A stretch of DNA of 64,000 bases, from the NCBI GenBank assembly GCA_038087875.1, contig CM075988.1, positions 3,596,001 to 3,660,000 of the forward strand. Reading direction: 5' to 3'. Position numbers and translations under genes: made by a program. The DNA is from Malacoraja senta. Its lineage: Eukaryota. Below, one piece after another: positions 1 through 64,000 of the stretch. Position 1 is the stretch's first letter. Each line of letters begins with the position of its first letter. The notes beneath the pieces are model-generated. The model worked only from the letters and a program-made list of their open reading frames with translations, was not told where the DNA came from and made no database searches.

Positions 1-74
1 AACACTTTTCTGTAAACAATCAATTTCATTTATAGGGGAAGAATATTCTATTGGATCTTAAATGCTGCACAAAT

Positions 75-172
75 GGGGCGGTGCTGTGCCGCAGCAGTGG
101 AGTTGCTGCCTTACAGCGTCAGAGGCCCTGGTTCGATCCTTACTACAGGTGCTGTCTGTGCAGAGTTTGTAC
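75..172 (+). mobile_element. HE1-type V-SINE 5' half (continues at 9899-~10005 after DIRS element 1)
   Basis: tRNA-like head with B box ggttcgatcc. gagtttgtac|ATT|ctccctgagaccgtgtggg reconstitutes the V-domain seen in other copies. Confidence 0.88.
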
Positions 173-495
173 ATTTTACTTCGGAGTCACGTGAGTGACT
201 ACGTGAAGAAGAGCCCGTCCAGCCGCACACGCATCATATCGTCAGACGCATAGTGCTGCGACCGTGTGTGGAGGAGCAAAGCTCCTCCAAGCGTTGAGTA
301 AAGTAAAAGTCGGAAGGTAAGTGCTTTCACTTTCGCTTCCAGGTTCGCCTTTCTCGTCAGACTTGTTGGTGGAACTCCACTCAAGTTATTATGGAGAGAG
401 GGCGTAGAGGAAGAAGACGTACCGCAGGTAAACCCCAAGTATGTGAGGGTAGCGGGCATCAGTTAGAGGAGTCAGTGGCAGCTCCTGTTGCGGTC

Positions 496-1090
496 GAAAG
501 TGCCGTTGTACTGCCGGTGGGGCGCAAGGCAGGACAAAAGTCCGTATGACCAGTAGACTCTGATGAGTCAGACCCGGAGGTAAACCCTCCTCAGTCAGAA
601 AATGTTATGGCTGCTAGGGTCGCTAGCTTAGAGTTCCTTATGGGGAAGATGATTTATCAAGAGCCCCCGCAGGAGGAATTTAGTCCGCATTGGCCTATGG
701 GAGATACAGTGCATGGAGTGCCTTGGATGGGACAGGCACAACATTGGCCTACAGGAGAGCCATCAGGAATGTCTGCGCAAAGACAATACATAGGTTGGCC
801 TACAGGAGAGCCAGTGCCCGAAATGCCAGAAAAAAGGCAGTATATGTGTTGGCCTACAGGAGAGCCAATGCCAGAAATGCCTGAACCAAGGCAGTATAAG
901 CGTTGGTTCAGAGAAGTGCCAGCGCCAACAATGTCAGAAGAAAGACAGTATAAGCGTTGGCCTAGAGGTGAGCCAGCGCCAGCAGCACCTGAAATAGGGC
1001 TGCCTATCCGTGGGCCTACAGGAGAGCCCGCGCAGGGGGAATCTGGTAGAGAATATAATATGCGAAGGCCGATGGAAGAGCCAGTGCTAG
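496..1090 (+). repeat. 595-bp direct repeat, copy 1 (left target duplication of the L1)
   Basis: Identical by eye to 5143-5737 except TG at 603-604 versus CA at 5250-5251. Confidence 0.95.
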
Positions 1091-4000
1091 GCTGAGGGCG
1101 AAATGGATAGGTCAAACATACCACTCTTCATTCACTTCAAAATCTAGAGGCACGTCAATTATCATAAGAAAAGGTATACCATTTAAAGCAAAGAATATTA
1201 TAACAGATATAGAAGGGAGATACCTAATAGTTAATGGAGAAATCCATGACACTCCACTTACTTTGGTAAATATATATGCCCCTAACTTTGATAACCCCCA
1301 CTTTTTCAATAAAATCTTCAATATAATTGCAGAGTCAAACTATCAAAATGTTATAATAGGCGGAGACTTTAACTGTGTTTTAGATCCGTACTTAGATAAA
1401 TCAAGTCAAAAACAGAGAGGGAATATGAAATCGAAAACTGGGGAACTCCTCAATACCTACATAAATAACACTAATATAGCAGATGTTTGGAGAATTGTGA
1501 ATCCAACTGGCAGGGAATATTCGTTTTACTCAATGGTACATAAGACATACTCACGTATAGACTACTTTCTGCTGGATACAAAATTAATCCCCCAAACATC
1601 TAATGCAATATACCATACAAATTCAATTTCAGACCATTCTCCACTAACTTTCTTTTTAAAACTGGAAGGATTGTCTAAGAATAATTCATTCTGGAGATTT
1701 AACTCTCAAATTTTAAAAGATCCACAAGCGAGTATATATTTAAAAGAACAAATGGAGGTCTTTTTTCAAACAAATGATACTTCAGATATATCACCTACCT
1801 TACTTTGGGAATCTTTTAAAGCATACATTAGGGGTATTATAATTTCATATCAAGCTTTTCAAAATAAAAAGAATAAGAATGAACAAAGACAGTTAGAAGA
1901 ACTTATTAGACAAATGGATATAGATAATGCTAAAGATCCATCAATAGATAAACATAATAAAATAATAATTTTAAAATTTAAATTAAATAAATTATTATCT
2001 GCCAAACTTATAAGACTTTTTCAAATTACAAAACAAGAGCACTTTGAATTTGGGGATAAACCGCATAAACTTTTGGCTCGCCAGCTAAAAAAACGAGAAA
2101 AGGAACATACTATACTAAAGATCAAATCAGATAAAGGGGAATTATTAACAACACCGAAGGATATTAATAAAAGATTTGCGCAATTTTACGAGAATTTGTA
2201 TACATCTAAAACGATAATTGATTCCAATAATATCACAAAGTTCTTGGATACCTGTAATCTTCCAAAGTTAGAGCTGAAGGAACAAGAGGAACTGGGTGCA
2301 CAAATCTCAATTAAGGAATTAGAAGATACAATAAACTCACTAAAAAATGGAAAAACACCAGGCCCTGATGGATTTACTAATGAATTTTATAAAAGCTTTT
2401 ATGATAAAATAATACCAAGATTACAAAAAATGTACCAATACGCTTTTAAAAAACGAATACTACCTGATACATTAGCGGAATCAACGATTATATTAATACC
2501 TAAGAAAAATAAAGATTTAGAAGAACCTGGCTCATATAGAGCTATAGCATTGTTAAACACAGATCAAAAAATATTAGCGAAAACATTAGCTAGAAGATTA
2601 AGTAAATACATTAGTAAATTAATAAACCCAGATCAGACAGGGTTTATCCCTAAGAGATACTCTTCTAATAATATGAGACGTCTACTCAACATAATGCACT
2701 CACACAAATCTGAAGATCAAGAATTATCAATTATTTCGCTGGATGCTGAAAAAGCATTTGATCAAGTAGAATGGAATTATATGGATAAAGTATTACAAAA
2801 ATTTCAACTGGGAGAGAATTTTATTTTATGGATTAAGTTACTATATAACAAACCTACAGCTAGAATACTTACTAATAACATATTATCCTCGAAATTTCAA
2901 CTATCAAGGGGAAATAGACAAGGATGCTCATTATCACCACAGCTGTTTGCTCTCATTATTGAACCGCTAGCAGAAAAAATTAGAATACACCCTGATATTC
3001 ATGGATATAATACTAAAGACTCATATAATAAAATATCTTTATACGCGGATGATATATTATTGTATATTACAAAACCTCAAATCACTATACCAAATATATT
3101 AAATTTAATTGAAGACTTCGGATCTTTTTCTGGATATAGAATAAATTGGAATAAAAGTGAAATTATGTCAATAAAACCAAAAGATTCAACACATCTTTTA
3201 AAATTCCCTTTTAAAATAGCTACAGAAAAATTTAAATATTTGGGAGTCGAAATTACCAGAGCATATCAAGGTATGCTCAGGGCAAATTTTGACCCCCTAC
3301 TTAATAAACTAAATACATTAATTAAATTCTGGAAAACGCTCCCGATGTCTTTAATAGGCCGAATAAACGCAATAAAAATGATCTTTTTACCACAAATTTT
3401 ATACCTATTTCAATCAATTCCTATATACTTATCTAAGAAGTTTTTTAAAAAACTCGACTCAGAAATCACTAATTTTATATGGGACTATAAATCACATAGA
3501 ATACAAAAAACCCATCTGAATAAATCTAAAGTATTGGGGGGTCTAGCACTACCTAATTTTATGTATTATTATTGGTCAGTAAATATTAAAAACATGATTC
3601 AACTGATGGATAACTCCGCCCAGCAAGTAGACTGGATTGTAATGGAGAAAGAGGATTGCTCCTCTAGAAACATTGGAGCGATCCTCCTCTCTCCATTGAA
3701 ATTGAATAACATAAACTATAATAAGAACCCAATTATTCATAGTACAATCCGTATTTGGAAACAAATAAAACAAAATTTAAAATTAAGAAACTTATCACTT
3801 TTATTACCTATAGTCAATAACCCTTCGTTTAGTCCTTCTATTATAGATAAAGCTTATACACAATGGGATAGACTAGGAATTAAAACGCTTGGTGACTTGT
3901 ATGAAACTGGAAAATTACTTTCATTTCAACAATTACAAATAAAATATAAACTCGGAAATAATCAATATTTTAAATACTTTCAAATATGCGACTATTTGAA

Positions 4001-4712
4001 AAAATATACAAAAGATCATCATAATAACCCAGCAGATGTACTGGACGAGGCAATGCAGATAAAAGCGGAATCAGCAAACTTAATATCATATTTGTACAAT
4101 ATTATCTTAAATGCACAAATACCATCTACGGAGGGTATCAGAAGAGACTGGGAACAAGAGTTAGCTATTAAAATTTCAAAGGAAAGTTGGAATGAATACT
4201 TATTAAAAGTGCATAAATGCTCGATTAATGTAAGACACACTTTAATACAATTTAAAATTTTACATAGATTATATTATTCGAAAACTAAAATTCATAAAAT
4301 TTTCCCAAACGTATCATCTATTTGTGATAAATGTCAATCCCAAGAAGCTACTATAGCGCACTCATTTGTCTTCTGTACAAAAATTCAAAAATTTTGGAAT
4401 GAAATTTTTGAAATCTTTACAAAGTTATTTAAAACAAGACTGATACCCAAAGCAGAATGGATTATCTTCGGAATAACGGAAGATGATCCAGAACTAAATG
4501 TGTTTCAAAAGAAATTAATGGACTATGGGTTAATAACTGGAAAAAAGCTAATTCTAAAATTTTGGAAGAAGGCTCCAATACCAACTATAAATATGTGGAT
4601 TTCAAATATGTTTGAAACATTACACCTTGAAGAGATAAGACTCCTCCTAGCAGGTAAACCAGATCACTTCCACCTGACGTGGTCTGCATTTATAGAATTA
4701 TTACAAACATAG
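1089..4712 (+). CDS. L1 ORF2 (APE endonuclease - RT - CCHC), uninterrupted but lacking its N-terminus
   Basis: Open from the junction (RLRAKWIGQ...NIYAPN, GGDFN, SRIDY, SDH). RT motifs LDAEKAFD, RQGCSLSP, YADD. C-terminal CDKC..H..FC. Confidence 0.93.
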   Translation, partial: RLRAKWIGQTYHSSFTSKSRGTSIIIRKGIPFKAKNIITDIEGRYLIVNGEIHDTPLTLVNIYAPNFDNPHFFNKIFNIIAESNYQNVIIGGDFNCVLDPYLDKSSQKQRGNMKSKTGELLNTYINNTNIADVWRIVNPTGREYSFYSMVHKTYSRIDYFLLDTKLIPQTSNAIYHTNSISDHSPLTFFLKLEGLSKNNSFWRFNSQILKDPQASIYLKEQMEVFFQTNDTSDISPTLLWESFKAYIRGIIISYQAFQNKKNKNEQRQLEELIRQMDIDNAKDPSIDKHNKIIILKFKLNKLLSAKLIRLFQITKQEHFEFGDKPHKLLARQLKKREKEHTILKIKSDKGELLTTPKDINKRFAQFYENLYTSKTIIDSNNITKFLDTCNLPKLELKEQEELGAQISIKELEDTINSLKNGKTPGPDGFTNEFYKSFYDKIIPRLQKMYQYAFKKRILPDTLAESTIILIPKKNKDLEEPGSYRAIALLNTDQKILAKTLARRLSKYISKLINPDQTGFIPKRYSSNNMRRLLNIMHSHKSEDQELSIISLDAEKAFDQVEWNYMDKVLQKFQLGENFILWIKLLYNKPTARILTNNILSSKFQLSRGNRQGCSLSPQLFALIIEPLAEKIRIHPDIHGYNTKDSYNKISLYADDILLYITKPQITIPNILNLIEDFGSFSGYRINWNKSEIMSIKPKDSTHLLKFPFKIATEKFKYLGVEITRAYQGMLRANFDPLLNKLNTLIKFWKTLPMSLIGRINAIKMIFLPQILYLFQSIPIYLSKKFFKKLDSEITNFIWDYKSHRIQKTHLNKSKVLGGLALPNFMYYYWSVNIKNMIQLMDNSAQQVDWIVMEKEDCSSRNIGAILLSPLKLNNINYNKNPIIHSTIRIWKQIKQNLKLRNLSLLLPIVNNPSFSPSIIDKAYTQWDRLGIKTLGDLYETGKLLSFQQLQIKYKLGNNQYFKYFQICDYLKKYTKDHHNNPADVLDEAMQIKAESANLISYLYNIILNAQIPSTEGIRRDWEQELAIKISKESWNEYLLKVHKCSINVRHTLIQFKILHRLYYSKTKIHKIFPNVSSICDKCQSQEATIAHSFVFCTKIQKFWNEIFEIFTKLFKTRLIPKAEWIIFGITEDDPELNVFQKKLMDYGLITGKKLILKFWKKAPIPTINMWISNMFETLHLEEIRLLLAGKPDHFHLTWSAFIELLQT

Positions 4713-5101
4713 GGTGCAAAAGTACTTTAAAAAAATAAAAAATTGAGGTCGGGTAAGGGAGGATGATAGTTGAAGAGTTGGTATGTCCTATTTACGTGAT
4801 GCTCAAAAAAAAACATTTGTTTCTCTTTTTTTCTCTTTCTCTTTTCTTTTCTTAGGGCCTATTTCTTAACTCTTTTTCTTTTTGTTTTTAATTTCGCTCT
4901 TATAGGGTCTTCGTCCTTTTTTGTTGTTACATTTTCTACACTTTTCTACACTTGCACTTTTTCCTTCACTTTCTTCTCTCTTTCAATTTTTTCTTTCTCT
5001 AGTGTAAAAAAATAAATAAAGGGAGTACATTAATTGTAAGAAGATATAAATGACGAGTATTAATGTATGTGGTTGTAATGTAATGTACTTCTAATAAATA
5101 A

Positions 5102-5142
<41 letters not shown>
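1091..5142 (+). mobile_element. 5'-truncated fish-type L1 non-LTR retrotransposon
   Basis: ORF2, T-rich 3' UTR (4713-5106), AATAAA at 5093-5098 and a pure 36-nt poly(A) at 5107-5142; flanked by the 595-bp direct repeat. Confidence 0.95.
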
Positions 5143-5144
<2 letters not shown>

Positions 5145-5737
5145 AAGTGCCGTTGTACTGCCGGTGGGGCGCAAGGCAGGACAAAAGTCCGTATGACCAG
5201 TAGACTCTGATGAGTCAGACCCGGAGGTAAACCCTCCTCAGTCAGAAAACATTATGGCTGCTAGGGTCGCTAGCTTAGAGTTCCTTATGGGGAAGATGAT
5301 TTATCAAGAGCCCCCGCAGGAGGAATTTAGTCCGCATTGGCCTATGGGAGATACAGTGCATGGAGTGCCTTGGATGGGACAGGCACAACATTGGCCTACA
5401 GGAGAGCCATCAGGAATGTCTGCGCAAAGACAATACATAGGTTGGCCTACAGGAGAGCCAGTGCCCGAAATGCCAGAAAAAAGGCAGTATATGTGTTGGC
5501 CTACAGGAGAGCCAATGCCAGAAATGCCTGAACCAAGGCAGTATAAGCGTTGGTTCAGAGAAGTGCCAGCGCCAACAATGTCAGAAGAAAGACAGTATAA
5601 GCGTTGGCCTAGAGGTGAGCCAGCGCCAGCAGCACCTGAAATAGGGCTGCCTATCCGTGGGCCTACAGGAGAGCCCGCGCAGGGGGAATCTGGTAGAGAA
5701 TATAATATGCGAAGGCCGATGGAAGAGCCAGTGCTAG
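5143..5737 (+). repeat. 595-bp direct repeat, copy 2 (right target duplication of the L1)
   Basis: Begins immediately after the L1 poly(A); offset 4647 from copy 1. Confidence 0.95.
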
Positions 5738-6539
5738 ACTTACCTGAAACAGGGATGCCAGAAATTTCCCATCAGGAGGAGGAACATCAAGATTCAGATG
5801 ATGAATTATATGAGGACCAGAGCCTGATAACAGAGCTTAAAATACCAGGCTGGCACAAACGTTTGCTGTTCCCAGATTAACAGGGGAACCTTTGGGAGAT
5901 GAAATAGCAATGACTATAAATTACCTGCTCTCCCATCAGCTCCAGGAATTAACTATGGATGAGACTGTTAAAAAATATGAAACCCCGGAGAATTGTGCAC
6001 TGTTAGCAGTCCCAGCGGTGAATAACGTAATATGGGGCTATTTGGGCATTGGATTACGCTCACAAGAATTAAAATTACAACGAGTGTTGAGATTGCTGGG
6101 GTCAGGCATTACGGCTTTTGCCAGAGGGTTGGATGAAGAACATATATCTGCTTCACAACAAGATGCCTTAGCACTTATGTGTAGTGCGCACTTTGAAATA
6201 AACTGTATTCGTAAGAGTGCAATAAGACCTAATATTCATCCTAAGTTTGCAGGGCTCTGTAAACCATCCAATATACAACGGCCTAATCTGCTTTTTGGAG
6301 AGAATCTAGCAAAAAGGGTAAAAGACCTGAATGAAGAGGCAAAAACCGTGGGAATGATGAAACCACCGATGCTGAGCAGATCAATTTGAAGGCAGTATCC
6401 CTACAGACGGATGTCTACTGCTGGAGAAGGAACAAGCCAATCGTTCCCATATACGCGTTGGCGTACTGCACCTGGGATGCGTGGAGGTTACAATGTGCCT
6501 ACTAAGAGGGGACTACATTTGCCGGCGGCAAACCCCGAG

Positions 6540-8410
6540 GTAGGGGTGTCTGGTCTGGTAAGAAACATAACAAATGTTTTACACTCATAAGTGGGGGGAA
6601 GATTACAATTCTTCCTAAAAGAATGGCAACTAATAACAAATGATTTGTTTATACTGTGCAGCTTTGTGGGATTTAGAATTGAGTTCTATCCACATTTGGA
6701 TCCTCCTACTCAGCATATTTCAAGCAGGTCACGTACTTTCTGAAAGGAAGAGAATACGCAGATCCAGGCAGAATTGAACATTTTGTGCAAAAAAGGTGTA
6801 ATAGAAACGTCAATAGAACAACACCATCAGTTTGTGCAGAGTATTTTTCCAAGAACAAAAAACGATGGTGGATGTAGAATTATTCTGGATCTGACAAGTC
6901 TTAATCCTTTCGTACAGTATAAACATTTTAATATGGAAACATTTACAAACGCCATTCAGCTTGTCACAAGGAACTGCTATATGGCAAGCATAGATCTGCA
7001 AGATGCATATTATTCTGTGGCTGTGCATGGTAATGATCAGAGATATCTAAAATTTAGATGGATGAGTCAGTTATGGCAGTTTAAAGCATTGCCTAATGGT
7101 CTGACTTCAGCTCCAAGGTTAATTACAAAATTACTCAAACCAATTTTAGCTCTGTTAAGAGCTGAGGGCCATGTATTAATGGCTTATTTGGATGACATTC
7201 TGATTGTGGGGGACACTTTGGCTACATCAAAGGCATCAGTGTCAAGAGTCAAGTACATTTTCTAGAAAATGGGATTCATTATTCACCCACAAAAATGGAA
7301 ACTATTACCAAGCACAAAAAATGGATTATTTGGGGTTTACAATTAACTCAGAACACATGGTAATCACTTTGCCAAAAGATAAAAGGCCAAAAGATAAAAG
7401 GCTGCAGTTAATTGAGGGTTGTATTAAGCTAATTAACGAGTACCAGCCCTCAATTACACAAGTGGCAAGCTTGCTGGGCAAATTAATTGCTGATTTTCCA
7501 GCTGTAAAATTTGGACCATTGCATTATCAGCATTTGCAGAGAGCTACGGTACAAGCATTAAGGATTAATGCAGGGCATTTTGACAGGCCCATGCAATTGA
7601 CAATTGAGCCTATTATGGAATTAGAATGGTGGATTAACAATGTCTCTAATGCTTCCAGAAAAGTTCTGGTAGAAACACCTTCTGTTATTCTACAGACTGA
7701 TGTAAGTGCTCTAGAATGGGGTGCAACTAATACTGTTTCCAGCTGTGGAGGTAGATGGAATGTGAAGGAAGTACCTTTGCTTGAAAATCAAGGTATAAAT
7801 TACCTAGAGCTATTAGGAACATTTTATGGGCTTAAAGCATATGTAGCATATGTAAATCATATGGGTGGTATCAAGTCAGAATCTTGTGATAGATTGGCAA
7901 ATATAATATGGACCTGGTGTATTGCCAGGAAAATTTGGCTGTCAGCAATGTACCTACCAGGTAGATTCAATATAGTTGCAGACACAAGGTCATGTAAATT
8001 CAATGATAATACAGAATGGATGTTGCATCATGAAATATTTAAGAAAATTGTGGCACAATTTGGAATGCCAGAGATTGACTTGTTTGCATCAAGACTCAAC
8101 CACCAATTGCCTAAGTATGTGTCATGGGAACCTGATCCTGGTGCAGTAGCGGTGGATGTTTTCTCGCTACATTGGGGTGGTATGTTTCTGTATGCATTTC
8201 CTCCGTTTTGTCTAATTAATCGGTGTATACAGAAAATTAAACAGGACTCAGCCTTGGGGGTTTTGGTGGTGCCAGATTGGCCTACACAGCCATGGTACCC
8301 GCTGGTGTTAAAAAATGATCAAAAAGCCCCTTATGGTTATTCCAAAGCAGGTAAAACTGCTTGTACTCCCTGTAACTGATGAACCACATCCTTTACATGA
8401 TCATATTGGT
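6540..8410 (+). pseudogene. DIRS element 1 pol: reverse transcriptase, RNase H and Dam-like methyltransferase domain
   Basis: RT motifs IDLQDAYY, LPNGLTSAP, YLDD. RNase H motifs LQTDVS..WG and INYLEL. MT-like IDLFASRLN...YAFPPF. Contains stops, frameshifts and a deletion within RNase H near 7840. Confidence 0.9.
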
Positions 8411-8418
8411 TTGTTGAT

Positions 8419-9413
8419 TTGCAGATTCTAAGAAGGCCATATCTTGGAAGTGGATTATCAGAGCGTACGGTGGATGTTATGGCAGCAGCCTGGAGGAATA
8501 GTATCCAGAAGCAGTACATTTCTTATATAAGGAAATGGGAGGTGTTTTGTTCAGAAAAGAATATTGCATATAACACTGCAGACATTTCAGATGTGTTAGA
8601 GTTTCTTTCAACTCTTTATTTTGAATTAAATTTAAGCTACAGTGCAATCAATACTGCAAGGAGTGCTCTCTCTGCATATTTATGCAGGGAATCAGAACAA
8701 AATCCAATAGGATCACATCCTTGGGTCTGTAGGTTTATGAAGGGAATTTTCAACTCCAATCCTCCTAGACCCAGGTATACAGAAATCTGGAATGTAAAAG
8801 ATATACTTATGCTGCTGCGTGAATGGAATCCTATTGCAGCTCTGTCATCGGCCAAAATCACCATGAAGTTAGTTATGCTCATGGCGTTAGTTTCAGCACA
8901 GAGAGTGCAAACGTTACAGAAGTTAAGAATAGGCAGGATGAAAGTAGGGGCAGATGCCATTACATTCTATGTCTATGATTTGCTCAAACAGAGTAGACCT
9001 GGGTTCACAGGATGCAAGTTGTTTTTTTCAGCATTTCCTACGGATCCACGTCTATGTGTAGTAGCATATCTAAGATGTTTCATTGAAGCAACCAGAACCT
9101 TAAGAGGTGCAGAATCAGCATTTTTGTCAGCTATAAAAAACCTCATAAGAAGGTGTCGACACAGACTATTTCAAGATGGCTGAAGCAGGTGTTGATTTAT
9201 GCAGGTATTGATACTGACAAATTTTAATCTCATTCCGCCAGGTCGGCAGCAACATCGGCGGCCAAGGATTCAGACGTTCCAATAGACCTTATCCTCGCGG
9301 CCGCAGGATGGGCAAGTGAACAGATGTTTCACAAATATCACCACAAGGAGATTAAAGATCCCGGGTTGTTTGGTGGTGCCGTGCTGGATTCAGTATTAAA
9401 TCCCCCATTATGA
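8419..9413 (+). pseudogene. DIRS element 1 tyrosine recombinase
   Basis: YSAINTARSALS; SAQRVQTL (catalytic R). After a frameshift near 9125, HSARSAATS...AAGW. One in-frame TAA near 9225. Confidence 0.9.
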
Positions 9414-9564
9414 TAATGGGTGTCACTATTGTTGTAATAAATAAAACCATTAACTGATTACATTAATGTTGTGGTTGTGCATTGTTGATTGTTTTACTCA
9501 GAGTCAATCAATGCAGTGACCGCCTGGATTTGAATCCACGGCGTGAAATCACAGAGCTTTGAAA

Positions 9565-9677
9565 TCTTCACGTAGTCGCTCACGTGACTCCGAAGTAAAA
9601 TAGTAAGATTAAACGAGAACTTACCAGTTTGAAGTTTGATCTTTATTTTATGAGGAGTTACGTTGAGGGATTATGTG
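9565..9677 (+). repeat. Internal complementary region (ICR) of DIRS element 1
   Basis: The first half is the reverse complement of 173-209 and the second half is the reverse complement of ~9820-9898. The junction cgaagtaaaatagtaag corresponds to a circle junction. Confidence 0.93.
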
Positions 9678-12345
9678 CCCTCCACTCCCACCCTCATAAA
9701 GATAGAGCTGGTAGTTCTAGTCTTTATGTATCTTACTATCATACTTCAGTAATTGTCGTCTGTGATTTCACTCCGCTGCTTTGAAGATTGACGTGTGTGC
9801 GGCTGGACGGGCTCTTCTTCACGTAGTCCCTCAGCGTAACTCCTCATAAAATAAAGATCAAACTTCTAACTGGTAAGTTCTCGTTTAATCTTACTATTCT
9901 CCCTGAGACCGTGTGGGTTTTCTCCAGGTTCTCCAGTTTCCTCCAACATTCCAAAGACATGAAGGTCTGTTGGTTAATTGGCTTCTTTAAATTGTCCCTA
10001 TTATGTTTGTAAGTGATAGGAGCAGAACTAGGCCATTCAGCCCATCGAGTCTACTCCGCCATTCGATCATGACTGACCTATCTCTCCCATCTCAACCCAT
10101 GCTCCTGCCGTCTCCCCATAACCCCTGATACCCGTACAAACTTTGCCTTAAAAATATCCATTGACTTGGCCTCCACAGCCTTCTGTGGCAATGAATTGTG
10201 ATACTGTATGATACGAAACAATAGGACTTTATTAATTCCAGAAGGGAGATTGGTCTGCCAAGAGTCATAAAACACAACAAGATACATAAAACATAAAATT
10301 AAAGTGACGAGTGGAAACACCAGGATTGGGGATGTATGAAGATTGGGGAGGGGAGGGGGTAGTCAGTTTACCCCACGACAGAAGGGGGAAGAGATGTACA
10401 GTTTGATAGCCAGAGGGAAAAAGGATCACCTCTGGCATTCTGTGCTGCATCTTGGTGGAACCAGTCTGGTTGACCAGTGTGTCATGGAGGGGGTGAACTG
10501 TATTGTCCAAGACCTGATGTGCGGGTGATTGTTGGTCGACGTGGACTCGGTGGGCCGAAGGGCGTTTCCACACTATATCTCTCAACTAAACGAGGAGGTA
10601 GGACTTCTTCAGTTATCATTTCCCTGATATCTCTTTGCACTGCACAGTATCGGGTTTGACATTGACCGAGACTGCCTTGTTTTCGAATGCCTACATTGGA
10701 ATGAGCCTCTGTATCACGATGCAATGCAACCCTGTGAGTCTGAAGAAGGGTCCTGACCCAAAACGTCGACTGTCCATTCCCTGCATAGATGCTGCCTGAC
10801 CCGCTGAGGTACTCCAGCACTTTGTGTTTTGCTCAAGGTTCCAGCACCTGCAGCTCCATTAATCATTCCGCCCAGTGTTCCTGAACTCTTCATCAATCAG
10901 GGCATTGAGTTCAGGAGTTGGGATAGATTCAACAGAAACAGCAAACACTGAAATCTTGAGTAAAACACAAAGTGCTGGAGGAACTGAACAGGTCAGGCAG
11001 CATCTGCAGAGGGAATGGATCGCTGCAGAGGCAACGTTTTAGACCGTGGACTTTCTTCATATGAGCGCATGAAATGGGATGTTAAATGACAGTTGTACAA
11101 GATGCTGGTGAGGACACACTTGGAGTACTGTGCTTGGAACGAGTTTTGATGAGACACCTTGGTTGGCGTGGACACGTTGGGCCTCTATCCATGCCGTACG
11201 ACTCTATGACTCTCGAACTTTCTCTGCACTTTAAAAATACTGAGCTCCAAAACCCATCACATGCATGAATGTTTCCAAGGTCTATCAAGGGGTGTGTTTT
11301 TCATTAATAGACCGATAACTGTGTGCTGATCAAAGATTAAAGTTTCAATTGCCGGCATTGAGCATTTTCTTTGGACCATTTTCTTTTACCCAAAGGTTTT
11401 AATGTCCCCAATGGGGAATTGGAGATAACATCAGACCTTGAAGTTGGACTTCAGATTTGGTGTCTGGTTCTAAGTCACTGGAGCCTTTAACAAAGGTGAT
11501 TTAATTTGGCTACAGCACAGAATTGCTTTTGTTTCATGCAGCCACAATTGCAATGAGTGGATGGTTTACTATTAATTGGAGCATATTTTTTGGATACAGT
11601 TTGACTCAGTTATAGTGGGGCCCAGAGTTTAGTTTAGTTTAGAGATACAGGCCCTTTGGCCCACTGAGTCCATGCCAACCAGCGATCACTCATTCTATCC
11701 TACACACTAGGGGAAATTTATAGAGGTATTTTACAGAAACTGATTAAACTACAAACTTGCATGTCTTTGGAATGTGGGAGAATGATTCCCCGTGACCCGG
11801 AGAAAACTCACGCGGTCACGGGGAGAACATACAAACTGCACACAGACAGCATCTGTAGTCAGGATTGAACCCGGGTCTCTGGCGCTGTAAGGCAGCAACT
11901 CTACCGCTGCGCCACCGTGCCACCCGGCTCAATGATAGCTGTTTTTTCGATTGGATTGTCCCAATGCACAGTTGTGATTGTGGCTTTCCCTGGGAGGGTC
12001 GCAGTCATGAGATGAAGATGCAGCAGAGAAGCGGGGGGCAGGATGAGGCTCCGATCAGAGACTTTGCACCCTTGTGTGTGGCATAGAGCAGGGAGACCTC
12101 CCTCAGCTCACCACACTGCAGATCATCGTCCATCCTGACATGTTGCAGCCCCTGGGACCTAACACTGAATTAACAATTTCAGATAATCAGCCTTTCCAGT
12201 TTATTACGGTGCTGATGTAAGGTCAACCACCCATAACATTTTCTGTTCTCTTTATCATTGTTTCTCGTGCATATCATTCATACATTTGTTCAATATCTCT
12301 CTACATCACCATCTATATCTCTTGTTTCCCTTTCCCCAGACTCTC

Positions 12346-12379
12346 AGTCTGAAGAAGGGTTCTGACCCGAAACGTCACT
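12346..12379 (+). ncRNA. Minimal type I hammerhead ribozyme motif (Penelope-type), representative intact copy
   Basis: agt-CTGAAGA-A-GGGT(tctg)ACCC-GAA-ACGT-C-act: conserved core, 4-bp stem II, palindromic ACGT, GUC cleavage triplet and short stem I (agt/act). Confidence 0.7.
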
Positions 12380-13512
12380 TATTCCTTTCCTCTAGAGGTG
12401 CTGCTCCATTCATCTCCAGATATCACTTCCCCAGAGATCCGTTGAGTCACTCCAGCATTTCATGTCTCTCACCTATAACAATAGGTTGAGTTCAGAGACA
12501 CAGCGTGGAAACAATACTGCAACCCACCGCGTCCATGCCGACCAGCGATCACCTGTATACTCATTCTATCCCACACACTAGGGGCAATTTACTGAAGTAA
12601 TTTATAGAAGCCAATTAAACTATAAACCTGCATGTCTTTGCAATGTGGGAGGAAACCGGAGCACCCAGAGGAAACCCACGCGGTCACAGGGAAAACGTAC
12701 ATACTCCGCACAAGCAACACCTGTAGTCAGGATCGAACCGGGGTCTCTGGCACTGAGGCAGCAGTGCATCTTCCTCTGCACCACCGCACCGCCCTAATGC
12801 AGCTTAATTAATGCAGCTTTGCTTCTCTGAAGTGGCTTCTTGATTTGCTGAGTATTTCCAGCATTCTCTTTCACTTCGGGCACCACTGCTTCCTGTCTCT
12901 CACTATCCCACTGTGGCCTTTTATCGACATGGTCATCTATTAACTCGGGTGCACAGAGAGCGTGGTGTCAAGCGATAATCCCGGTCTCCATCCTGTCAAA
13001 GACATGCCTTGTTCTTTCCACCCTCTCTCCCTTTGTAACTTAAACACACTTGGCATGGGATTGTGAACAGCTATAAGATACCAACACACCAGTGACTGTC
13101 AGCCCACCAGACTGACGAGTAGCACCACCATCTGCTGCAGCAGGAGGTCGAGCACAGCGTGTAATGCACAGGAGCATTCATCTCTGGAGGTGAACAGACC
13201 CTCCATTGTCCAAATGATTAGAAAGCAAGGAGCACTTCTTCCAACAGAGGGGGCTCATTGAAGCCAGAGCGTCCGGTAAAGACAGGAAACCACACAAGAG
13301 ATCATGGAACTCTGTGAGGACCAAGGAGTCACACAGGTTTAAGCTCCAGGAAAGAAAGAAGTCACATGGACCTTGGTTGGGAGCGGGGTGGAACATGCAG
13401 GATTGTCTACCCACACTACAGGGGCAATGAGAGAGGGGAGTGAGGGAGGATCAGAGGAAGGTTCACCACAGTGACGGTGGGTTATGACTGGACTGTAAAC
13501 ATCCCAATTCAT

Positions 13513-13985
13513 GACCAACTCATCGGTGAGACCAAGCGGAGGCTTGGCGATCGTTTCGCCGAACACCTCCGGTCGGTCCGCAATAACCAACCTGAACTCC
13601 CGGTGGCTCAGCACTTCAACTCCCCCTCCCATTCCGTATCTGACCTCTCTGTCCTGGGTCACCTCCAGGGCCACAGCGAGCAACACCGTAAATTGGAGGA
13701 AATGCACCTCATATTCCGCTTGGGCAGTCTACATCCTGGGGGCTTGAACATTGAATTCTCCCAATTCTGCTAGCCCTTGCTGTCCCCTCCCCTTCATCAG
13801 CCATCTGGTTGTCTCCTCCCCTCCCCCAGCCCTCGGGCTCCTCCTCCGCCTTTTTCCTTTTTTCCTTTCTTCTCCCCACCCCCTATCAGTCTGAAGAAGG
13901 GTTTCGGCCCGAAATGTTGCCTATTTCCTTCGCTCCATAGATGCTGCTGCACCCGCTGAGTTTCTCCAGCATTTTTGTGTACCTT
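13513..13985 (+). mobile_element. Penelope-like 3' fragment
   Basis: IGETKRRLGDRFAEHLRSVRNNQP...EFSQFC* followed by a hammerhead-bearing terminal repeat (13891). Confidence 0.88.
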
Positions 13986-15036
13986 CATCTTGGGCAACAC
14001 TTGGTTCTTGATCAAGGCTGGGATCTGGGGTGGGCAGAAACCAGGGACCAGGTGTTGGGGAGGGGGGGTGGGAGGGGGGAGGGTGGGCTGGGGGGAGTCA
14101 GGGTGTGGGCTGGACAAAGGAGAGTCTATCTGGGACCAGGTGTTGGGGAGGGGGGTGGGGGGGGAGGGTGGGGTGGAAGGAGTCAGGGGGTGGGCTGGGG
14201 AGCATTATGTCCCACCAACATGTGATGAGAGGCAAGCCATTCTGCAATCACATGGTGCTGGGGGAAGGCTGGGTGATGTATAGCCATTACCTGAGCTCTG
14301 CTTTCTGCTGCCGAAGGGAAAAATGATGTGGTCTCAATGGCTTAATCTCACTCAGACAGTTAGTCTTGGTGAAGGAAGGAAGCAAGTTCTTCACTTGACA
14401 GTTGTCGATGGAGATACTGGGTGGCAATCTCTCTTATCCACCATGAGTGTGTTTTGTGAGCTGGAATAAAACATCCTAGAATATTAACGTGTAGGGGTGG
14501 GCGTGGGAAAGGTGGAAACAGGTGGGGAGGGGGGGGTGAGAAGGGTCCCAACTCAAAAGATGGTCTGTCCATTTCCTCCACAAATGCTGCCCAACCTGCT
14601 GAGATCCTCCAGGGCTTTGATGGTTACTGAAGAGGTCTGGGGTACACAAGGCAATGGAGGACAAGATGGTGGCAGAGAGCTACTGTGCCACTCTGCACCC
14701 TCTTCTCCAAGCCTCTTACCCCCTTACCTTAAAACTACAGTAAGCCCTCTGTTATTAGACACCACTGCTATGTACGCAGCCATGGGTGAAATGATGAGAC
14801 AACTCGAACCAATGAGTGCACTTTGTGTCTTTTAACCAGAAGCTCCACTCCGTCTCCCCCACACCCCTGACATCAGTTGACCCCTCCCCTGCACCGTTCA
14901 TCTACAGGTGGAGAACATTCTAGAGGTGAGATAGTACGTTTCCTGATTTCTGTGCTGAGGTTCCCACAATGAATTTAAGATTAGGCCAGCTTGTTCTTGG
15001 TTTTTACCAACCTCCCACATAGCTAGGAGAAAATAG

Positions 15037-15372
15037 TTTGGTTTGGTTTAGCTTGGTTTAGCTTAGTTTAGTTTAGTTTACTGATACAGCGCAACAACAG
15101 GCCCTTCGGTCCGCCGAGTCTGCACCACCAGCGATCCCCACACATTAACACTGCCCTACACACACTAGGAAACAATTTTTCATTTATACCAAGCCAATTA
15201 ACCAAACCTGTATGTCTTAGAAGTGTGGGAGGAAACCGAAGATCTTGGAAAAAAAACCAAGCGAGTCACGGGGACGGACAAACTCCGTACAGACAGCACC
15301 CGTAATCTGGATCGAACCCGGGTCTCTGGCGCTGTGAGGCAGCAACTCTGCCGCTGCGCCACCGTGCCACCC
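15037..15372 (-). mobile_element. HE1-type V-SINE (other - copies ~11627-11925, 12490-12795, 19640-19915, 23775-24070, 44605-44905, 46516-46813, 57473-57772, 60787-61085)
   Basis: Reverse complement of the same SINE structure with a (tttag)n tail. Confidence 0.88.
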
Positions 15373-16182
15373 CTTGGTTACATTTATAATTCGGAAACCT
15401 TTTAACATTCTATAAGGTCTCAATCAACATCCATGCCAAGTTCACCAGTTTGTCCATGCAATGTAAACGTCTACACCCTACCTGTCTCTGGGCCACACCT
15501 TGCCAAGGTGAGCACACCTCTGGTGCACCCAGAGGTCATGAGTTCACATTCATGTCATAGGAGCAGAATTAGGCCATTTCAGTCATGACTGATCCATCTT
15601 TCCCTCTCAACCCCATTCTCCTGCCTTCTCCCCAATACCTATGACAGCATCTCTGGAGAAAGGAATAGGTGACGTTTTGGGTCGAGACTATTCTGAAGAA
15701 CATCTCCTATTCCTTTTTCCAGTGATGCTGCCTGTCCCACTGTTACTCCAGCTTTTTGTGTCTACCCAATTTGAACCAGCATCTGCAGTTCCTTCATACA
15801 CATTTGACACCCTCACTAATGAAGAATCTGTCAACCCATTGACATGCCCTCCACAGCCGTCTATTGGCAATTAATTCTACAGACTCACCACCCTCTGGCT
15901 AAGAAGTTATTCCTCATCTCCTTTCTAATGGAACATCCTTTATTCTGAGGCTAAGACCTCTAGTCCTAGACTCCCACTAATGGAAACATTCTCTCCACAT
16001 TCATTCTATCCAGCCTTTCACTATTTCGGTAGGTTTCAGTGAGGTCCCCCTCATCCTTCTAAACTTCAGCTGGTACAGGTCTCTGTGCAAATGAAACATG
16101 TCCTATTCCTTTGTAAACGAGCCCTCCTGAGAGAAGAGCAAATGATCTGTTTGCCATTGGTTTTTGTTTGGTGCGATCTCCC

Positions 16183-16213
<31 letters not shown>

Positions 16214-16586
16214 ATGCCCAGAACACCCTTCCACCCCTCCTTCCAATAATCCCCCCCCCCACCCCCTTGCTTTGAACAGCATGCCAGGTCTCCTGAATTG
16301 CCATTATTAAGAAGATGCCCTCATGCTTCTGTAACCTCGATTCTGGTGGCCATGGCTTTGCCCATACGCGGAATCCGTCAACCCAATGTAGAAGGAATGG
16401 GTGAAGAAGGGTCTCGACCCGAAATGTCACCCATTCCTTCTCTCCAGAGATGCTGCCTGTCCCGCTGAGTTACTCCAGCATTTTGTGTCTATCTTCGATT
16501 TAAACCAGCATCTGCAGTTCCTTCCTGCGCAGCCCAAGGTAGGTTACCTCCAGTTATGTGAGCTCCAGTTTGACTCGGACACTTAC

Positions 16587-16694
16587 TTCTCTGTGAACGT
16601 GAGCAGCAGATCACCATGATGGTCACAAAGACCACGACGAAAGCCACTCCAGCACCGACGGCCACACCGATGACGACTGCCAATGAGAGGGCCT
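16587..16694 (-). CDS. KIRREL3: KIRREL3 transmembrane exon (108 nt, phase 1-1)
   Basis: Boundaries ttcccacag|AG GCC...CAG AGA A|gtaagt. Translates (E)[35 protein letters not shown]. The cytoplasmic exons were not found and probably lie beyond position 1. Confidence 0.95.
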
Positions 16695-17526
16695 CTGTGG
16701 GAAGAAAACACAGTGGGCATGACCAACTGCTGGTGAAACCTTGCCCGCTCTGACACTCCCCTCTATGCAGCAGATAGATGCTAAATGCTGGAGTAACTCA
16801 GCGGGACAAGCAACATCTCTGGAGAGTAGGAATGGGTGACATTTCGGGCCGAGACCCTTCGTCAGACGGATGAGTCTCGACCCATTTGGCCCTTCGAGCC
16901 AGCACTGCCATTCAATGTGATCATGGCTGATCATCCACAATCAGTACCCCGTTCCTGCTTTCTCCCCATATCCCTTGACTCCGCTATTTTTAAGAGCCCT
17001 ATCTAGCTCTCTCTTGAAAGTATCCAGAGAACCAGCCTCCACCGCCCTCTGAGGCAGCGAATTCCACAGATTCACAACTCTCTGTCTGAAAAATTATTTC
17101 CTCATCTCCGTTCTAAATGGCTTACCCCTTATTCTTAAATTGTGACCCCTGGTTCTGGACTCCCCCAACATCGGGAACATGTTCCCGAAACGTCACCCAT
17201 TCCTTCTCTCCAGAGATGCTGCGTGTCCCACTGTTACTCCAGCATTTCATGTATATCTGTGGTTTAAACCAGCGTCTGCGGTTCCTTCCTGCACATGCTC
17301 AATGCAGCATTTGGAAATCACAGCTAAACACAGTGCAGAGATTGTCAAAGATTCACAGAGTCACATTCTCCCGATTCTCCCCTCTCATTTCAGGCACGAG
17401 GAACAGAAGTTTGAAAACACTTACCTCCAGATTCAGTGACAGTTTCTTCCCAGCTGTTATCAGGCAACTGAATCATCCTATCACCAGCTATAGTGTGGTC
17501 CTGAATTCCCATCTAGCTTATTGGAG

Positions 17527-18257
17527 GTCTGAAGAAGGGTTCCGACCCAATACGTCACCTATTCATTTCCCCCAACAGTCTGTTCAGGCCCTCCCCCCTT
17601 GACTCTGTCCAGGGACCCCAACAGTCTTTTCAGGTGAGGCAGAGGTTCACTTGCACCTCCTCCAAACTCATCTACTGTATCCGCTGTTCCAGGTGTGGAC
17701 TCCTATGTATTGGCCAGACCAGCGCAGGCTCGGCGATCGTTTAGCTGAACACCTCTGCCTAGTCCGCCTTAAACTACCTGATCTCCCGGTTGCGAAACAC
17801 TTTAACTCCCCCTCCCATTCCCACATTGACCTTTCTGTCCTGGGCCTCCTCCATTGTCAGAGTGAGGCCTGATGCAAATTGGAGGAACAGCACCTCATAT
17901 TTCGCTTGGGCAGCTTACACCCCAGCGGTATGAACATTGACTTCTCTAACTTCAAGTAACCCTTGCTTTCCCTCTCTCTCCATCTCTCCCCCTTCCTAGT
18001 TCTCCGACCAATATCCGACTACATTTTATCTCTGTTTGCTTTGTTGTTGCCTTCTCCCAGCTAACAATGATCTATTCTATATGTTCCTTGATCCCCATTC
18101 CCTTTGTCCTATTTTCACATCTGACACTTCTTTATCTATGTATCTCCCTCTCCCCTGACATCAGTCTGAAGAAGGTTCTCGAAACGAAACATCACCCATT
18201 CCTTGTCTCCAGAGATGCTGCCTGTCCCGCTGAGTTTCCCCAGCACTTTGTGTCTAT
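17527..18257 (+). mobile_element. Penelope-like fragment nested in a Rex1/Babar 3' remnant
   Basis: GIY-YIG end plus terminal repeat; hammerhead motifs at 17529 and 18166; flanked by an imperfect ct(t/c)attggag duplication. Confidence 0.8.
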
Positions 18258-18791
18258 CTCATTGGAGACCTTTGAACTATCTTTAATCGGACTTTATTGA
18301 ACTTCATCTTGCACTAAATGTTATACCTTTTATCCAGTATCTCTACGCTATGGACTGGTTGATAGTAATCATTTAGTATTTCCGCTGACTGGAAAGCAAG
18401 TAACAAAAAAACGTTTCACTGTACCTATACGTGGCAATAATAACCTAAACTAAATTCAACTAACATATCGCAGTCCCTTCGGCCCACCATGTCCATGCTA
18501 ACCATAAGTATATATTCACACTAATCCCAATCACCAGCATTGGGTCCATAGCCTTCTATGAATTGATGATTCATGGGTCCAGATGCTTCTTAAATGCTGT
18601 GATAGTTTCTGCCTCCACCGCCCACTCAGGCAATGTGTTCCAGCTTCCAACTTTTTGGATGAAGTGATTCTTCCCTTGATCAACTCTGAATTTCTTATCT
18701 CCTACCCTGAACCAATGCCCTCTACCTTTAGAACTCTGGAATGAGAGGTATTGTTCTAACCTGAGGCTGAGAAACCAGGCCGTAATCTTAC

Positions 18792-19020
18792 CAAAGATGA
18801 TAGAGCAGATATAGATCATAATTAAAATATGTGAATTGATAGATGAGCTATATCACACACAAACTGCTCCTCTACAACACTGATTATTACACTGCGAGAG
18901 GCATAACGGAAGTTGCGTTTTGTATTCCAAGATGGCGGCCGTTACGCTCCATTACATACCAAACCTCAGTGCATTGGATTACGCAGGAGTGGAGTATCTT
19001 GTTCCGCTCCATGATCTTTG
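18792..19020. mobile_element. MITE (229 bp) with CAAAGAT termini and apparent 2-bp TSD
   Basis: Left TIR caaagatgatagagcaga matches the reverse complement of the right end (caaagatcatggagcgga) at 15/18; AC on both flanks. Confidence 0.65.
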
Positions 19021-19139
19021 ACTCTTACTTTGGGCATTGTACCTTTCACAAAGACAGCAACATGGCAGTCGCAAGCAGATCTGCACCAGGGCATGAGCCC
19101 TGACCACCATCTTGGGTCCGGATAGACCCTTGGAGCAGT

Positions 19140-19440
19140 ACAGTGGCACAGCAGTAGAGTTGCTGCCTTACAGCGCCAGGGACCTGGCTTTCATGCTGAT
19201 TACGGGTGCTGTCCGTACGGAGTTTGTACTTTGTGACCGCGTGGGTTTTCTCTGGGTGCTCCTCCTTCTTCCCATACTCCAAAGATGTACAGATTTGAAG
19301 GTTAATTGGCTTCGGTAAAATTGAAAATGTCCCTAGTGTGTGTAGCGTTGTGTTAGTGTGCCGGGATCGCTGGTTGGCATGGATCCGGTGGGCCGAAGGG
19401 CCTGTTCCCACGCTGTATCTCTAAACTAAACTAAACTAAA
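19140..19440 (+). mobile_element. HE1-type V-SINE (other + copies ~28607-28920, 42405-42697, 58160-58455, 59480-59815, 61252-61515; 46820-47903 is split)
   Basis: tRNA-derived head, central ggagtttgtac...gggttttc domain, CR1-like tail ggccgaagggcctgtt and (ctaaa)n end. Confidence 0.88.
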
Positions 19441-20469
19441 CCTCACTCATGCCTGAAGCTGGTGGCGAATGTTCACACTTTTTCTGATCACTGGAAACCA
19501 AACGGAAGCAGTGGCAATAAGTGAGGCATATAGAATGTAACGTGAGGTGGGGGCAGGGGGGTGAGCGTGTGAACTCAATCCAAAATGAACATGGTTTTAC
19601 TTTCTGAGTTTCACCTTAACTTGTAGCATCAATTGTAGTACTGAGAGATACAGGGTAGAGAGAGGCCCTTTGGCCCATCGGGTCCATGCCAACCATTCAT
19701 CACCCGTTCATTAGTTCTATGTCATCCCCCTTTCCCATCCACTCTCTACACACTAGGAGCAATGTACAGAGGGCCAATTAACCTACAAACCTGCATGTCT
19801 TTGTGATGTGTGAGGCAACCGAAGCACCCGTCGGAAACCCACGCAGTCACTGGGTGAACGTGCAAACGCCACACGTAGATAGTATTCAAGGTCAGGATCG
19901 CACCTGGGTCCCTGGTCTAATGTTAGACCATAGTGCACTAAATGCCTGCCGGATTGCAGCGATATGAGAGATTTCAGAGGCTGACTGAATATTTGGAAAC
20001 TTGTGTGGAGTGAAAGTTTGAATGTACATTGGTGAATAAATGCTGAGAGCGATGGCACGGATTGGCACTCAATCTGACAGAGTTTCTGGAAGCTGGTGAA
20101 CATGCCAATTGATGCTCACCAGCTGTACAAGCCTTTGGTGAGGGAGCACTGGGAGTATTCTGATCACTATTGATCACCCTGCATTTAGGTGGAAAAAGAG
20201 CAGAGAATGTCTACAAGGATGTTGCTAGGATTCGAAGGCCAGATTTGTAAGGAGAGGTTGGGTAGGCTGGGATTTGTTCCTTGGAGCAGAGGAGGCTGAA
20301 GGGTGATCTTATATACGTTTATATATATATGTTTATCAGGTTTGGATGGATATGGGCCAAACGTGGGCAGCTGGGACTAGTGTAGCTGGGACATGTTGGC
20401 CGGTTTGGGCAGGTTGGGCCGAAGGTCCTGTTTCCACACTGTATCACTCTATGACTCTAAGTACAGTAG

Positions 20470-20965
20470 TAGGCCCCCCCCTCGGTCATGGCTGACCATG
20501 GGTGATGCATCCTAGTTTGCAGGTGATGTGTGGTCGGATGCAAGCCTGGACGATGTCACATGGAGGACATTCAGGCTGTTGCCCATGCAGTACGTCCCCC
20601 CTCTCCACGTCGCTGGAACGGCAGGGCCATTACAGACTAAAGGAATGGCAGAACCATTCCAAAGGAACGGCAGGGCCGTTACAGTTTGGTACCAGCGCCG
20701 TCGCAGGAGATGCCAGGGAGAGGTTGTAGACAATGATGAACTGCCTTAGGGGCTCCGATACCGGATTTTCTTGACGTTTACTCCTGGAGTCTTTTCCATG
20801 ACTGGATATGGCCACAAGGCAGTGGAGGTTTTAAATCAGAGTTTTCCCTCGCCTAGATGGACTGCCTTCCCAGGCTGATGAGCCCCATCTGCCCGAGACT
20901 CGTGGGGGCGGGAGCGTCTACCTTCCCGTGTAGGTCTATAGCACCTGCCCACTGCCCACACTCAA
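20470..20965 (-). mobile_element. Probable RTE-derived non-coding element inserted among CR1 remnants
   Basis: tagatggactgccttcccaggctgatgagccccatctgcccg resembles the recalled reverse strand of an RTE 5' region; internal duplication ggaacggcagggcc(a/g)ttacag. Confidence 0.4.
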
Positions 20966-21019
20966 GTACAATATCAACGTTTAAAGGACACTTGGACAGA
21001 TACTTTATAAGGAAAGATT

Positions 21020-21770
21020 TAGAAACATAGAAACATAGAAAATAGGTGCAGGAGTAGGCCATTCGGCCCTTCGAGCCTGCACCGCCATTCAATATGATCA
21101 TGGCTGATCATCCAACTCAGTATCCTGTACATGCCTTCTCTCCATACCCCCTGATCCCTTTAGCCACAAGGGACACATCTAACTCCCTCTTAAATATAGC
21201 CAATGAACTGGCCTCAACAACCTTCTGTGGCAGAGAATTCCACAGATTCACCACTCTCTGTGTGAAAAATATTTTTCTCATCTCGGTCCTAAAAGATTTC
21301 CCCCTTATCCTTAAACTGTGACCCCTTGTTCTGGACTTCCCCAACATCGGGAACAATCTTCCTGCATCTAGCCTGTCCAACCCCTTAAGAATTTTGTAAG
21401 TTTCTATAAGATTCCCCCTCAATCTTCTAAATTCTAGCGAGTACAAGCCGAGTCTATCCAGTCTTTCTTCATATGAAAATCCTGACATCCCAGGAATCAG
21501 TCTAGTGAACCTTCTCTGTACTCCCTCTATGGCAAGAATGTCTTTCCTCAGATTTGGAGACCAAAACAGTACGCAATACTCCAGGTGTGGTCTCACCAAG
21601 ACCCTGTACAACTGCAGTAGAACCTCCCTGCTCGTATACTCAAATCCTTTTGCTATGAATGCTGACATACCATTTGCTTTCTTCACTGCCTGCTGCACCT
21701 GCATGCCTACTTTCAATGACTGGTGTACTATGACACCCAGCTCTCGTTGCATCTCCCCTTTTCCTAATCG
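21020..21770 (-). mobile_element. CR1/HER1 LINE 3' fragment
   Basis: VRPHLEYCVLFWSP...LEFRRLRGNLIETYKI...FFTQRVVNLWNSLP; (tatgtttc)n tail. Confidence 0.9.
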
Positions 21771-23029
21771 GCCTAATTTAGAGGGATATAGGCCAAATGT
21801 GGGCAAATGGGACCAGTTTAGATGAGGCATCTTGGTTAGCATGGACCAGTTGAGCCAAAGGACCTGTTGCTGTTCTGTATGACTATGAGTCCAAGGGGAA
21901 AGATTGATACTTGTGGTTTAAGTTAGCTTCAGCCAGGAAGTGTTTAAAATAAATGCAGAAAATGTTGGAATTACTCAGCGGGTTAGGCAGCATATGTGGA
22001 GAGATCAGGAGAGGTAACGTTTGAGAACTTGGAAATATTGGGAGTGGAAAAACCTTGTTGGGAACGTTGAGAAAGGGGAGGGGATGGCAAATAGAAGGAA
22101 TGGGTTTTGCTAGGGAGGAGAGCAGGAGAGATCGCCTTCCTTCAGAGGTACATCCACCATAGCGTCATAGTCACAGTGTGGAAACGGGCTCTTCGGCCCA
22201 ACTTGCCCACACCGGCCAACACGTCCCAGCTACACTAGTCACCCCTGCCTACGCTTGGTCCAAATCTCTCCAAATCTGTCCTATCCATGTCCCTGTCTAA
22301 CTGTTTCTTAAACGTTGGGATAGTCCCAGCCTCAACTACCTCCTCTGGCAGCTCGTTCCATACACCCACCGCCCTTTGTGTGAAAAAGTTACCCCTCAGA
22401 TTCCTATTAAATGTTTTCCCATTCACTTTAAATCTATGTCCTCTGGGCAAGAGACTGTGCATCTTCCCGATCTTTTCCTCCCATGATTTTATACACCTTG
22501 AGAAGATCTTTCTTTCGTACTTAGTGTAAGCAGAAGTTTGTTTATCACATCGATAAATATAATATTGACTAATTTAATACTAACAGATAAACTAATCAGT
22601 TAGAAACAAATTAGAAACGTATGCTAATTGAATACTTGGAATGGGTTGTGATATGGATGGCAGGGCAGATGAAGTGTTGCATTGTGGGTAGAAATGAACT
22701 GCAGTTGCTGGTTTAAACCGAAGATGGACGCAAAAAGCTGGAGTAACTCAGCGGGACAGGCAGCAACTCTGGATCGGAGGAATGGGTGACGTTTCTGGTT
22801 GACACCCTTCTTCAGACTGGCTGGGGGTAAGGGAAATGAAAGATATCGACATCCTATCGAGATCTTTAGAGTTTGAAGGTCAATTGTGATGTGTGATATT
22901 TGAACAGAGGGTTAGCCTCTGATGGGGGCAGTAAAAGAGAGGCTGTAGAGTGGGCGTGAAGCGATAACTGAAGGAATTCCTCATATAAAATGTCTGAGAC
23001 TTCTGAATATGGGAGAGCAGAGCTTGAAC

Positions 23030-23437
23030 TGCGTAGGAAGGAAGTGCAGATGCTCACAACGAACATAGACACAAAATGCTGGAGGAACTCAGCGGGACAG
23101 GCAGCATCTCTGGATCGAAGGAACGGGTGACGTTTCGGGTCGAGGCCCTTCTTCAGACTGAGAGTCAGGGGAGAGGGAGACCCAGAGATAAGGAAGTGTA
23201 AGGTGTGAAAATGAGACATCAAAGGGGACGAAGGTAAAGGAAAATGTAGACTAGATAATTGTTAGCTAGGAGAAGCTGACAATGAAGCATACAGAGATAA
23301 CATATAATCAGGGGGACAGTGAGACTGGTTGGATGGGGGAGGGATGGAGAGCAAGGGAAAGCAAGGGCTACTTGAAGTTAGATAATTCAATGTTCATACT
23401 GCTGGGGTGTAAGCTGCCCAAGCGAAATATGAGGTGC
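23030..23437 (-). mobile_element. Penelope-like terminal fragment (similar pieces at ~40115-40570 and ~41185-41585, + strand)
   Basis: End of the GIY-YIG ORF (HLIFRLGSLHPSSMNIELSNFK*) and a terminal repeat with a hammerhead motif. Confidence 0.8.
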
Positions 23438-24329
23438 AATAACAAACTACTGTCATACTAGGACATTTGAAATGTGGTCGGTGGCAGAGAGGGAAGACTG
23501 GATTGGTTGAGGACAGCGCTGGGAGTGGGCATCAAAAGGTGAAGGCTTTGCTGAATGGATGCATGTCTGCTCCAGGTTTGCTTCCAATGGGCAGTAGGGT
23601 GCTGCAACCAAAGTGATACTGGGTTTTGGAGTTGAATAGGGCAGTGAAATCCCTGGAGAAAGGAAGAGTGACCCCTCATTTGTAATAAGGCATAATGTGA
23701 CTCTTTGACTCTTTGAAGTTTGAAATGAAATGAAAAAAGAGTCAAGGGGAATGAAAAAGATGGGTTCCTTGTGTAGTCTGATTTAGAGATACAGTGTGGA
23801 AACAGGCCCTTCGACCCACCAAGTCCATGCCGACCAGCGATCACCCATTCACACTAGTTCTATCCCACACACTAGGGACAATTTACAGAAGTCAATTAAC
23901 TTACAAACCTGCACAACTTTGGAATGTGGGAGGAAACTGGAGCACCCAGAGGAAACCCACATGGTCACAGGTAGTACAAACTCCATACAAACAGCACCCG
24001 AGGTCAGGATCAAACCCAGTCTCTGGTGTTGGAAGGCAGCAACTCTACCGCTGTGCCACCGTGCTGCCCCAGCTGCGCCATGTTTCAGAGGTGGCTTCTG
24101 GAGTAGTAAGAGCTAATTTAATAGCTCCTTTATGGCAGATAGCAGTGGAGCCACAATGGACAGCGCCATAGAAGTCGATGATGGAATGGAGACAGTGAAG
24201 AACAACAGTAGGATCAATAGTGCTGAAGAAGTTAAACACACAATTACACTGGAACTGCTCAGGCATTTTGGCAAGGAGGATGGACATTTGCTTGCCAAGG
24301 ATGATTTGGACCAGACAGATGGAACATTA

Positions 24330-24815
24330 GACATTTTACTAGAATGTTGCCTGGGTTTCAGCACCTAAGTTACAGAGAAAGGTTGAACAAGATAGGTCTT
24401 TATTCTTTGGAGCACAGAAGGTTAAGGGGGGACTTAATAGAGGTCTTTAAAATTATGAGAGGGATAGACAGAGTTGATGTGGATAAGCTTTTTCCATTGA
24501 GAGTAGGGAAGATTCAAACAAGAGGACATGATTTGAGATTTAAGGAACAAAAGTTTAGGGGCAACATGAGGGGGCAACTTCTTTACTCAGAGAGTGGTAG
24601 CTGTGTGGAATGAGCTTCCAGTGGAAGTGGTGAAGGCAGGTTCGTTTTTATCATTTAAAAATAAATTGGAAAGGTATATGGACGGGAAAGGAATGGAGGG
24701 TTATGGTCTGAGTGCAGGTAGATGGGACTAGGTGAGAGTAAGTGTTCGGTATGGACTAGAAGGGCCGAGATGGCCTGTTTCCGTGCTGTAATTGTTATAT
24801 GGTTATATATGGTTA
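24330..24815 (+). mobile_element. CR1 LINE 3' fragment
   Basis: LSYRERLNKIGLYSLEHRRLRGDLIEVFKI; (tatggtta)n tail. Confidence 0.85.
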
Positions 24816-25064
24816 TTTACAGTGGTGGTGAGTGAATAATTTCATAGAAAGACAACATTCATGCTCTGCGGAGAAAAGGTGAGCTGAAGATAGATTGTTA
24901 TAGGACCCAAACTGGAATAATATCGATGAGTATCCAATCTACCTAATTGGTGACCCGGACTATCATGGATCGCAATTTACTGCCTTCACCTTGCACTGAA
25001 TATTACTCCCTTATCATGTGTCTATACACTGTAGATGGCTTGAATGAAATCATGTATAGTCTTA

Positions 25065-26009
25065 CATAGATAGATACATAGAAAATAGGTGCAGGAGTAG
25101 GCCATCCGGCACTGCCATTCAATGTGGTCATGGCTGATCATCCCCAATCAGTACCCCGTTCATGCCACCTCCCCATATCCTTTGATTCCGCTAGCCGAAG
25201 AGCTCTATCTAACTCTCTTTTGAATGCATCGTGAATCAGCCTCCATTGCCTTCTGAGGCAGTGAATTCCATAAATTCACAACTCTGATGAAAACGTTTTT
25301 CCTCATCTCAGTTCTAAATGGCCTACCCCTTATTCTTAAACTGTGGCCCCTGGTTCTGGATACCCCCAATATCGGGAACATGTTTCCTGCATCTAGCGTG
25401 TCCAATCCCTTAATAATTTTATATGTTTCTACAAGATTCCCTCTCATCCTTCTAGATTCCAGTGAATACAAGCCCAGTCGTTCCAGGAATTAACCTCATG
25501 AACCTAAGCTGCACTCCCTCAATAGCAAGAATGTCCTTCCTCAAATTAGGAGACCAAAACTGCACACAATACTCCAGGTGTGGTCTCATCAGGGCCTTGT
25601 ACAACTGCAGAAGGATCTCTTTGCTTCTGTACTCAAATCCTCTCGTTATGAAGGCCAACCTGCCATTAGCTCTCTTCACTGCCTGTTGTACCTGTATGCT
25701 TACTTTCAGTGACTGATGTACAAGGACACCCAAGTCTCGTTGTACTTCCCCTTTTCCTAATCTGGCACCATTCAGATAATAATCTGCCTATTTGTTCTTG
25801 CCACCAAAGTGGATATCCTCACATTTATCCGCATTATACTGCATCTGTCATGCATCGGCCCACTCACCCGACCTATCCAAGTCACCCTGCAGCCTCATAG
25901 CATCCTCTTCACAGTTCACACTGCTACCCAGCTTTGTGTCATCTGCAAATTTGCTAATGTTACTTTTAATTCCTTGATCTAAATCATTAATGTATATTGT
26001 AAATAGCTG
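25065..26009 (-). mobile_element. CR1/HER1 LINE 3' fragment
   Basis: FTIYINDLD...KFADDTKLG and RPHLEYCVQFWSP, followed by the 3' UTR. Confidence 0.9.
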
Positions 26010-27123
26010 CAGAGAGGGAGGGGGAGCTGGGTAGATAGGGAGAGAGGTAGAGAGGGAGGGGAATAGAGAGAGAGGGAGGGGGTAGAGAGGGTGGGAGTGG
26101 GGGTAGATAGGGAGGGTGCATTTCCCTCCTCCACCCCTCCCCATCTCCCTCCTCCACACCCCACCCTCCATCTCCCTCTACCACCCCACTCTTCATTTCC
26201 CCCATCCTCCTCCCCTCACTCCCATTCCCTGCCCCAGGACCTACCCAGGTCGTAGACCAACGCCAGGGCCTGGAACTCGGCCTGGTTCTCGTACTCGACC
26301 CGGCCCTGGTTGTAGACTCCAGTCATCAGCTTGGCCACCGCCTGGGCTCCAGTGCAGGCCCCGACTGCATCTCTGTGCTCGTCCCTGACCCTGTATCCAG
26401 GCTCGTCCTTGGTTCCAGTGGCTGCTTCTTTCTCGGCCCTGGTCAAGGCCCCATCCCAAGCCCCGGGCTCGCCCCTCACTCCAGCTCCAGCACCAGCACC
26501 AGGCTCGTTTCCAGCCAGGTCCCGCGGCAGCGCCCTCCCCAGCAAGAACAGGCATTGGGCACCACTCCTCATTCACCGCGAGCACTGGAGTGCCCCTCCC
26601 TCCCAGGGTGTCCCGTCCTGCCTTGCTAGTGCATCATGACGTCACTCGGGTTTGTTTTTCCGAAATGGGTGAGTTTTTGGGGCTATTTTTGAATTTTCAA
26701 GGATTAATAACTTTGGAAATATAGATGGGAATGCGACGGGAAGATGTTTGTCGCCACAACGGGGAAAATGTGAGTAGGATGTGTGAAAATGGGAAGGCTG
26801 TGGCCTAGCTTTTGGAAGAAGATAGGAAAAGCGAGTGACACATTGTGGGCGGCACAAACAAGACAAAGACTTTTAGTTATATAGAGATGTTGGTTATAGT
26901 GGATGGACCTACTGATCTTCACCGACGCCATCCTTGGCCGTTTCCAGACCAGACCTTATGCCGCCACTGCCGACACACACAGCCTCCTCGGCCCATTCCA
27001 GGCCACGCACACCACCACCACCGATACTTACCTGCACTAAGGCCGGTCGCGGGTTGCGATCATTGACTCCGCCGATCCTCACCATAACTCACCTGGATTC
27101 TAGGCCCAGTTCCAGACCAAGAT

Positions 27124-28100
27124 TCTGAAGAAAGGTCTCGATCCGAAACATCACCTATCCGTGTTCTCCAGAGATGCTGCCTGACCTGCTGACTTACTCC
27201 AGCACTCTGTGTCCTTTTGTTTAAACCAGCATCTGCAGCTCTTTGTTTCTATATGTACAATGACACTCAATGTTTATGTGTCTCCTCTATATCCCGCAGC
27301 ACCGCTCTCACTCCCCATCCCCCTACTCGTAACAAGGACAGAGTCCTCCTTGTCCTCACCTTCCACCCTATCAGCCGTCGCATACAACATATAATCCTCC
27401 GACATTTTTGCCACCTCCAATGGGATCCCACCACTGGCCACGTCTTCCCATCTCCTCCCCTGTCTGCTTTCCGCAGAGACCGTTCCCTCCGTAACTCCCT
27501 GGTCAATTTGTCCCTCCCCACCCAAACTGCTCCCTCCCCTGGTACTTTCCCTAGCAACCGCAGGAAATGCTACACTTGTCGTTTTACCTCCCCCCTCGAC
27601 TCCATCCAAGAACCCAAACAGCCTTTCCAGGTGAGGCAGAGGTTTACCTGCACCTCCTCCAACCTCATCTATTGCATCCACAGTTCCAGATGCCAACTGC
27701 TCTACATTGGTGAGACCAAGCGTAGGCTTGGCGATCGCTTCGCCCAACACCTCAGCACAGTTCGCAATAACCAATCTGATCTCCCGGCGGCCCAGCACTT
27801 CAACTCCCCCTCCCTTTCCAAATATGACCTTTCTGTTCTGGGCCTCCTACATTGCCAGAGTGAGGCCCAGCGCAAATTGGAGGAGCAGCACCTCATATTT
27901 TGCTTGGGTAGTTTACACCCCAGCAGTATGAACATTGACATCTCCAATTTCAGGTAGTCCTTGCTTTCTCCCTCTTTCCCCTCCCCTTCACCGCTCTCCC
28001 ACAGCCCACTGTCTCCGCCTCTTCCTTTTTTTTTCCCGCTCCCCCCCCGACATCAGACTGAAGATGGGTCTCGACCCGAAACGTTGCCTGTTCCTTCCCT
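27124..28100 (+). mobile_element. Penelope-like fragment: terminal repeat, GIY-YIG region, terminal repeat
   Basis: NLIYCIHSSRCQLLYIGETKRRLGDRF; hammerhead motifs at ~27125 and ~28058. Confidence 0.88.
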
Positions 28101-28283
28101 CAATGTCTATGTAATCCCTTAATTGGTTATAGCAGACAATCGGCAATAACAGATACCATCACCCCCCTACTATGGCCTGTTATAACGAGGGTTTACTGTA
28201 GATCAAAAGATGGATGGGACATTAAATGGAGCATCGACACTGGGCTGACTGGCCCGGTGAGATTGACGGCTAATTGCTTGCTA

Positions 28284-28526
<243 letters not shown>

Positions 28527-29179
28527 TTATCAACTGCATTCCACCAACATCAGCCACCCCACCATGTGTCAGTTGTGGTCGTAATGGATGTCCTATCTTC
28601 CAAAATTGGGCGGCACGGTGGCACAACGGTAGAGTTGTTGCCTTACAGCACCGGAACCCGGGTTCGATCCTGACTACGGGTGCTTGTCTGCACGGAGCTT
28701 GTACGTGCGCCCCGTGACCACGTGGGTTTTCTCTGTGTGCTCTGGTTTTCTCCCCCACTCCAAAGACGTACAGGTTTGCAGGTTTATTAGCTTGGTATAA
28801 TTGTCATTTGTCCCAAGTGTGTGTAGGATATTGTTAGTGTGCAGAATCGCTGGACGGCACAGACTCGGTGGGTCGAAGGGCCTGTTTCCATGCTGGATGT
28901 TGAAACTAAACTGACCTAAAATATAGAATTAAGAAAACAAGCTGTCATCTGAGTGGAAGTAACCAACTCTGTCAACATTGGGTTGAGATTCTTCCTGGGA
29001 AAGAATAGGAGGCCACAATGGGAGATGAGATCCCATCTTCTGCGGGTAAGATTCCTCCTGTGGTATTGTGGCAAATGGTCAGATCGTTCCCTGGCCTCAG
29101 AAACGTGTTGTGAATGGCCTCCGTTGGCTAACTGACCACCAGCTAGCTGTCAGATTCTTTGGCAGCTTGTTTTATCGGG

Positions 29180-29720
29180 ATGCACCACAGCATTGTTTGG
29201 GAACAGCTCCATTGAAGACCTACACTGATATTATAGAAAATTGCGGACACAGCCCAGACCATTATATAGACCAACCTCTCTTCCATTGACTCAATTTACC
29301 CCTCACCCTGCCTTGGCAAGGCCAGCAGCATAATCAAGGATGAGTCACACCCTGGCCGCTCCCTCTTCTCCCCTCACCCATCAGGCATAAGGTACACAAG
29401 TGTGAATATGCATACCTCCAGATTCAGGGACTGTTTCTTCCCAGCTGTTACCAGGCAACTGAATCATCCTACCTACAACTAGAGGGCAGTGCTGAACTAA
29501 TATATACCTCTTTGGAGACCCTCACACTATCTTTGATTGGACTTTACTAGCTTGATCTGGACTAAATGTTATTCAAGTTATTCTCTTTATCATGTATCTG
29601 TTCACTGTGGATGGCTCGATTGTAGCCATGTGTTGTCTTCCTGCTGACCGCTCAGCACGCAACAAAAGCTTGTCACTGTACCTCGGTACATGTAACAATA
29701 AACTAAACTCAAACTTAAAC
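29180..29720 (+). mobile_element. Rex1/Babar-type LINE 3' fragment (others ~17330-17526 plus 18258-18450, 35905-36316, and 62440-62920 on -)
   Basis: Decayed HPG.SLF..LPSGRRYRS..RT.R...SF.P motif, clearest at 35912-36106; tail tttc..tgtac...tgacaataaa plus microsatellite. Confidence 0.75.
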
Positions 29721-31867
29721 CTCCTTAAAGAACAATTGGCTCCTGTGTCTCCCAAGATCAAAGGTAAAACCTCAATCTTTCTCATTCATTCCCAATCCAT
29801 TGTTATCCACAAAACCCAGTGGACCTTCCACTGTGCGCACCCCATGCACTATTCCACCCTTGGCCATGTAGACATTCCATGCCATGGCCTTCCTTAGCTC
29901 CAGGTCATCGTGCAGAGTCTTTTACCCCGAGTTGGTACCAGAGGACATAGGTTTAAGGTGAGAGGAAAACATTTAATATGGACATGAGGGGCAACTTTTT
30001 TACACATAGGATGGTAGGTATATGGGACAAGGTAGTTGAGGCAGGTCCTATCACAATGTTTAAAAAACATTTGGACAGGTACATGGATAGGATAGGTATA
30101 GAGGGATATGGCCTGTTTCCACACTATATAGCGAAGTGACTGTGATTCCCTCTATGGGTGTTGAGGGTCGTGCCTCCAGCTGCAGTAAACCTCCTCATTC
30201 TCAATGTTTAAGAAGGAACTGCAGAAGCTGGAATGTCTACCTCTTCATTCTCAATATGTCCCGAACACCCGCCTTCTCCTACCCCATCACTGGCGTGGCT
30301 CAGTGTAACTTAACTCTACTGTGCAACTTCAATGGCCCGGGATGTGAAAAGGGCTGTATAAATGCAGGGTATTATTGGCATGAAGGGTCGGGGATTAGCT
30401 TCAGGGAGAGGTTGGTCAAACTTGGATTGCTCCCCATGGAACACCAAAGGTTGAGGGGAGACCCGATGGGCGTTTATAAAATGACCAGAGGCATCGATAA
30501 GGTAGACAGTCAGAACCTTTTTCCTATATCAAATACTAGAGAGCACAGCTTAAAGATGAAAGGGGATGTCCAGAGCAACTGTTTGACATAGTGAGTGGCG
30601 GGTTGCTGGAACCTGCTGCTGGAGGTGGTGGTGATGGAGGCAGAAACAATTGCGACATTTAAGAAATAGGCAGGAAATGGAGGGATAAGGATTATGTGCA
30701 TCCAGATAAGAGTTGTCCTTGGTATATTCTTAGGCGTAGGCACTGCGTGGTAAAGGGCCTGGCCCTGTGTTGTGTTGTTCAATGTGCAATGCAAGAACAA
30801 CCTCCAATGAACTGGGCCAGGAAGGATGGCACTGTGCCAAGACGGTGTGATGTCAGAGCACCTGGACGCTAGAGCAGTGGCCAAAGTAATGCCAGATTGT
30901 TGAAAGATGCCAATTCACGGCACAGAATGACAGAGCACCACCCACCCACCGCATTGCCAGGGCACCACGAGATGCCAGAACACCAGCAGATGTTATAGTC
31001 CTGGAGTCTAACAGCGTGGAAACAGGCCCTTCAGCCCAACTTACCCACACCGGCCAACATGTCCCAGCTACACTAGTGCCACCTGCCTGCATTTGGTCCA
31101 TATCCCTCCAAACCTGTCCTATCCATGTACCTGTCTAACTGTTTCTTAAACGTTGCGATAGTCCCTGCCTCAACTATCTCCTCCAGCAGCTTGTTCCATA
31201 CACCCACCACCCTTTGTGTGACAAAGTTACCCCTCAGATTCCTATTAAATCTTTTCCCCTTCACCTTAAACCTATGTCCTCTGGTCCTCGATTCACCTAC
31301 TTTGGGCAAGGGACTCTGTGCATCTACCCGATCTATTGAAAAAGTTACCCCTCAGGTTCCTATTAAATCTCTCCCACCCTTCAACCTAAGCCTATGACCT
31401 CTGGTTCTCAAGTACCCTACTCTGGGCAAGAGACACTATGCCATCACCCGATCTATTCTGCTCATGATTTTGTAAACTTCTATCAGATCAATAGGATAAT
31501 CGAGAGAAATTGGTTTGAATGTGTGTGGGGGGGAAGTGATTTACACAACCTCTCTTCATTGTGCCCCACCTGGATGCATGCACATTCTCCCTACCCTTCC
31601 CCTTGTGCCCTTCCACCTATATCCCTTCCTCTGGCTTCACATTTCATAACCCTTCTCTGCTTATTTCCTTATGTCACACTTTTTATCTTTTCTTCTCTGG
31701 CCTTTGTCCATTCATTTGCCAATCCCCCCCCACCCCTCCTCAGATGTATCCACCTATCACTTGCCCCACCCTCACCTCTCTTCCAGCTCTCTAAACCCCT
31801 CCCATTACAATCAACCACGAGAAGGATCCTGACCCGACATGTCACCTATACATGGTCTCCAGAAGCT

Positions 31868-33673
31868 GCCCTGCCTGAACGAGCCTCCAACCTCATCGTT
31901 CCCCAGCCCCGCACAGCCCGATTTTACCTTCTCCCCAATATCCACAAACCTGACTGTCCCGGTAGACCCATTGTCTCTGCCTGTTCTTGCCCCACCGAAC
32001 TCATCTCCACCTACCTTGACTCCATCCTATCCCCCTTGGTTAAATCCCTCCCTACCTATGTTCAAGACACCTCAGACACTCTCTGTCGTCTCCGCGCATT
32101 CCACTCTCTAGGCCCTCACCCCCTCATCTTCACCATGGACGTCCAGTCACTCTACACCTCCATCCCCCACCAGGATGGTCTCAAAGCCCTCTGGTTCTTC
32201 CTCGACCAGAGAAGCAACCTATACTCGGTCAATGATACCCTCCTCCGCCTAGCGGAGTTGGTCCTCACCCTCAATAACTTCTCTTTTGACTCCTCCCATT
32301 TCCTCCAAATACAAGGAGTAGCTATGGGCACACGCATGGGCCCCAGCTACGCCTGCCTCTTCGTCTGGTACGTCGAATAATCCTTGTTCAATACGTACCA
32401 GGGCCCCATCCCCGACCTCTACCTCCGCTACATCGATGATTGTTTTGGTGCCACATCCTGCACCCACACACAACTGACTGACTTCATCCACTTCACCACC
32501 AACTTCCATCCGGCACTCAAATACACCTGGACCATTTCCAACACTTCCCTACCATTCCTTGACCTCACTAACTCCATCGCAGGTGATAGACTTCTGACCG
32601 ACATTCACTATAAACCTACTGACTCCCATGGCTATCTGGACTACACTTCTTCCCACCCTGCTTCCTGTAAGGACTCCATCCCCTACTCCCAATTCCTCCG
32701 TCTACGCCGCATCTGCTCCTAGAATGAGGCGTTACACACCAGGGCATCTGAAATGTCCTCATTCTTCAGGGAACGGGGATTCCCCTCCTCCACCATAGAT
32801 GAGGCTCGCACCAGGGTCTCTTCCATACCCCGCAACACTGCTCTCTCTCCTTATCCCCCCCACTCGCAACAAGGGCAGAGTCCCCCTAGTCCTCACCTTT
32901 CACCCCACCAGCCGTCACATACAACAAGTAATCCTCCGTCAGTTTCGCCACCTCCAACGTGACCCCACCACTCGCCACATCTTCCCATCTCCCCCCATGT
33001 CTGCCTTCCGCAAAGACCGCTCCCTCCGTAACTCCCTTGTCAATTCTTCCCTTCCCTCCCGTACTACCCCCTCCCCGGGCTCTTTCCCTTGCAACCGCAA
33101 GAGATGCTACACTTGTCCCTTTACTTCCCCCCTCGACTCCATTCAAGGACCCAAGCAGTCGTTCCAGGTGCGACAGAGGTTCACCTGCATCTCCTCCAAC
33201 CTCATCTATTGCATCCGCTGCTCTAGATGTCAGCTGATCTACATCGGTGAGACCAAGCGGAGGCTTGGCGATCGTTTCGCCGAACACCTCCGGTCGGTCC
33301 GCAATAACCAACCTGACCTCCCGGTGGCTCAGCACTTCAACTCCCCCTCCCATTCCGTATCCGACCTCTCTGTCCTGGGTCTCCTCCATGGCCAGAGCTA
33401 GCAACACCGGAAATTGGAGGAACAGCACCTCAGCACCTTGGGGAGTCTGCATCCTGGGGGCATGAACATTGAATTCGCCCTATTTTGTTAGCCCCTGCTG
33501 TCTCCTCCCCTTCCTATCTCTCCCTCAGCCCTCGGGCTCCTCCTCCTTTTTCCTTTCTTCTCCCCGCCCCACCCCCCCACCCCCCCCCCCCCCTATCACT
33601 CTGAAGAAGGATTTCGGCCCGAAACGTTGCCTATTTCCTTCGCTCCATAGTTTCTCCAGCATTTTTGTGTACC
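31868..33673 (+). mobile_element. Penelope-like element fragment, same family as 54778-57458
   Basis: RT C-terminal half (GVAMG, RYIDD) and GIY-YIG with several stops; hammerhead motif at 33601. Confidence 0.92.
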
Positions 33674-36644
33674 TCCTCTGGCAGCTTGTTCCATACACCA
33701 ACCACACTTTGTGTGAAAAAGTTACCCCTCAGATTGATGTTAAATCATTTCTCCTTCAACCCAGATGATGCCTGACCCGTTGAGTTCCTCCAGCATTTAG
33801 TGTCGTTTCCGGGCATTTTGTTTCACCAGTCATTTCCAAATCGTGAACAAATTGAGGATTCTTGAGGGTTAACTGCAGATGTTATGGAGAACACTTTGCT
33901 AAACACTGTGCGAAGACATTGCACTATGAGTCCTGATTTCGATTTTCACGGGACTTCCCTCTGCTGTAGTTAACCGAATTGAACTGTGAACAGTCACACA
34001 TTGTACCGTCATTAGGCAGTACGGAGCAGCGATCTTCCCCAGTCTCGCCCCTGAGCTAATCAGTGCAAGTCTGAGACCAGAGCGGTGAAACTGAACATTG
34101 CTGCGATTTGTGAGCTACATCATGCACTTTTATTTCTGAAATGATTCACTTTTATTTCTACTGATCCATTGGGGGGCTTCTCGCTGCAATAAAAAAGCCA
34201 TTAGCTGGGGAAGAAATTAAGACTTGAACATCTGTACAGCTGTCAATTGCTGGTAGATGTTCTACAAGTCTAATTACACACTGTATGGGCTGCACCAGAT
34301 GTTCCTCACTGCAGGTTCTCCACTCACATGCAAGAATTACATTTCTTTTTATTTCTATGCTTTTCAAAAAGAAATTTCCAAGGTTTATTTAATTTTCTCT
34401 GCATTGCTGCTAGAGGCTGTTGTTTACGTTTTTGGTTTAATTTAGAGATACAGCATGGAAATTGGCCCTTCGGCCCACTGAGTCCATGCCGACCATCAAC
34501 CACCTGTTCACACTAGTCATAGAGTAATAGTCTTACAGCATGGAAACAGGCCCTTTGGCCCAACTCGCCCACACCAGCAATATGTCCCATCCACACTAGC
34601 CCAATTGCCCACATTTGGCCCAAATCCTCCTAAACCTGCCCAATCCGCACACTAAATCAGTCCTATCCGTATAGTTCTATGTCCTATTTTATCCCACTTG
34701 CTCATCCACTCCCTACACACATGCGGCTATTTACTGGGGCTAATTGGCCTACAAACACCCATGTCTTTCTGATTTGGAAGGAAACCAGAGTATCTGGAGG
34801 AAACCCACGTGGTCACGGGGAGACCATGCAAACTTTGTCCAGACTGCACCCGTAGTCAGGATTTAACCCGGGTCTCTAGCGCAGTAAGGCCACAACTCTT
34901 CCGCTGTAGCACTATGAGATACGGCATGGAAACAGAACCTTTGGCCCACGAAGTCCACCCCAACCATCGATCACCCGTTCCCACCAGTTCTATGTTATCC
35001 CACTCTCCCAAGCACCACACACTTGGGGCAATTTATAGATGCCGATCTACCTCCAAACCCGCACATCTTTGGGATGTGGGAGGAAGCCAGATCATCCGAA
35101 AGAAAAGATAGCTCTCAGCAACCAATGCCTACTAGTGACAATCCCACGACTCTCTCCAGCATCACAGACCATGCCTCAGCTGTCAGAACATGGCCTCTGA
35201 AATTTCCTCCCGTACCTCTCCCCCTCTCCTTTCCAAATTTCTCCTGTTCATTATGATGCACAAGGCCATTTGGCCCACTGATGGCAGTTTTTGAGGGTTG
35301 TGGTTGAGGGTGGGGAACTTCAGATTGTCTTGGCAACTGAGGTGCTCAACAATAACAATCTTCATTTTCCATAGAATCTTTCACATAAAATCTTTCCCCC
35401 CTCACCTTAAACCTACATCCTCTGACCCGGGTTTGCAAGTTCTCCCTGTGACCAGGTGGGTTTCCACCAGATGCTCTGGTTTCCTCCTAAATCCAAAAGA
35501 TGTGGGGCCTGTAGGTCACTAGGCCTCTATAAATTGCCCCGTCTGTTGGGTGTGGATGAGAAAGTGGGACAACATAGAACATGGAACTACATGGATAGTG
35601 GCCCCAGTAGTTCAGCTCTCACATCTCCAGACACCCTGGGTTCAATCCTGACCTCCGGTGCTGTATGTGCGGAGTTTGCATGCTCTCCCTGTGACCACGT
35701 GGGTTTATTTTGGGTGCTCTGGTTTCCTTCCACATCCCAAAGAAGTGCTGGTTACTAGGTTACCTGGTCTCTGAAAATTGCTCATCGACTAGTAGGAGAT
35801 ACAACAGGAACAGCATTATATATTTCTCTTGGCAGCTTACAGCCCCGTGGTATGAATATTGATTTATCTAACTTCTCCTCTATTTATCTATTTATCTAAC
35901 CTCTCCTCACCTTGGAGGACCTACACAGTACCCACTGTCTCAAAAAATCCCAGAAGATCATAAAGGACATTTTCCACCCCGGTCACTCCCTGTTTGTACT
36001 GCTGCCGTCAGGCAGACGGTACAGATCAATGAGGACAAGGACAAACAGACTCAAAAACAGTTTTTATCCCACAGCAATAACTACACTTAATGTAGCCACC
36101 AAATGAGTACAGGTGTGCTACACACCAAAGGGACTGGGAAATCGACAGAAGAATGTTTTTATTTCATGTTATTTATTTTAGTTGTTTATTTTAGACTTTT
36201 GCTTTTAGAAAATGTGTGAATAGTGCACTGACTGGTTGGCATTTGTAATTTCGTTGTACATGTTTACATGTTATAATGACAATAAAGTATTCATTCATTC
36301 ATTCATTCATTCATTCAAGTAACCCCAGCATTCCCTCCCTCTCTCCCTCTCTCTCTATCCCTTCCCCACCCAAGTCGCACCAGCTTCTCATTTTCACCCA
36401 ACAGCTAACAGACTGAAGAAGGGTCTCGACACGAAACGTCACCCATTCCTTCTCTCGAGAGATGCTGCCTGTCCCGCTGAATTACTCCAGCTTCTTGTGT
36501 CTATCTTCGGTGTAACCCAGTATCTGCAGATCCTTCCTATACATGAATGTTCAGACGTCTCCCTTTACTAATACTGTAGTTTAACTATTGTGCTACTGGG
36601 TCCCTGACAAACTGAGGCTTTGAGAATGGGTGTGTTTGGATAAA

Positions 36645-37432
36645 CAGTCAACAGAATATAGTCAATTTTATTCGTCACATGCACACGAAGGTGCATTGAA
36701 ATGAATTTGCCAGCAGCGGTACAATTACAAAAGAACACACAATACACAATGAGATTTAACACAAACATCCACCACAGCATTCTTCACTGTGGTGGAAGGC
36801 ACGAAGTTCAGTCAGTCCTCCTCCTTGTTTACCCGTGGTTGGGGCAATAAACCTCCGCAGTCACAGCTACGGATGGCCCGATGTAAAAGCCCTCTCGTCA
36901 GGACGGTCGAACGCACTCATGGAGGTCCAGAATCGGCACTTTCTTACCGGAGACGGTGGCTTCAGGATATTGTAGACCGCAGGCCCGCGGTTGGCGCTCT
37001 TCTCTGGCTATCCCCGGCTAGGGATCCCAGGCTCCGGATTGCAAGTCCATGCCGCGCCTGCAGACCGCGGCTTCAGGATGGAACAGTCCGCGGTCCAGCG
37101 ATCGGAGCACTCCCTTCTGGCGACCCCGGCAAGGGTTCGCCCACTCCGCGATGAAAAGTCCACGCTGCTGAAACTCCGAGACCAACTCCGGGAAAGGCCG
37201 CACCAATCCTTGGTGTTAGGCCACGAGGGAGGAGACATGGAAAAAGACGCCTCCTGTGGAGGAGGCGACCGAAAGCGGTTCCCCCCTTACACCCCCCTCA
37301 CCACCCCCCACACATGACAAACCGAGAGACACTAAAACAAACATTTGGACACACTAAAAAAACCCCAAAAATGTCGAAATAATGGACACGCTGCTGGCAG
37401 GGCAGCCATCTCGCAGAGCCCCCACCGACCAA
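36645..37432 (-). mobile_element. Non-coding ~0.8-kb element with Rex1/Babar-like tail (family A)
   Basis: 5' agatggctgcc, T-rich tract, G-run, CpG-rich body, gccttccaccacagtga...ctgtggtggatgtt, then tail tttcaatgcac..gtgcatgtgacgaataaa. Confidence 0.65.
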
Positions 37433-37699
37433 CCTCCAGTAATTTTGTTAAGTATAGGATGTGGGCATTACCTTCACTCACTCACATGCTGATGTCCTAC
37501 CTTGTTCCTTCCCACACAACAGTTGATGGGTTTGTGTGAGAGAGAGAGTACAGGTGAAATGGGGATAAGTGGAGAATTGGATTGATTGTCTTGCTCTGAG
37601 AGCTGCCATCGACTCAATGGGCCAAATGGCCTCATGCATCATAATGAATAGGAGACATTTAGAAAGGAGGAGAGGTTTGGAGGTAGATTTCAGAAGTGG

Positions 37700-38176
37700 T
37701 GTTGTGGCAAGTTGGCCTTCATAACGAGAGGATTTGAGCATAGGAATAAAGAGGTCCTCACTGGAATTTAGAAGGATGAGAGGCAATCTTATAGAAACAT
37801 ATAAAATTATAAAAGGACTGGGCAAGTTAGATGCAGGAAAAAGGTTCCCAATGATAGGGGAGTCCAGAACCAGGGGCCACAGTCCAAGAATAAATGGGAG
37901 GCCATGTAATGAGATGAGAAAAATCTTTTTCACCCAGAGAGTTGTGAATTTGAGGAATTCTCTGCCACAGAAGGCAGCAGAGGCCAATTCACTGGATGCA
38001 TTTAAAAGAGAGTTAGATGGAGATCAAGGGGCTAGCGGAATCAAGGGATATGGGGAGAAGGCAGGCACGGGTTACTGATTGTGGATCATCAGACATGATC
38101 ACATTGAATGGCGGTGCTGGCTCGAAGGGCCAAATGGCCTCCTCCTGCACCTATTTTCTATGTTTCTGTTTCTATG
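37700..38176 (+). mobile_element. CR1/HER1 LINE 3' fragment (many shorter ones elsewhere, e.g. 16885-17183, 22165-22500, 30995-31490, 53620-53930)
   Basis: LEFRRMRGNLIETYKI...FFTQRVVNL; 3' UTR. Confidence 0.88.
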
Positions 38177-39070
38177 TTGTGAAATTTGTGAGATTGTTAT
38201 CAGCAGATGTTGATTGCTCAGAATCCTAAGATATAGCGATGACCACATGTCTAAGTGCCAGTGATTGCCAGAGAGGTGTTGGGGAATGTGTAGGAAGGAA
38301 CTGCAGATAGACACAAAAAGCTGGAGTAACTCAGCGGTGAGGCAACATCTCTGGAGAGAAGGATTGGGTGATGTTTCGGGTTGAGACCCTTCTTCAGACT
38401 CTGCTGGTTCGAGTCTGAAAAATTCGACCCGAAACGGCACCCATTCCTTCTCTCCAGAGATGCTGCCTGACCCGCTGAGTTACTCCAGCTTTTTGTATCT
38501 ATCTTTGGTGTTGGGTAATGTACTGTGATATAATGCATCTACTTTTACCCCAGTCAGTAGAGTGCAGCTCCTCGCTTCACAAACTTACTGAACATCTGTG
38601 AGTATTTTCTCATATTTAGTTAGTTTACTTCAGTTTGGTTTCATTTTGTTTAGTTTATTATTATCACGTGGTACAGTGAAAATCTTTTTTGTTGCATGCT
38701 ATCCACTTAGCGAAAATAATATACATGGTTACAATCAAGCTGCCCACAGTGTATAGATAGACACACACACACACATCTCCATATACTACAAACATGTGCA
38801 CAAACCTAGATCCTCTGGTTCTTGATTCCCCTAAACTGGGTAAAAAACTGCATTAATCCTCTCTATTCTCCTCATCTTTTTATACACATGTATAAGATTA
38901 CCCTTTTGGAAACATCATAGTCATAGAGTGATACAGCATGGAAACAGGCCCTTCAACCCAACTTGCCCACACTGGCCAACACGTCCCATCTACACTGGTC
39001 CCACCTGCCTGCATTTGGCCCATATCCCTCCAAACCTGCCCTATCCATGTAACTGTCCAAATGTTTCTTA

Positions 39071-39261
39071 AGGTCCTGTCCCACTTGGGCGTCATTTTGT
39101 ACATCCCAAAACCCTGGGGCTCCGCGCGCGACCGCGCGTCACTGCCTACGTCACCACGCATCATGCGCTCGTAATGCGCACCATGCATGCGTCGTGCGTC
39201 ATGACGCGTAAATGATGTCGCGTAAATGACGCGCAAATGACGCCCAAGTGGGACAGGCCCT
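39071..39261. mobile_element. PIF/Harbinger-type MITE (191 bp)
   Basis: 27-bp TIR agg(t/g)cctgtcccacttgggcgtcattt with TTA target duplication; excision restores the CR1 sequence gtttcttaaacattgc. Confidence 0.88.
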
Positions 39262-39602
39262 TTAAACATTGCGACGGAACCTGCCTCAACTTCCACCTTT
39301 GGCAGCTCCTTTCACCCTTTGCGTGAAAAAGTTACCCCTTTTTTAGTTCAGTTTAATTTAGAGTTCCTATTAACTATATTCCCCTCCTCACCTTAAACCT
39401 ATGTCCCCCGGTTCTCGATTCCCCTACTCTGGGCAAGACCCAATCAACTCCTCTGGTGATTTTGTACCATGCACCCACCAACCTGTGCGTGCGAACATTG
39501 CCCCTCATGTTCCCATTAACACCCTTGTTAATACACCACCAGCGGATATGCGGAGGGGGTGCCGGCATGCCGCTGCTTTCACTGAGTTGCCGAGTCACTC
39601 AC

Positions 39603-39703
39603 TATTCGGTCGGGAGGAGGTGTACTGCGAATGAAGCACTTGATCTGGCCCTTCTTCCCCTGCAGGGCATGCTGCATCTGCGTGCTGGAGATGATGGGAG
39701 GCC
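39603..39703 (-). CDS. KIRREL3: KIRREL3 coding exon, Ig5 N-terminal part (101 nt)
   Basis: Boundaries ttttcag|GG CCT CCC...CGA ATA|gtgagt. Translates (G)[33 protein letters not shown]. Confidence 0.96.
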
Positions 39704-41954
39704 CTGAAAACCGAAACACAAACAAATCACACATCCGACCCGCCAAAGCACTTTATTACATTAGACCACTCATCCAAACCAGCCCTGCTTGTAATACACC
39801 CTTTCCAAATGAACAACTAACATCAGGGCGAGCTCCGCACATAATTATGTTGAATATAATTGCTGTTTATTAGAAGCCTAATTGAAATAAATTTGCATTT
39901 TTATGAATATTTTAAAGGCTAATTGCACACAGAATGTGCAATAGACGAGCTGGGCTCAGCTACTTCAGCAGTGAAGACCTCTTGATGGCTGGGGAGGAGC
40001 AAGAGGGATTCCGTTGAAGGGCATGGAGTGCCGACAAGATTACAGCTCGGTACAAAATCTTATGCCGGGATTAACAAAACTCACTCAGTCTTCATGTGTA
40101 GGAAGGAACTGCAAATGCCTACCTGAACTCTCAGTTGCTAAACACTTTAACTCTCCTTCCCATTCCCTTTCTGTCCTGGGTCTCCTCCATTGTCAAAGTG
40201 AGGCCCAGTGCAAATTGGAAGAACAGCACCTCATATTTTGCTTGGGCACCTTACAGCCCAGTGGTATGATTAGTGATTTGTCTAGCTTCAAGTAACCCCG
40301 GCATTCCCTCTCTCACCATCCCTCCCCCACGCAAGTCGCACCAGCTTCTCGTTCTCACCCAACAAACAGCTGACGATGGCCTGTTTCCTTTATCATCGTT
40401 ACTTTTTTGCATATCTTTCATTCATGCTTCTACAGTATATCTCTCTACATCATCTCTCGTTTCCCTTTCCCATGACTTTCAGTCTGAAGAAAGGTCTTGG
40501 CCCGAAACATCACCCATTCCAGCACCCCAGAGATGCTGCCTGTCCCGCTGAGTCACTCCAGCATTTCGTGTCATTCAGTCTTCATGAGGATTTGCTATTT
40601 CAGAGTCATAGACTCATAGAGTGACACAGTGCGGAAACAGGCCTCTCGGCCCAACTCACCCACACCGACCAACATTTTTCCATCTACACGTCCCACCTGC
40701 CTGCATTTGGCCCATATCCCTCCAAACCTGTCCTATCCATGTACCTGTCTAAATGTTTCTTAAACATTGCAATAGTACCTGCCTCAACTACCTGCTCCGG
40801 CAGCTCGTTCCGTACACCCACCACCCTCTGTGTAAAATGAACCCCCCTGGTTCCTATTAGTTTTTTCTCCCCTCATACAGCGTGGAAACAAGCTATAACG
40901 TTAATGTGTATAGGCAGTTCAGATACTTCTTTGGCATTAGGTTTGGTTTTCTTGGTTGAGCGCTCATCCTGGTGTTACAGCATGTACTTTGTGTTTTAAT
41001 AGTAATTTATGTCCTCTCGCTCTCGATTCCCCTACTCTGGGCATTTAGTTCCACAAGATCCTAATTACCTTTCCAGACTTCATTTAAACACAAACTGAAC
41101 AGTGAAACTTTGCTTTTATCTTCCTTCAAGAAGAATATTTGGGCTTGGTCGCAAATGGCCCAGCATCTGATAGAAGTGATATATCGCTTGGGCAGCTTAC
41201 AACCCAGTGGTATGAATATTGATTTCTCTAACTTCAAGTAACCCTTGCATCTCCCCTCTCACCATCCCTCCCCCACCCAAGTCGTTGTTCTAGTTTCAAA
41301 GCAGTCATGTTGAGTCTCATTGTCTATAACTTGTTTTCACCTAGCACATGGCGAACGATGGCCTGTTTACTTTATCATCATTATCTTTCATTCATTTGTT
41401 CTATATCTCTCTATGTCACCTTCTATATCTCTCGTCTCCCTTTCCCCTGAATCTCACTGAAGAAGGGTCTCGACCTGAAACGTCACCTACTCCTTTTCTC
41501 CAGAGATGCTGCCTGGCCCGCTGAGTTACTCCAGTTTTTTGTGCTTATCTTCAGTTTAAACCAGCATCTGCAGTTCTGTCCGACACATCAGATAGAGTGG
41601 TCTGATGTTGCCTCACTGCTCCTGCAAATTAATACTGGACCAGAACCACTTTGGGGAAGAGAGCCACTGTGGGAGCACAGGTAGCAGCCGCACTAGACAT
41701 TGCTTCACAGAGCCACTGGTGATTGGCCAATGTTAACATATCCTGGTGCTCCGCTGATCTAAGGCCCTGACCAAAACTACTGCAGTTTATACAAGTGCCC
41801 CCCCTCTCCCCCCCGCATCACTCAAGTTGTAATCCCCCTCACTCTGTATTATTATCTCCAGCTGCCAATGATGTGCTTGGTGCCTTGTGTCTGTTTGCTT
41901 GTCTGTGTAAATGTACCTTCACAATTAAATGCATACAGGTGTCAATAAGTAAGT

Positions 41955-44365
41955 GTGTGTGTGACACACACACACACTGTGACACTCACTGTCTGGGGTA
42001 TGTGTGTGTGTGTGTGTGTGTGCCACTGTGTGTGGGTGTGTATGAGACCATGCGTGTCACAGTGTACGTGTGTGTGTCACTATGTGTGTATCACTGAGTG
42101 TGAACGTACATGTTTCACCATGATTGTGTGCACCATATCATGTGCATGTCGCTATCGGAGTGACTACATGTGTGACTGTATGTGTGTGTGTGTGCTGTGT
42201 GCTTCATTGCATGTGTGTGTTACTGTGTGTGTGAAACTGTGTGTGACTATGTGTGCATGTGTGTGGGTGAGTGTGTGCGCGTGTGAGACTGTGTGTGACT
42301 GTGTGAATGAGACTGTGCTTGTGTGTGTGTGTGCGTTTGCTTGTGGGTGTGGAAATATTTGGATATATATACTGCCCATATTTGCACAAATATATGCAAA
42401 TATGGTGGTACGGTGGTGCAGCGGCAGAGTTAGAGAGCCGGGTTCGATCCTGACTACGCGCGCTGTCCGTACGGAGTTTATACTTTCTCCCCGTGACCCG
42501 TGTGGGTTTTCTCAGGGAACTCCAGTTTCCTCCCACACTCCATAGACGTACAAGTTTGTAGGTTAATTGGCTTTGTATAAATGTCAATTGTCCCTCGTGT
42601 GTGTAGGATAATGTTAGTCTGCGGGGATCGCTGGTCGGCGCAGACTTGGTGGGCCGAAGGGCCTGTTTCCGCGCTGTATCTCTAAACTAAACTAAACTGT
42701 GCAGACTCCTGTGCATATTTATATATGATTGTTTACGTGATTGCATGTGATTGTGAACGTACACTGTGTATGTGTGTCCCTTTGTGCCTACTTGTCTGTG
42801 TATGTGTGTCCCTTTGTGCCTACTTGTCTGTGTATGTGTGTCCCTTTGTGCCTACTTGTCTGTGTGTGTGTGTCCCTTTGTGCCTACTTGTCTGTGTATG
42901 CAGGTAGACAAAGATGCTGGAGAAACTCTGCGGGTGAGGCAGCATCTATGGAGCGAAGGAAATATAAATTGTCTGTGTATGCATGTGGATGTGGATGTAT
43001 TTGTGCGTATGTGTGTGTGTCTGCATGTCACTGTGAGTATGTCACTGAGTTTGTGTGTCATTGTGTTTGTGTGTGGCACGGTGTCCATCTGTGTGCTTCT
43101 GTGTGTGTGTATATCACTGTGACTGTGTGTATGTGTGCGCATGCGTGTGTATGTGTGTGTGTATGTGTGTGTATATCACTATGTGACTGTGTGTATGTGT
43201 GTCACCGTGTGATCGTGTATGAATGTGTCACTGTGTGTGTGTGTCATTGTGTGATGGTGTGTGATTGTATCACTGTGACAGTGTGTGACTGTATGATTGT
43301 GTGTGACAATATGTGTGTGTCACTGTGTGTTTATCACTGTGTGACAATATGTGAGTGTGTGTGTTTGACAGTGTGAGAGTGTGAGAGTGTGTCAGTGTGT
43401 GTCAGTGTGTGTCAGTGTGTGTGTGTGTCAGTGTGTGAGTGTGTGACAGTGTGTGTGTCAGTGTGTGTGTCAGTGTGTGTGTCAGTGTGTGTCAGTGTGT
43501 GTGTCAGTGTGTGTGTGTCAGTGTGTGTGTCAGTGTGTGACAGTGTGTGTGTCAGTGTGTTTCAGTGTGTGTCAGTGTGTTTCAGTGTGTGTCTGTGTGT
43601 GTGTGTCCGTGTGTGTGTCAGTGTGTGTCAGTGTGTGTGTCAGTGTGTGTGTGTCAGTGTGTGTGTCAGTGTGTGACAGTGTGTGTGTCAGTGTGTTTCA
43701 GTGTGTGTCAGTGTGTTTCAGTGTGTGTCTGTGTGTGTGTGTCCGTGTGTGTGTCAGTGTGTGTGTCAGTGTGTGACAGTGTGTGTGTCAGTGTGTGTCA
43801 GTGTGTGACAGTGTGTGTGTGTGTCAGTGTGTGTGTGTCAGTGTGTGTCAGTGTGTGACAGTGTGTGTGTGTGTGTCAGTGTGTGTGTGTCAGTGTGTGT
43901 CAGTGTGTGAGTGTGTGTGTGTGTCAGTGTGTGTGAGTGTGTGTCAGTGTGTGTCCGTGCGCATCAGTGTGCGTGTCAGTGTGTGTGTCAGTGTGTGACA
44001 GCCTGTGTCAGTGTATCTGTGTGTGTGTCAGTGTGTGTGTCAGTGTGTGTGTCAGTGTGTGAGTGTGTGTGTCAGTGTGTGTGAGTGTGTCAGTGTGTCA
44101 GTGTGTCAGTGTGTGTGTCAGTGTGTGTGAGTGTGTGTGTCAGTGTGTGTGTCAGTGTGTGTGAGTGTGTGTGTCAGTGTGTGTGTGTCAGTGTGTGTCA
44201 GTGTGTGACAGTGTGTGAGTGTGTGTGTGTGTGTGTGTCAGTGTGTCAGTGTGTGTGAGTGTGTGTGCCAGTGTGTGTGTGTCAGTGTGTGTCAGTGTGT
44301 GTGTCAGTGTGTGTGTCAGTGTGTGTGACAGTGTGTGTGTCAGTGTGTGTCAGTGTGTGTGAGTC
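41955..44365. repeat. TG-rich microsatellite complex, including a ~32-bp tandem repeat (42766-42900) and (GT)nCA arrays (43380-44365)
   Basis: Visible directly; interrupted by a V-SINE at 42405-42697. Confidence 0.95.
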
Positions 44366-44420
44366 ACAGTGAGACTCAGTAATCGCCGCATGGTACACTG
44401 TGAAGAGTGGAGTGTTTTAC

Positions 44421-44547
44421 CGTTAACGGTCAGGCTGACCTCCCTCTCCCCGGCACCAACTCGTGGCACGACAGCCCGGCAGACATACTTCCCAGCATCC
44501 TCCTGGGTGACGGCCTTCAGGGTCATGACGTTATCATTGCTGAGAAC
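44421..44547 (-). CDS. KIRREL3: KIRREL3 coding exon, Ig4 C-terminal half (127 nt)
   Basis: Boundaries ctgcag|GTT CTC...GTT AAC G|gtaaaa. Translates [42 protein letters not shown](G). Confidence 0.96.
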
Positions 44548-45097
44548 CTGCAGGAGCGGGGCGAGAGGGCAGACACGTTAGAGGACATCGTGACTTCCTT
44601 ACCTTTTAGTTTAGAGATACAGCACGGAAACAGGCCCTTCGGCCCACCGAGTCCGCACCGACCAGTGATCCCCGCAAAGTATCACCATCCTACACACACT
44701 AGGGAAAATTTACATTGATACCAAGCCAATTAACCTACAAACCTGGACGTATTTGGAGTGTGGGAGGAAACAGGAGATCCAAAAAAAACCACGAAGGTCA
44801 CGGGGAGAACGTACAAACTCCGTATAGACAGCACCCTTAGTTAGGATCGAACCCGGGTGTCTGGTGATCTAAGGCAGTAGATCTACCGCTGCGCCACCAT
44901 GCTGACCTCTTGTTTCAGGCTTGTAGGTCATTGTCCACCTTCCCCATCCCACCCCTCTCAACCCAGGTCTCCATCTCAGCAATGACTGAGGATCAGGGCA
45001 ATGAGTGCAATTAGACCACCACAAGATAAGCAATAGAAGCCACTCGGCCCATCGAGCCTAGTATGCTACTGAGTAAGGTCATGGCCGCAGGTCCGGT

Positions 45098-45796
45098 TAT
45101 CCACACTCTTTCATTCCCAATATCCACACTCTCATTCCCAATATCCACTCCCTCTCATTCCCAAAATCCACTCTCTCATTCCCAATATCCACACTCTCAT
45201 TCCCAATATCCACACTCTCTTTCCCAATATCCACACTCTCATTCCCAATATCCACACTCTCTCATTCCCAATGTCCACTCTTTCTCATTCCCAATATCCA
45301 CTCTCTCATTCCCAATATCCACACTCTCATTCCCAATATCCACACTCTTTCCCAATATCCACACTCATTCCCAATATCCACTCCCTCTCATTCCCAATAT
45401 CCACACTCTCATTCCCTTTATCCACACTCATTCCCAATATCCACACTCTCTCATTCCCAATATCCACACTCTCATTCCCAATATCCACACTCTCTCATTC
45501 CCTTTATCCACACTCTCATTCCCAATATCCACACTCTCTCATTCCCAATATCCACACTCTCATTCCCTTTATCCACACTCTCATTCCCAATATCCACACT
45601 CTCATTCCCAATATCCACACTCTCATTCCCAATATCCACACTCTCATTCCCAATATCCACACTCTCTCATTCCGAATATCCTCTCTCATTCCCAATATCC
45701 ACACTCTCTCATTCCCAATATCCACACTCTCTCATTCCCAATATCCACACTCTCTCATTCCCAATATCCACACTCTCATTCCCAATATCCACACTC
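45098..45796. repeat. Minisatellite, 21-23-bp unit tcattcccaatatccacactc(tc)
   Basis: About 30 tandem units visible. Confidence 0.95.
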
Positions 45797-46881
45797 TTGG
45801 AAGGAGGGTGGGGATGTGTTCGGATAATTCATCTTACCAGCTGTAGTTTGGTGCCCCAAGTGAATACCATTCTGCCGTGGTCTACTTTCTCACCCACGGT
45901 CGGGCACCTCACAGACGGAGTCCAGTTTCAGTCAGAGCCAGTTTGCCTCAGCGGGAGTGGTAGACAGCCCCACACTCAATCCCACACACTGTGCTCTCTC
46001 TTCACGGGACTTACACTCACCCCATCACTGACACTGAGTGGAGAGTGTCATGGCCCTTTCAGGGAACCCCCCTTTGTCCTCTCCACTGCCCTCTCACATC
46101 TAACTTGGCCCTCTCTTTGATAGATGACGTTTTGGGTCGGGACATTTCTTCAGTCTGAAGAAGGGTCCCGACCCAAAACAACATCTATCCATGTTCTCCA
46201 GTGAGGCTGCCTGACCTTCATAAGGTCATAACTTCCAGGAGCAGAATTAGGCCATTCAGCCCATCAAATCTACGCCATCATTCAATCACGGCTGATCTAT
46301 CTCTCCCTCCTAACCCCATTCTCCTGCCCATAACCCCTGACACCTTTACTAATCAAGAATCTATCAATCTCCGCCTAAATAATATCCCCGAACATTATTA
46401 ATTTCAGGGATGCGAGCAAAACCAGAATATGAGTTTTCCCAAATTGTCCCTGATCGAGGGACAATTGCTGGTGATCTGCCTGCTTCCTCTGCAATATGTT
46501 AACGTAACTCCTACGTTTAGTTCAGTTTAGAGATACAATGCAGAAACAGGCCATTCGGCTCACCAAGTCTGTGCCGGCCAACAAGCCCCGCACGCTAACA
46601 CACTCGGGACAATTTTACATTTACCAAGCCAATTAACTTACAAACCTGTACGTCTTTAGAGTGTGGGAGGAAACGCGAGTTCCTGGAGAAAACCCACGCA
46701 GGTCACGGGGAGAACGTACAAACTCCGTACAGACAGCACCCATAGTCAGGATTGGACCAGGGTCTCTGGCACTGTTAGGCAGCAACTCTACCATTGTGCC
46801 ACCATGCCGCCCCACTTCACCAGAGATCCAGGTTCAATCTTAACAACGGGTGCTCTCTGTGGAGTAAGTGCGATCACCCTG

Positions 46882-47697
46882 CTCCGGAAGTGGCGGCGCT
46901 GCCTTGCAGCTGCGGCTCGCCTGCAGTCCGTTTGTCTTTTCTTTTTTTGTTTTCTTTTGTCCCGTTGTTGCGGTTTGTTTTGGTTTATTTTAGTTGTGTA
47001 TGTGTGGGGGGGTGGGAGAAGCATGTTTTTTGGCTCTTCCTTCGGGGGGGATGCGACCTTTCTTGCCGTATCCCCCGTCTCCGTCTCCGTCTGCGCTGAG
47101 GCCTATCGCGGAGCTGGCGGCCTCCAACTGGGACCGACCTCGGGGCTCGGGAGGCAGAGCCAGCCGGGACTTACCAACGCGGGGCTGGCCGACTTCGGGG
47201 CTGTGGTGGCGTTGCGACCCAACTTCCGACCCGACTTCGGAGCCTCGGAGGCTCGGCGAGGGCCAGTGGACGACATCGTCGGGAGCTCGCAGGTCACAGG
47301 TTGGTGACCTGTTTTTCCGTAGCTCCCGCAACAACAGCTGCGTCCGCTGGACTGGAGGGCGGCAGCTTCGACTGCCCTGGGCCGCGGAGTTTGAACCGGC
47401 CCGTTCGGATTCAGCCGCGGGACTTACTTACCATCACCCGGCGGAGTCACAACATTGGAGGGCTGGATCGCCTCAGCGCAGAGGGAGAGCAAAGAGGGAA
47501 GAGACATGGATTTTGGGACTTTTTGCCTTCCATCACAGTGAGGAGGTGCCTGGTGGACTCACTGTGGTGGATGTTAAACTGTGTTGAGTGTGTGTTTTTG
47601 TTATTTATTCTGTGTTATGACTGCAGGCTAAACCATTTCGTTGCACTGAAAAGTGCAATGACAATAAATTGAATCAAAATTAATAAAATCAAATCAA
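46882..47697 (+). mobile_element. Non-coding ~0.8-kb element with Rex1/Babar-like tail (family B), inserted in a V-SINE
   Basis: Same layout as 36645-37432; tail tttcgttgcac..gtgcaatgacaataaa plus (aaatc)n; flanks rejoin into a V-SINE. Confidence 0.7.
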
Positions 47698-48054
47698 ACC
47701 GTGGGGGTTTCCTCTGGGTGCTCCGTTTTCCTCCCACGTCCCACGGACAGGTTAATTGTAGTTTAATTGGCTTCTGTAGATTGCTCCTGGTGTTGGGAGT
47801 GGATGAGAAAGTGGGATAACTAGTGTGAATGGGTGATCGCTGGTCGGCACGGACTCAGTGGGCTGAAGGGCATGTTTCCACGCTGTATCTCTAAACTAAA
47901 CTAATTCCAATGGGAGTGGAATGTGGCAGAGGATGCCCTTCGTGGGCCTGTTTGGAAAGTCCACATTGAGCCCATGGCCCTGCTTGGCCAGTGGAGTGGG
48001 TGGGTGGGTGAGGAGAGGAGCCCACCAGTAACTGAAGCCAGGCCCCATACTCAC

Positions 48055-48182
48055 CACCCCAGAGCCTCGCTTCATCCACACGATGGTGAGAGATGGGTTT
48101 CCCGTCCAGGCACAGTTGAAGACAGCACTTGACCCCAGGTCCACGGCCAGCGATTGGGGTTCGGAGGTCAGCCGGGGTCCGA
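48055..48182 (-). CDS. KIRREL3: KIRREL3 coding exon, Ig4 N-terminal half (128 nt)
   Basis: Boundaries tgcag|TC GGA CCC...GGG GTG|gtgagt. Translates (F)[42 protein letters not shown]; phase joins the previous exon. Confidence 0.96.
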
Positions 48183-49241
48183 CTGCACAGTTGGAGAGAG
48201 AGAGATGAGGTGTGAGAGATGGTGAAGGGTGGGCTAGCTCTACTAATGACTAAGTCATCTGTTTGAACGATCAATGTTGGCCAAGATGCCAGCTTTGCCT
48301 ATTCTGTACTGACCTTCCCACTATCAAACAGTCGATGCCTCAGAAAGGCAGCCAGCATCATCAGAGACCCACCAACATGGCGACACACTCATTTTCACCA
48401 CTGCCATCGGGGAGAAGGTACAGGAGCCTTAAAACTGTAGTCATTTCATTGTTCCATATCGGGACATATGACAAGAAAACACTCTTGACTATTCTTCTTT
48501 AAAATACTAAAACTTTGTTAAAGCCTCAATTTACAGCGTATCTGAAAGACAGGACTGTGTCAATGCTCTCATAGTCATAGAATCACAGTCATACAGCTTG
48601 GAACCAGGCCCATCGGCCCAACTTGCCCACACCGACCAACATGTCCCATCTCCACAAGCCACAGTTGCCCGCGTTTGGTCCATATCCCTCTAAACTGCCC
48701 TATCCATGTACCTGTCCAAATGTTTCTTAAACGTTGCGATACTATCTGCCTCAACTACCTCCTCCAGCAGCTCGTTCCACCACCCTCTGTGTGAAAGGGT
48801 TATCCCTCAGGTTCCTATTAAATCGTTCCCCCCTCACCTGAAACCCAAGTCCTCTGGTTCTTGATTGCCCTACTCCGGGCAAGAGACGCTGCGCGTCTAC
48901 TCAGCCAATTCCTGTCCTTGCTCAATCTTCTGTTCTGCACTCTGGGGTACAATGTGAACCTGTCACCCTTTCCGTCCAAGGTGAAAGTGTTATTTCTTGT
49001 TCTGCTGTGTTATGGCATCCAGTCACAATTTTACATCAACGCTGTATTGCAGCTTTAATGGATAGGAAAGGTTTAGAAGGATATGAGGCAAACATGGGCA
49101 GATGGGACTCGTGTCGATGGGTAACTTGGTTTGTATACCTTGGGTGTGCATGCAAAGAATCTCCCTGTGCCTAGTCACATGTCACAATAAATATTCCATC
49201 CAGTGAGGAGTGAGATCCTTCACCAGAGGCCAACACCAACA

Positions 49242-52200
49242 ATTTTACTTCGGAGTCACGTGAATGACTACGTGAAGAACCCGTCAGGGCGCATGCGCGA
49301 CATATCGTCTTCTAACGCATTGCGCAGCGACAGGCGGGAAGGAGCGTTCCCCGCAGCGGTAAGCTTAAAACCAGAGACCTACAGGTGAGTACTTACTCTG
49401 AGGTCATTTGGAGTGTCTTTCTGTGTTGCAGGAAGAACCACCATGGACAAGACCCATACAAAGTCCAAACGGGCCGCTAAAAAACTGGCTGAGGAGGACC
49501 GCGAGAGCACGGGGAGCCAGCAGCGGCCGACTGCAGCATCGCTATCTATGCGATCAGCAGTCTCTGTCCCGGCACCTGTGCAGTCTGGGTCGCCACAGGC
49601 TGACAGGAACGCCAAACGGAAGCAGGACACGCACATGGACGCCGAAGTATCGGGCCATGAGCAAACGCCGCCGGCAGACAGCGACAGTGGTCGCATATCC
49701 CGTCTGGAGCGGCTAGTGGAGCAATTGCTTCACCGTGACACACTCCGGGAGAAGGAGTCACGTCACTACGGGCCTCCTAGGATGCCCATGGCAGCACCTT
49801 TTTCAGGGCTGCACAATGTATCTCCCTCGACAGAGGGGAGCATTGGGAGTCATTTCTGGGCTGACTCCGAACAAGGGTTGGCTGAAGATACCTCAAGTAT
49901 GCTGGGGGTGCCAGAAGAGAAGATGCTGGGAATGGTAACGAAGTTTGCGGTGCCTCCACAGTCAGGGCAGCCACTGCAACCAGAACTAGCAGCCAGCGTT
50001 GACTACCTTTCCACCCATCAATTACAGGAACAGGCGCTCAATGAAACCACTGCAACATACCTGGCACCAGGGAACTGTGTCTCACTCAATGTTCCAGCAG
50101 TGAATCCCTCCATCTGGGGACATATTGGTGCAGGTATAAGGGCACAGGAGGTGCAGATGCAGAAGATCCTCAAACTTCTAGCTTCGGGGATTACAGCATT
50201 TGCCCGGTCAGTGGATGACTTGGAAATGACAGAGGCTCAGCAAGATGCAGTTTGAGATCAACTGCTTCCGAAAAAACGCCATCCGCCCAGCCTTGAACCC
50301 CAAATTTGCGGCTCTGTGCAAGACCAACACCACACAGCCGCCAATTTTGTTATTCGGGGGCAACCTGTCCAAACAGGTTAAAGAGCTGGATGAAGAGGCG
50401 AAAGCCGCCGGGCTCATCAAGGCTCCATCGGGCAACACCTCGGCGACAGCACCCCTACGCATCCACCAGCAGGCCGCGTCACGTCGAAGCTGGTGAAAGC
50501 TCGAAGGCCGCAACTCAAGGACAGAGGGTTTTTTTAGACCGCGGCCCAGAGCGACCTTCGTGGAAGATGCGCCAACCCCAAACTCCAACATCTCAATTGG
50601 CCAAGAAACAGAAGAAGAAGAGATGAACACCCCACTGGTAACCATGGAGGTAGGTGGGTCTGGTTCCTCCCAGGACACAGCAGGTGCAAGGGATACACTT
50701 GTTGGGGGTAGTTATTTTGGGAAGTATGGAGCTCTATAACCTCTGATTCTTATATACTGCATAGTGTTCAAGGATACAAAATTGAATTCATAAACAAACA
50801 CCTTCCTCCGGTTCAGCATGCACCCAGCAGATCGTTTATGCTATCACAACAAGAGAAGTTGGATGGTCATGCTGAACTTCAGAGGCTATATACTAAAGGT
50901 GTAATTGAGAGATCTCAACATGACTCTCTAGAATTTGTGTCAAACATTTTCACAAAAAAGAAAAAGGATGGTGGGTGTCGCATCATCATCGATTTGACAA
51001 AACTGAACACATTTGTGCAGTATACTCATTTCAAAATGGAAACCTTTTTCACGGCCAAACAATTGATATCCGAAGGCTACTTCATGGCATGCATCGATAT
51101 AAAAGATGCATACTATTCGGTGCCTATACACAAGGATCACCGCCGATATCTGAAGTTTAACTGGATGGGGCAGCTTTGGCAGTACAAAGCACTGCCTAAT
51201 GGGTTAACCTCAGCCCCCAGACTGTTCAGCAAATTACTGAAACCAGCTCTGGTGTTTCTTAGGAAACAAAAACATATTGTCATGGCCTAACTAGATGACA
51301 TACTAATCGTGGGTAAAACCTACGATTTAGCCAAAACAGCTGTTACAGCTACCATATGTCTGTTTGAGAAACTGGGGTTTATCATACATCCAGATAAATC
51401 AAAGTTAACACCATCCACGACTATGGACTATTTGGGATGTTGGGAGCATTCTATGGTCTGAAGGCGTACTGTTCAAAAATGCATCATCTGCATGTTCGCC
51501 TGAAAATAGATAATACCACTGTGGTGGCTTATATTAATAACATGGGTGGAATCAGATGGATATTCATGTGATGATCTGGCCAATTCAATCTGGCAATGGT
51601 GTATCAACAGAAACATTTGGATATCTGCTATTTACCTACCAGGTAAACTCAATTCAGTGGCAGACACCAGGTCACGAAAATTTAATGACAACACTGAATG
51701 GATGTTGGACCCCAAAGTGTTTGCAGACATCGTAGCACGATATGGAACATCAGATATCAATCTATTTGCATCTAGGCTTAACCACCAGTTGCCGACATAT
51801 GTTGCGTGGGAACCAGACCGTGGGGCAGCAGCGATGGACGCATTTTCGCTGCACTGGGGAAATTTGTTTTTCTATGCATTTCCCCCCTTCTGCCTCATCA
51901 GTCGGGTCTTACGCAAAATACAACAAGACTCTGCATCACGTATTTTGGTAGTACCCGACTGGCCTACCCAGCCATGGTTCCCTGTGGTTCTCGACATGGT
52001 TTCAGAACCATGTATGGCCGTCGCCAAACGACCAGACTTGATGGTCCATCCTGTAACTGGCGAAAGTCATCCATGCCATGACAGGACAAATCTGTTAATT
52101 TGCATAATTTGAACAGGCCACTTCTGGATCTTGGACTGACGGACCGAACCATCAACATGATCACGGCGGCGCAAAGAGGGTCTACCAGGAAACAGTACCT

Positions 52201-53581
52201 GACTTACATCAGGAAATGGGAACTATATGGTTCCAGGACTAATATTGAGTATAACTCAGCCACCGTAACTAATGTCCTGGAGTTCCTCGCTAACCATTTC
52301 GATGAAGGACTTAGCTACAGTGCCAGCAACAGCGCCATGAGTGCCCTATCGACCTATTTGTGGTGGGGATTCAACCACCATTCTCTGGGATCTCACCCCT
52401 TGGTTTCCAAATTAATGAGGGGTATATTCAACTCCAATCCCCCTAGGGCCAGATACTCTCACATTTGGGATGTGAGTATTGTTTTGACGTTGCTTCGGGG
52501 TTGGTCACCAGCAACATCCCTGTCCCTGGAGAAACTTACCCTTAAATTGGTAATGCTGATGGCACTGGTCTCGGCCCAGCGGGTGCAATCTTTACACAAA
52601 TTACAACTGGACTCGATGGCCAAAGGGACGAATGGTATAAATTTTTATATCCATGAATTGGTAAAACAAACAGGCCTGGGTCATCCGGCCTTAAACTAGA
52701 GTTTCGGGCATACCCTACAGATGTTCGCCTATGCGTCATGACACATCTGTTACTATATGTTGAGCTAACAGCTAAAGTAAGAGGCCAAGAATTGGCACTA
52801 TTAGTGAGCCACAAAAGACCTCACAATAGGGTATCGGTCCAAACTATATCTCGATGCCTTCGACAGGTTTTGGGGCTGCAGGGGTGGATACTGATATTTT
52901 CAAATCTCATTCCACCAGGGCTGCAGCCACATCGGCAGCACGGCAGATGGAGGTTCCAATGGATCACATCCTGGGTACGGCAGGATGGTCCAGGGAGAAG
53001 ACCTTTCAAGAATTTTATAATAAGCCAGTTGCCAAACCTGCGACTTTTGCAGACACTATTTTGAGTTCTGTTTTATAATACACCCCGAAGGACAGGGGTC
53101 ATTATTATAATTTGTGTTAATAAATCACTCATTGTTTCTTTTTAACAATTGATTCATGTCTGCATTTGTTAACATACTTCCTCCTCAGTCTACGACAGCA
53201 AGGTGTGAAGCATGGACTGGTTCCACGGCATGATATCGCAGAGCTTTAAAATCTTCACGTAGTCACTCACGTGACTCCGAAGTTAAATAGTAAGATTAAA
53301 CGAGAACTTACCAGTTTGAAGTTTAATCTTTATTTTATGAGGAGTTACGTTGAGGGATTACGTGCCCTCCACGCCCACCCTCTATTATAAAGGTCAGCTG
53401 GTATTATGGTTCTCTTATCTTACTATGTTAATTCGACTACCGTATCTGTGATTTCACACCACTGCTTTGAAGATTGTCGCGCATGCGCCCTGACGGGTTC
53501 TTCACGTAATCCCTCAACGTAACTCCTCATAAAGTAAAGATCAAACTTCAAACTGGTAAGTTCTCGTTTAATCTTACTATT
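49242..53581 (+). mobile_element. DIRS1-type retrotransposon (element 2), degenerate
   Basis: Same termini as element 1, with ATT at both junctions. ICR ~53252-53364. ORF1 from ATG 49443; RT 50838-51300 (stop replacing the Y of YLDD); a large RNase H deletion near 51436; MT-like domain 51700-52112; YR 52100-53078 (HSTRAAATS...GWS...FY). Confidence 0.95.
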
Positions 53582-54459
53582 AAAGTGTGGAGTTGCAGGA
53601 ATGCGTAGGAAAGATGTTGTTAAGCTGCAAATAGTACAGAGAAGATTTATGAGGATATTGCCAGGACTAGATGGTCTGAGCTATAGCAGAGGATGAGGGG
53701 TAATCTTATAGAGGTGTAATCATGAGGGGAATAAATCGGGCACACACACAGAGTCTCTTGTCCAGATTAGGTGAATCGAGGACCAGAAGACATAGGTTTA
53801 AGATGAATGGGAAAAGATTTAACAGAAATCTGAGGGGTAACTTTTTCATACAAAGGGTGGTGGGTGTGTGGAACAAGCTGCCAGATGAGGTAGTTGAGGC
53901 TGGTACTATCCCAACATTTAAGAAACAGTAAGAGTTGTGACTCTGTGACTCTATAACTCTACAAGACCAAAGAGCTTCAAAAGAAATTGGATACATAATG
54001 TAACAACATTCCAGCATTAGGTTGGGCAAAGAGAGAAATGAAGAGTGGAATGAGAAATGGAATGGCAATGTGAGGTTGCAGTCTAATAAATGAATGTGGA
54101 GAGACTAGGAAATGACTGGAAGTTGGTAGGTTGTGACTGAGTTGGGAGACATGGGCTAACAGGATGGGGATATTAGATGGAGTGGATGTGGAGTGGATGT
54201 TTCCACTAGTGGGAGAGTCTAGGACTAGAGGTCATAGCCACAGAATTTAGGAAGGAGATGAGGAATGTTTCTAATCGGAGGGTGGTGAATCTGTGGAATT
54301 CATTGCCACAGAAGGCTGTGGAGGCCAAGTCAATAGATATTCTTGAGGCAGAGATACGTGGATTCTTGATTACTATGGATGTCAGGGGTTACGGGAGAAG
54401 GCAAGAGAGATAGATCAGCCATGATTGAATGACGATGGGCCGAATGGCCTAATTCTGGC

Positions 54460-54568
54460 CGTTGGGAGATTGGGAATGAATGGCCATTGGGAGATTGGGA
54501 ATGAATGGGCATTGGGAGATTGGGAATGAATGGGCATTGGCAATTTGGCAATTTATGGGCATTGGGAA
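54460..54568. repeat. Short tandem repeat cattgggagattgggaatgaatggg
   Basis: Three clear units plus degenerate ones. Confidence 0.8.
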
Positions 54569-54777
54569 GCATGATGTGGTTGCGGTTTGAAAAATTGAGA
54601 TGGAATTTAAAGGAGTCGGGAGTTTGGGAGTGGCTGAGAGTTGGGAGAAGAAGTGAATGGAAGCAGGAAGACTGATGCTGTGGTGCCAATCACAGAGGTA
54701 GAATAATGGATAAGGCCTTCCACCATGAGATTGGGGAGCTTGGTTGACATTTGAAGAGCAGTATCTCAAAAGTTCAA

Positions 54778-57458
54778 AGGTACACAAAAATGCTGGAGAA
54801 ACTCAGCGGGTGCAGCAGCATCTATGGAGCGAAGGAAATAGGCAACGTTTCGGGCCGAAACCCTTCTTCAGACTGATGGGGGGTGGGGAGAAGAAAGGAA
54901 AAAGGCGGAGGAGGAGCCCGAGGGCTGAGGAAGAGGAGGTGACAGCAAGGGCTAGCAAAATTAGGAGAATTCAATGTTCATGCCCCCAGGATGCAGACTA
55001 CTCAAGCGGAATATGAGGTGCATTTCCTCCAATTTCTGGTGTAGCTCGCTCTGGCCATGGAGGAGACCCAGGACAGAGAGGTCAGATATGGAATGGGAGG
55101 GGGAGTTGAAGTGCTGAGCCACCGGGAGGTCAGGTTGGTTATTGCGGATCGAGCGGAGGTGTTCGGTGAAACGATCGCCAAGCCTCCGCTTAGTCTCACC
55201 GATGTAGATCAGCTGACATCTAATGCAGCGGATGCAATAGATGAGGTTGGAGGAGATGCAGGTGAACCTCTGTCGCATCTGGAACGACTGCTTAGGTCCT
55301 TGAATGGAGTCGAGGGGGAGGTGAAGGGACAAGTGTTGCATCTCTTGCGGTTGCAAGGGAAAGTGCCCGGGGAGGGGGTGGTACGGGAGCGAAGGGAAGA
55401 ATTGACAAGGGAGTTACGGAGGGAGCGGTCTTTGCGGAAGGCAGACATGGGGGGAGATGGGAAGATGTGGCGAGTGGTGGGGTCACGTTGGAGGAGGCGA
55501 AACTGACGGAGGATCACTTGTTGTATGTGACGGCTGGTGGGGTGAAAGGTGAGGACTAGGGGAACTCTGCCCTTGTTGCGAGTGGGGGGATGGGGAGAGA
55601 GAGCAGTGTTGCGTGGTATGGAAGAGACCCTGGTGCGAGCCTCATCTATGGGGGAGGAGGGGAACCCCCGTTCCCTGAAGAATGACATTTCGGATGCCCT
55701 GGTGTGGAACGCCTCATCCTGGGAGCAGATGCGGCGTAGACGGGGGAATTGGGAGTACGGGATGGAGTCCTTACAGGAAGCAGGGTGGGAAGATGTGTAG
55801 TCCAGATAGCCATGGGAGTCAGTAGGTTTATAGTGGATGTCGGTAAGAAGTCTATCACCTCCGATGGAGATAGTGAGGTCAAGGAATGGTAGGGAAGTGT
55901 CGGAAATGGTCCAGGTGTATTTGACTGCCGGATGGAAGTTGGTGGTGAAGCAGATGAAGTCAGTCAGTTGTGTGTGGGTGCAGGAGGTGGCACCAAAGCA
56001 GTCGTCGATGTAGCGGAGGTAGAGGTCGGGGATGGGGCCCTGGTACATATTGAACAAGGATTGTTCTACGTACCCGACAAAGAGGCAGGCGTAGCTGGGG
56101 CCCATGCGTGTGCCCATAGCTACGCCTTGTATTTGGAGGAAATGGGAGGAGTCAAAAGATAAGTTATTGAGGGTAAGGACCAGCTCCGCTAGGCGGAGGA
56201 GGATGTCAGTGGCCGGGTATAGGTTGCTCCTCTGGTCGAGGAAGAACCGGAGGGCTTTTAGACCATCCTGGTGGGGGATGGAGGTGTAGAGTGACTGGAC
56301 GTCCATGGTGAAGATGAGGGGGTGAGGGACTAGGGAATGGAATGCGCGGAGACGACGGAGAGTGTCTGAGGTGTCTTGAACATAGGTAGGGAGGGATTTA
56401 ACCAAGGGGGATAGGATGGAATCAAGGTAGGTGGAGATGAGTTCGGTGGGGCACGAACAGGCAGAAACAATGGGTCTACCGGGACAGTCAGGTTTGTGGA
56501 TTTTGGGGAGAAGGTAAAAGCGGGCTGTGCGGGGCTGGGGAACGATGAGGTTGGAGGCTCGGTCGGGCAGGGCGTGGGAGATGATGAAGTCGGTGATGGT
56601 GCTGGAGATGGTGGCCTGGTGCTCGTCAGTGGGGTCATGGTCCAGGGGTAAGTAGGAGGAGGTGTCCGAGAGTTGGCGCGTGGCCTCAGCTTTGTAGAGA
56701 TCGACGCGCCAGACTACCACGGCACCTCCCTTGTCGGCGGGTTTGATAACCCAATCTAGGTTGTTGCGGAGTGAGTCGATGGCAGTGCGTTCAGGGGGGG
56801 AGAGATTGGAGTGAGACAGGGGAGTGGAGAAGTTGAGGCGGTTGATGTCACGGCGGCAGTTTTGAATGAAGAGTTCTAAAGCCGGAAGGCTACGAGGGGG
56901 GTTCCATGAGGAGGGGGTGCGTTGGAGACGGGAAAAGAGGTCATCAGTGGGGGGCGAGGACTCCTTCCCATGGAAGTACGCTGTGAGGCGGAGGCGACGG
57001 TAGAAGAGTTCCAAGTCATGGAGGGCACGGAACTCATTGAGGTGGGGACGGAGGGGGACAAAGGTAAGACCTCTACTGAGGACAGACCGTTCGATGTCAG
57101 AGAGGGGGAGGTCGGGGGGGGGGGGATGGGGGTGAACACCCGGCAGGGATGGGTGTTGGGGCCGGAGGAAGGCAGGTGGGTGGACTGGGGACGAGGCGAT
57201 GTGTTGTGGGGGCACGGTGGGTGGTGGGGGGGTGGTGGGTGGTCAGGGGGTGGGGGGGGGGGGGTGAGGGGGCTGTAGTGTGGGTGGGGAAGAGAAGGGG
57301 TCCCATAGTTAGAGAGGGATGGGGAAGAATCAGTGGAACTGCCACTGAGGTTACCAGGACTAGGCAGACTAGCACTAGGACCCAGTGGGGTCAAACCCAG
57401 GAGAGTGGGGGTTAACAGCATGGAGGCTTCAGGCTTAGTACAGAGTCCAGTTTGCCGG
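54778..57458 (-). mobile_element. Penelope-like element (RT plus GIY-YIG endonuclease), 5'-truncated, with 14-bp TSD
   Basis: ORF 55209-57215 has IKPADKGG, PKIHK, GVAMG, RYIDD. A frameshifted GIY-YIG (NLIYCIRC..YIGETKRRL..R..EH) lies at 54961-55356. The terminal repeat carries a hammerhead motif. tctcaaaagttcaa is duplicated at 54764-54777 and 57459-57472. Confidence 0.93.
54842..54874 (-). ncRNA. Minimal hammerhead ribozyme motif in the terminal repeat of the Penelope-like element
   Basis: Minus strand CTGAAGA-A-GGGT(TTCG)GCCC-GAA-ACGT-T; stem II is closed by a UUCG tetraloop. Confidence 0.65.
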
Positions 57459-57789
57459 TCTCAAAAGTTCAAGTTTGGTTTAGTTTAGTTTAGTTTTTGA
57501 GATACAGCATGGAAACAGCCCTTCGGCCCACCGAGTCCGCATCGACCAGCAATCTCCGCCATTTTACACTACCCTACACACACTACGGATAATTTTGTTT
57601 TTACATTTAGACCAAGCCAATTTAACCTGTACGTCTTAGGGGTGTGGGAGGAAACTGAAGATCTCAGAGAAAACCCACAAACTCAGTACAGACGGCACCC
57701 CATAGTCACGATCGAACCCGGGTCTCTGTCTCCTCAAGGCTGTAGCTCTACTGCTGTGCCACCGTGCCACCCTTTAACCTATGGATTGG

Positions 57790-60740
57790 ATATGGTGCCA
57801 GAAGCTGGTGAGTATTAGAATGAAAGGATAGGTCAGATGAAGGTGTCATTGAAGGGAAGGTGCAGGAGATGGGCTTTAGGTACCTGGATCATTTCACTAT
57901 TTCTGGGAGAAGGTGGCACGTGTACAAGAGGGACTGGTTGCACCTGAACCAGACAGGACTAACATCCCTTGTGGGGAGGGTGTCTGATCTGAATGGGGAG
58001 GTTTAAATTCAGTTGGCAAGGGAAGGGAACTCAAAGTACATGTTCGGGTAAGAAGAGGTAGTCACCTGGAGGAGGAAATGCCCAGTAGGGAAGCCAAGCA
58101 GGTAAATATACACGAGGGGAACATAAAGCTAAATTGCATCGATCTTAGATGCAATCTCAGCACAGTGGCGCAGCGGTAGAGTTACTGTCACACAGCGCCA
58201 GAGATGCCGGTTCGATCCTGACTATGGGTGCTGTCTGTATGGAGTTTGTACGTTCTCCTGTGACCGTGAGGGTTTTATTCCAGATTCTCTTGTTTCCTCC
58301 CACATTCCAAAGACATTCTTGCAGGTTTGTAGTTGAGTGGCTTCTGTAAATTATCCCTGGTGGGTAGGTCAGAACTAGTGCATGGGTGATCACTGGTCGG
58401 CAAGGACTCGGTGGCTGAAGGTCCTGTTTCCTTGCTGTATCGCTAAAGCTAACTAATACAAAGAGTGAACCAGTAAGGTGGATGAATGTTAAGTTTTAAT
58501 TAACAGTAGGGTTACAATAGTGTTACCAGGTGGTTTGAAAGTCTGGCAACTCAGTATCCTGGCAGAAGATGATCTTCGAGCTAGAGATCGGGGAGGTTGG
58601 TCAAGGAATGATATTGAAGAGGATATCTTCAAATGCTCCTTAAGTTAAGCCTAATGAGGCTCCTTATATTCTGGATGGAGATCAGAAACAAAAAGATGAA
58701 ATCATTTGCTAAACCGTGTTAAATTACAGATTTATGAGAGGCAGAGGGAAGGTGTATGGGGAAATAGGAGAGAGATGTAATAAAAAGTTATTGTACTGGG
58801 GGATTTCATATCTCTGATATTAACTGGGATTGCCTTAACACAAGAGGCTCATGGGGGGCAGAAGATTAGAGGCTGTATCCAGGAGAGCTTTTTGACACAA
58901 ATGTAGCTAGACCATCGCGGGAAGGATACCTACTCGACTTTTCCTTGGGGAATAGAAGGGAGACACAAAATGCTGGAGTATTCAGCGGGACAGGCAGCAT
59001 CTCTGGATAGAAGGAATAGGTGATGTTTCGGGTCAAGACCCTTCTTCAGATAGCTTTCATGCTCAGTCTGAAGGAAGGTCTCGTCCCGAAACGTCACCCA
59101 TTCCTTCTATCCAGTGATGCTGCCTGACCCACTGAGTTACTGCAGCATTTAGTGTCTATCTTCGGTGTAAACCAGCATCTGCAGTTCCTTCCTACACTCA
59201 CCTTGGGGAGTGTAGTTGTTTAGTGGGGACCATGTAGGAGATAGTTACGGAGAAAGATCTGGATCCACCAGGAAAAAAGTCTTAAAGTGGGGGAACACCA
59301 ATTTCATTCAAATAAGACGACCTGGCAAATGTAGAAGCATCTATTGCAGGTCTGTCTATTGTCTGCAGACTGGGTAGCATTCAAAGGAGAAATAACGAGA
59401 ATTAAGTCCAGTGTATTCCCGTGAGGGTGAAAGCCAAGGGTAACATGTACAGGGAGCCCCTGGTTGCCGAGGATATTGAGGGTTGGGTAAAGAGAATGGG
59501 CAGCACAGTGACGGCAGAGGTAGAGTTACTGCCTTACAGCGCCAGAGGCATGGGTTCGATTCCAACTACGGGCGCTGTCTGTACGGAGTTTGTACGTTCT
59601 CCCTTGACCCGTGTGGGTTTTTCTCCGAGATCTTCAGTTTCCTCCCTCACTCCAAGGACCTACAGGTTTGTAAGTGAATTGGTTTTGGTGTGAATGTAAA
59701 TTGTCCCTAGTGTGTGTAGGGCAGTTAAGTGTGCGGGGATCGCTGGTCGGCGCGGACCGTGGGCTGCACGGCCTGTTTCCCAGCTGCATCTCTAAACGAA
59801 ACGAAACTAATCTAAATGAAGCATATAGCAGATTCAGGGAATTAAAAATTGGGGGAAGCCTGCCAAGAATATAAACTGGGCAGGGATACGCTTAAAAAGG
59901 GACATTTGGAAGGGGAAGAGGGTCACAAGAAAAGAACTGTCAGACAGGATTAAGTTATATCCAAAGGTGTTCTTTGAGTTTTTTTAAAAGGTAAACAATA
60001 ACCAGGGAAAAGAAAGCCCCACTGAGGTCAACAGGGAGCAATCCGTGAGCGGGGTCAGAGGGTATGGGTGAAGTCCTATTGAATACTTTTCGTTGGTATT
60101 CGCAAGGGAAACAAACGTATGTAGCTGGAGTGTATGATGGAACTGCTCAGATCCTGGTTTACACCGAAGAATAGACACAAAATGCTGCAGTAGCCCAGGC
60201 AGCATCTCTGGAGAAAAGGAATAGGTGACATTTTGAATCAGAACTCTCTTTTCAGAAGAGAGTTTGTAGTATTAAACTGAAGGGTTCGTGAAATTTTAAT
60301 GCACATCTTCATAAATAAAGAAGAGATACTTGATGGCCTTATGCATGGAATGTGAATCATTCCCCGGGGCCAGGTGAGGTTTATAGGAGGCCAGGGAGAA
60401 GCCTGCTGGAGCGCTGGCTCTGATTTCCTTTGCTGGCCAAAGGTGAAGCCGCAGTTGATAAGTGGATAGCGATTTGATTCTCCTTTTCAAGATAAGCTGA
60501 AGGGGAAAGATTGATAGATACAGACACACCCATACAGAGGAAATAAGTGGGGGGGGGGGGGAAATGGAGTGAATTGTAAAGGTTAGGGTACTTGGGAGTC
60601 AGGGCAAGCTGGTAAATTGGATCCAAAATTGACTTGACAATGGGAGACAGAGGCTGGTAGGAGAGGGATGATTTTCTCTGATCAGATGCATGTGACTTGT
60701 AGGAGTTCCACCAGGGATTAGAGCTGGCACCCCAGCTGCC
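57790..60740 (+). mobile_element. Old, heavily decayed long CR1 copy, interrupted by SINEs and Penelope termini
   Basis: Remnant of the ORF1 esterase motif (YKRD.LHLN near 57920-57950), the GDF..DINW endonuclease remnant near 58800 and GVPPG near 60700. Confidence 0.55.
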
Positions 60741-61569
60741 CTTGTGGGGTGGAATAACTGTGGGGAAGGTTACGATGACTGACAATTTTAGTTCGGTTTA
60801 GTTTAGAGATACTGCGCGGAAACAGGCCCTTCGGCAAACCAGCGATCCCCGCACACTGACACGATCCTACACATGCTGGGAACTATTTTACAATTTTCAC
60901 AAGTCAATTAGCCGACAAACCTATACGTCTTTGGAGTGTGGGAGGAAATCGGAGCATCAGGAGAAAACCCACGCAGTCACAGGGAGAACGTACAAACTCC
61001 GTACAGACAGCACCTGTAGTCAGGATTGAACCCAGGTTTCTGGCGCTGTAAGGTAGCAACTCTACCGCTGCGCCACCGTGCCACTCATTGGGCCATCAGA
61101 TTATCTCATTGCTGGGAAATTGGGAATGACTAGGAGATGTAGTGTGAGTGGGTGTTGGTAGGATCAGAGAGATTCACTAAAAGCAAAAGGTTGGGTGATT
61201 GGGAACGTCTAGGAATTTAGAGGTCCTTGGCTGTGAGTTGAATGACTTGGAAGGTGGCACAGTGGCATAGCAGTAAAGTTGCTGCCTCACAGTGCCTGAG
61301 ACCTGGGTTCAATCCTCGCTATTGGTGCTGTCTGTACAGAGTTTCTTCGTTCTCCCTGTGACTGCGTGGGCTTTCCCCCACATCCCAAAGGCATGCAGGT
61401 TTGTAGGTTAATTGGCTTCTGCAAATTGTCCCTAGCGTGTAGGATAGAACTAGTGTATGTGTGACCACTGGCTGGCATGGACTAGGTGGGCTGAAGGGCC
61501 TGTTTCCATGCTGCGATGATTGAGAGTCTGGGAATGACTGGGTAATGACTAGACCTAAGTGATTGTGAT

Positions 61570-62054
61570 TGGGGGGGGGGGGTTGGGTGAGTGAGGGGGG
61601 GGTTGGGTGAATGAGGGGGGGCTTGGGTGAGGGGGGGGTTGGGTGAGTGAGGGGGGGTTGGGTGAGTGAAGGGAGGGTTGGGTCAGTGAGGGGGGGTTGG
61701 GTGAGTGAGGGGGAGTTGGGTGATTGAGGGGGGGTTGGGTGAATGGGGGGGGGTTGGATGAGTGGGGGAGGGGTTGGGTGAGTGAGGGGGGGGGGTTGGG
61801 TGAGTGAGGGGGGGTTGGGTGAGTGAAGGGAGGGTTGGGTGAGTGAGGGGGGGTTGGGTGAGTGAGGGGGGGGTTGGGTGATTGACGGGGGGGGTGGGTG
61901 AATGGGGGGGGGTTGGGTGAGTGGGGGAGGGGTTGGGTGAGTGAGGGGGGGGTTGGGTGTGTGAGGGGGGAGTTGGGTGAATGGGGGGGTTGGGTGAGTG
62001 GGGGAGGGGTTGGGTGAGTGAGGGGGGGTTGGGTGAGTGAGGGGGGTTGGGTGA
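61570..62054. repeat. G-rich minisatellite (Gn-TTGGGTGAGTGA)
   Basis: Tandem ~18-20-bp units visible. Confidence 0.95.
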
Positions 62055-63158
62055 TTTATGGAGCAGTTGGGAGAATGGTCACAATGAATAGTTGGGGCAT
62101 TTGAAGAGCCTCTGATGGTCCGTGACTGAGAGTAACTGGCCATTGGAAAGGTAGACCGGACTGGGAGCTGTGACAAGGGACAATATCACAGTGATCACGG
62201 AGTTAGAGAGCACTCCTGCAAAGCAGGTCCAGCTCACCGTAGCCGACTCTGGTCTCGGCCCCGAGGCACCGGTGTCGAAGGGACCCATGCCGCTCAGAGT
62301 GAGGAGGGACCCAAGAGCGAGGTGGAGCATCGAGAGCAATGGCAAGGGGCCGTTGGGAACAATCGGGGGAACGCGGTGGGGGAGATCTGAGAGTGATGGG
62401 GGACGCGGTGGGGGAGATCTGAGAGTGATGGGGGATGCAGTGTATAGATACATGATAAGGGAATAACGTTTAGTGCAAGATAAAGCCAGCAAAGTCTTAT
62501 CAAGGATAGTCCGAGGGTCACCATTGAGGTAGATAGTAGTTCAGCACTGCTCTCTGGTTGTGGTAGGATGATTCAGTTGCCTGATAACAGCTGGGAAGAA
62601 ACTGTCCCTGAATCTGGAGGTGTGCGTTTTCACACTTCTATACCTTTTGCCTGATGGGAGAGGGGAGAAGGGAGTGGCCAGGGTGCGACTGGTCCTTGAT
62701 TATGCTGCTGCCCTTGCCGAGGCAGCGTGAGGTATAAATGGAGACAATGGAAGGGAGGTTGGTTTGTGTTATGGTCTGGGCTGTGTCCACAATTTGCTGC
62801 AATTTCTTGCAGTCTTGGATGGAGCTGTTCCCAAACCAATCTGTGATGCATCCTGATAAAATGCTTTCTGTGGTGCATCTGTAGTAGTTGGTGAGAGTTG
62901 TCGGGGACGTGCCGAACGTTGGTGTGCTTTCTTGGTCGTTGCTTCAATATGGGTGGTCCAGGTGAAGTTGTTGGTGATTGTTGGGAGAGCTGGGATTAAT
63001 GGGCAGCCGGGACGAATACCAAGTGCGGGAGATTATGTGGGAAAATGAGAGGAACGGGGAGCTGGGAACGGGGTGGTGAGGGTCTGGGTCTGAGGAACGG
63101 GGAGCTGGGGTGTGGTGAGGGTCTGGGTCTGAGGAACGGGGAGGTAGGATGTTCTTAC

Positions 63159-63307
63159 AGTAGACGTCGGCGGTCCTGCTGATGTTGGTGCTTCCCAGCG
63201 GGTTGGACACAGCGCACGACACGGGCTCTGTGAAGAAGGTGTAGTCCACCACCGTCTCATAGGTGTCACCCTGCACTCCCCGCAGCACCTGGCCGCCCTT
63301 CGCCCAC
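63159..63307 (-). CDS. KIRREL3: KIRREL3 coding exon, Ig3 C-terminal half (149 nt; equivalent to human exon 8)
   Basis: Boundaries ctccag|G TGG...GTC TAC T|gtaag. Translates (R)[49 protein letters not shown], matching recalled KIRREL3 RWAKRGQII...[30 protein letters not shown]. Confidence 0.95.
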
Positions 63308-63399
63308 CTGGAGCAACACAGAACCAATTAAACACCATGATCTATGTATCTATGTATCTATGACCAACATTGTCTCACTCTGATACCCTGATTTAAGGG

Positions 63400-63925
63400 C
63401 GACACAAAATGCTGGAGTAACTCAGCGGGACATGCAGCATCTCTAGAGAGAAGGAATGGGCAACGTTGCGGGTTGAGATCCTTCCTCAGACTGATGTCAG
63501 GGGAGGGGGCGGGACAGAGATAGAATGTAGTCGGAGACAGTAAGACTAGTGGGAGAACTGGGAAGGAGAAGGGGATGGAGAGAGAAAGCAAGGGCTATCT
63601 GAAATTAGAGAAGTCAATGTTCATACAGCTGGGGTGTAAACTACCCAAGCAAAATACGAGGTGCTGTTTCTCCAATTTGCACTGGGCCTCACTTTGACTA
63701 TGGAGGAGGCCCAGGACAGAAAGGTCGGATTGGGAATGGGAGGGGGAGTTGAAGTGCTGGGCCACCGGGAGATCAGGTAGGTTAAGACAGACTGAGCGGA
63801 GGTGTTCAGTGAAACGATCGCCGAGCCAGCGCTTAGTCTCGCCGATGCAGAGAAGTTGACACCTGGAACGGCAGATACAGTAGATGAGGTTGGAGGAGGT
63901 GCAAGTGAACCTCTGCCTCGCCTGA
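63400..63925 (-). mobile_element. Penelope-like 3' fragment
   Basis: Reverse complement of the GIY-YIG end and terminal repeat; a short fold-back of RT sequence follows at 63930-64000. Confidence 0.85.
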
Positions 63926-64000
63926 TGTCAAGATAGTCAAGACAGCTATGGGAGTCAGTAGGTTTGTAGTAGCTATCTTGACTACACTTGACTACACTTC

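Follow-up and report, generated by a model that had tools for sequence, protein, structure and literature searches.

L1 retrotransposons usually leave target-site duplications (TSDs) of 7–20 bp, and human L1 insertions with large TSDs were reportedly obtained in cultured cells by Gilbert in 2002 and 2005 and by Symer in 2002. Long duplications also accompany other elements, such as R9, an R2-like element with an RLE endonuclease. According to the extracts available of the respective papers, TSDs of >100 bp accompany up to 10% of L1 events in HeLa cells, and in cells deficient in NER their median reaches 1,495 bp (Servant et al., PMC5223499); the zebrafish element ZfL2-2 produced a 1,228-bp TSD in wild-type DT40 cells, with a long TSD at 1 of 25 insertions (PMC2666801); Dualen-4b_cRei of Chlamydomonas generates heritable duplications, more than half of them over 50 bp, with a median of 900 bp (PMC9977147); and R9 of bdelloid rotifers, rDNA-specific by a cited title, has a 126-bp TSD (PMC9977147). 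Duplications of 1–10 kb have been interpreted as large TSDs (bioRxiv 10.1101/2024.12.14.628481), and sister-chromatid or break-induced replication models are offered for L1-bridged duplications, again in the parts available of the sources (PMC7058536; bioRxiv 10.1101/2024.12.14.628481). According to PMC4805530 (Appendix 1), long target duplications by L1 have been viewed as peculiar to tumour cells, HeLa and cells with impaired repair. Genome surveys search for TSDs in windows of 5–30 bp (PMC2912911 and PMC13174262, in extract), and long TSDs are therefore mostly invisible to them. No inherited long-TSD case of a vertebrate L1 was found in the literature searched, and supplementary TSD tables may hold germline cases; the parts available of PMC13192797, PMC12633430 and bioRxiv 2022.02.16.480772 contain no long-TSD case.

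In the 64-kb stretch of Malacoraja senta DNA analysed here (the window, which contains no N), a young, 5′-truncated and poly(A)-tailed L1 insertion lies between two direct copies of 595 bp of target sequence, at 496–1090 and 5143–5737 on the plus strand (offset 4647), in place of the ~7–20 bp of a canonical insertion by target-primed reverse transcription (TPRT). L1 integration with a long TSD is the best reading of this arrangement and is partly supported; it is quite probable that one germline integration took place, in which 595 nt separated the nick from a top-strand break or from a template jump. The first-pass annotation had proposed a long TSD made at integration, and this core of its interpretation holds as the best reading, whereas an undescribed route, a continuous ORF1 and a poor endonuclease match, all discussed below, do not. 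Self-comparison of the sequence reveals only two mismatches between the copies, which are adjacent: TG at 603–604 in copy 1 and CA at 5250–5251 in copy 2. No other direct repeat in the window reaches both 60 bp and 95% identity (megablast with dust). As had been noticed earlier, the copies bound the L1 exactly: copy 1 ends where L1 homology begins, and copy 2 follows the tail without an intervening base. Both belong to the gag of a DIRS element and share one reading frame, 4647 being a multiple of 3; copy 1 carries 54-bp tandem units at 744–1028 and a stop at 547–549, which recurs in copy 2 at 5194–5196.

Seven sequencing runs, all represented by contigs, share 0.25–0.58 of 986 words, and the contigs of four of them were aligned to positions 1–5095; the evidence considered comprises 32 of ~95,000 pieces, 24 of ~1,870 loose ends, 15 of 46 joints and 40 of 260 substitutions. 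Among those 40 substitutions, nine letters foreign to the family, including the gag stop at 547, are common to both copies, which indicates that the duplicate was derived from this locus; none of the 40 falls at 603–604. In run X2, the flank at 1–119 shows no differences. Neither X2 nor X3 gives any depth to the letters that the window has at 294, 887, 1055 and 1058, which is evidence neither way because contigs drop rare variants. A pattern scan of metagenome contigs gave six matches, none extending by more than 22 nt, and these were treated as chance.

The inserted element retains a 5′-truncated ORF2 (1091–4712, plus strand), an AT-rich reading frame of 3.6 kb that is open for 1206 aa without a frameshift. 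The truncation has removed ~55–60 residues from the N-terminus of the APE endonuclease and, with them, the QETH motif; residues 7–1182 match human ORF2p 60–1232 (E 1.8e-166), colinear to the protein end. Pfam matches to Exo_endo_phos, RVT_1 and zf-RVT, together with a CCHC motif, give the N-terminal APE endonuclease, RT and C-terminal CCHC of the L1 clade, and no family match to an RLE endonuclease occurs in the protein, unlike Dualen-like elements, which combine RLE and APE. The 3′ UTR (4713–5106), covered by family contigs, has AATAAA immediately before a pure A tail of 36 nt (5107–5142), as is likewise typical of the clade. ORF1 has been lost here through the truncation; among the ORF2 homologues listed, PF02994 lies in the same product in 3 of 120. 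The L1 diverges from family contigs by ~1% (25/2,615 and 32/3,493 differences), and its ORF2 is the only one in the window.

The insertion is hosted by a decayed DIRS1-type tyrosine-recombinase retrotransposon (173–9897, plus strand), with stops and frameshifts and with family loose ends at 173. Terminal inverted repeats and an internal complementary region at ~9565–9677, from which the ends differ at 5/116 positions, are those of a DIRS1-type element, as is the combination of gag, RT, methyltransferase-like region and tyrosine recombinase. The ORFs at 6744–9183 match RVT_1 (E 2e-13), PCIF1_WW (E 3e-4, weak) and Phage_int_SAM_4 (E 2.5e-5), the last two below curated cut-offs. The element interrupts a SINE, whose left half (71–172) aligns to a SINE copy near 58165–58255 and whose right half (9898–10000) aligns to the same copy onward from ~58253. 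Given that both flanks are halves of one SINE, no join between loci is involved. The first-pass annotation called the L1 family elasmobranch, a label that the SINEs would fit. The divergences, 2/595 between the copies, ~1% for the L1 and 5/116 for the DIRS ends, fit the order of events in the favoured reading.

Upstream of the duplication, the single-copy 5′ part of gag (391–495, ATG at 391) is in the same frame as both copies, and the boundary at 495/496 is read through by eight family DIRS contigs in run X3; downstream, copy 2 runs natively into the remaining gag at 5738. The gag homologue P0121, the one found by HMMER (shared words gave 0/1,016 and 0/468 candidates), aligns through residues 45–249 to 5143–5886 in one frame and crosses 5737/5738 with the 595-bp segment present once. 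The segment is accordingly single-copy in this homologue, the first-pass annotation having called for a comparison with intact DIRS copies; the alignment has a gap at the doublet site. The expectation of that annotation that removing the L1 and one copy would restore a continuous ORF1 fails, since the stop (547–549, 5194–5196) would remain and gag homology shifts frame near 5850–5880. An in-frame gag–ORF2 fusion was rejected as well, the gag frame stopping at 1093–1095.

Both junctions look like products of retrotransposition. Under the TPRT model, the first-strand nick would lie within 494–500, where the top strand reads TC/GAAAG. This is three transitions away from TT/AAAAA, which counts against a single integration, but it keeps the pattern YY/RRRRR, which occurs at only 56 of 5,078 plus-strand DIRS positions (1.1%), so that the earlier description of the site as a poor endonuclease match was overstated. 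The 3′ junction hence has YY/RRRRR and not TT/AAAA, in a comparison with the general motif that leaves aside the own preference of this L1 family. At the 5′ junction, two L1 family contigs, which come from two studies (X1 record 1 and X4 record 25), start matching at 1088, and their further 200 and 326 nt upstream are unlike the window. Judging from these alignment ends, the microhomology between target and L1 is probably 3 nt (TAG, 1088–1090); the microhomology suggested earlier is thus upheld, with AG probably too short. Short microhomology at a truncated 5′ junction accords with canonical TPRT, and 3 nt is typical of 5′-truncated L1 junctions (PMC4245944, in the part available). R precedes the L-[RK] motif in 9 of the 12 best ORF2 homologues.

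In the proposed integration, ORF2p would nick the bottom strand at 495/496 and prime reverse transcription on the poly(A), and the cDNA would halt before it reached the first ~55–60 codons of ORF2. Through the 3-nt microhomology, the cDNA end would then be joined to a top-strand end lying not 7–20 nt downstream, as is usual, but 595 nt (at 1090), and fill-in of both single-stranded 595-nt stretches would yield the two copies. The distal end may have arisen from a far nick with strand displacement, or it may have been a replication-linked end on the same or sister chromatid (break-induced copying), one sequence being compatible with either. A single event is favoured by the exact boundaries, the native DIRS continuity at both copy ends, the single segment in the gag homologue, the 5′-junction microhomology and the degenerate endonuclease site at the other junction. 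As in other LINE insertions with long TSDs, a direct duplication from the same locus lies at both element ends and the empty state is single-copy, the latter being that of family members rather than of an empty allele. A 3′ transduction was rejected, as copy 2 follows the tail and then continues into native gag.

Besides the nick site, further observations weigh against a single integration. The doublet is unexplained by plain decay, two independent CpG transitions having a chance of ~1.3%, and would fit two different alleles. The least unlikely rival, improbable though it is, consists of two steps between alleles: an L1 would have inserted at 496 with a short TSD, and the empty homologue (1090) would then have been joined into the ORF2 of the filled one by a microhomology-mediated switch, or two L1 insertions (at 496 and near 1090) would have recombined. 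The same final structure results, with TG and CA as an allelic difference, and a Y/RRRRR site does lie 17 nt upstream of 1090; however, a site of this kind lies 7–20 nt upstream of 52% of gag positions, which renders this second endonuclease-like site, near 1073, uninformative. Two insertions 595 bp apart are unlikely where only one L1 ORF2 occurs in 64 kb, and L1 divergence shows no step along the 16 family pieces listed. Moreover, a second rare event is required, whereas integration itself has been measured to yield long TSDs, and among 1,019 humans a single L1-flanked insertion was counted, compared with 219 deletions (PMC12350158). Next in order, and also improbable, comes a false duplication created in assembly by a chimeric read or haplotype join. 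No contig among those listed spans either junction, almost all natural human insertions have TSDs of <30 bp, and in one study 10 of 10 large-TSD somatic calls examined were chimeras (PMC4805530), all of which tells against the single integration; in addition, strand-specific base-calling errors in two different reads might account for opposite-strand C>T changes at one CpG-like site. Yet a misjoin would have to link 1090 of the same locus to an internal L1 position via 3 nt, the frameshift-free ORF2 argues for an accurate consensus, and the N-free window holds no second such duplication.

The shared decay of the copies bears on two further explanations. ORF2p might have switched templates at 1090 from L1 RNA to a DIRS transcript and copied gag backwards, the cDNA then annealing to the homologous target. 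L1 5′ chimeras with other RNAs are mostly sense (PMC13174262, in extract), and gag and L1 have the same sense here; but the stop at 547 and the eight other non-family letters in both copies would demand an RNA from the dead locus itself, making this very unlikely. That intact DIRS copies carry the 595 bp in tandem, with the L1 landing at the seam, is largely excluded and has hardly any probability left: gag does contain shorter, 54-bp tandem units, but P0121 has the segment once, the copies share locus-level decay, and no joint from 1090 to 496 is among the 15 with most support out of 46 (depth at most 202), despite a summed contig depth of 37,000–140,000 over 511–1020 in X2.

Read as a single integration, the insertion probably represents, as a rare occurrence in nature, the kind of oversized target duplication that cultured cells, tumours and an alga have shown. 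Contrary to the earlier suggestion, the route has been described before: the extracts available place large TSDs on record for human L1 (PMC5223499), zebrafish L2 (PMC2666801), tumours and, heritably, Dualen (PMC9977147). As far as these sources go, cultured-cell events likewise have a poly(A)-tailed L1 between hundreds to thousands of duplicated target bases, with a distal second nick or replication end proposed, but they involve engineered elements in HeLa or NER-deficient cells, whereas this L1 is endogenous, non-mammalian and in an assembled animal genome. ZfL2-2 is, in its extract, a fish LINE with a long TSD in repair-proficient cells, yet of the L2 clade and in a cell-culture assay. As here, tandem duplications bridged by L1 in tumours and in L1-induced clones have one L1 where the direct copies meet, and at its 3′ end an endonuclease motif, for which the degenerate YY/RRRRR site is the candidate counterpart in this insertion, but as described in the parts available they are somatic and span 1 kb to 22.6 Mb (PMC7058536; bioRxiv 10.1101/2024.12.14.628481), against 595 bp, apparently inherited, here. 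Heritable LINE insertions between long duplications are also made by Dualen, habitually and with RLE plus APE endonucleases according to its extract, in contrast to one copy of an APE-only L1 in the window; R9 resembles the present insertion, as far as the extract goes, in being a natural germline non-LTR insertion with a long TSD, differing in its 126 bp and rDNA specificity. If confirmed as inherited, the 595-bp duplication of this wild vertebrate would mean that long TSDs can be transmitted through the germline and endure, and insertions nested in this way would offer a ready means of counting them. A single copy within a dead transposon is not likely to have a function of its own.

A bolder combination is improbable: that a fish-type, APE-only L1 family routinely duplicates hundreds of germline target bases, and that strand partition has left its trace in the TG/CA doublet. 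A single CpG would have lost C twice, copy 1 preserving the loss from the top strand and copy 2 that from the bottom strand; such opposite-strand losses are to be expected from TPRT geometry, provided that both 595-nt strands lay exposed. An AID hotspot was dropped as the cause of the doublet, because the copy holds three further CpGs whose WRC context is two-sided as well and which are unchanged. If true, the doublet would be in vivo evidence for a long single-stranded intermediate, and the L1 habit would give a vertebrate a genuine means of duplicating exon-sized segments. The polarity of TG and CA fits strand partition, with a chance of fit of 1 in 2.

Two direct copies of 595 bp (496–1090 and 5143–5737) bound the L1 exactly, as the first-pass annotation had described, and their sole difference is a pair of adjacent bases, TG at 603–604 and CA at 5250–5251, a divergence of 2/595 (95% interval 0.04–1.2%). 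They are the only direct repeats of at least 60 bp at 95% identity or more in the whole window, and, as far as the assembled sequence goes, the duplication is real. The L1 landed in the gag of a DIRS1-type element (173–9897). Terminal inverted repeats and an internal complementary region are present in this host, as are matches to reverse transcriptase (RT) and recombinase. A single SINE is split by this element and runs on at either side, so both flanks belong to one locus. Deleting the L1 and one copy had been expected to restore a continuous ORF1; the frame is indeed kept at the junction, but a stop at 547–549, present in both copies, and a frame shift in the gag homology near 5850–5880 interrupt it, and the DIRS had already decayed before the L1 arrived. 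The gag also holds 5.3 copies of a 54-bp (18-residue) tandem unit (744–1028 in copy 1, 5391–5675 in copy 2), and a perfect 15-bp tandem duplication lies in the pol region (7371–7402).

The L1 has an open frame of 1206 residues (1092–4709) with endonuclease, RT and zinc-knuckle matches, colinear with residues 60–1232 of human ORF2p. Its N-terminus is missing: the L-[RK] motif at the junction corresponds to residue 57–89, past the QETH motif, in the 12 best homologues. At the other end, a 3′ UTR is followed by AATAAA and a pure A36 tail, and the next base is the first of copy 2. The L1 differs from related contigs in 25/2,615 and 32/3,493 letters (16 pieces listed), and the DIRS ends differ from the element's internal complementary region at 5/116. 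From these divergences, that between the two copies, the open ORF2 and the pure tail, the insertion is young and later than the decay of the DIRS.

The 3′ junction target, TC/GAAAG, had been called a poor match; it is three transitions away from TT/AAAAA but retains the YY/RRRRR pattern, seen at 56 of the 5,078 positions on the DIRS plus strand and at 11 of 700 in this part of gag. Just upstream of this site, DIRS-related contigs from two runs carry about 12 extra bases at 482–483 that are missing in the window. At the 5′ junction, L1 contigs from two studies both begin to match at 1088, upstream of which they extend for 200 and 326 nt unlike the window. These alignment ends point to a microhomology of 3 nt rather than the AG suggested earlier, and arginine at the junction codon in 9/12 homologues agrees with it. 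Truncated L1 copies typically show such microhomology at the 5′ end (PMC4245944).

A gag homologue from a HMMER search (P0121), which has tandem units similar to the 54-bp ones, contains the segment once, in an alignment that crosses 5737/5738 in one frame, and eight DIRS contigs of one run read through 495/496. A joint from 1090 to 496 is absent from the 15 best-supported of 46 joints, although family depth there is in the tens of thousands in another run; that the segment is tandem in the DIRS family is extremely improbable. Nine of the 40 substitution rows listed, from 260, fall in the copy, and at each at least 92% of family depth is a letter other than the window's. Both copies share the window letter at all nine, stop included, which indicates that the duplicate was made from the DIRS locus here or its allele. 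Differences between species or subfamilies could account for some of these letters, but an active element would hardly carry the stop.

A natural L1 case with a long target-site duplication (TSD) is the most likely reading, and one L1 integration probably made the whole duplication. Under the standard integration model (TPRT), the bottom strand would be nicked at 495/496, the L1 tail would prime reverse transcription, the copy would be truncated at its 5′ end, microhomology would join that end to one on the top strand, 595 nt downstream, and two copies would result once both strands were filled in. The distant end could come from a distal nick or from replication-linked copying from the same or the sister chromatid; both fit. 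A two-step event between alleles would explain the doublet as well, but is judged unlikely; two neighbouring insertions are opposed by the single L1 ORF2 in 64 kb. Misassembly is also unlikely. Seven sequencing runs were found, all as contigs (best share 0.58), and in a comparison of four with 1–5095, the stretch without copy 2 and tail, no junction-bridging piece was among those listed. A switch of RT onto a transcript, which would have to come from this DIRS locus, is very unlikely.

Opposite-strand CpG deamination, a 2-bp inversion of one state and two alleles all fit the doublet. Under TPRT, the left copy would keep the original top strand and the right copy the original bottom strand; if the ancestor was CG, copy 1 has a C>T on the top strand and copy 2 one on the bottom strand. 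This polarity matches that partition (chance 1 in 2), and two independent CpG transitions would strike one site in this way in about 1.3% of cases (assuming 20 sites at equal rates, with the coincidence picked out post hoc).

The insertion had been put forward, if common in this L1 family, as an undescribed route for duplicating host sequence, and 'undescribed' does not hold, because large TSDs are already published for HeLa and NER-deficient cells, ZfL2-2, tumours, Dualen and R9. No more than 10% of HeLa L1 events have TSDs longer than 100 bp, and in NER-deficient cells the median of large ones is 1,495 bp (PMC5223499); ZfL2-2 gave one of 1,228 bp among 25 insertions in wild-type DT40 (PMC2666801); L1 duplications of 1–10 kb, interpreted as large TSDs, are ascribed to break-induced replication (bioRxiv 10.1101/2024.12.14.628481), and an L1-bridged one of 22.6 Mb to sister chromatids (PMC7058536); Dualen duplications are heritable, with a median of 900 bp, and a 126-bp R9 case is cited alongside (PMC9977147). 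Caution is nevertheless warranted, as nearly all natural human insertions have TSDs below 30 bp and one study that checked 10 somatic candidates with large TSDs found every one to be a chimera (PMC4805530 and its Appendix 1). Inherited vertebrate L1 examples seem rarely on record: a literature search, largely of the main text of open-access papers, returned none whose TSD runs to hundreds of bases. Because genome surveys limit TSD length to 30 bp (PMC2912911; PMC13174262), the true number may be higher than recorded. That this L1 family makes long TSDs habitually is improbable.

Other repeats occur in the window. At 49239–53581 lies another DIRS1-type element, also decayed and from a related family; its terminal and internal complementary sequences are nearly the same as those of the first, and 1.5 kb of its interior is about 65% identical. 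Several copies of an element with weak Pfam matches to RT and GIY-YIG (27193–27957, 31367–33479, 55209–57242 minus) are presumably Penelope-like, two of them forming an inverted pair (897 bp, 94%). A 266-aa minus-strand frame (21117–21917) resembles the C-terminal part of a LINE ORF2 and had no match in a Pfam search; we take it to be of CR1/L2 type. Long tandem arrays, TG-rich or with 21-bp and 19–20-bp units, occupy 42169–45797 and 61575–62054.
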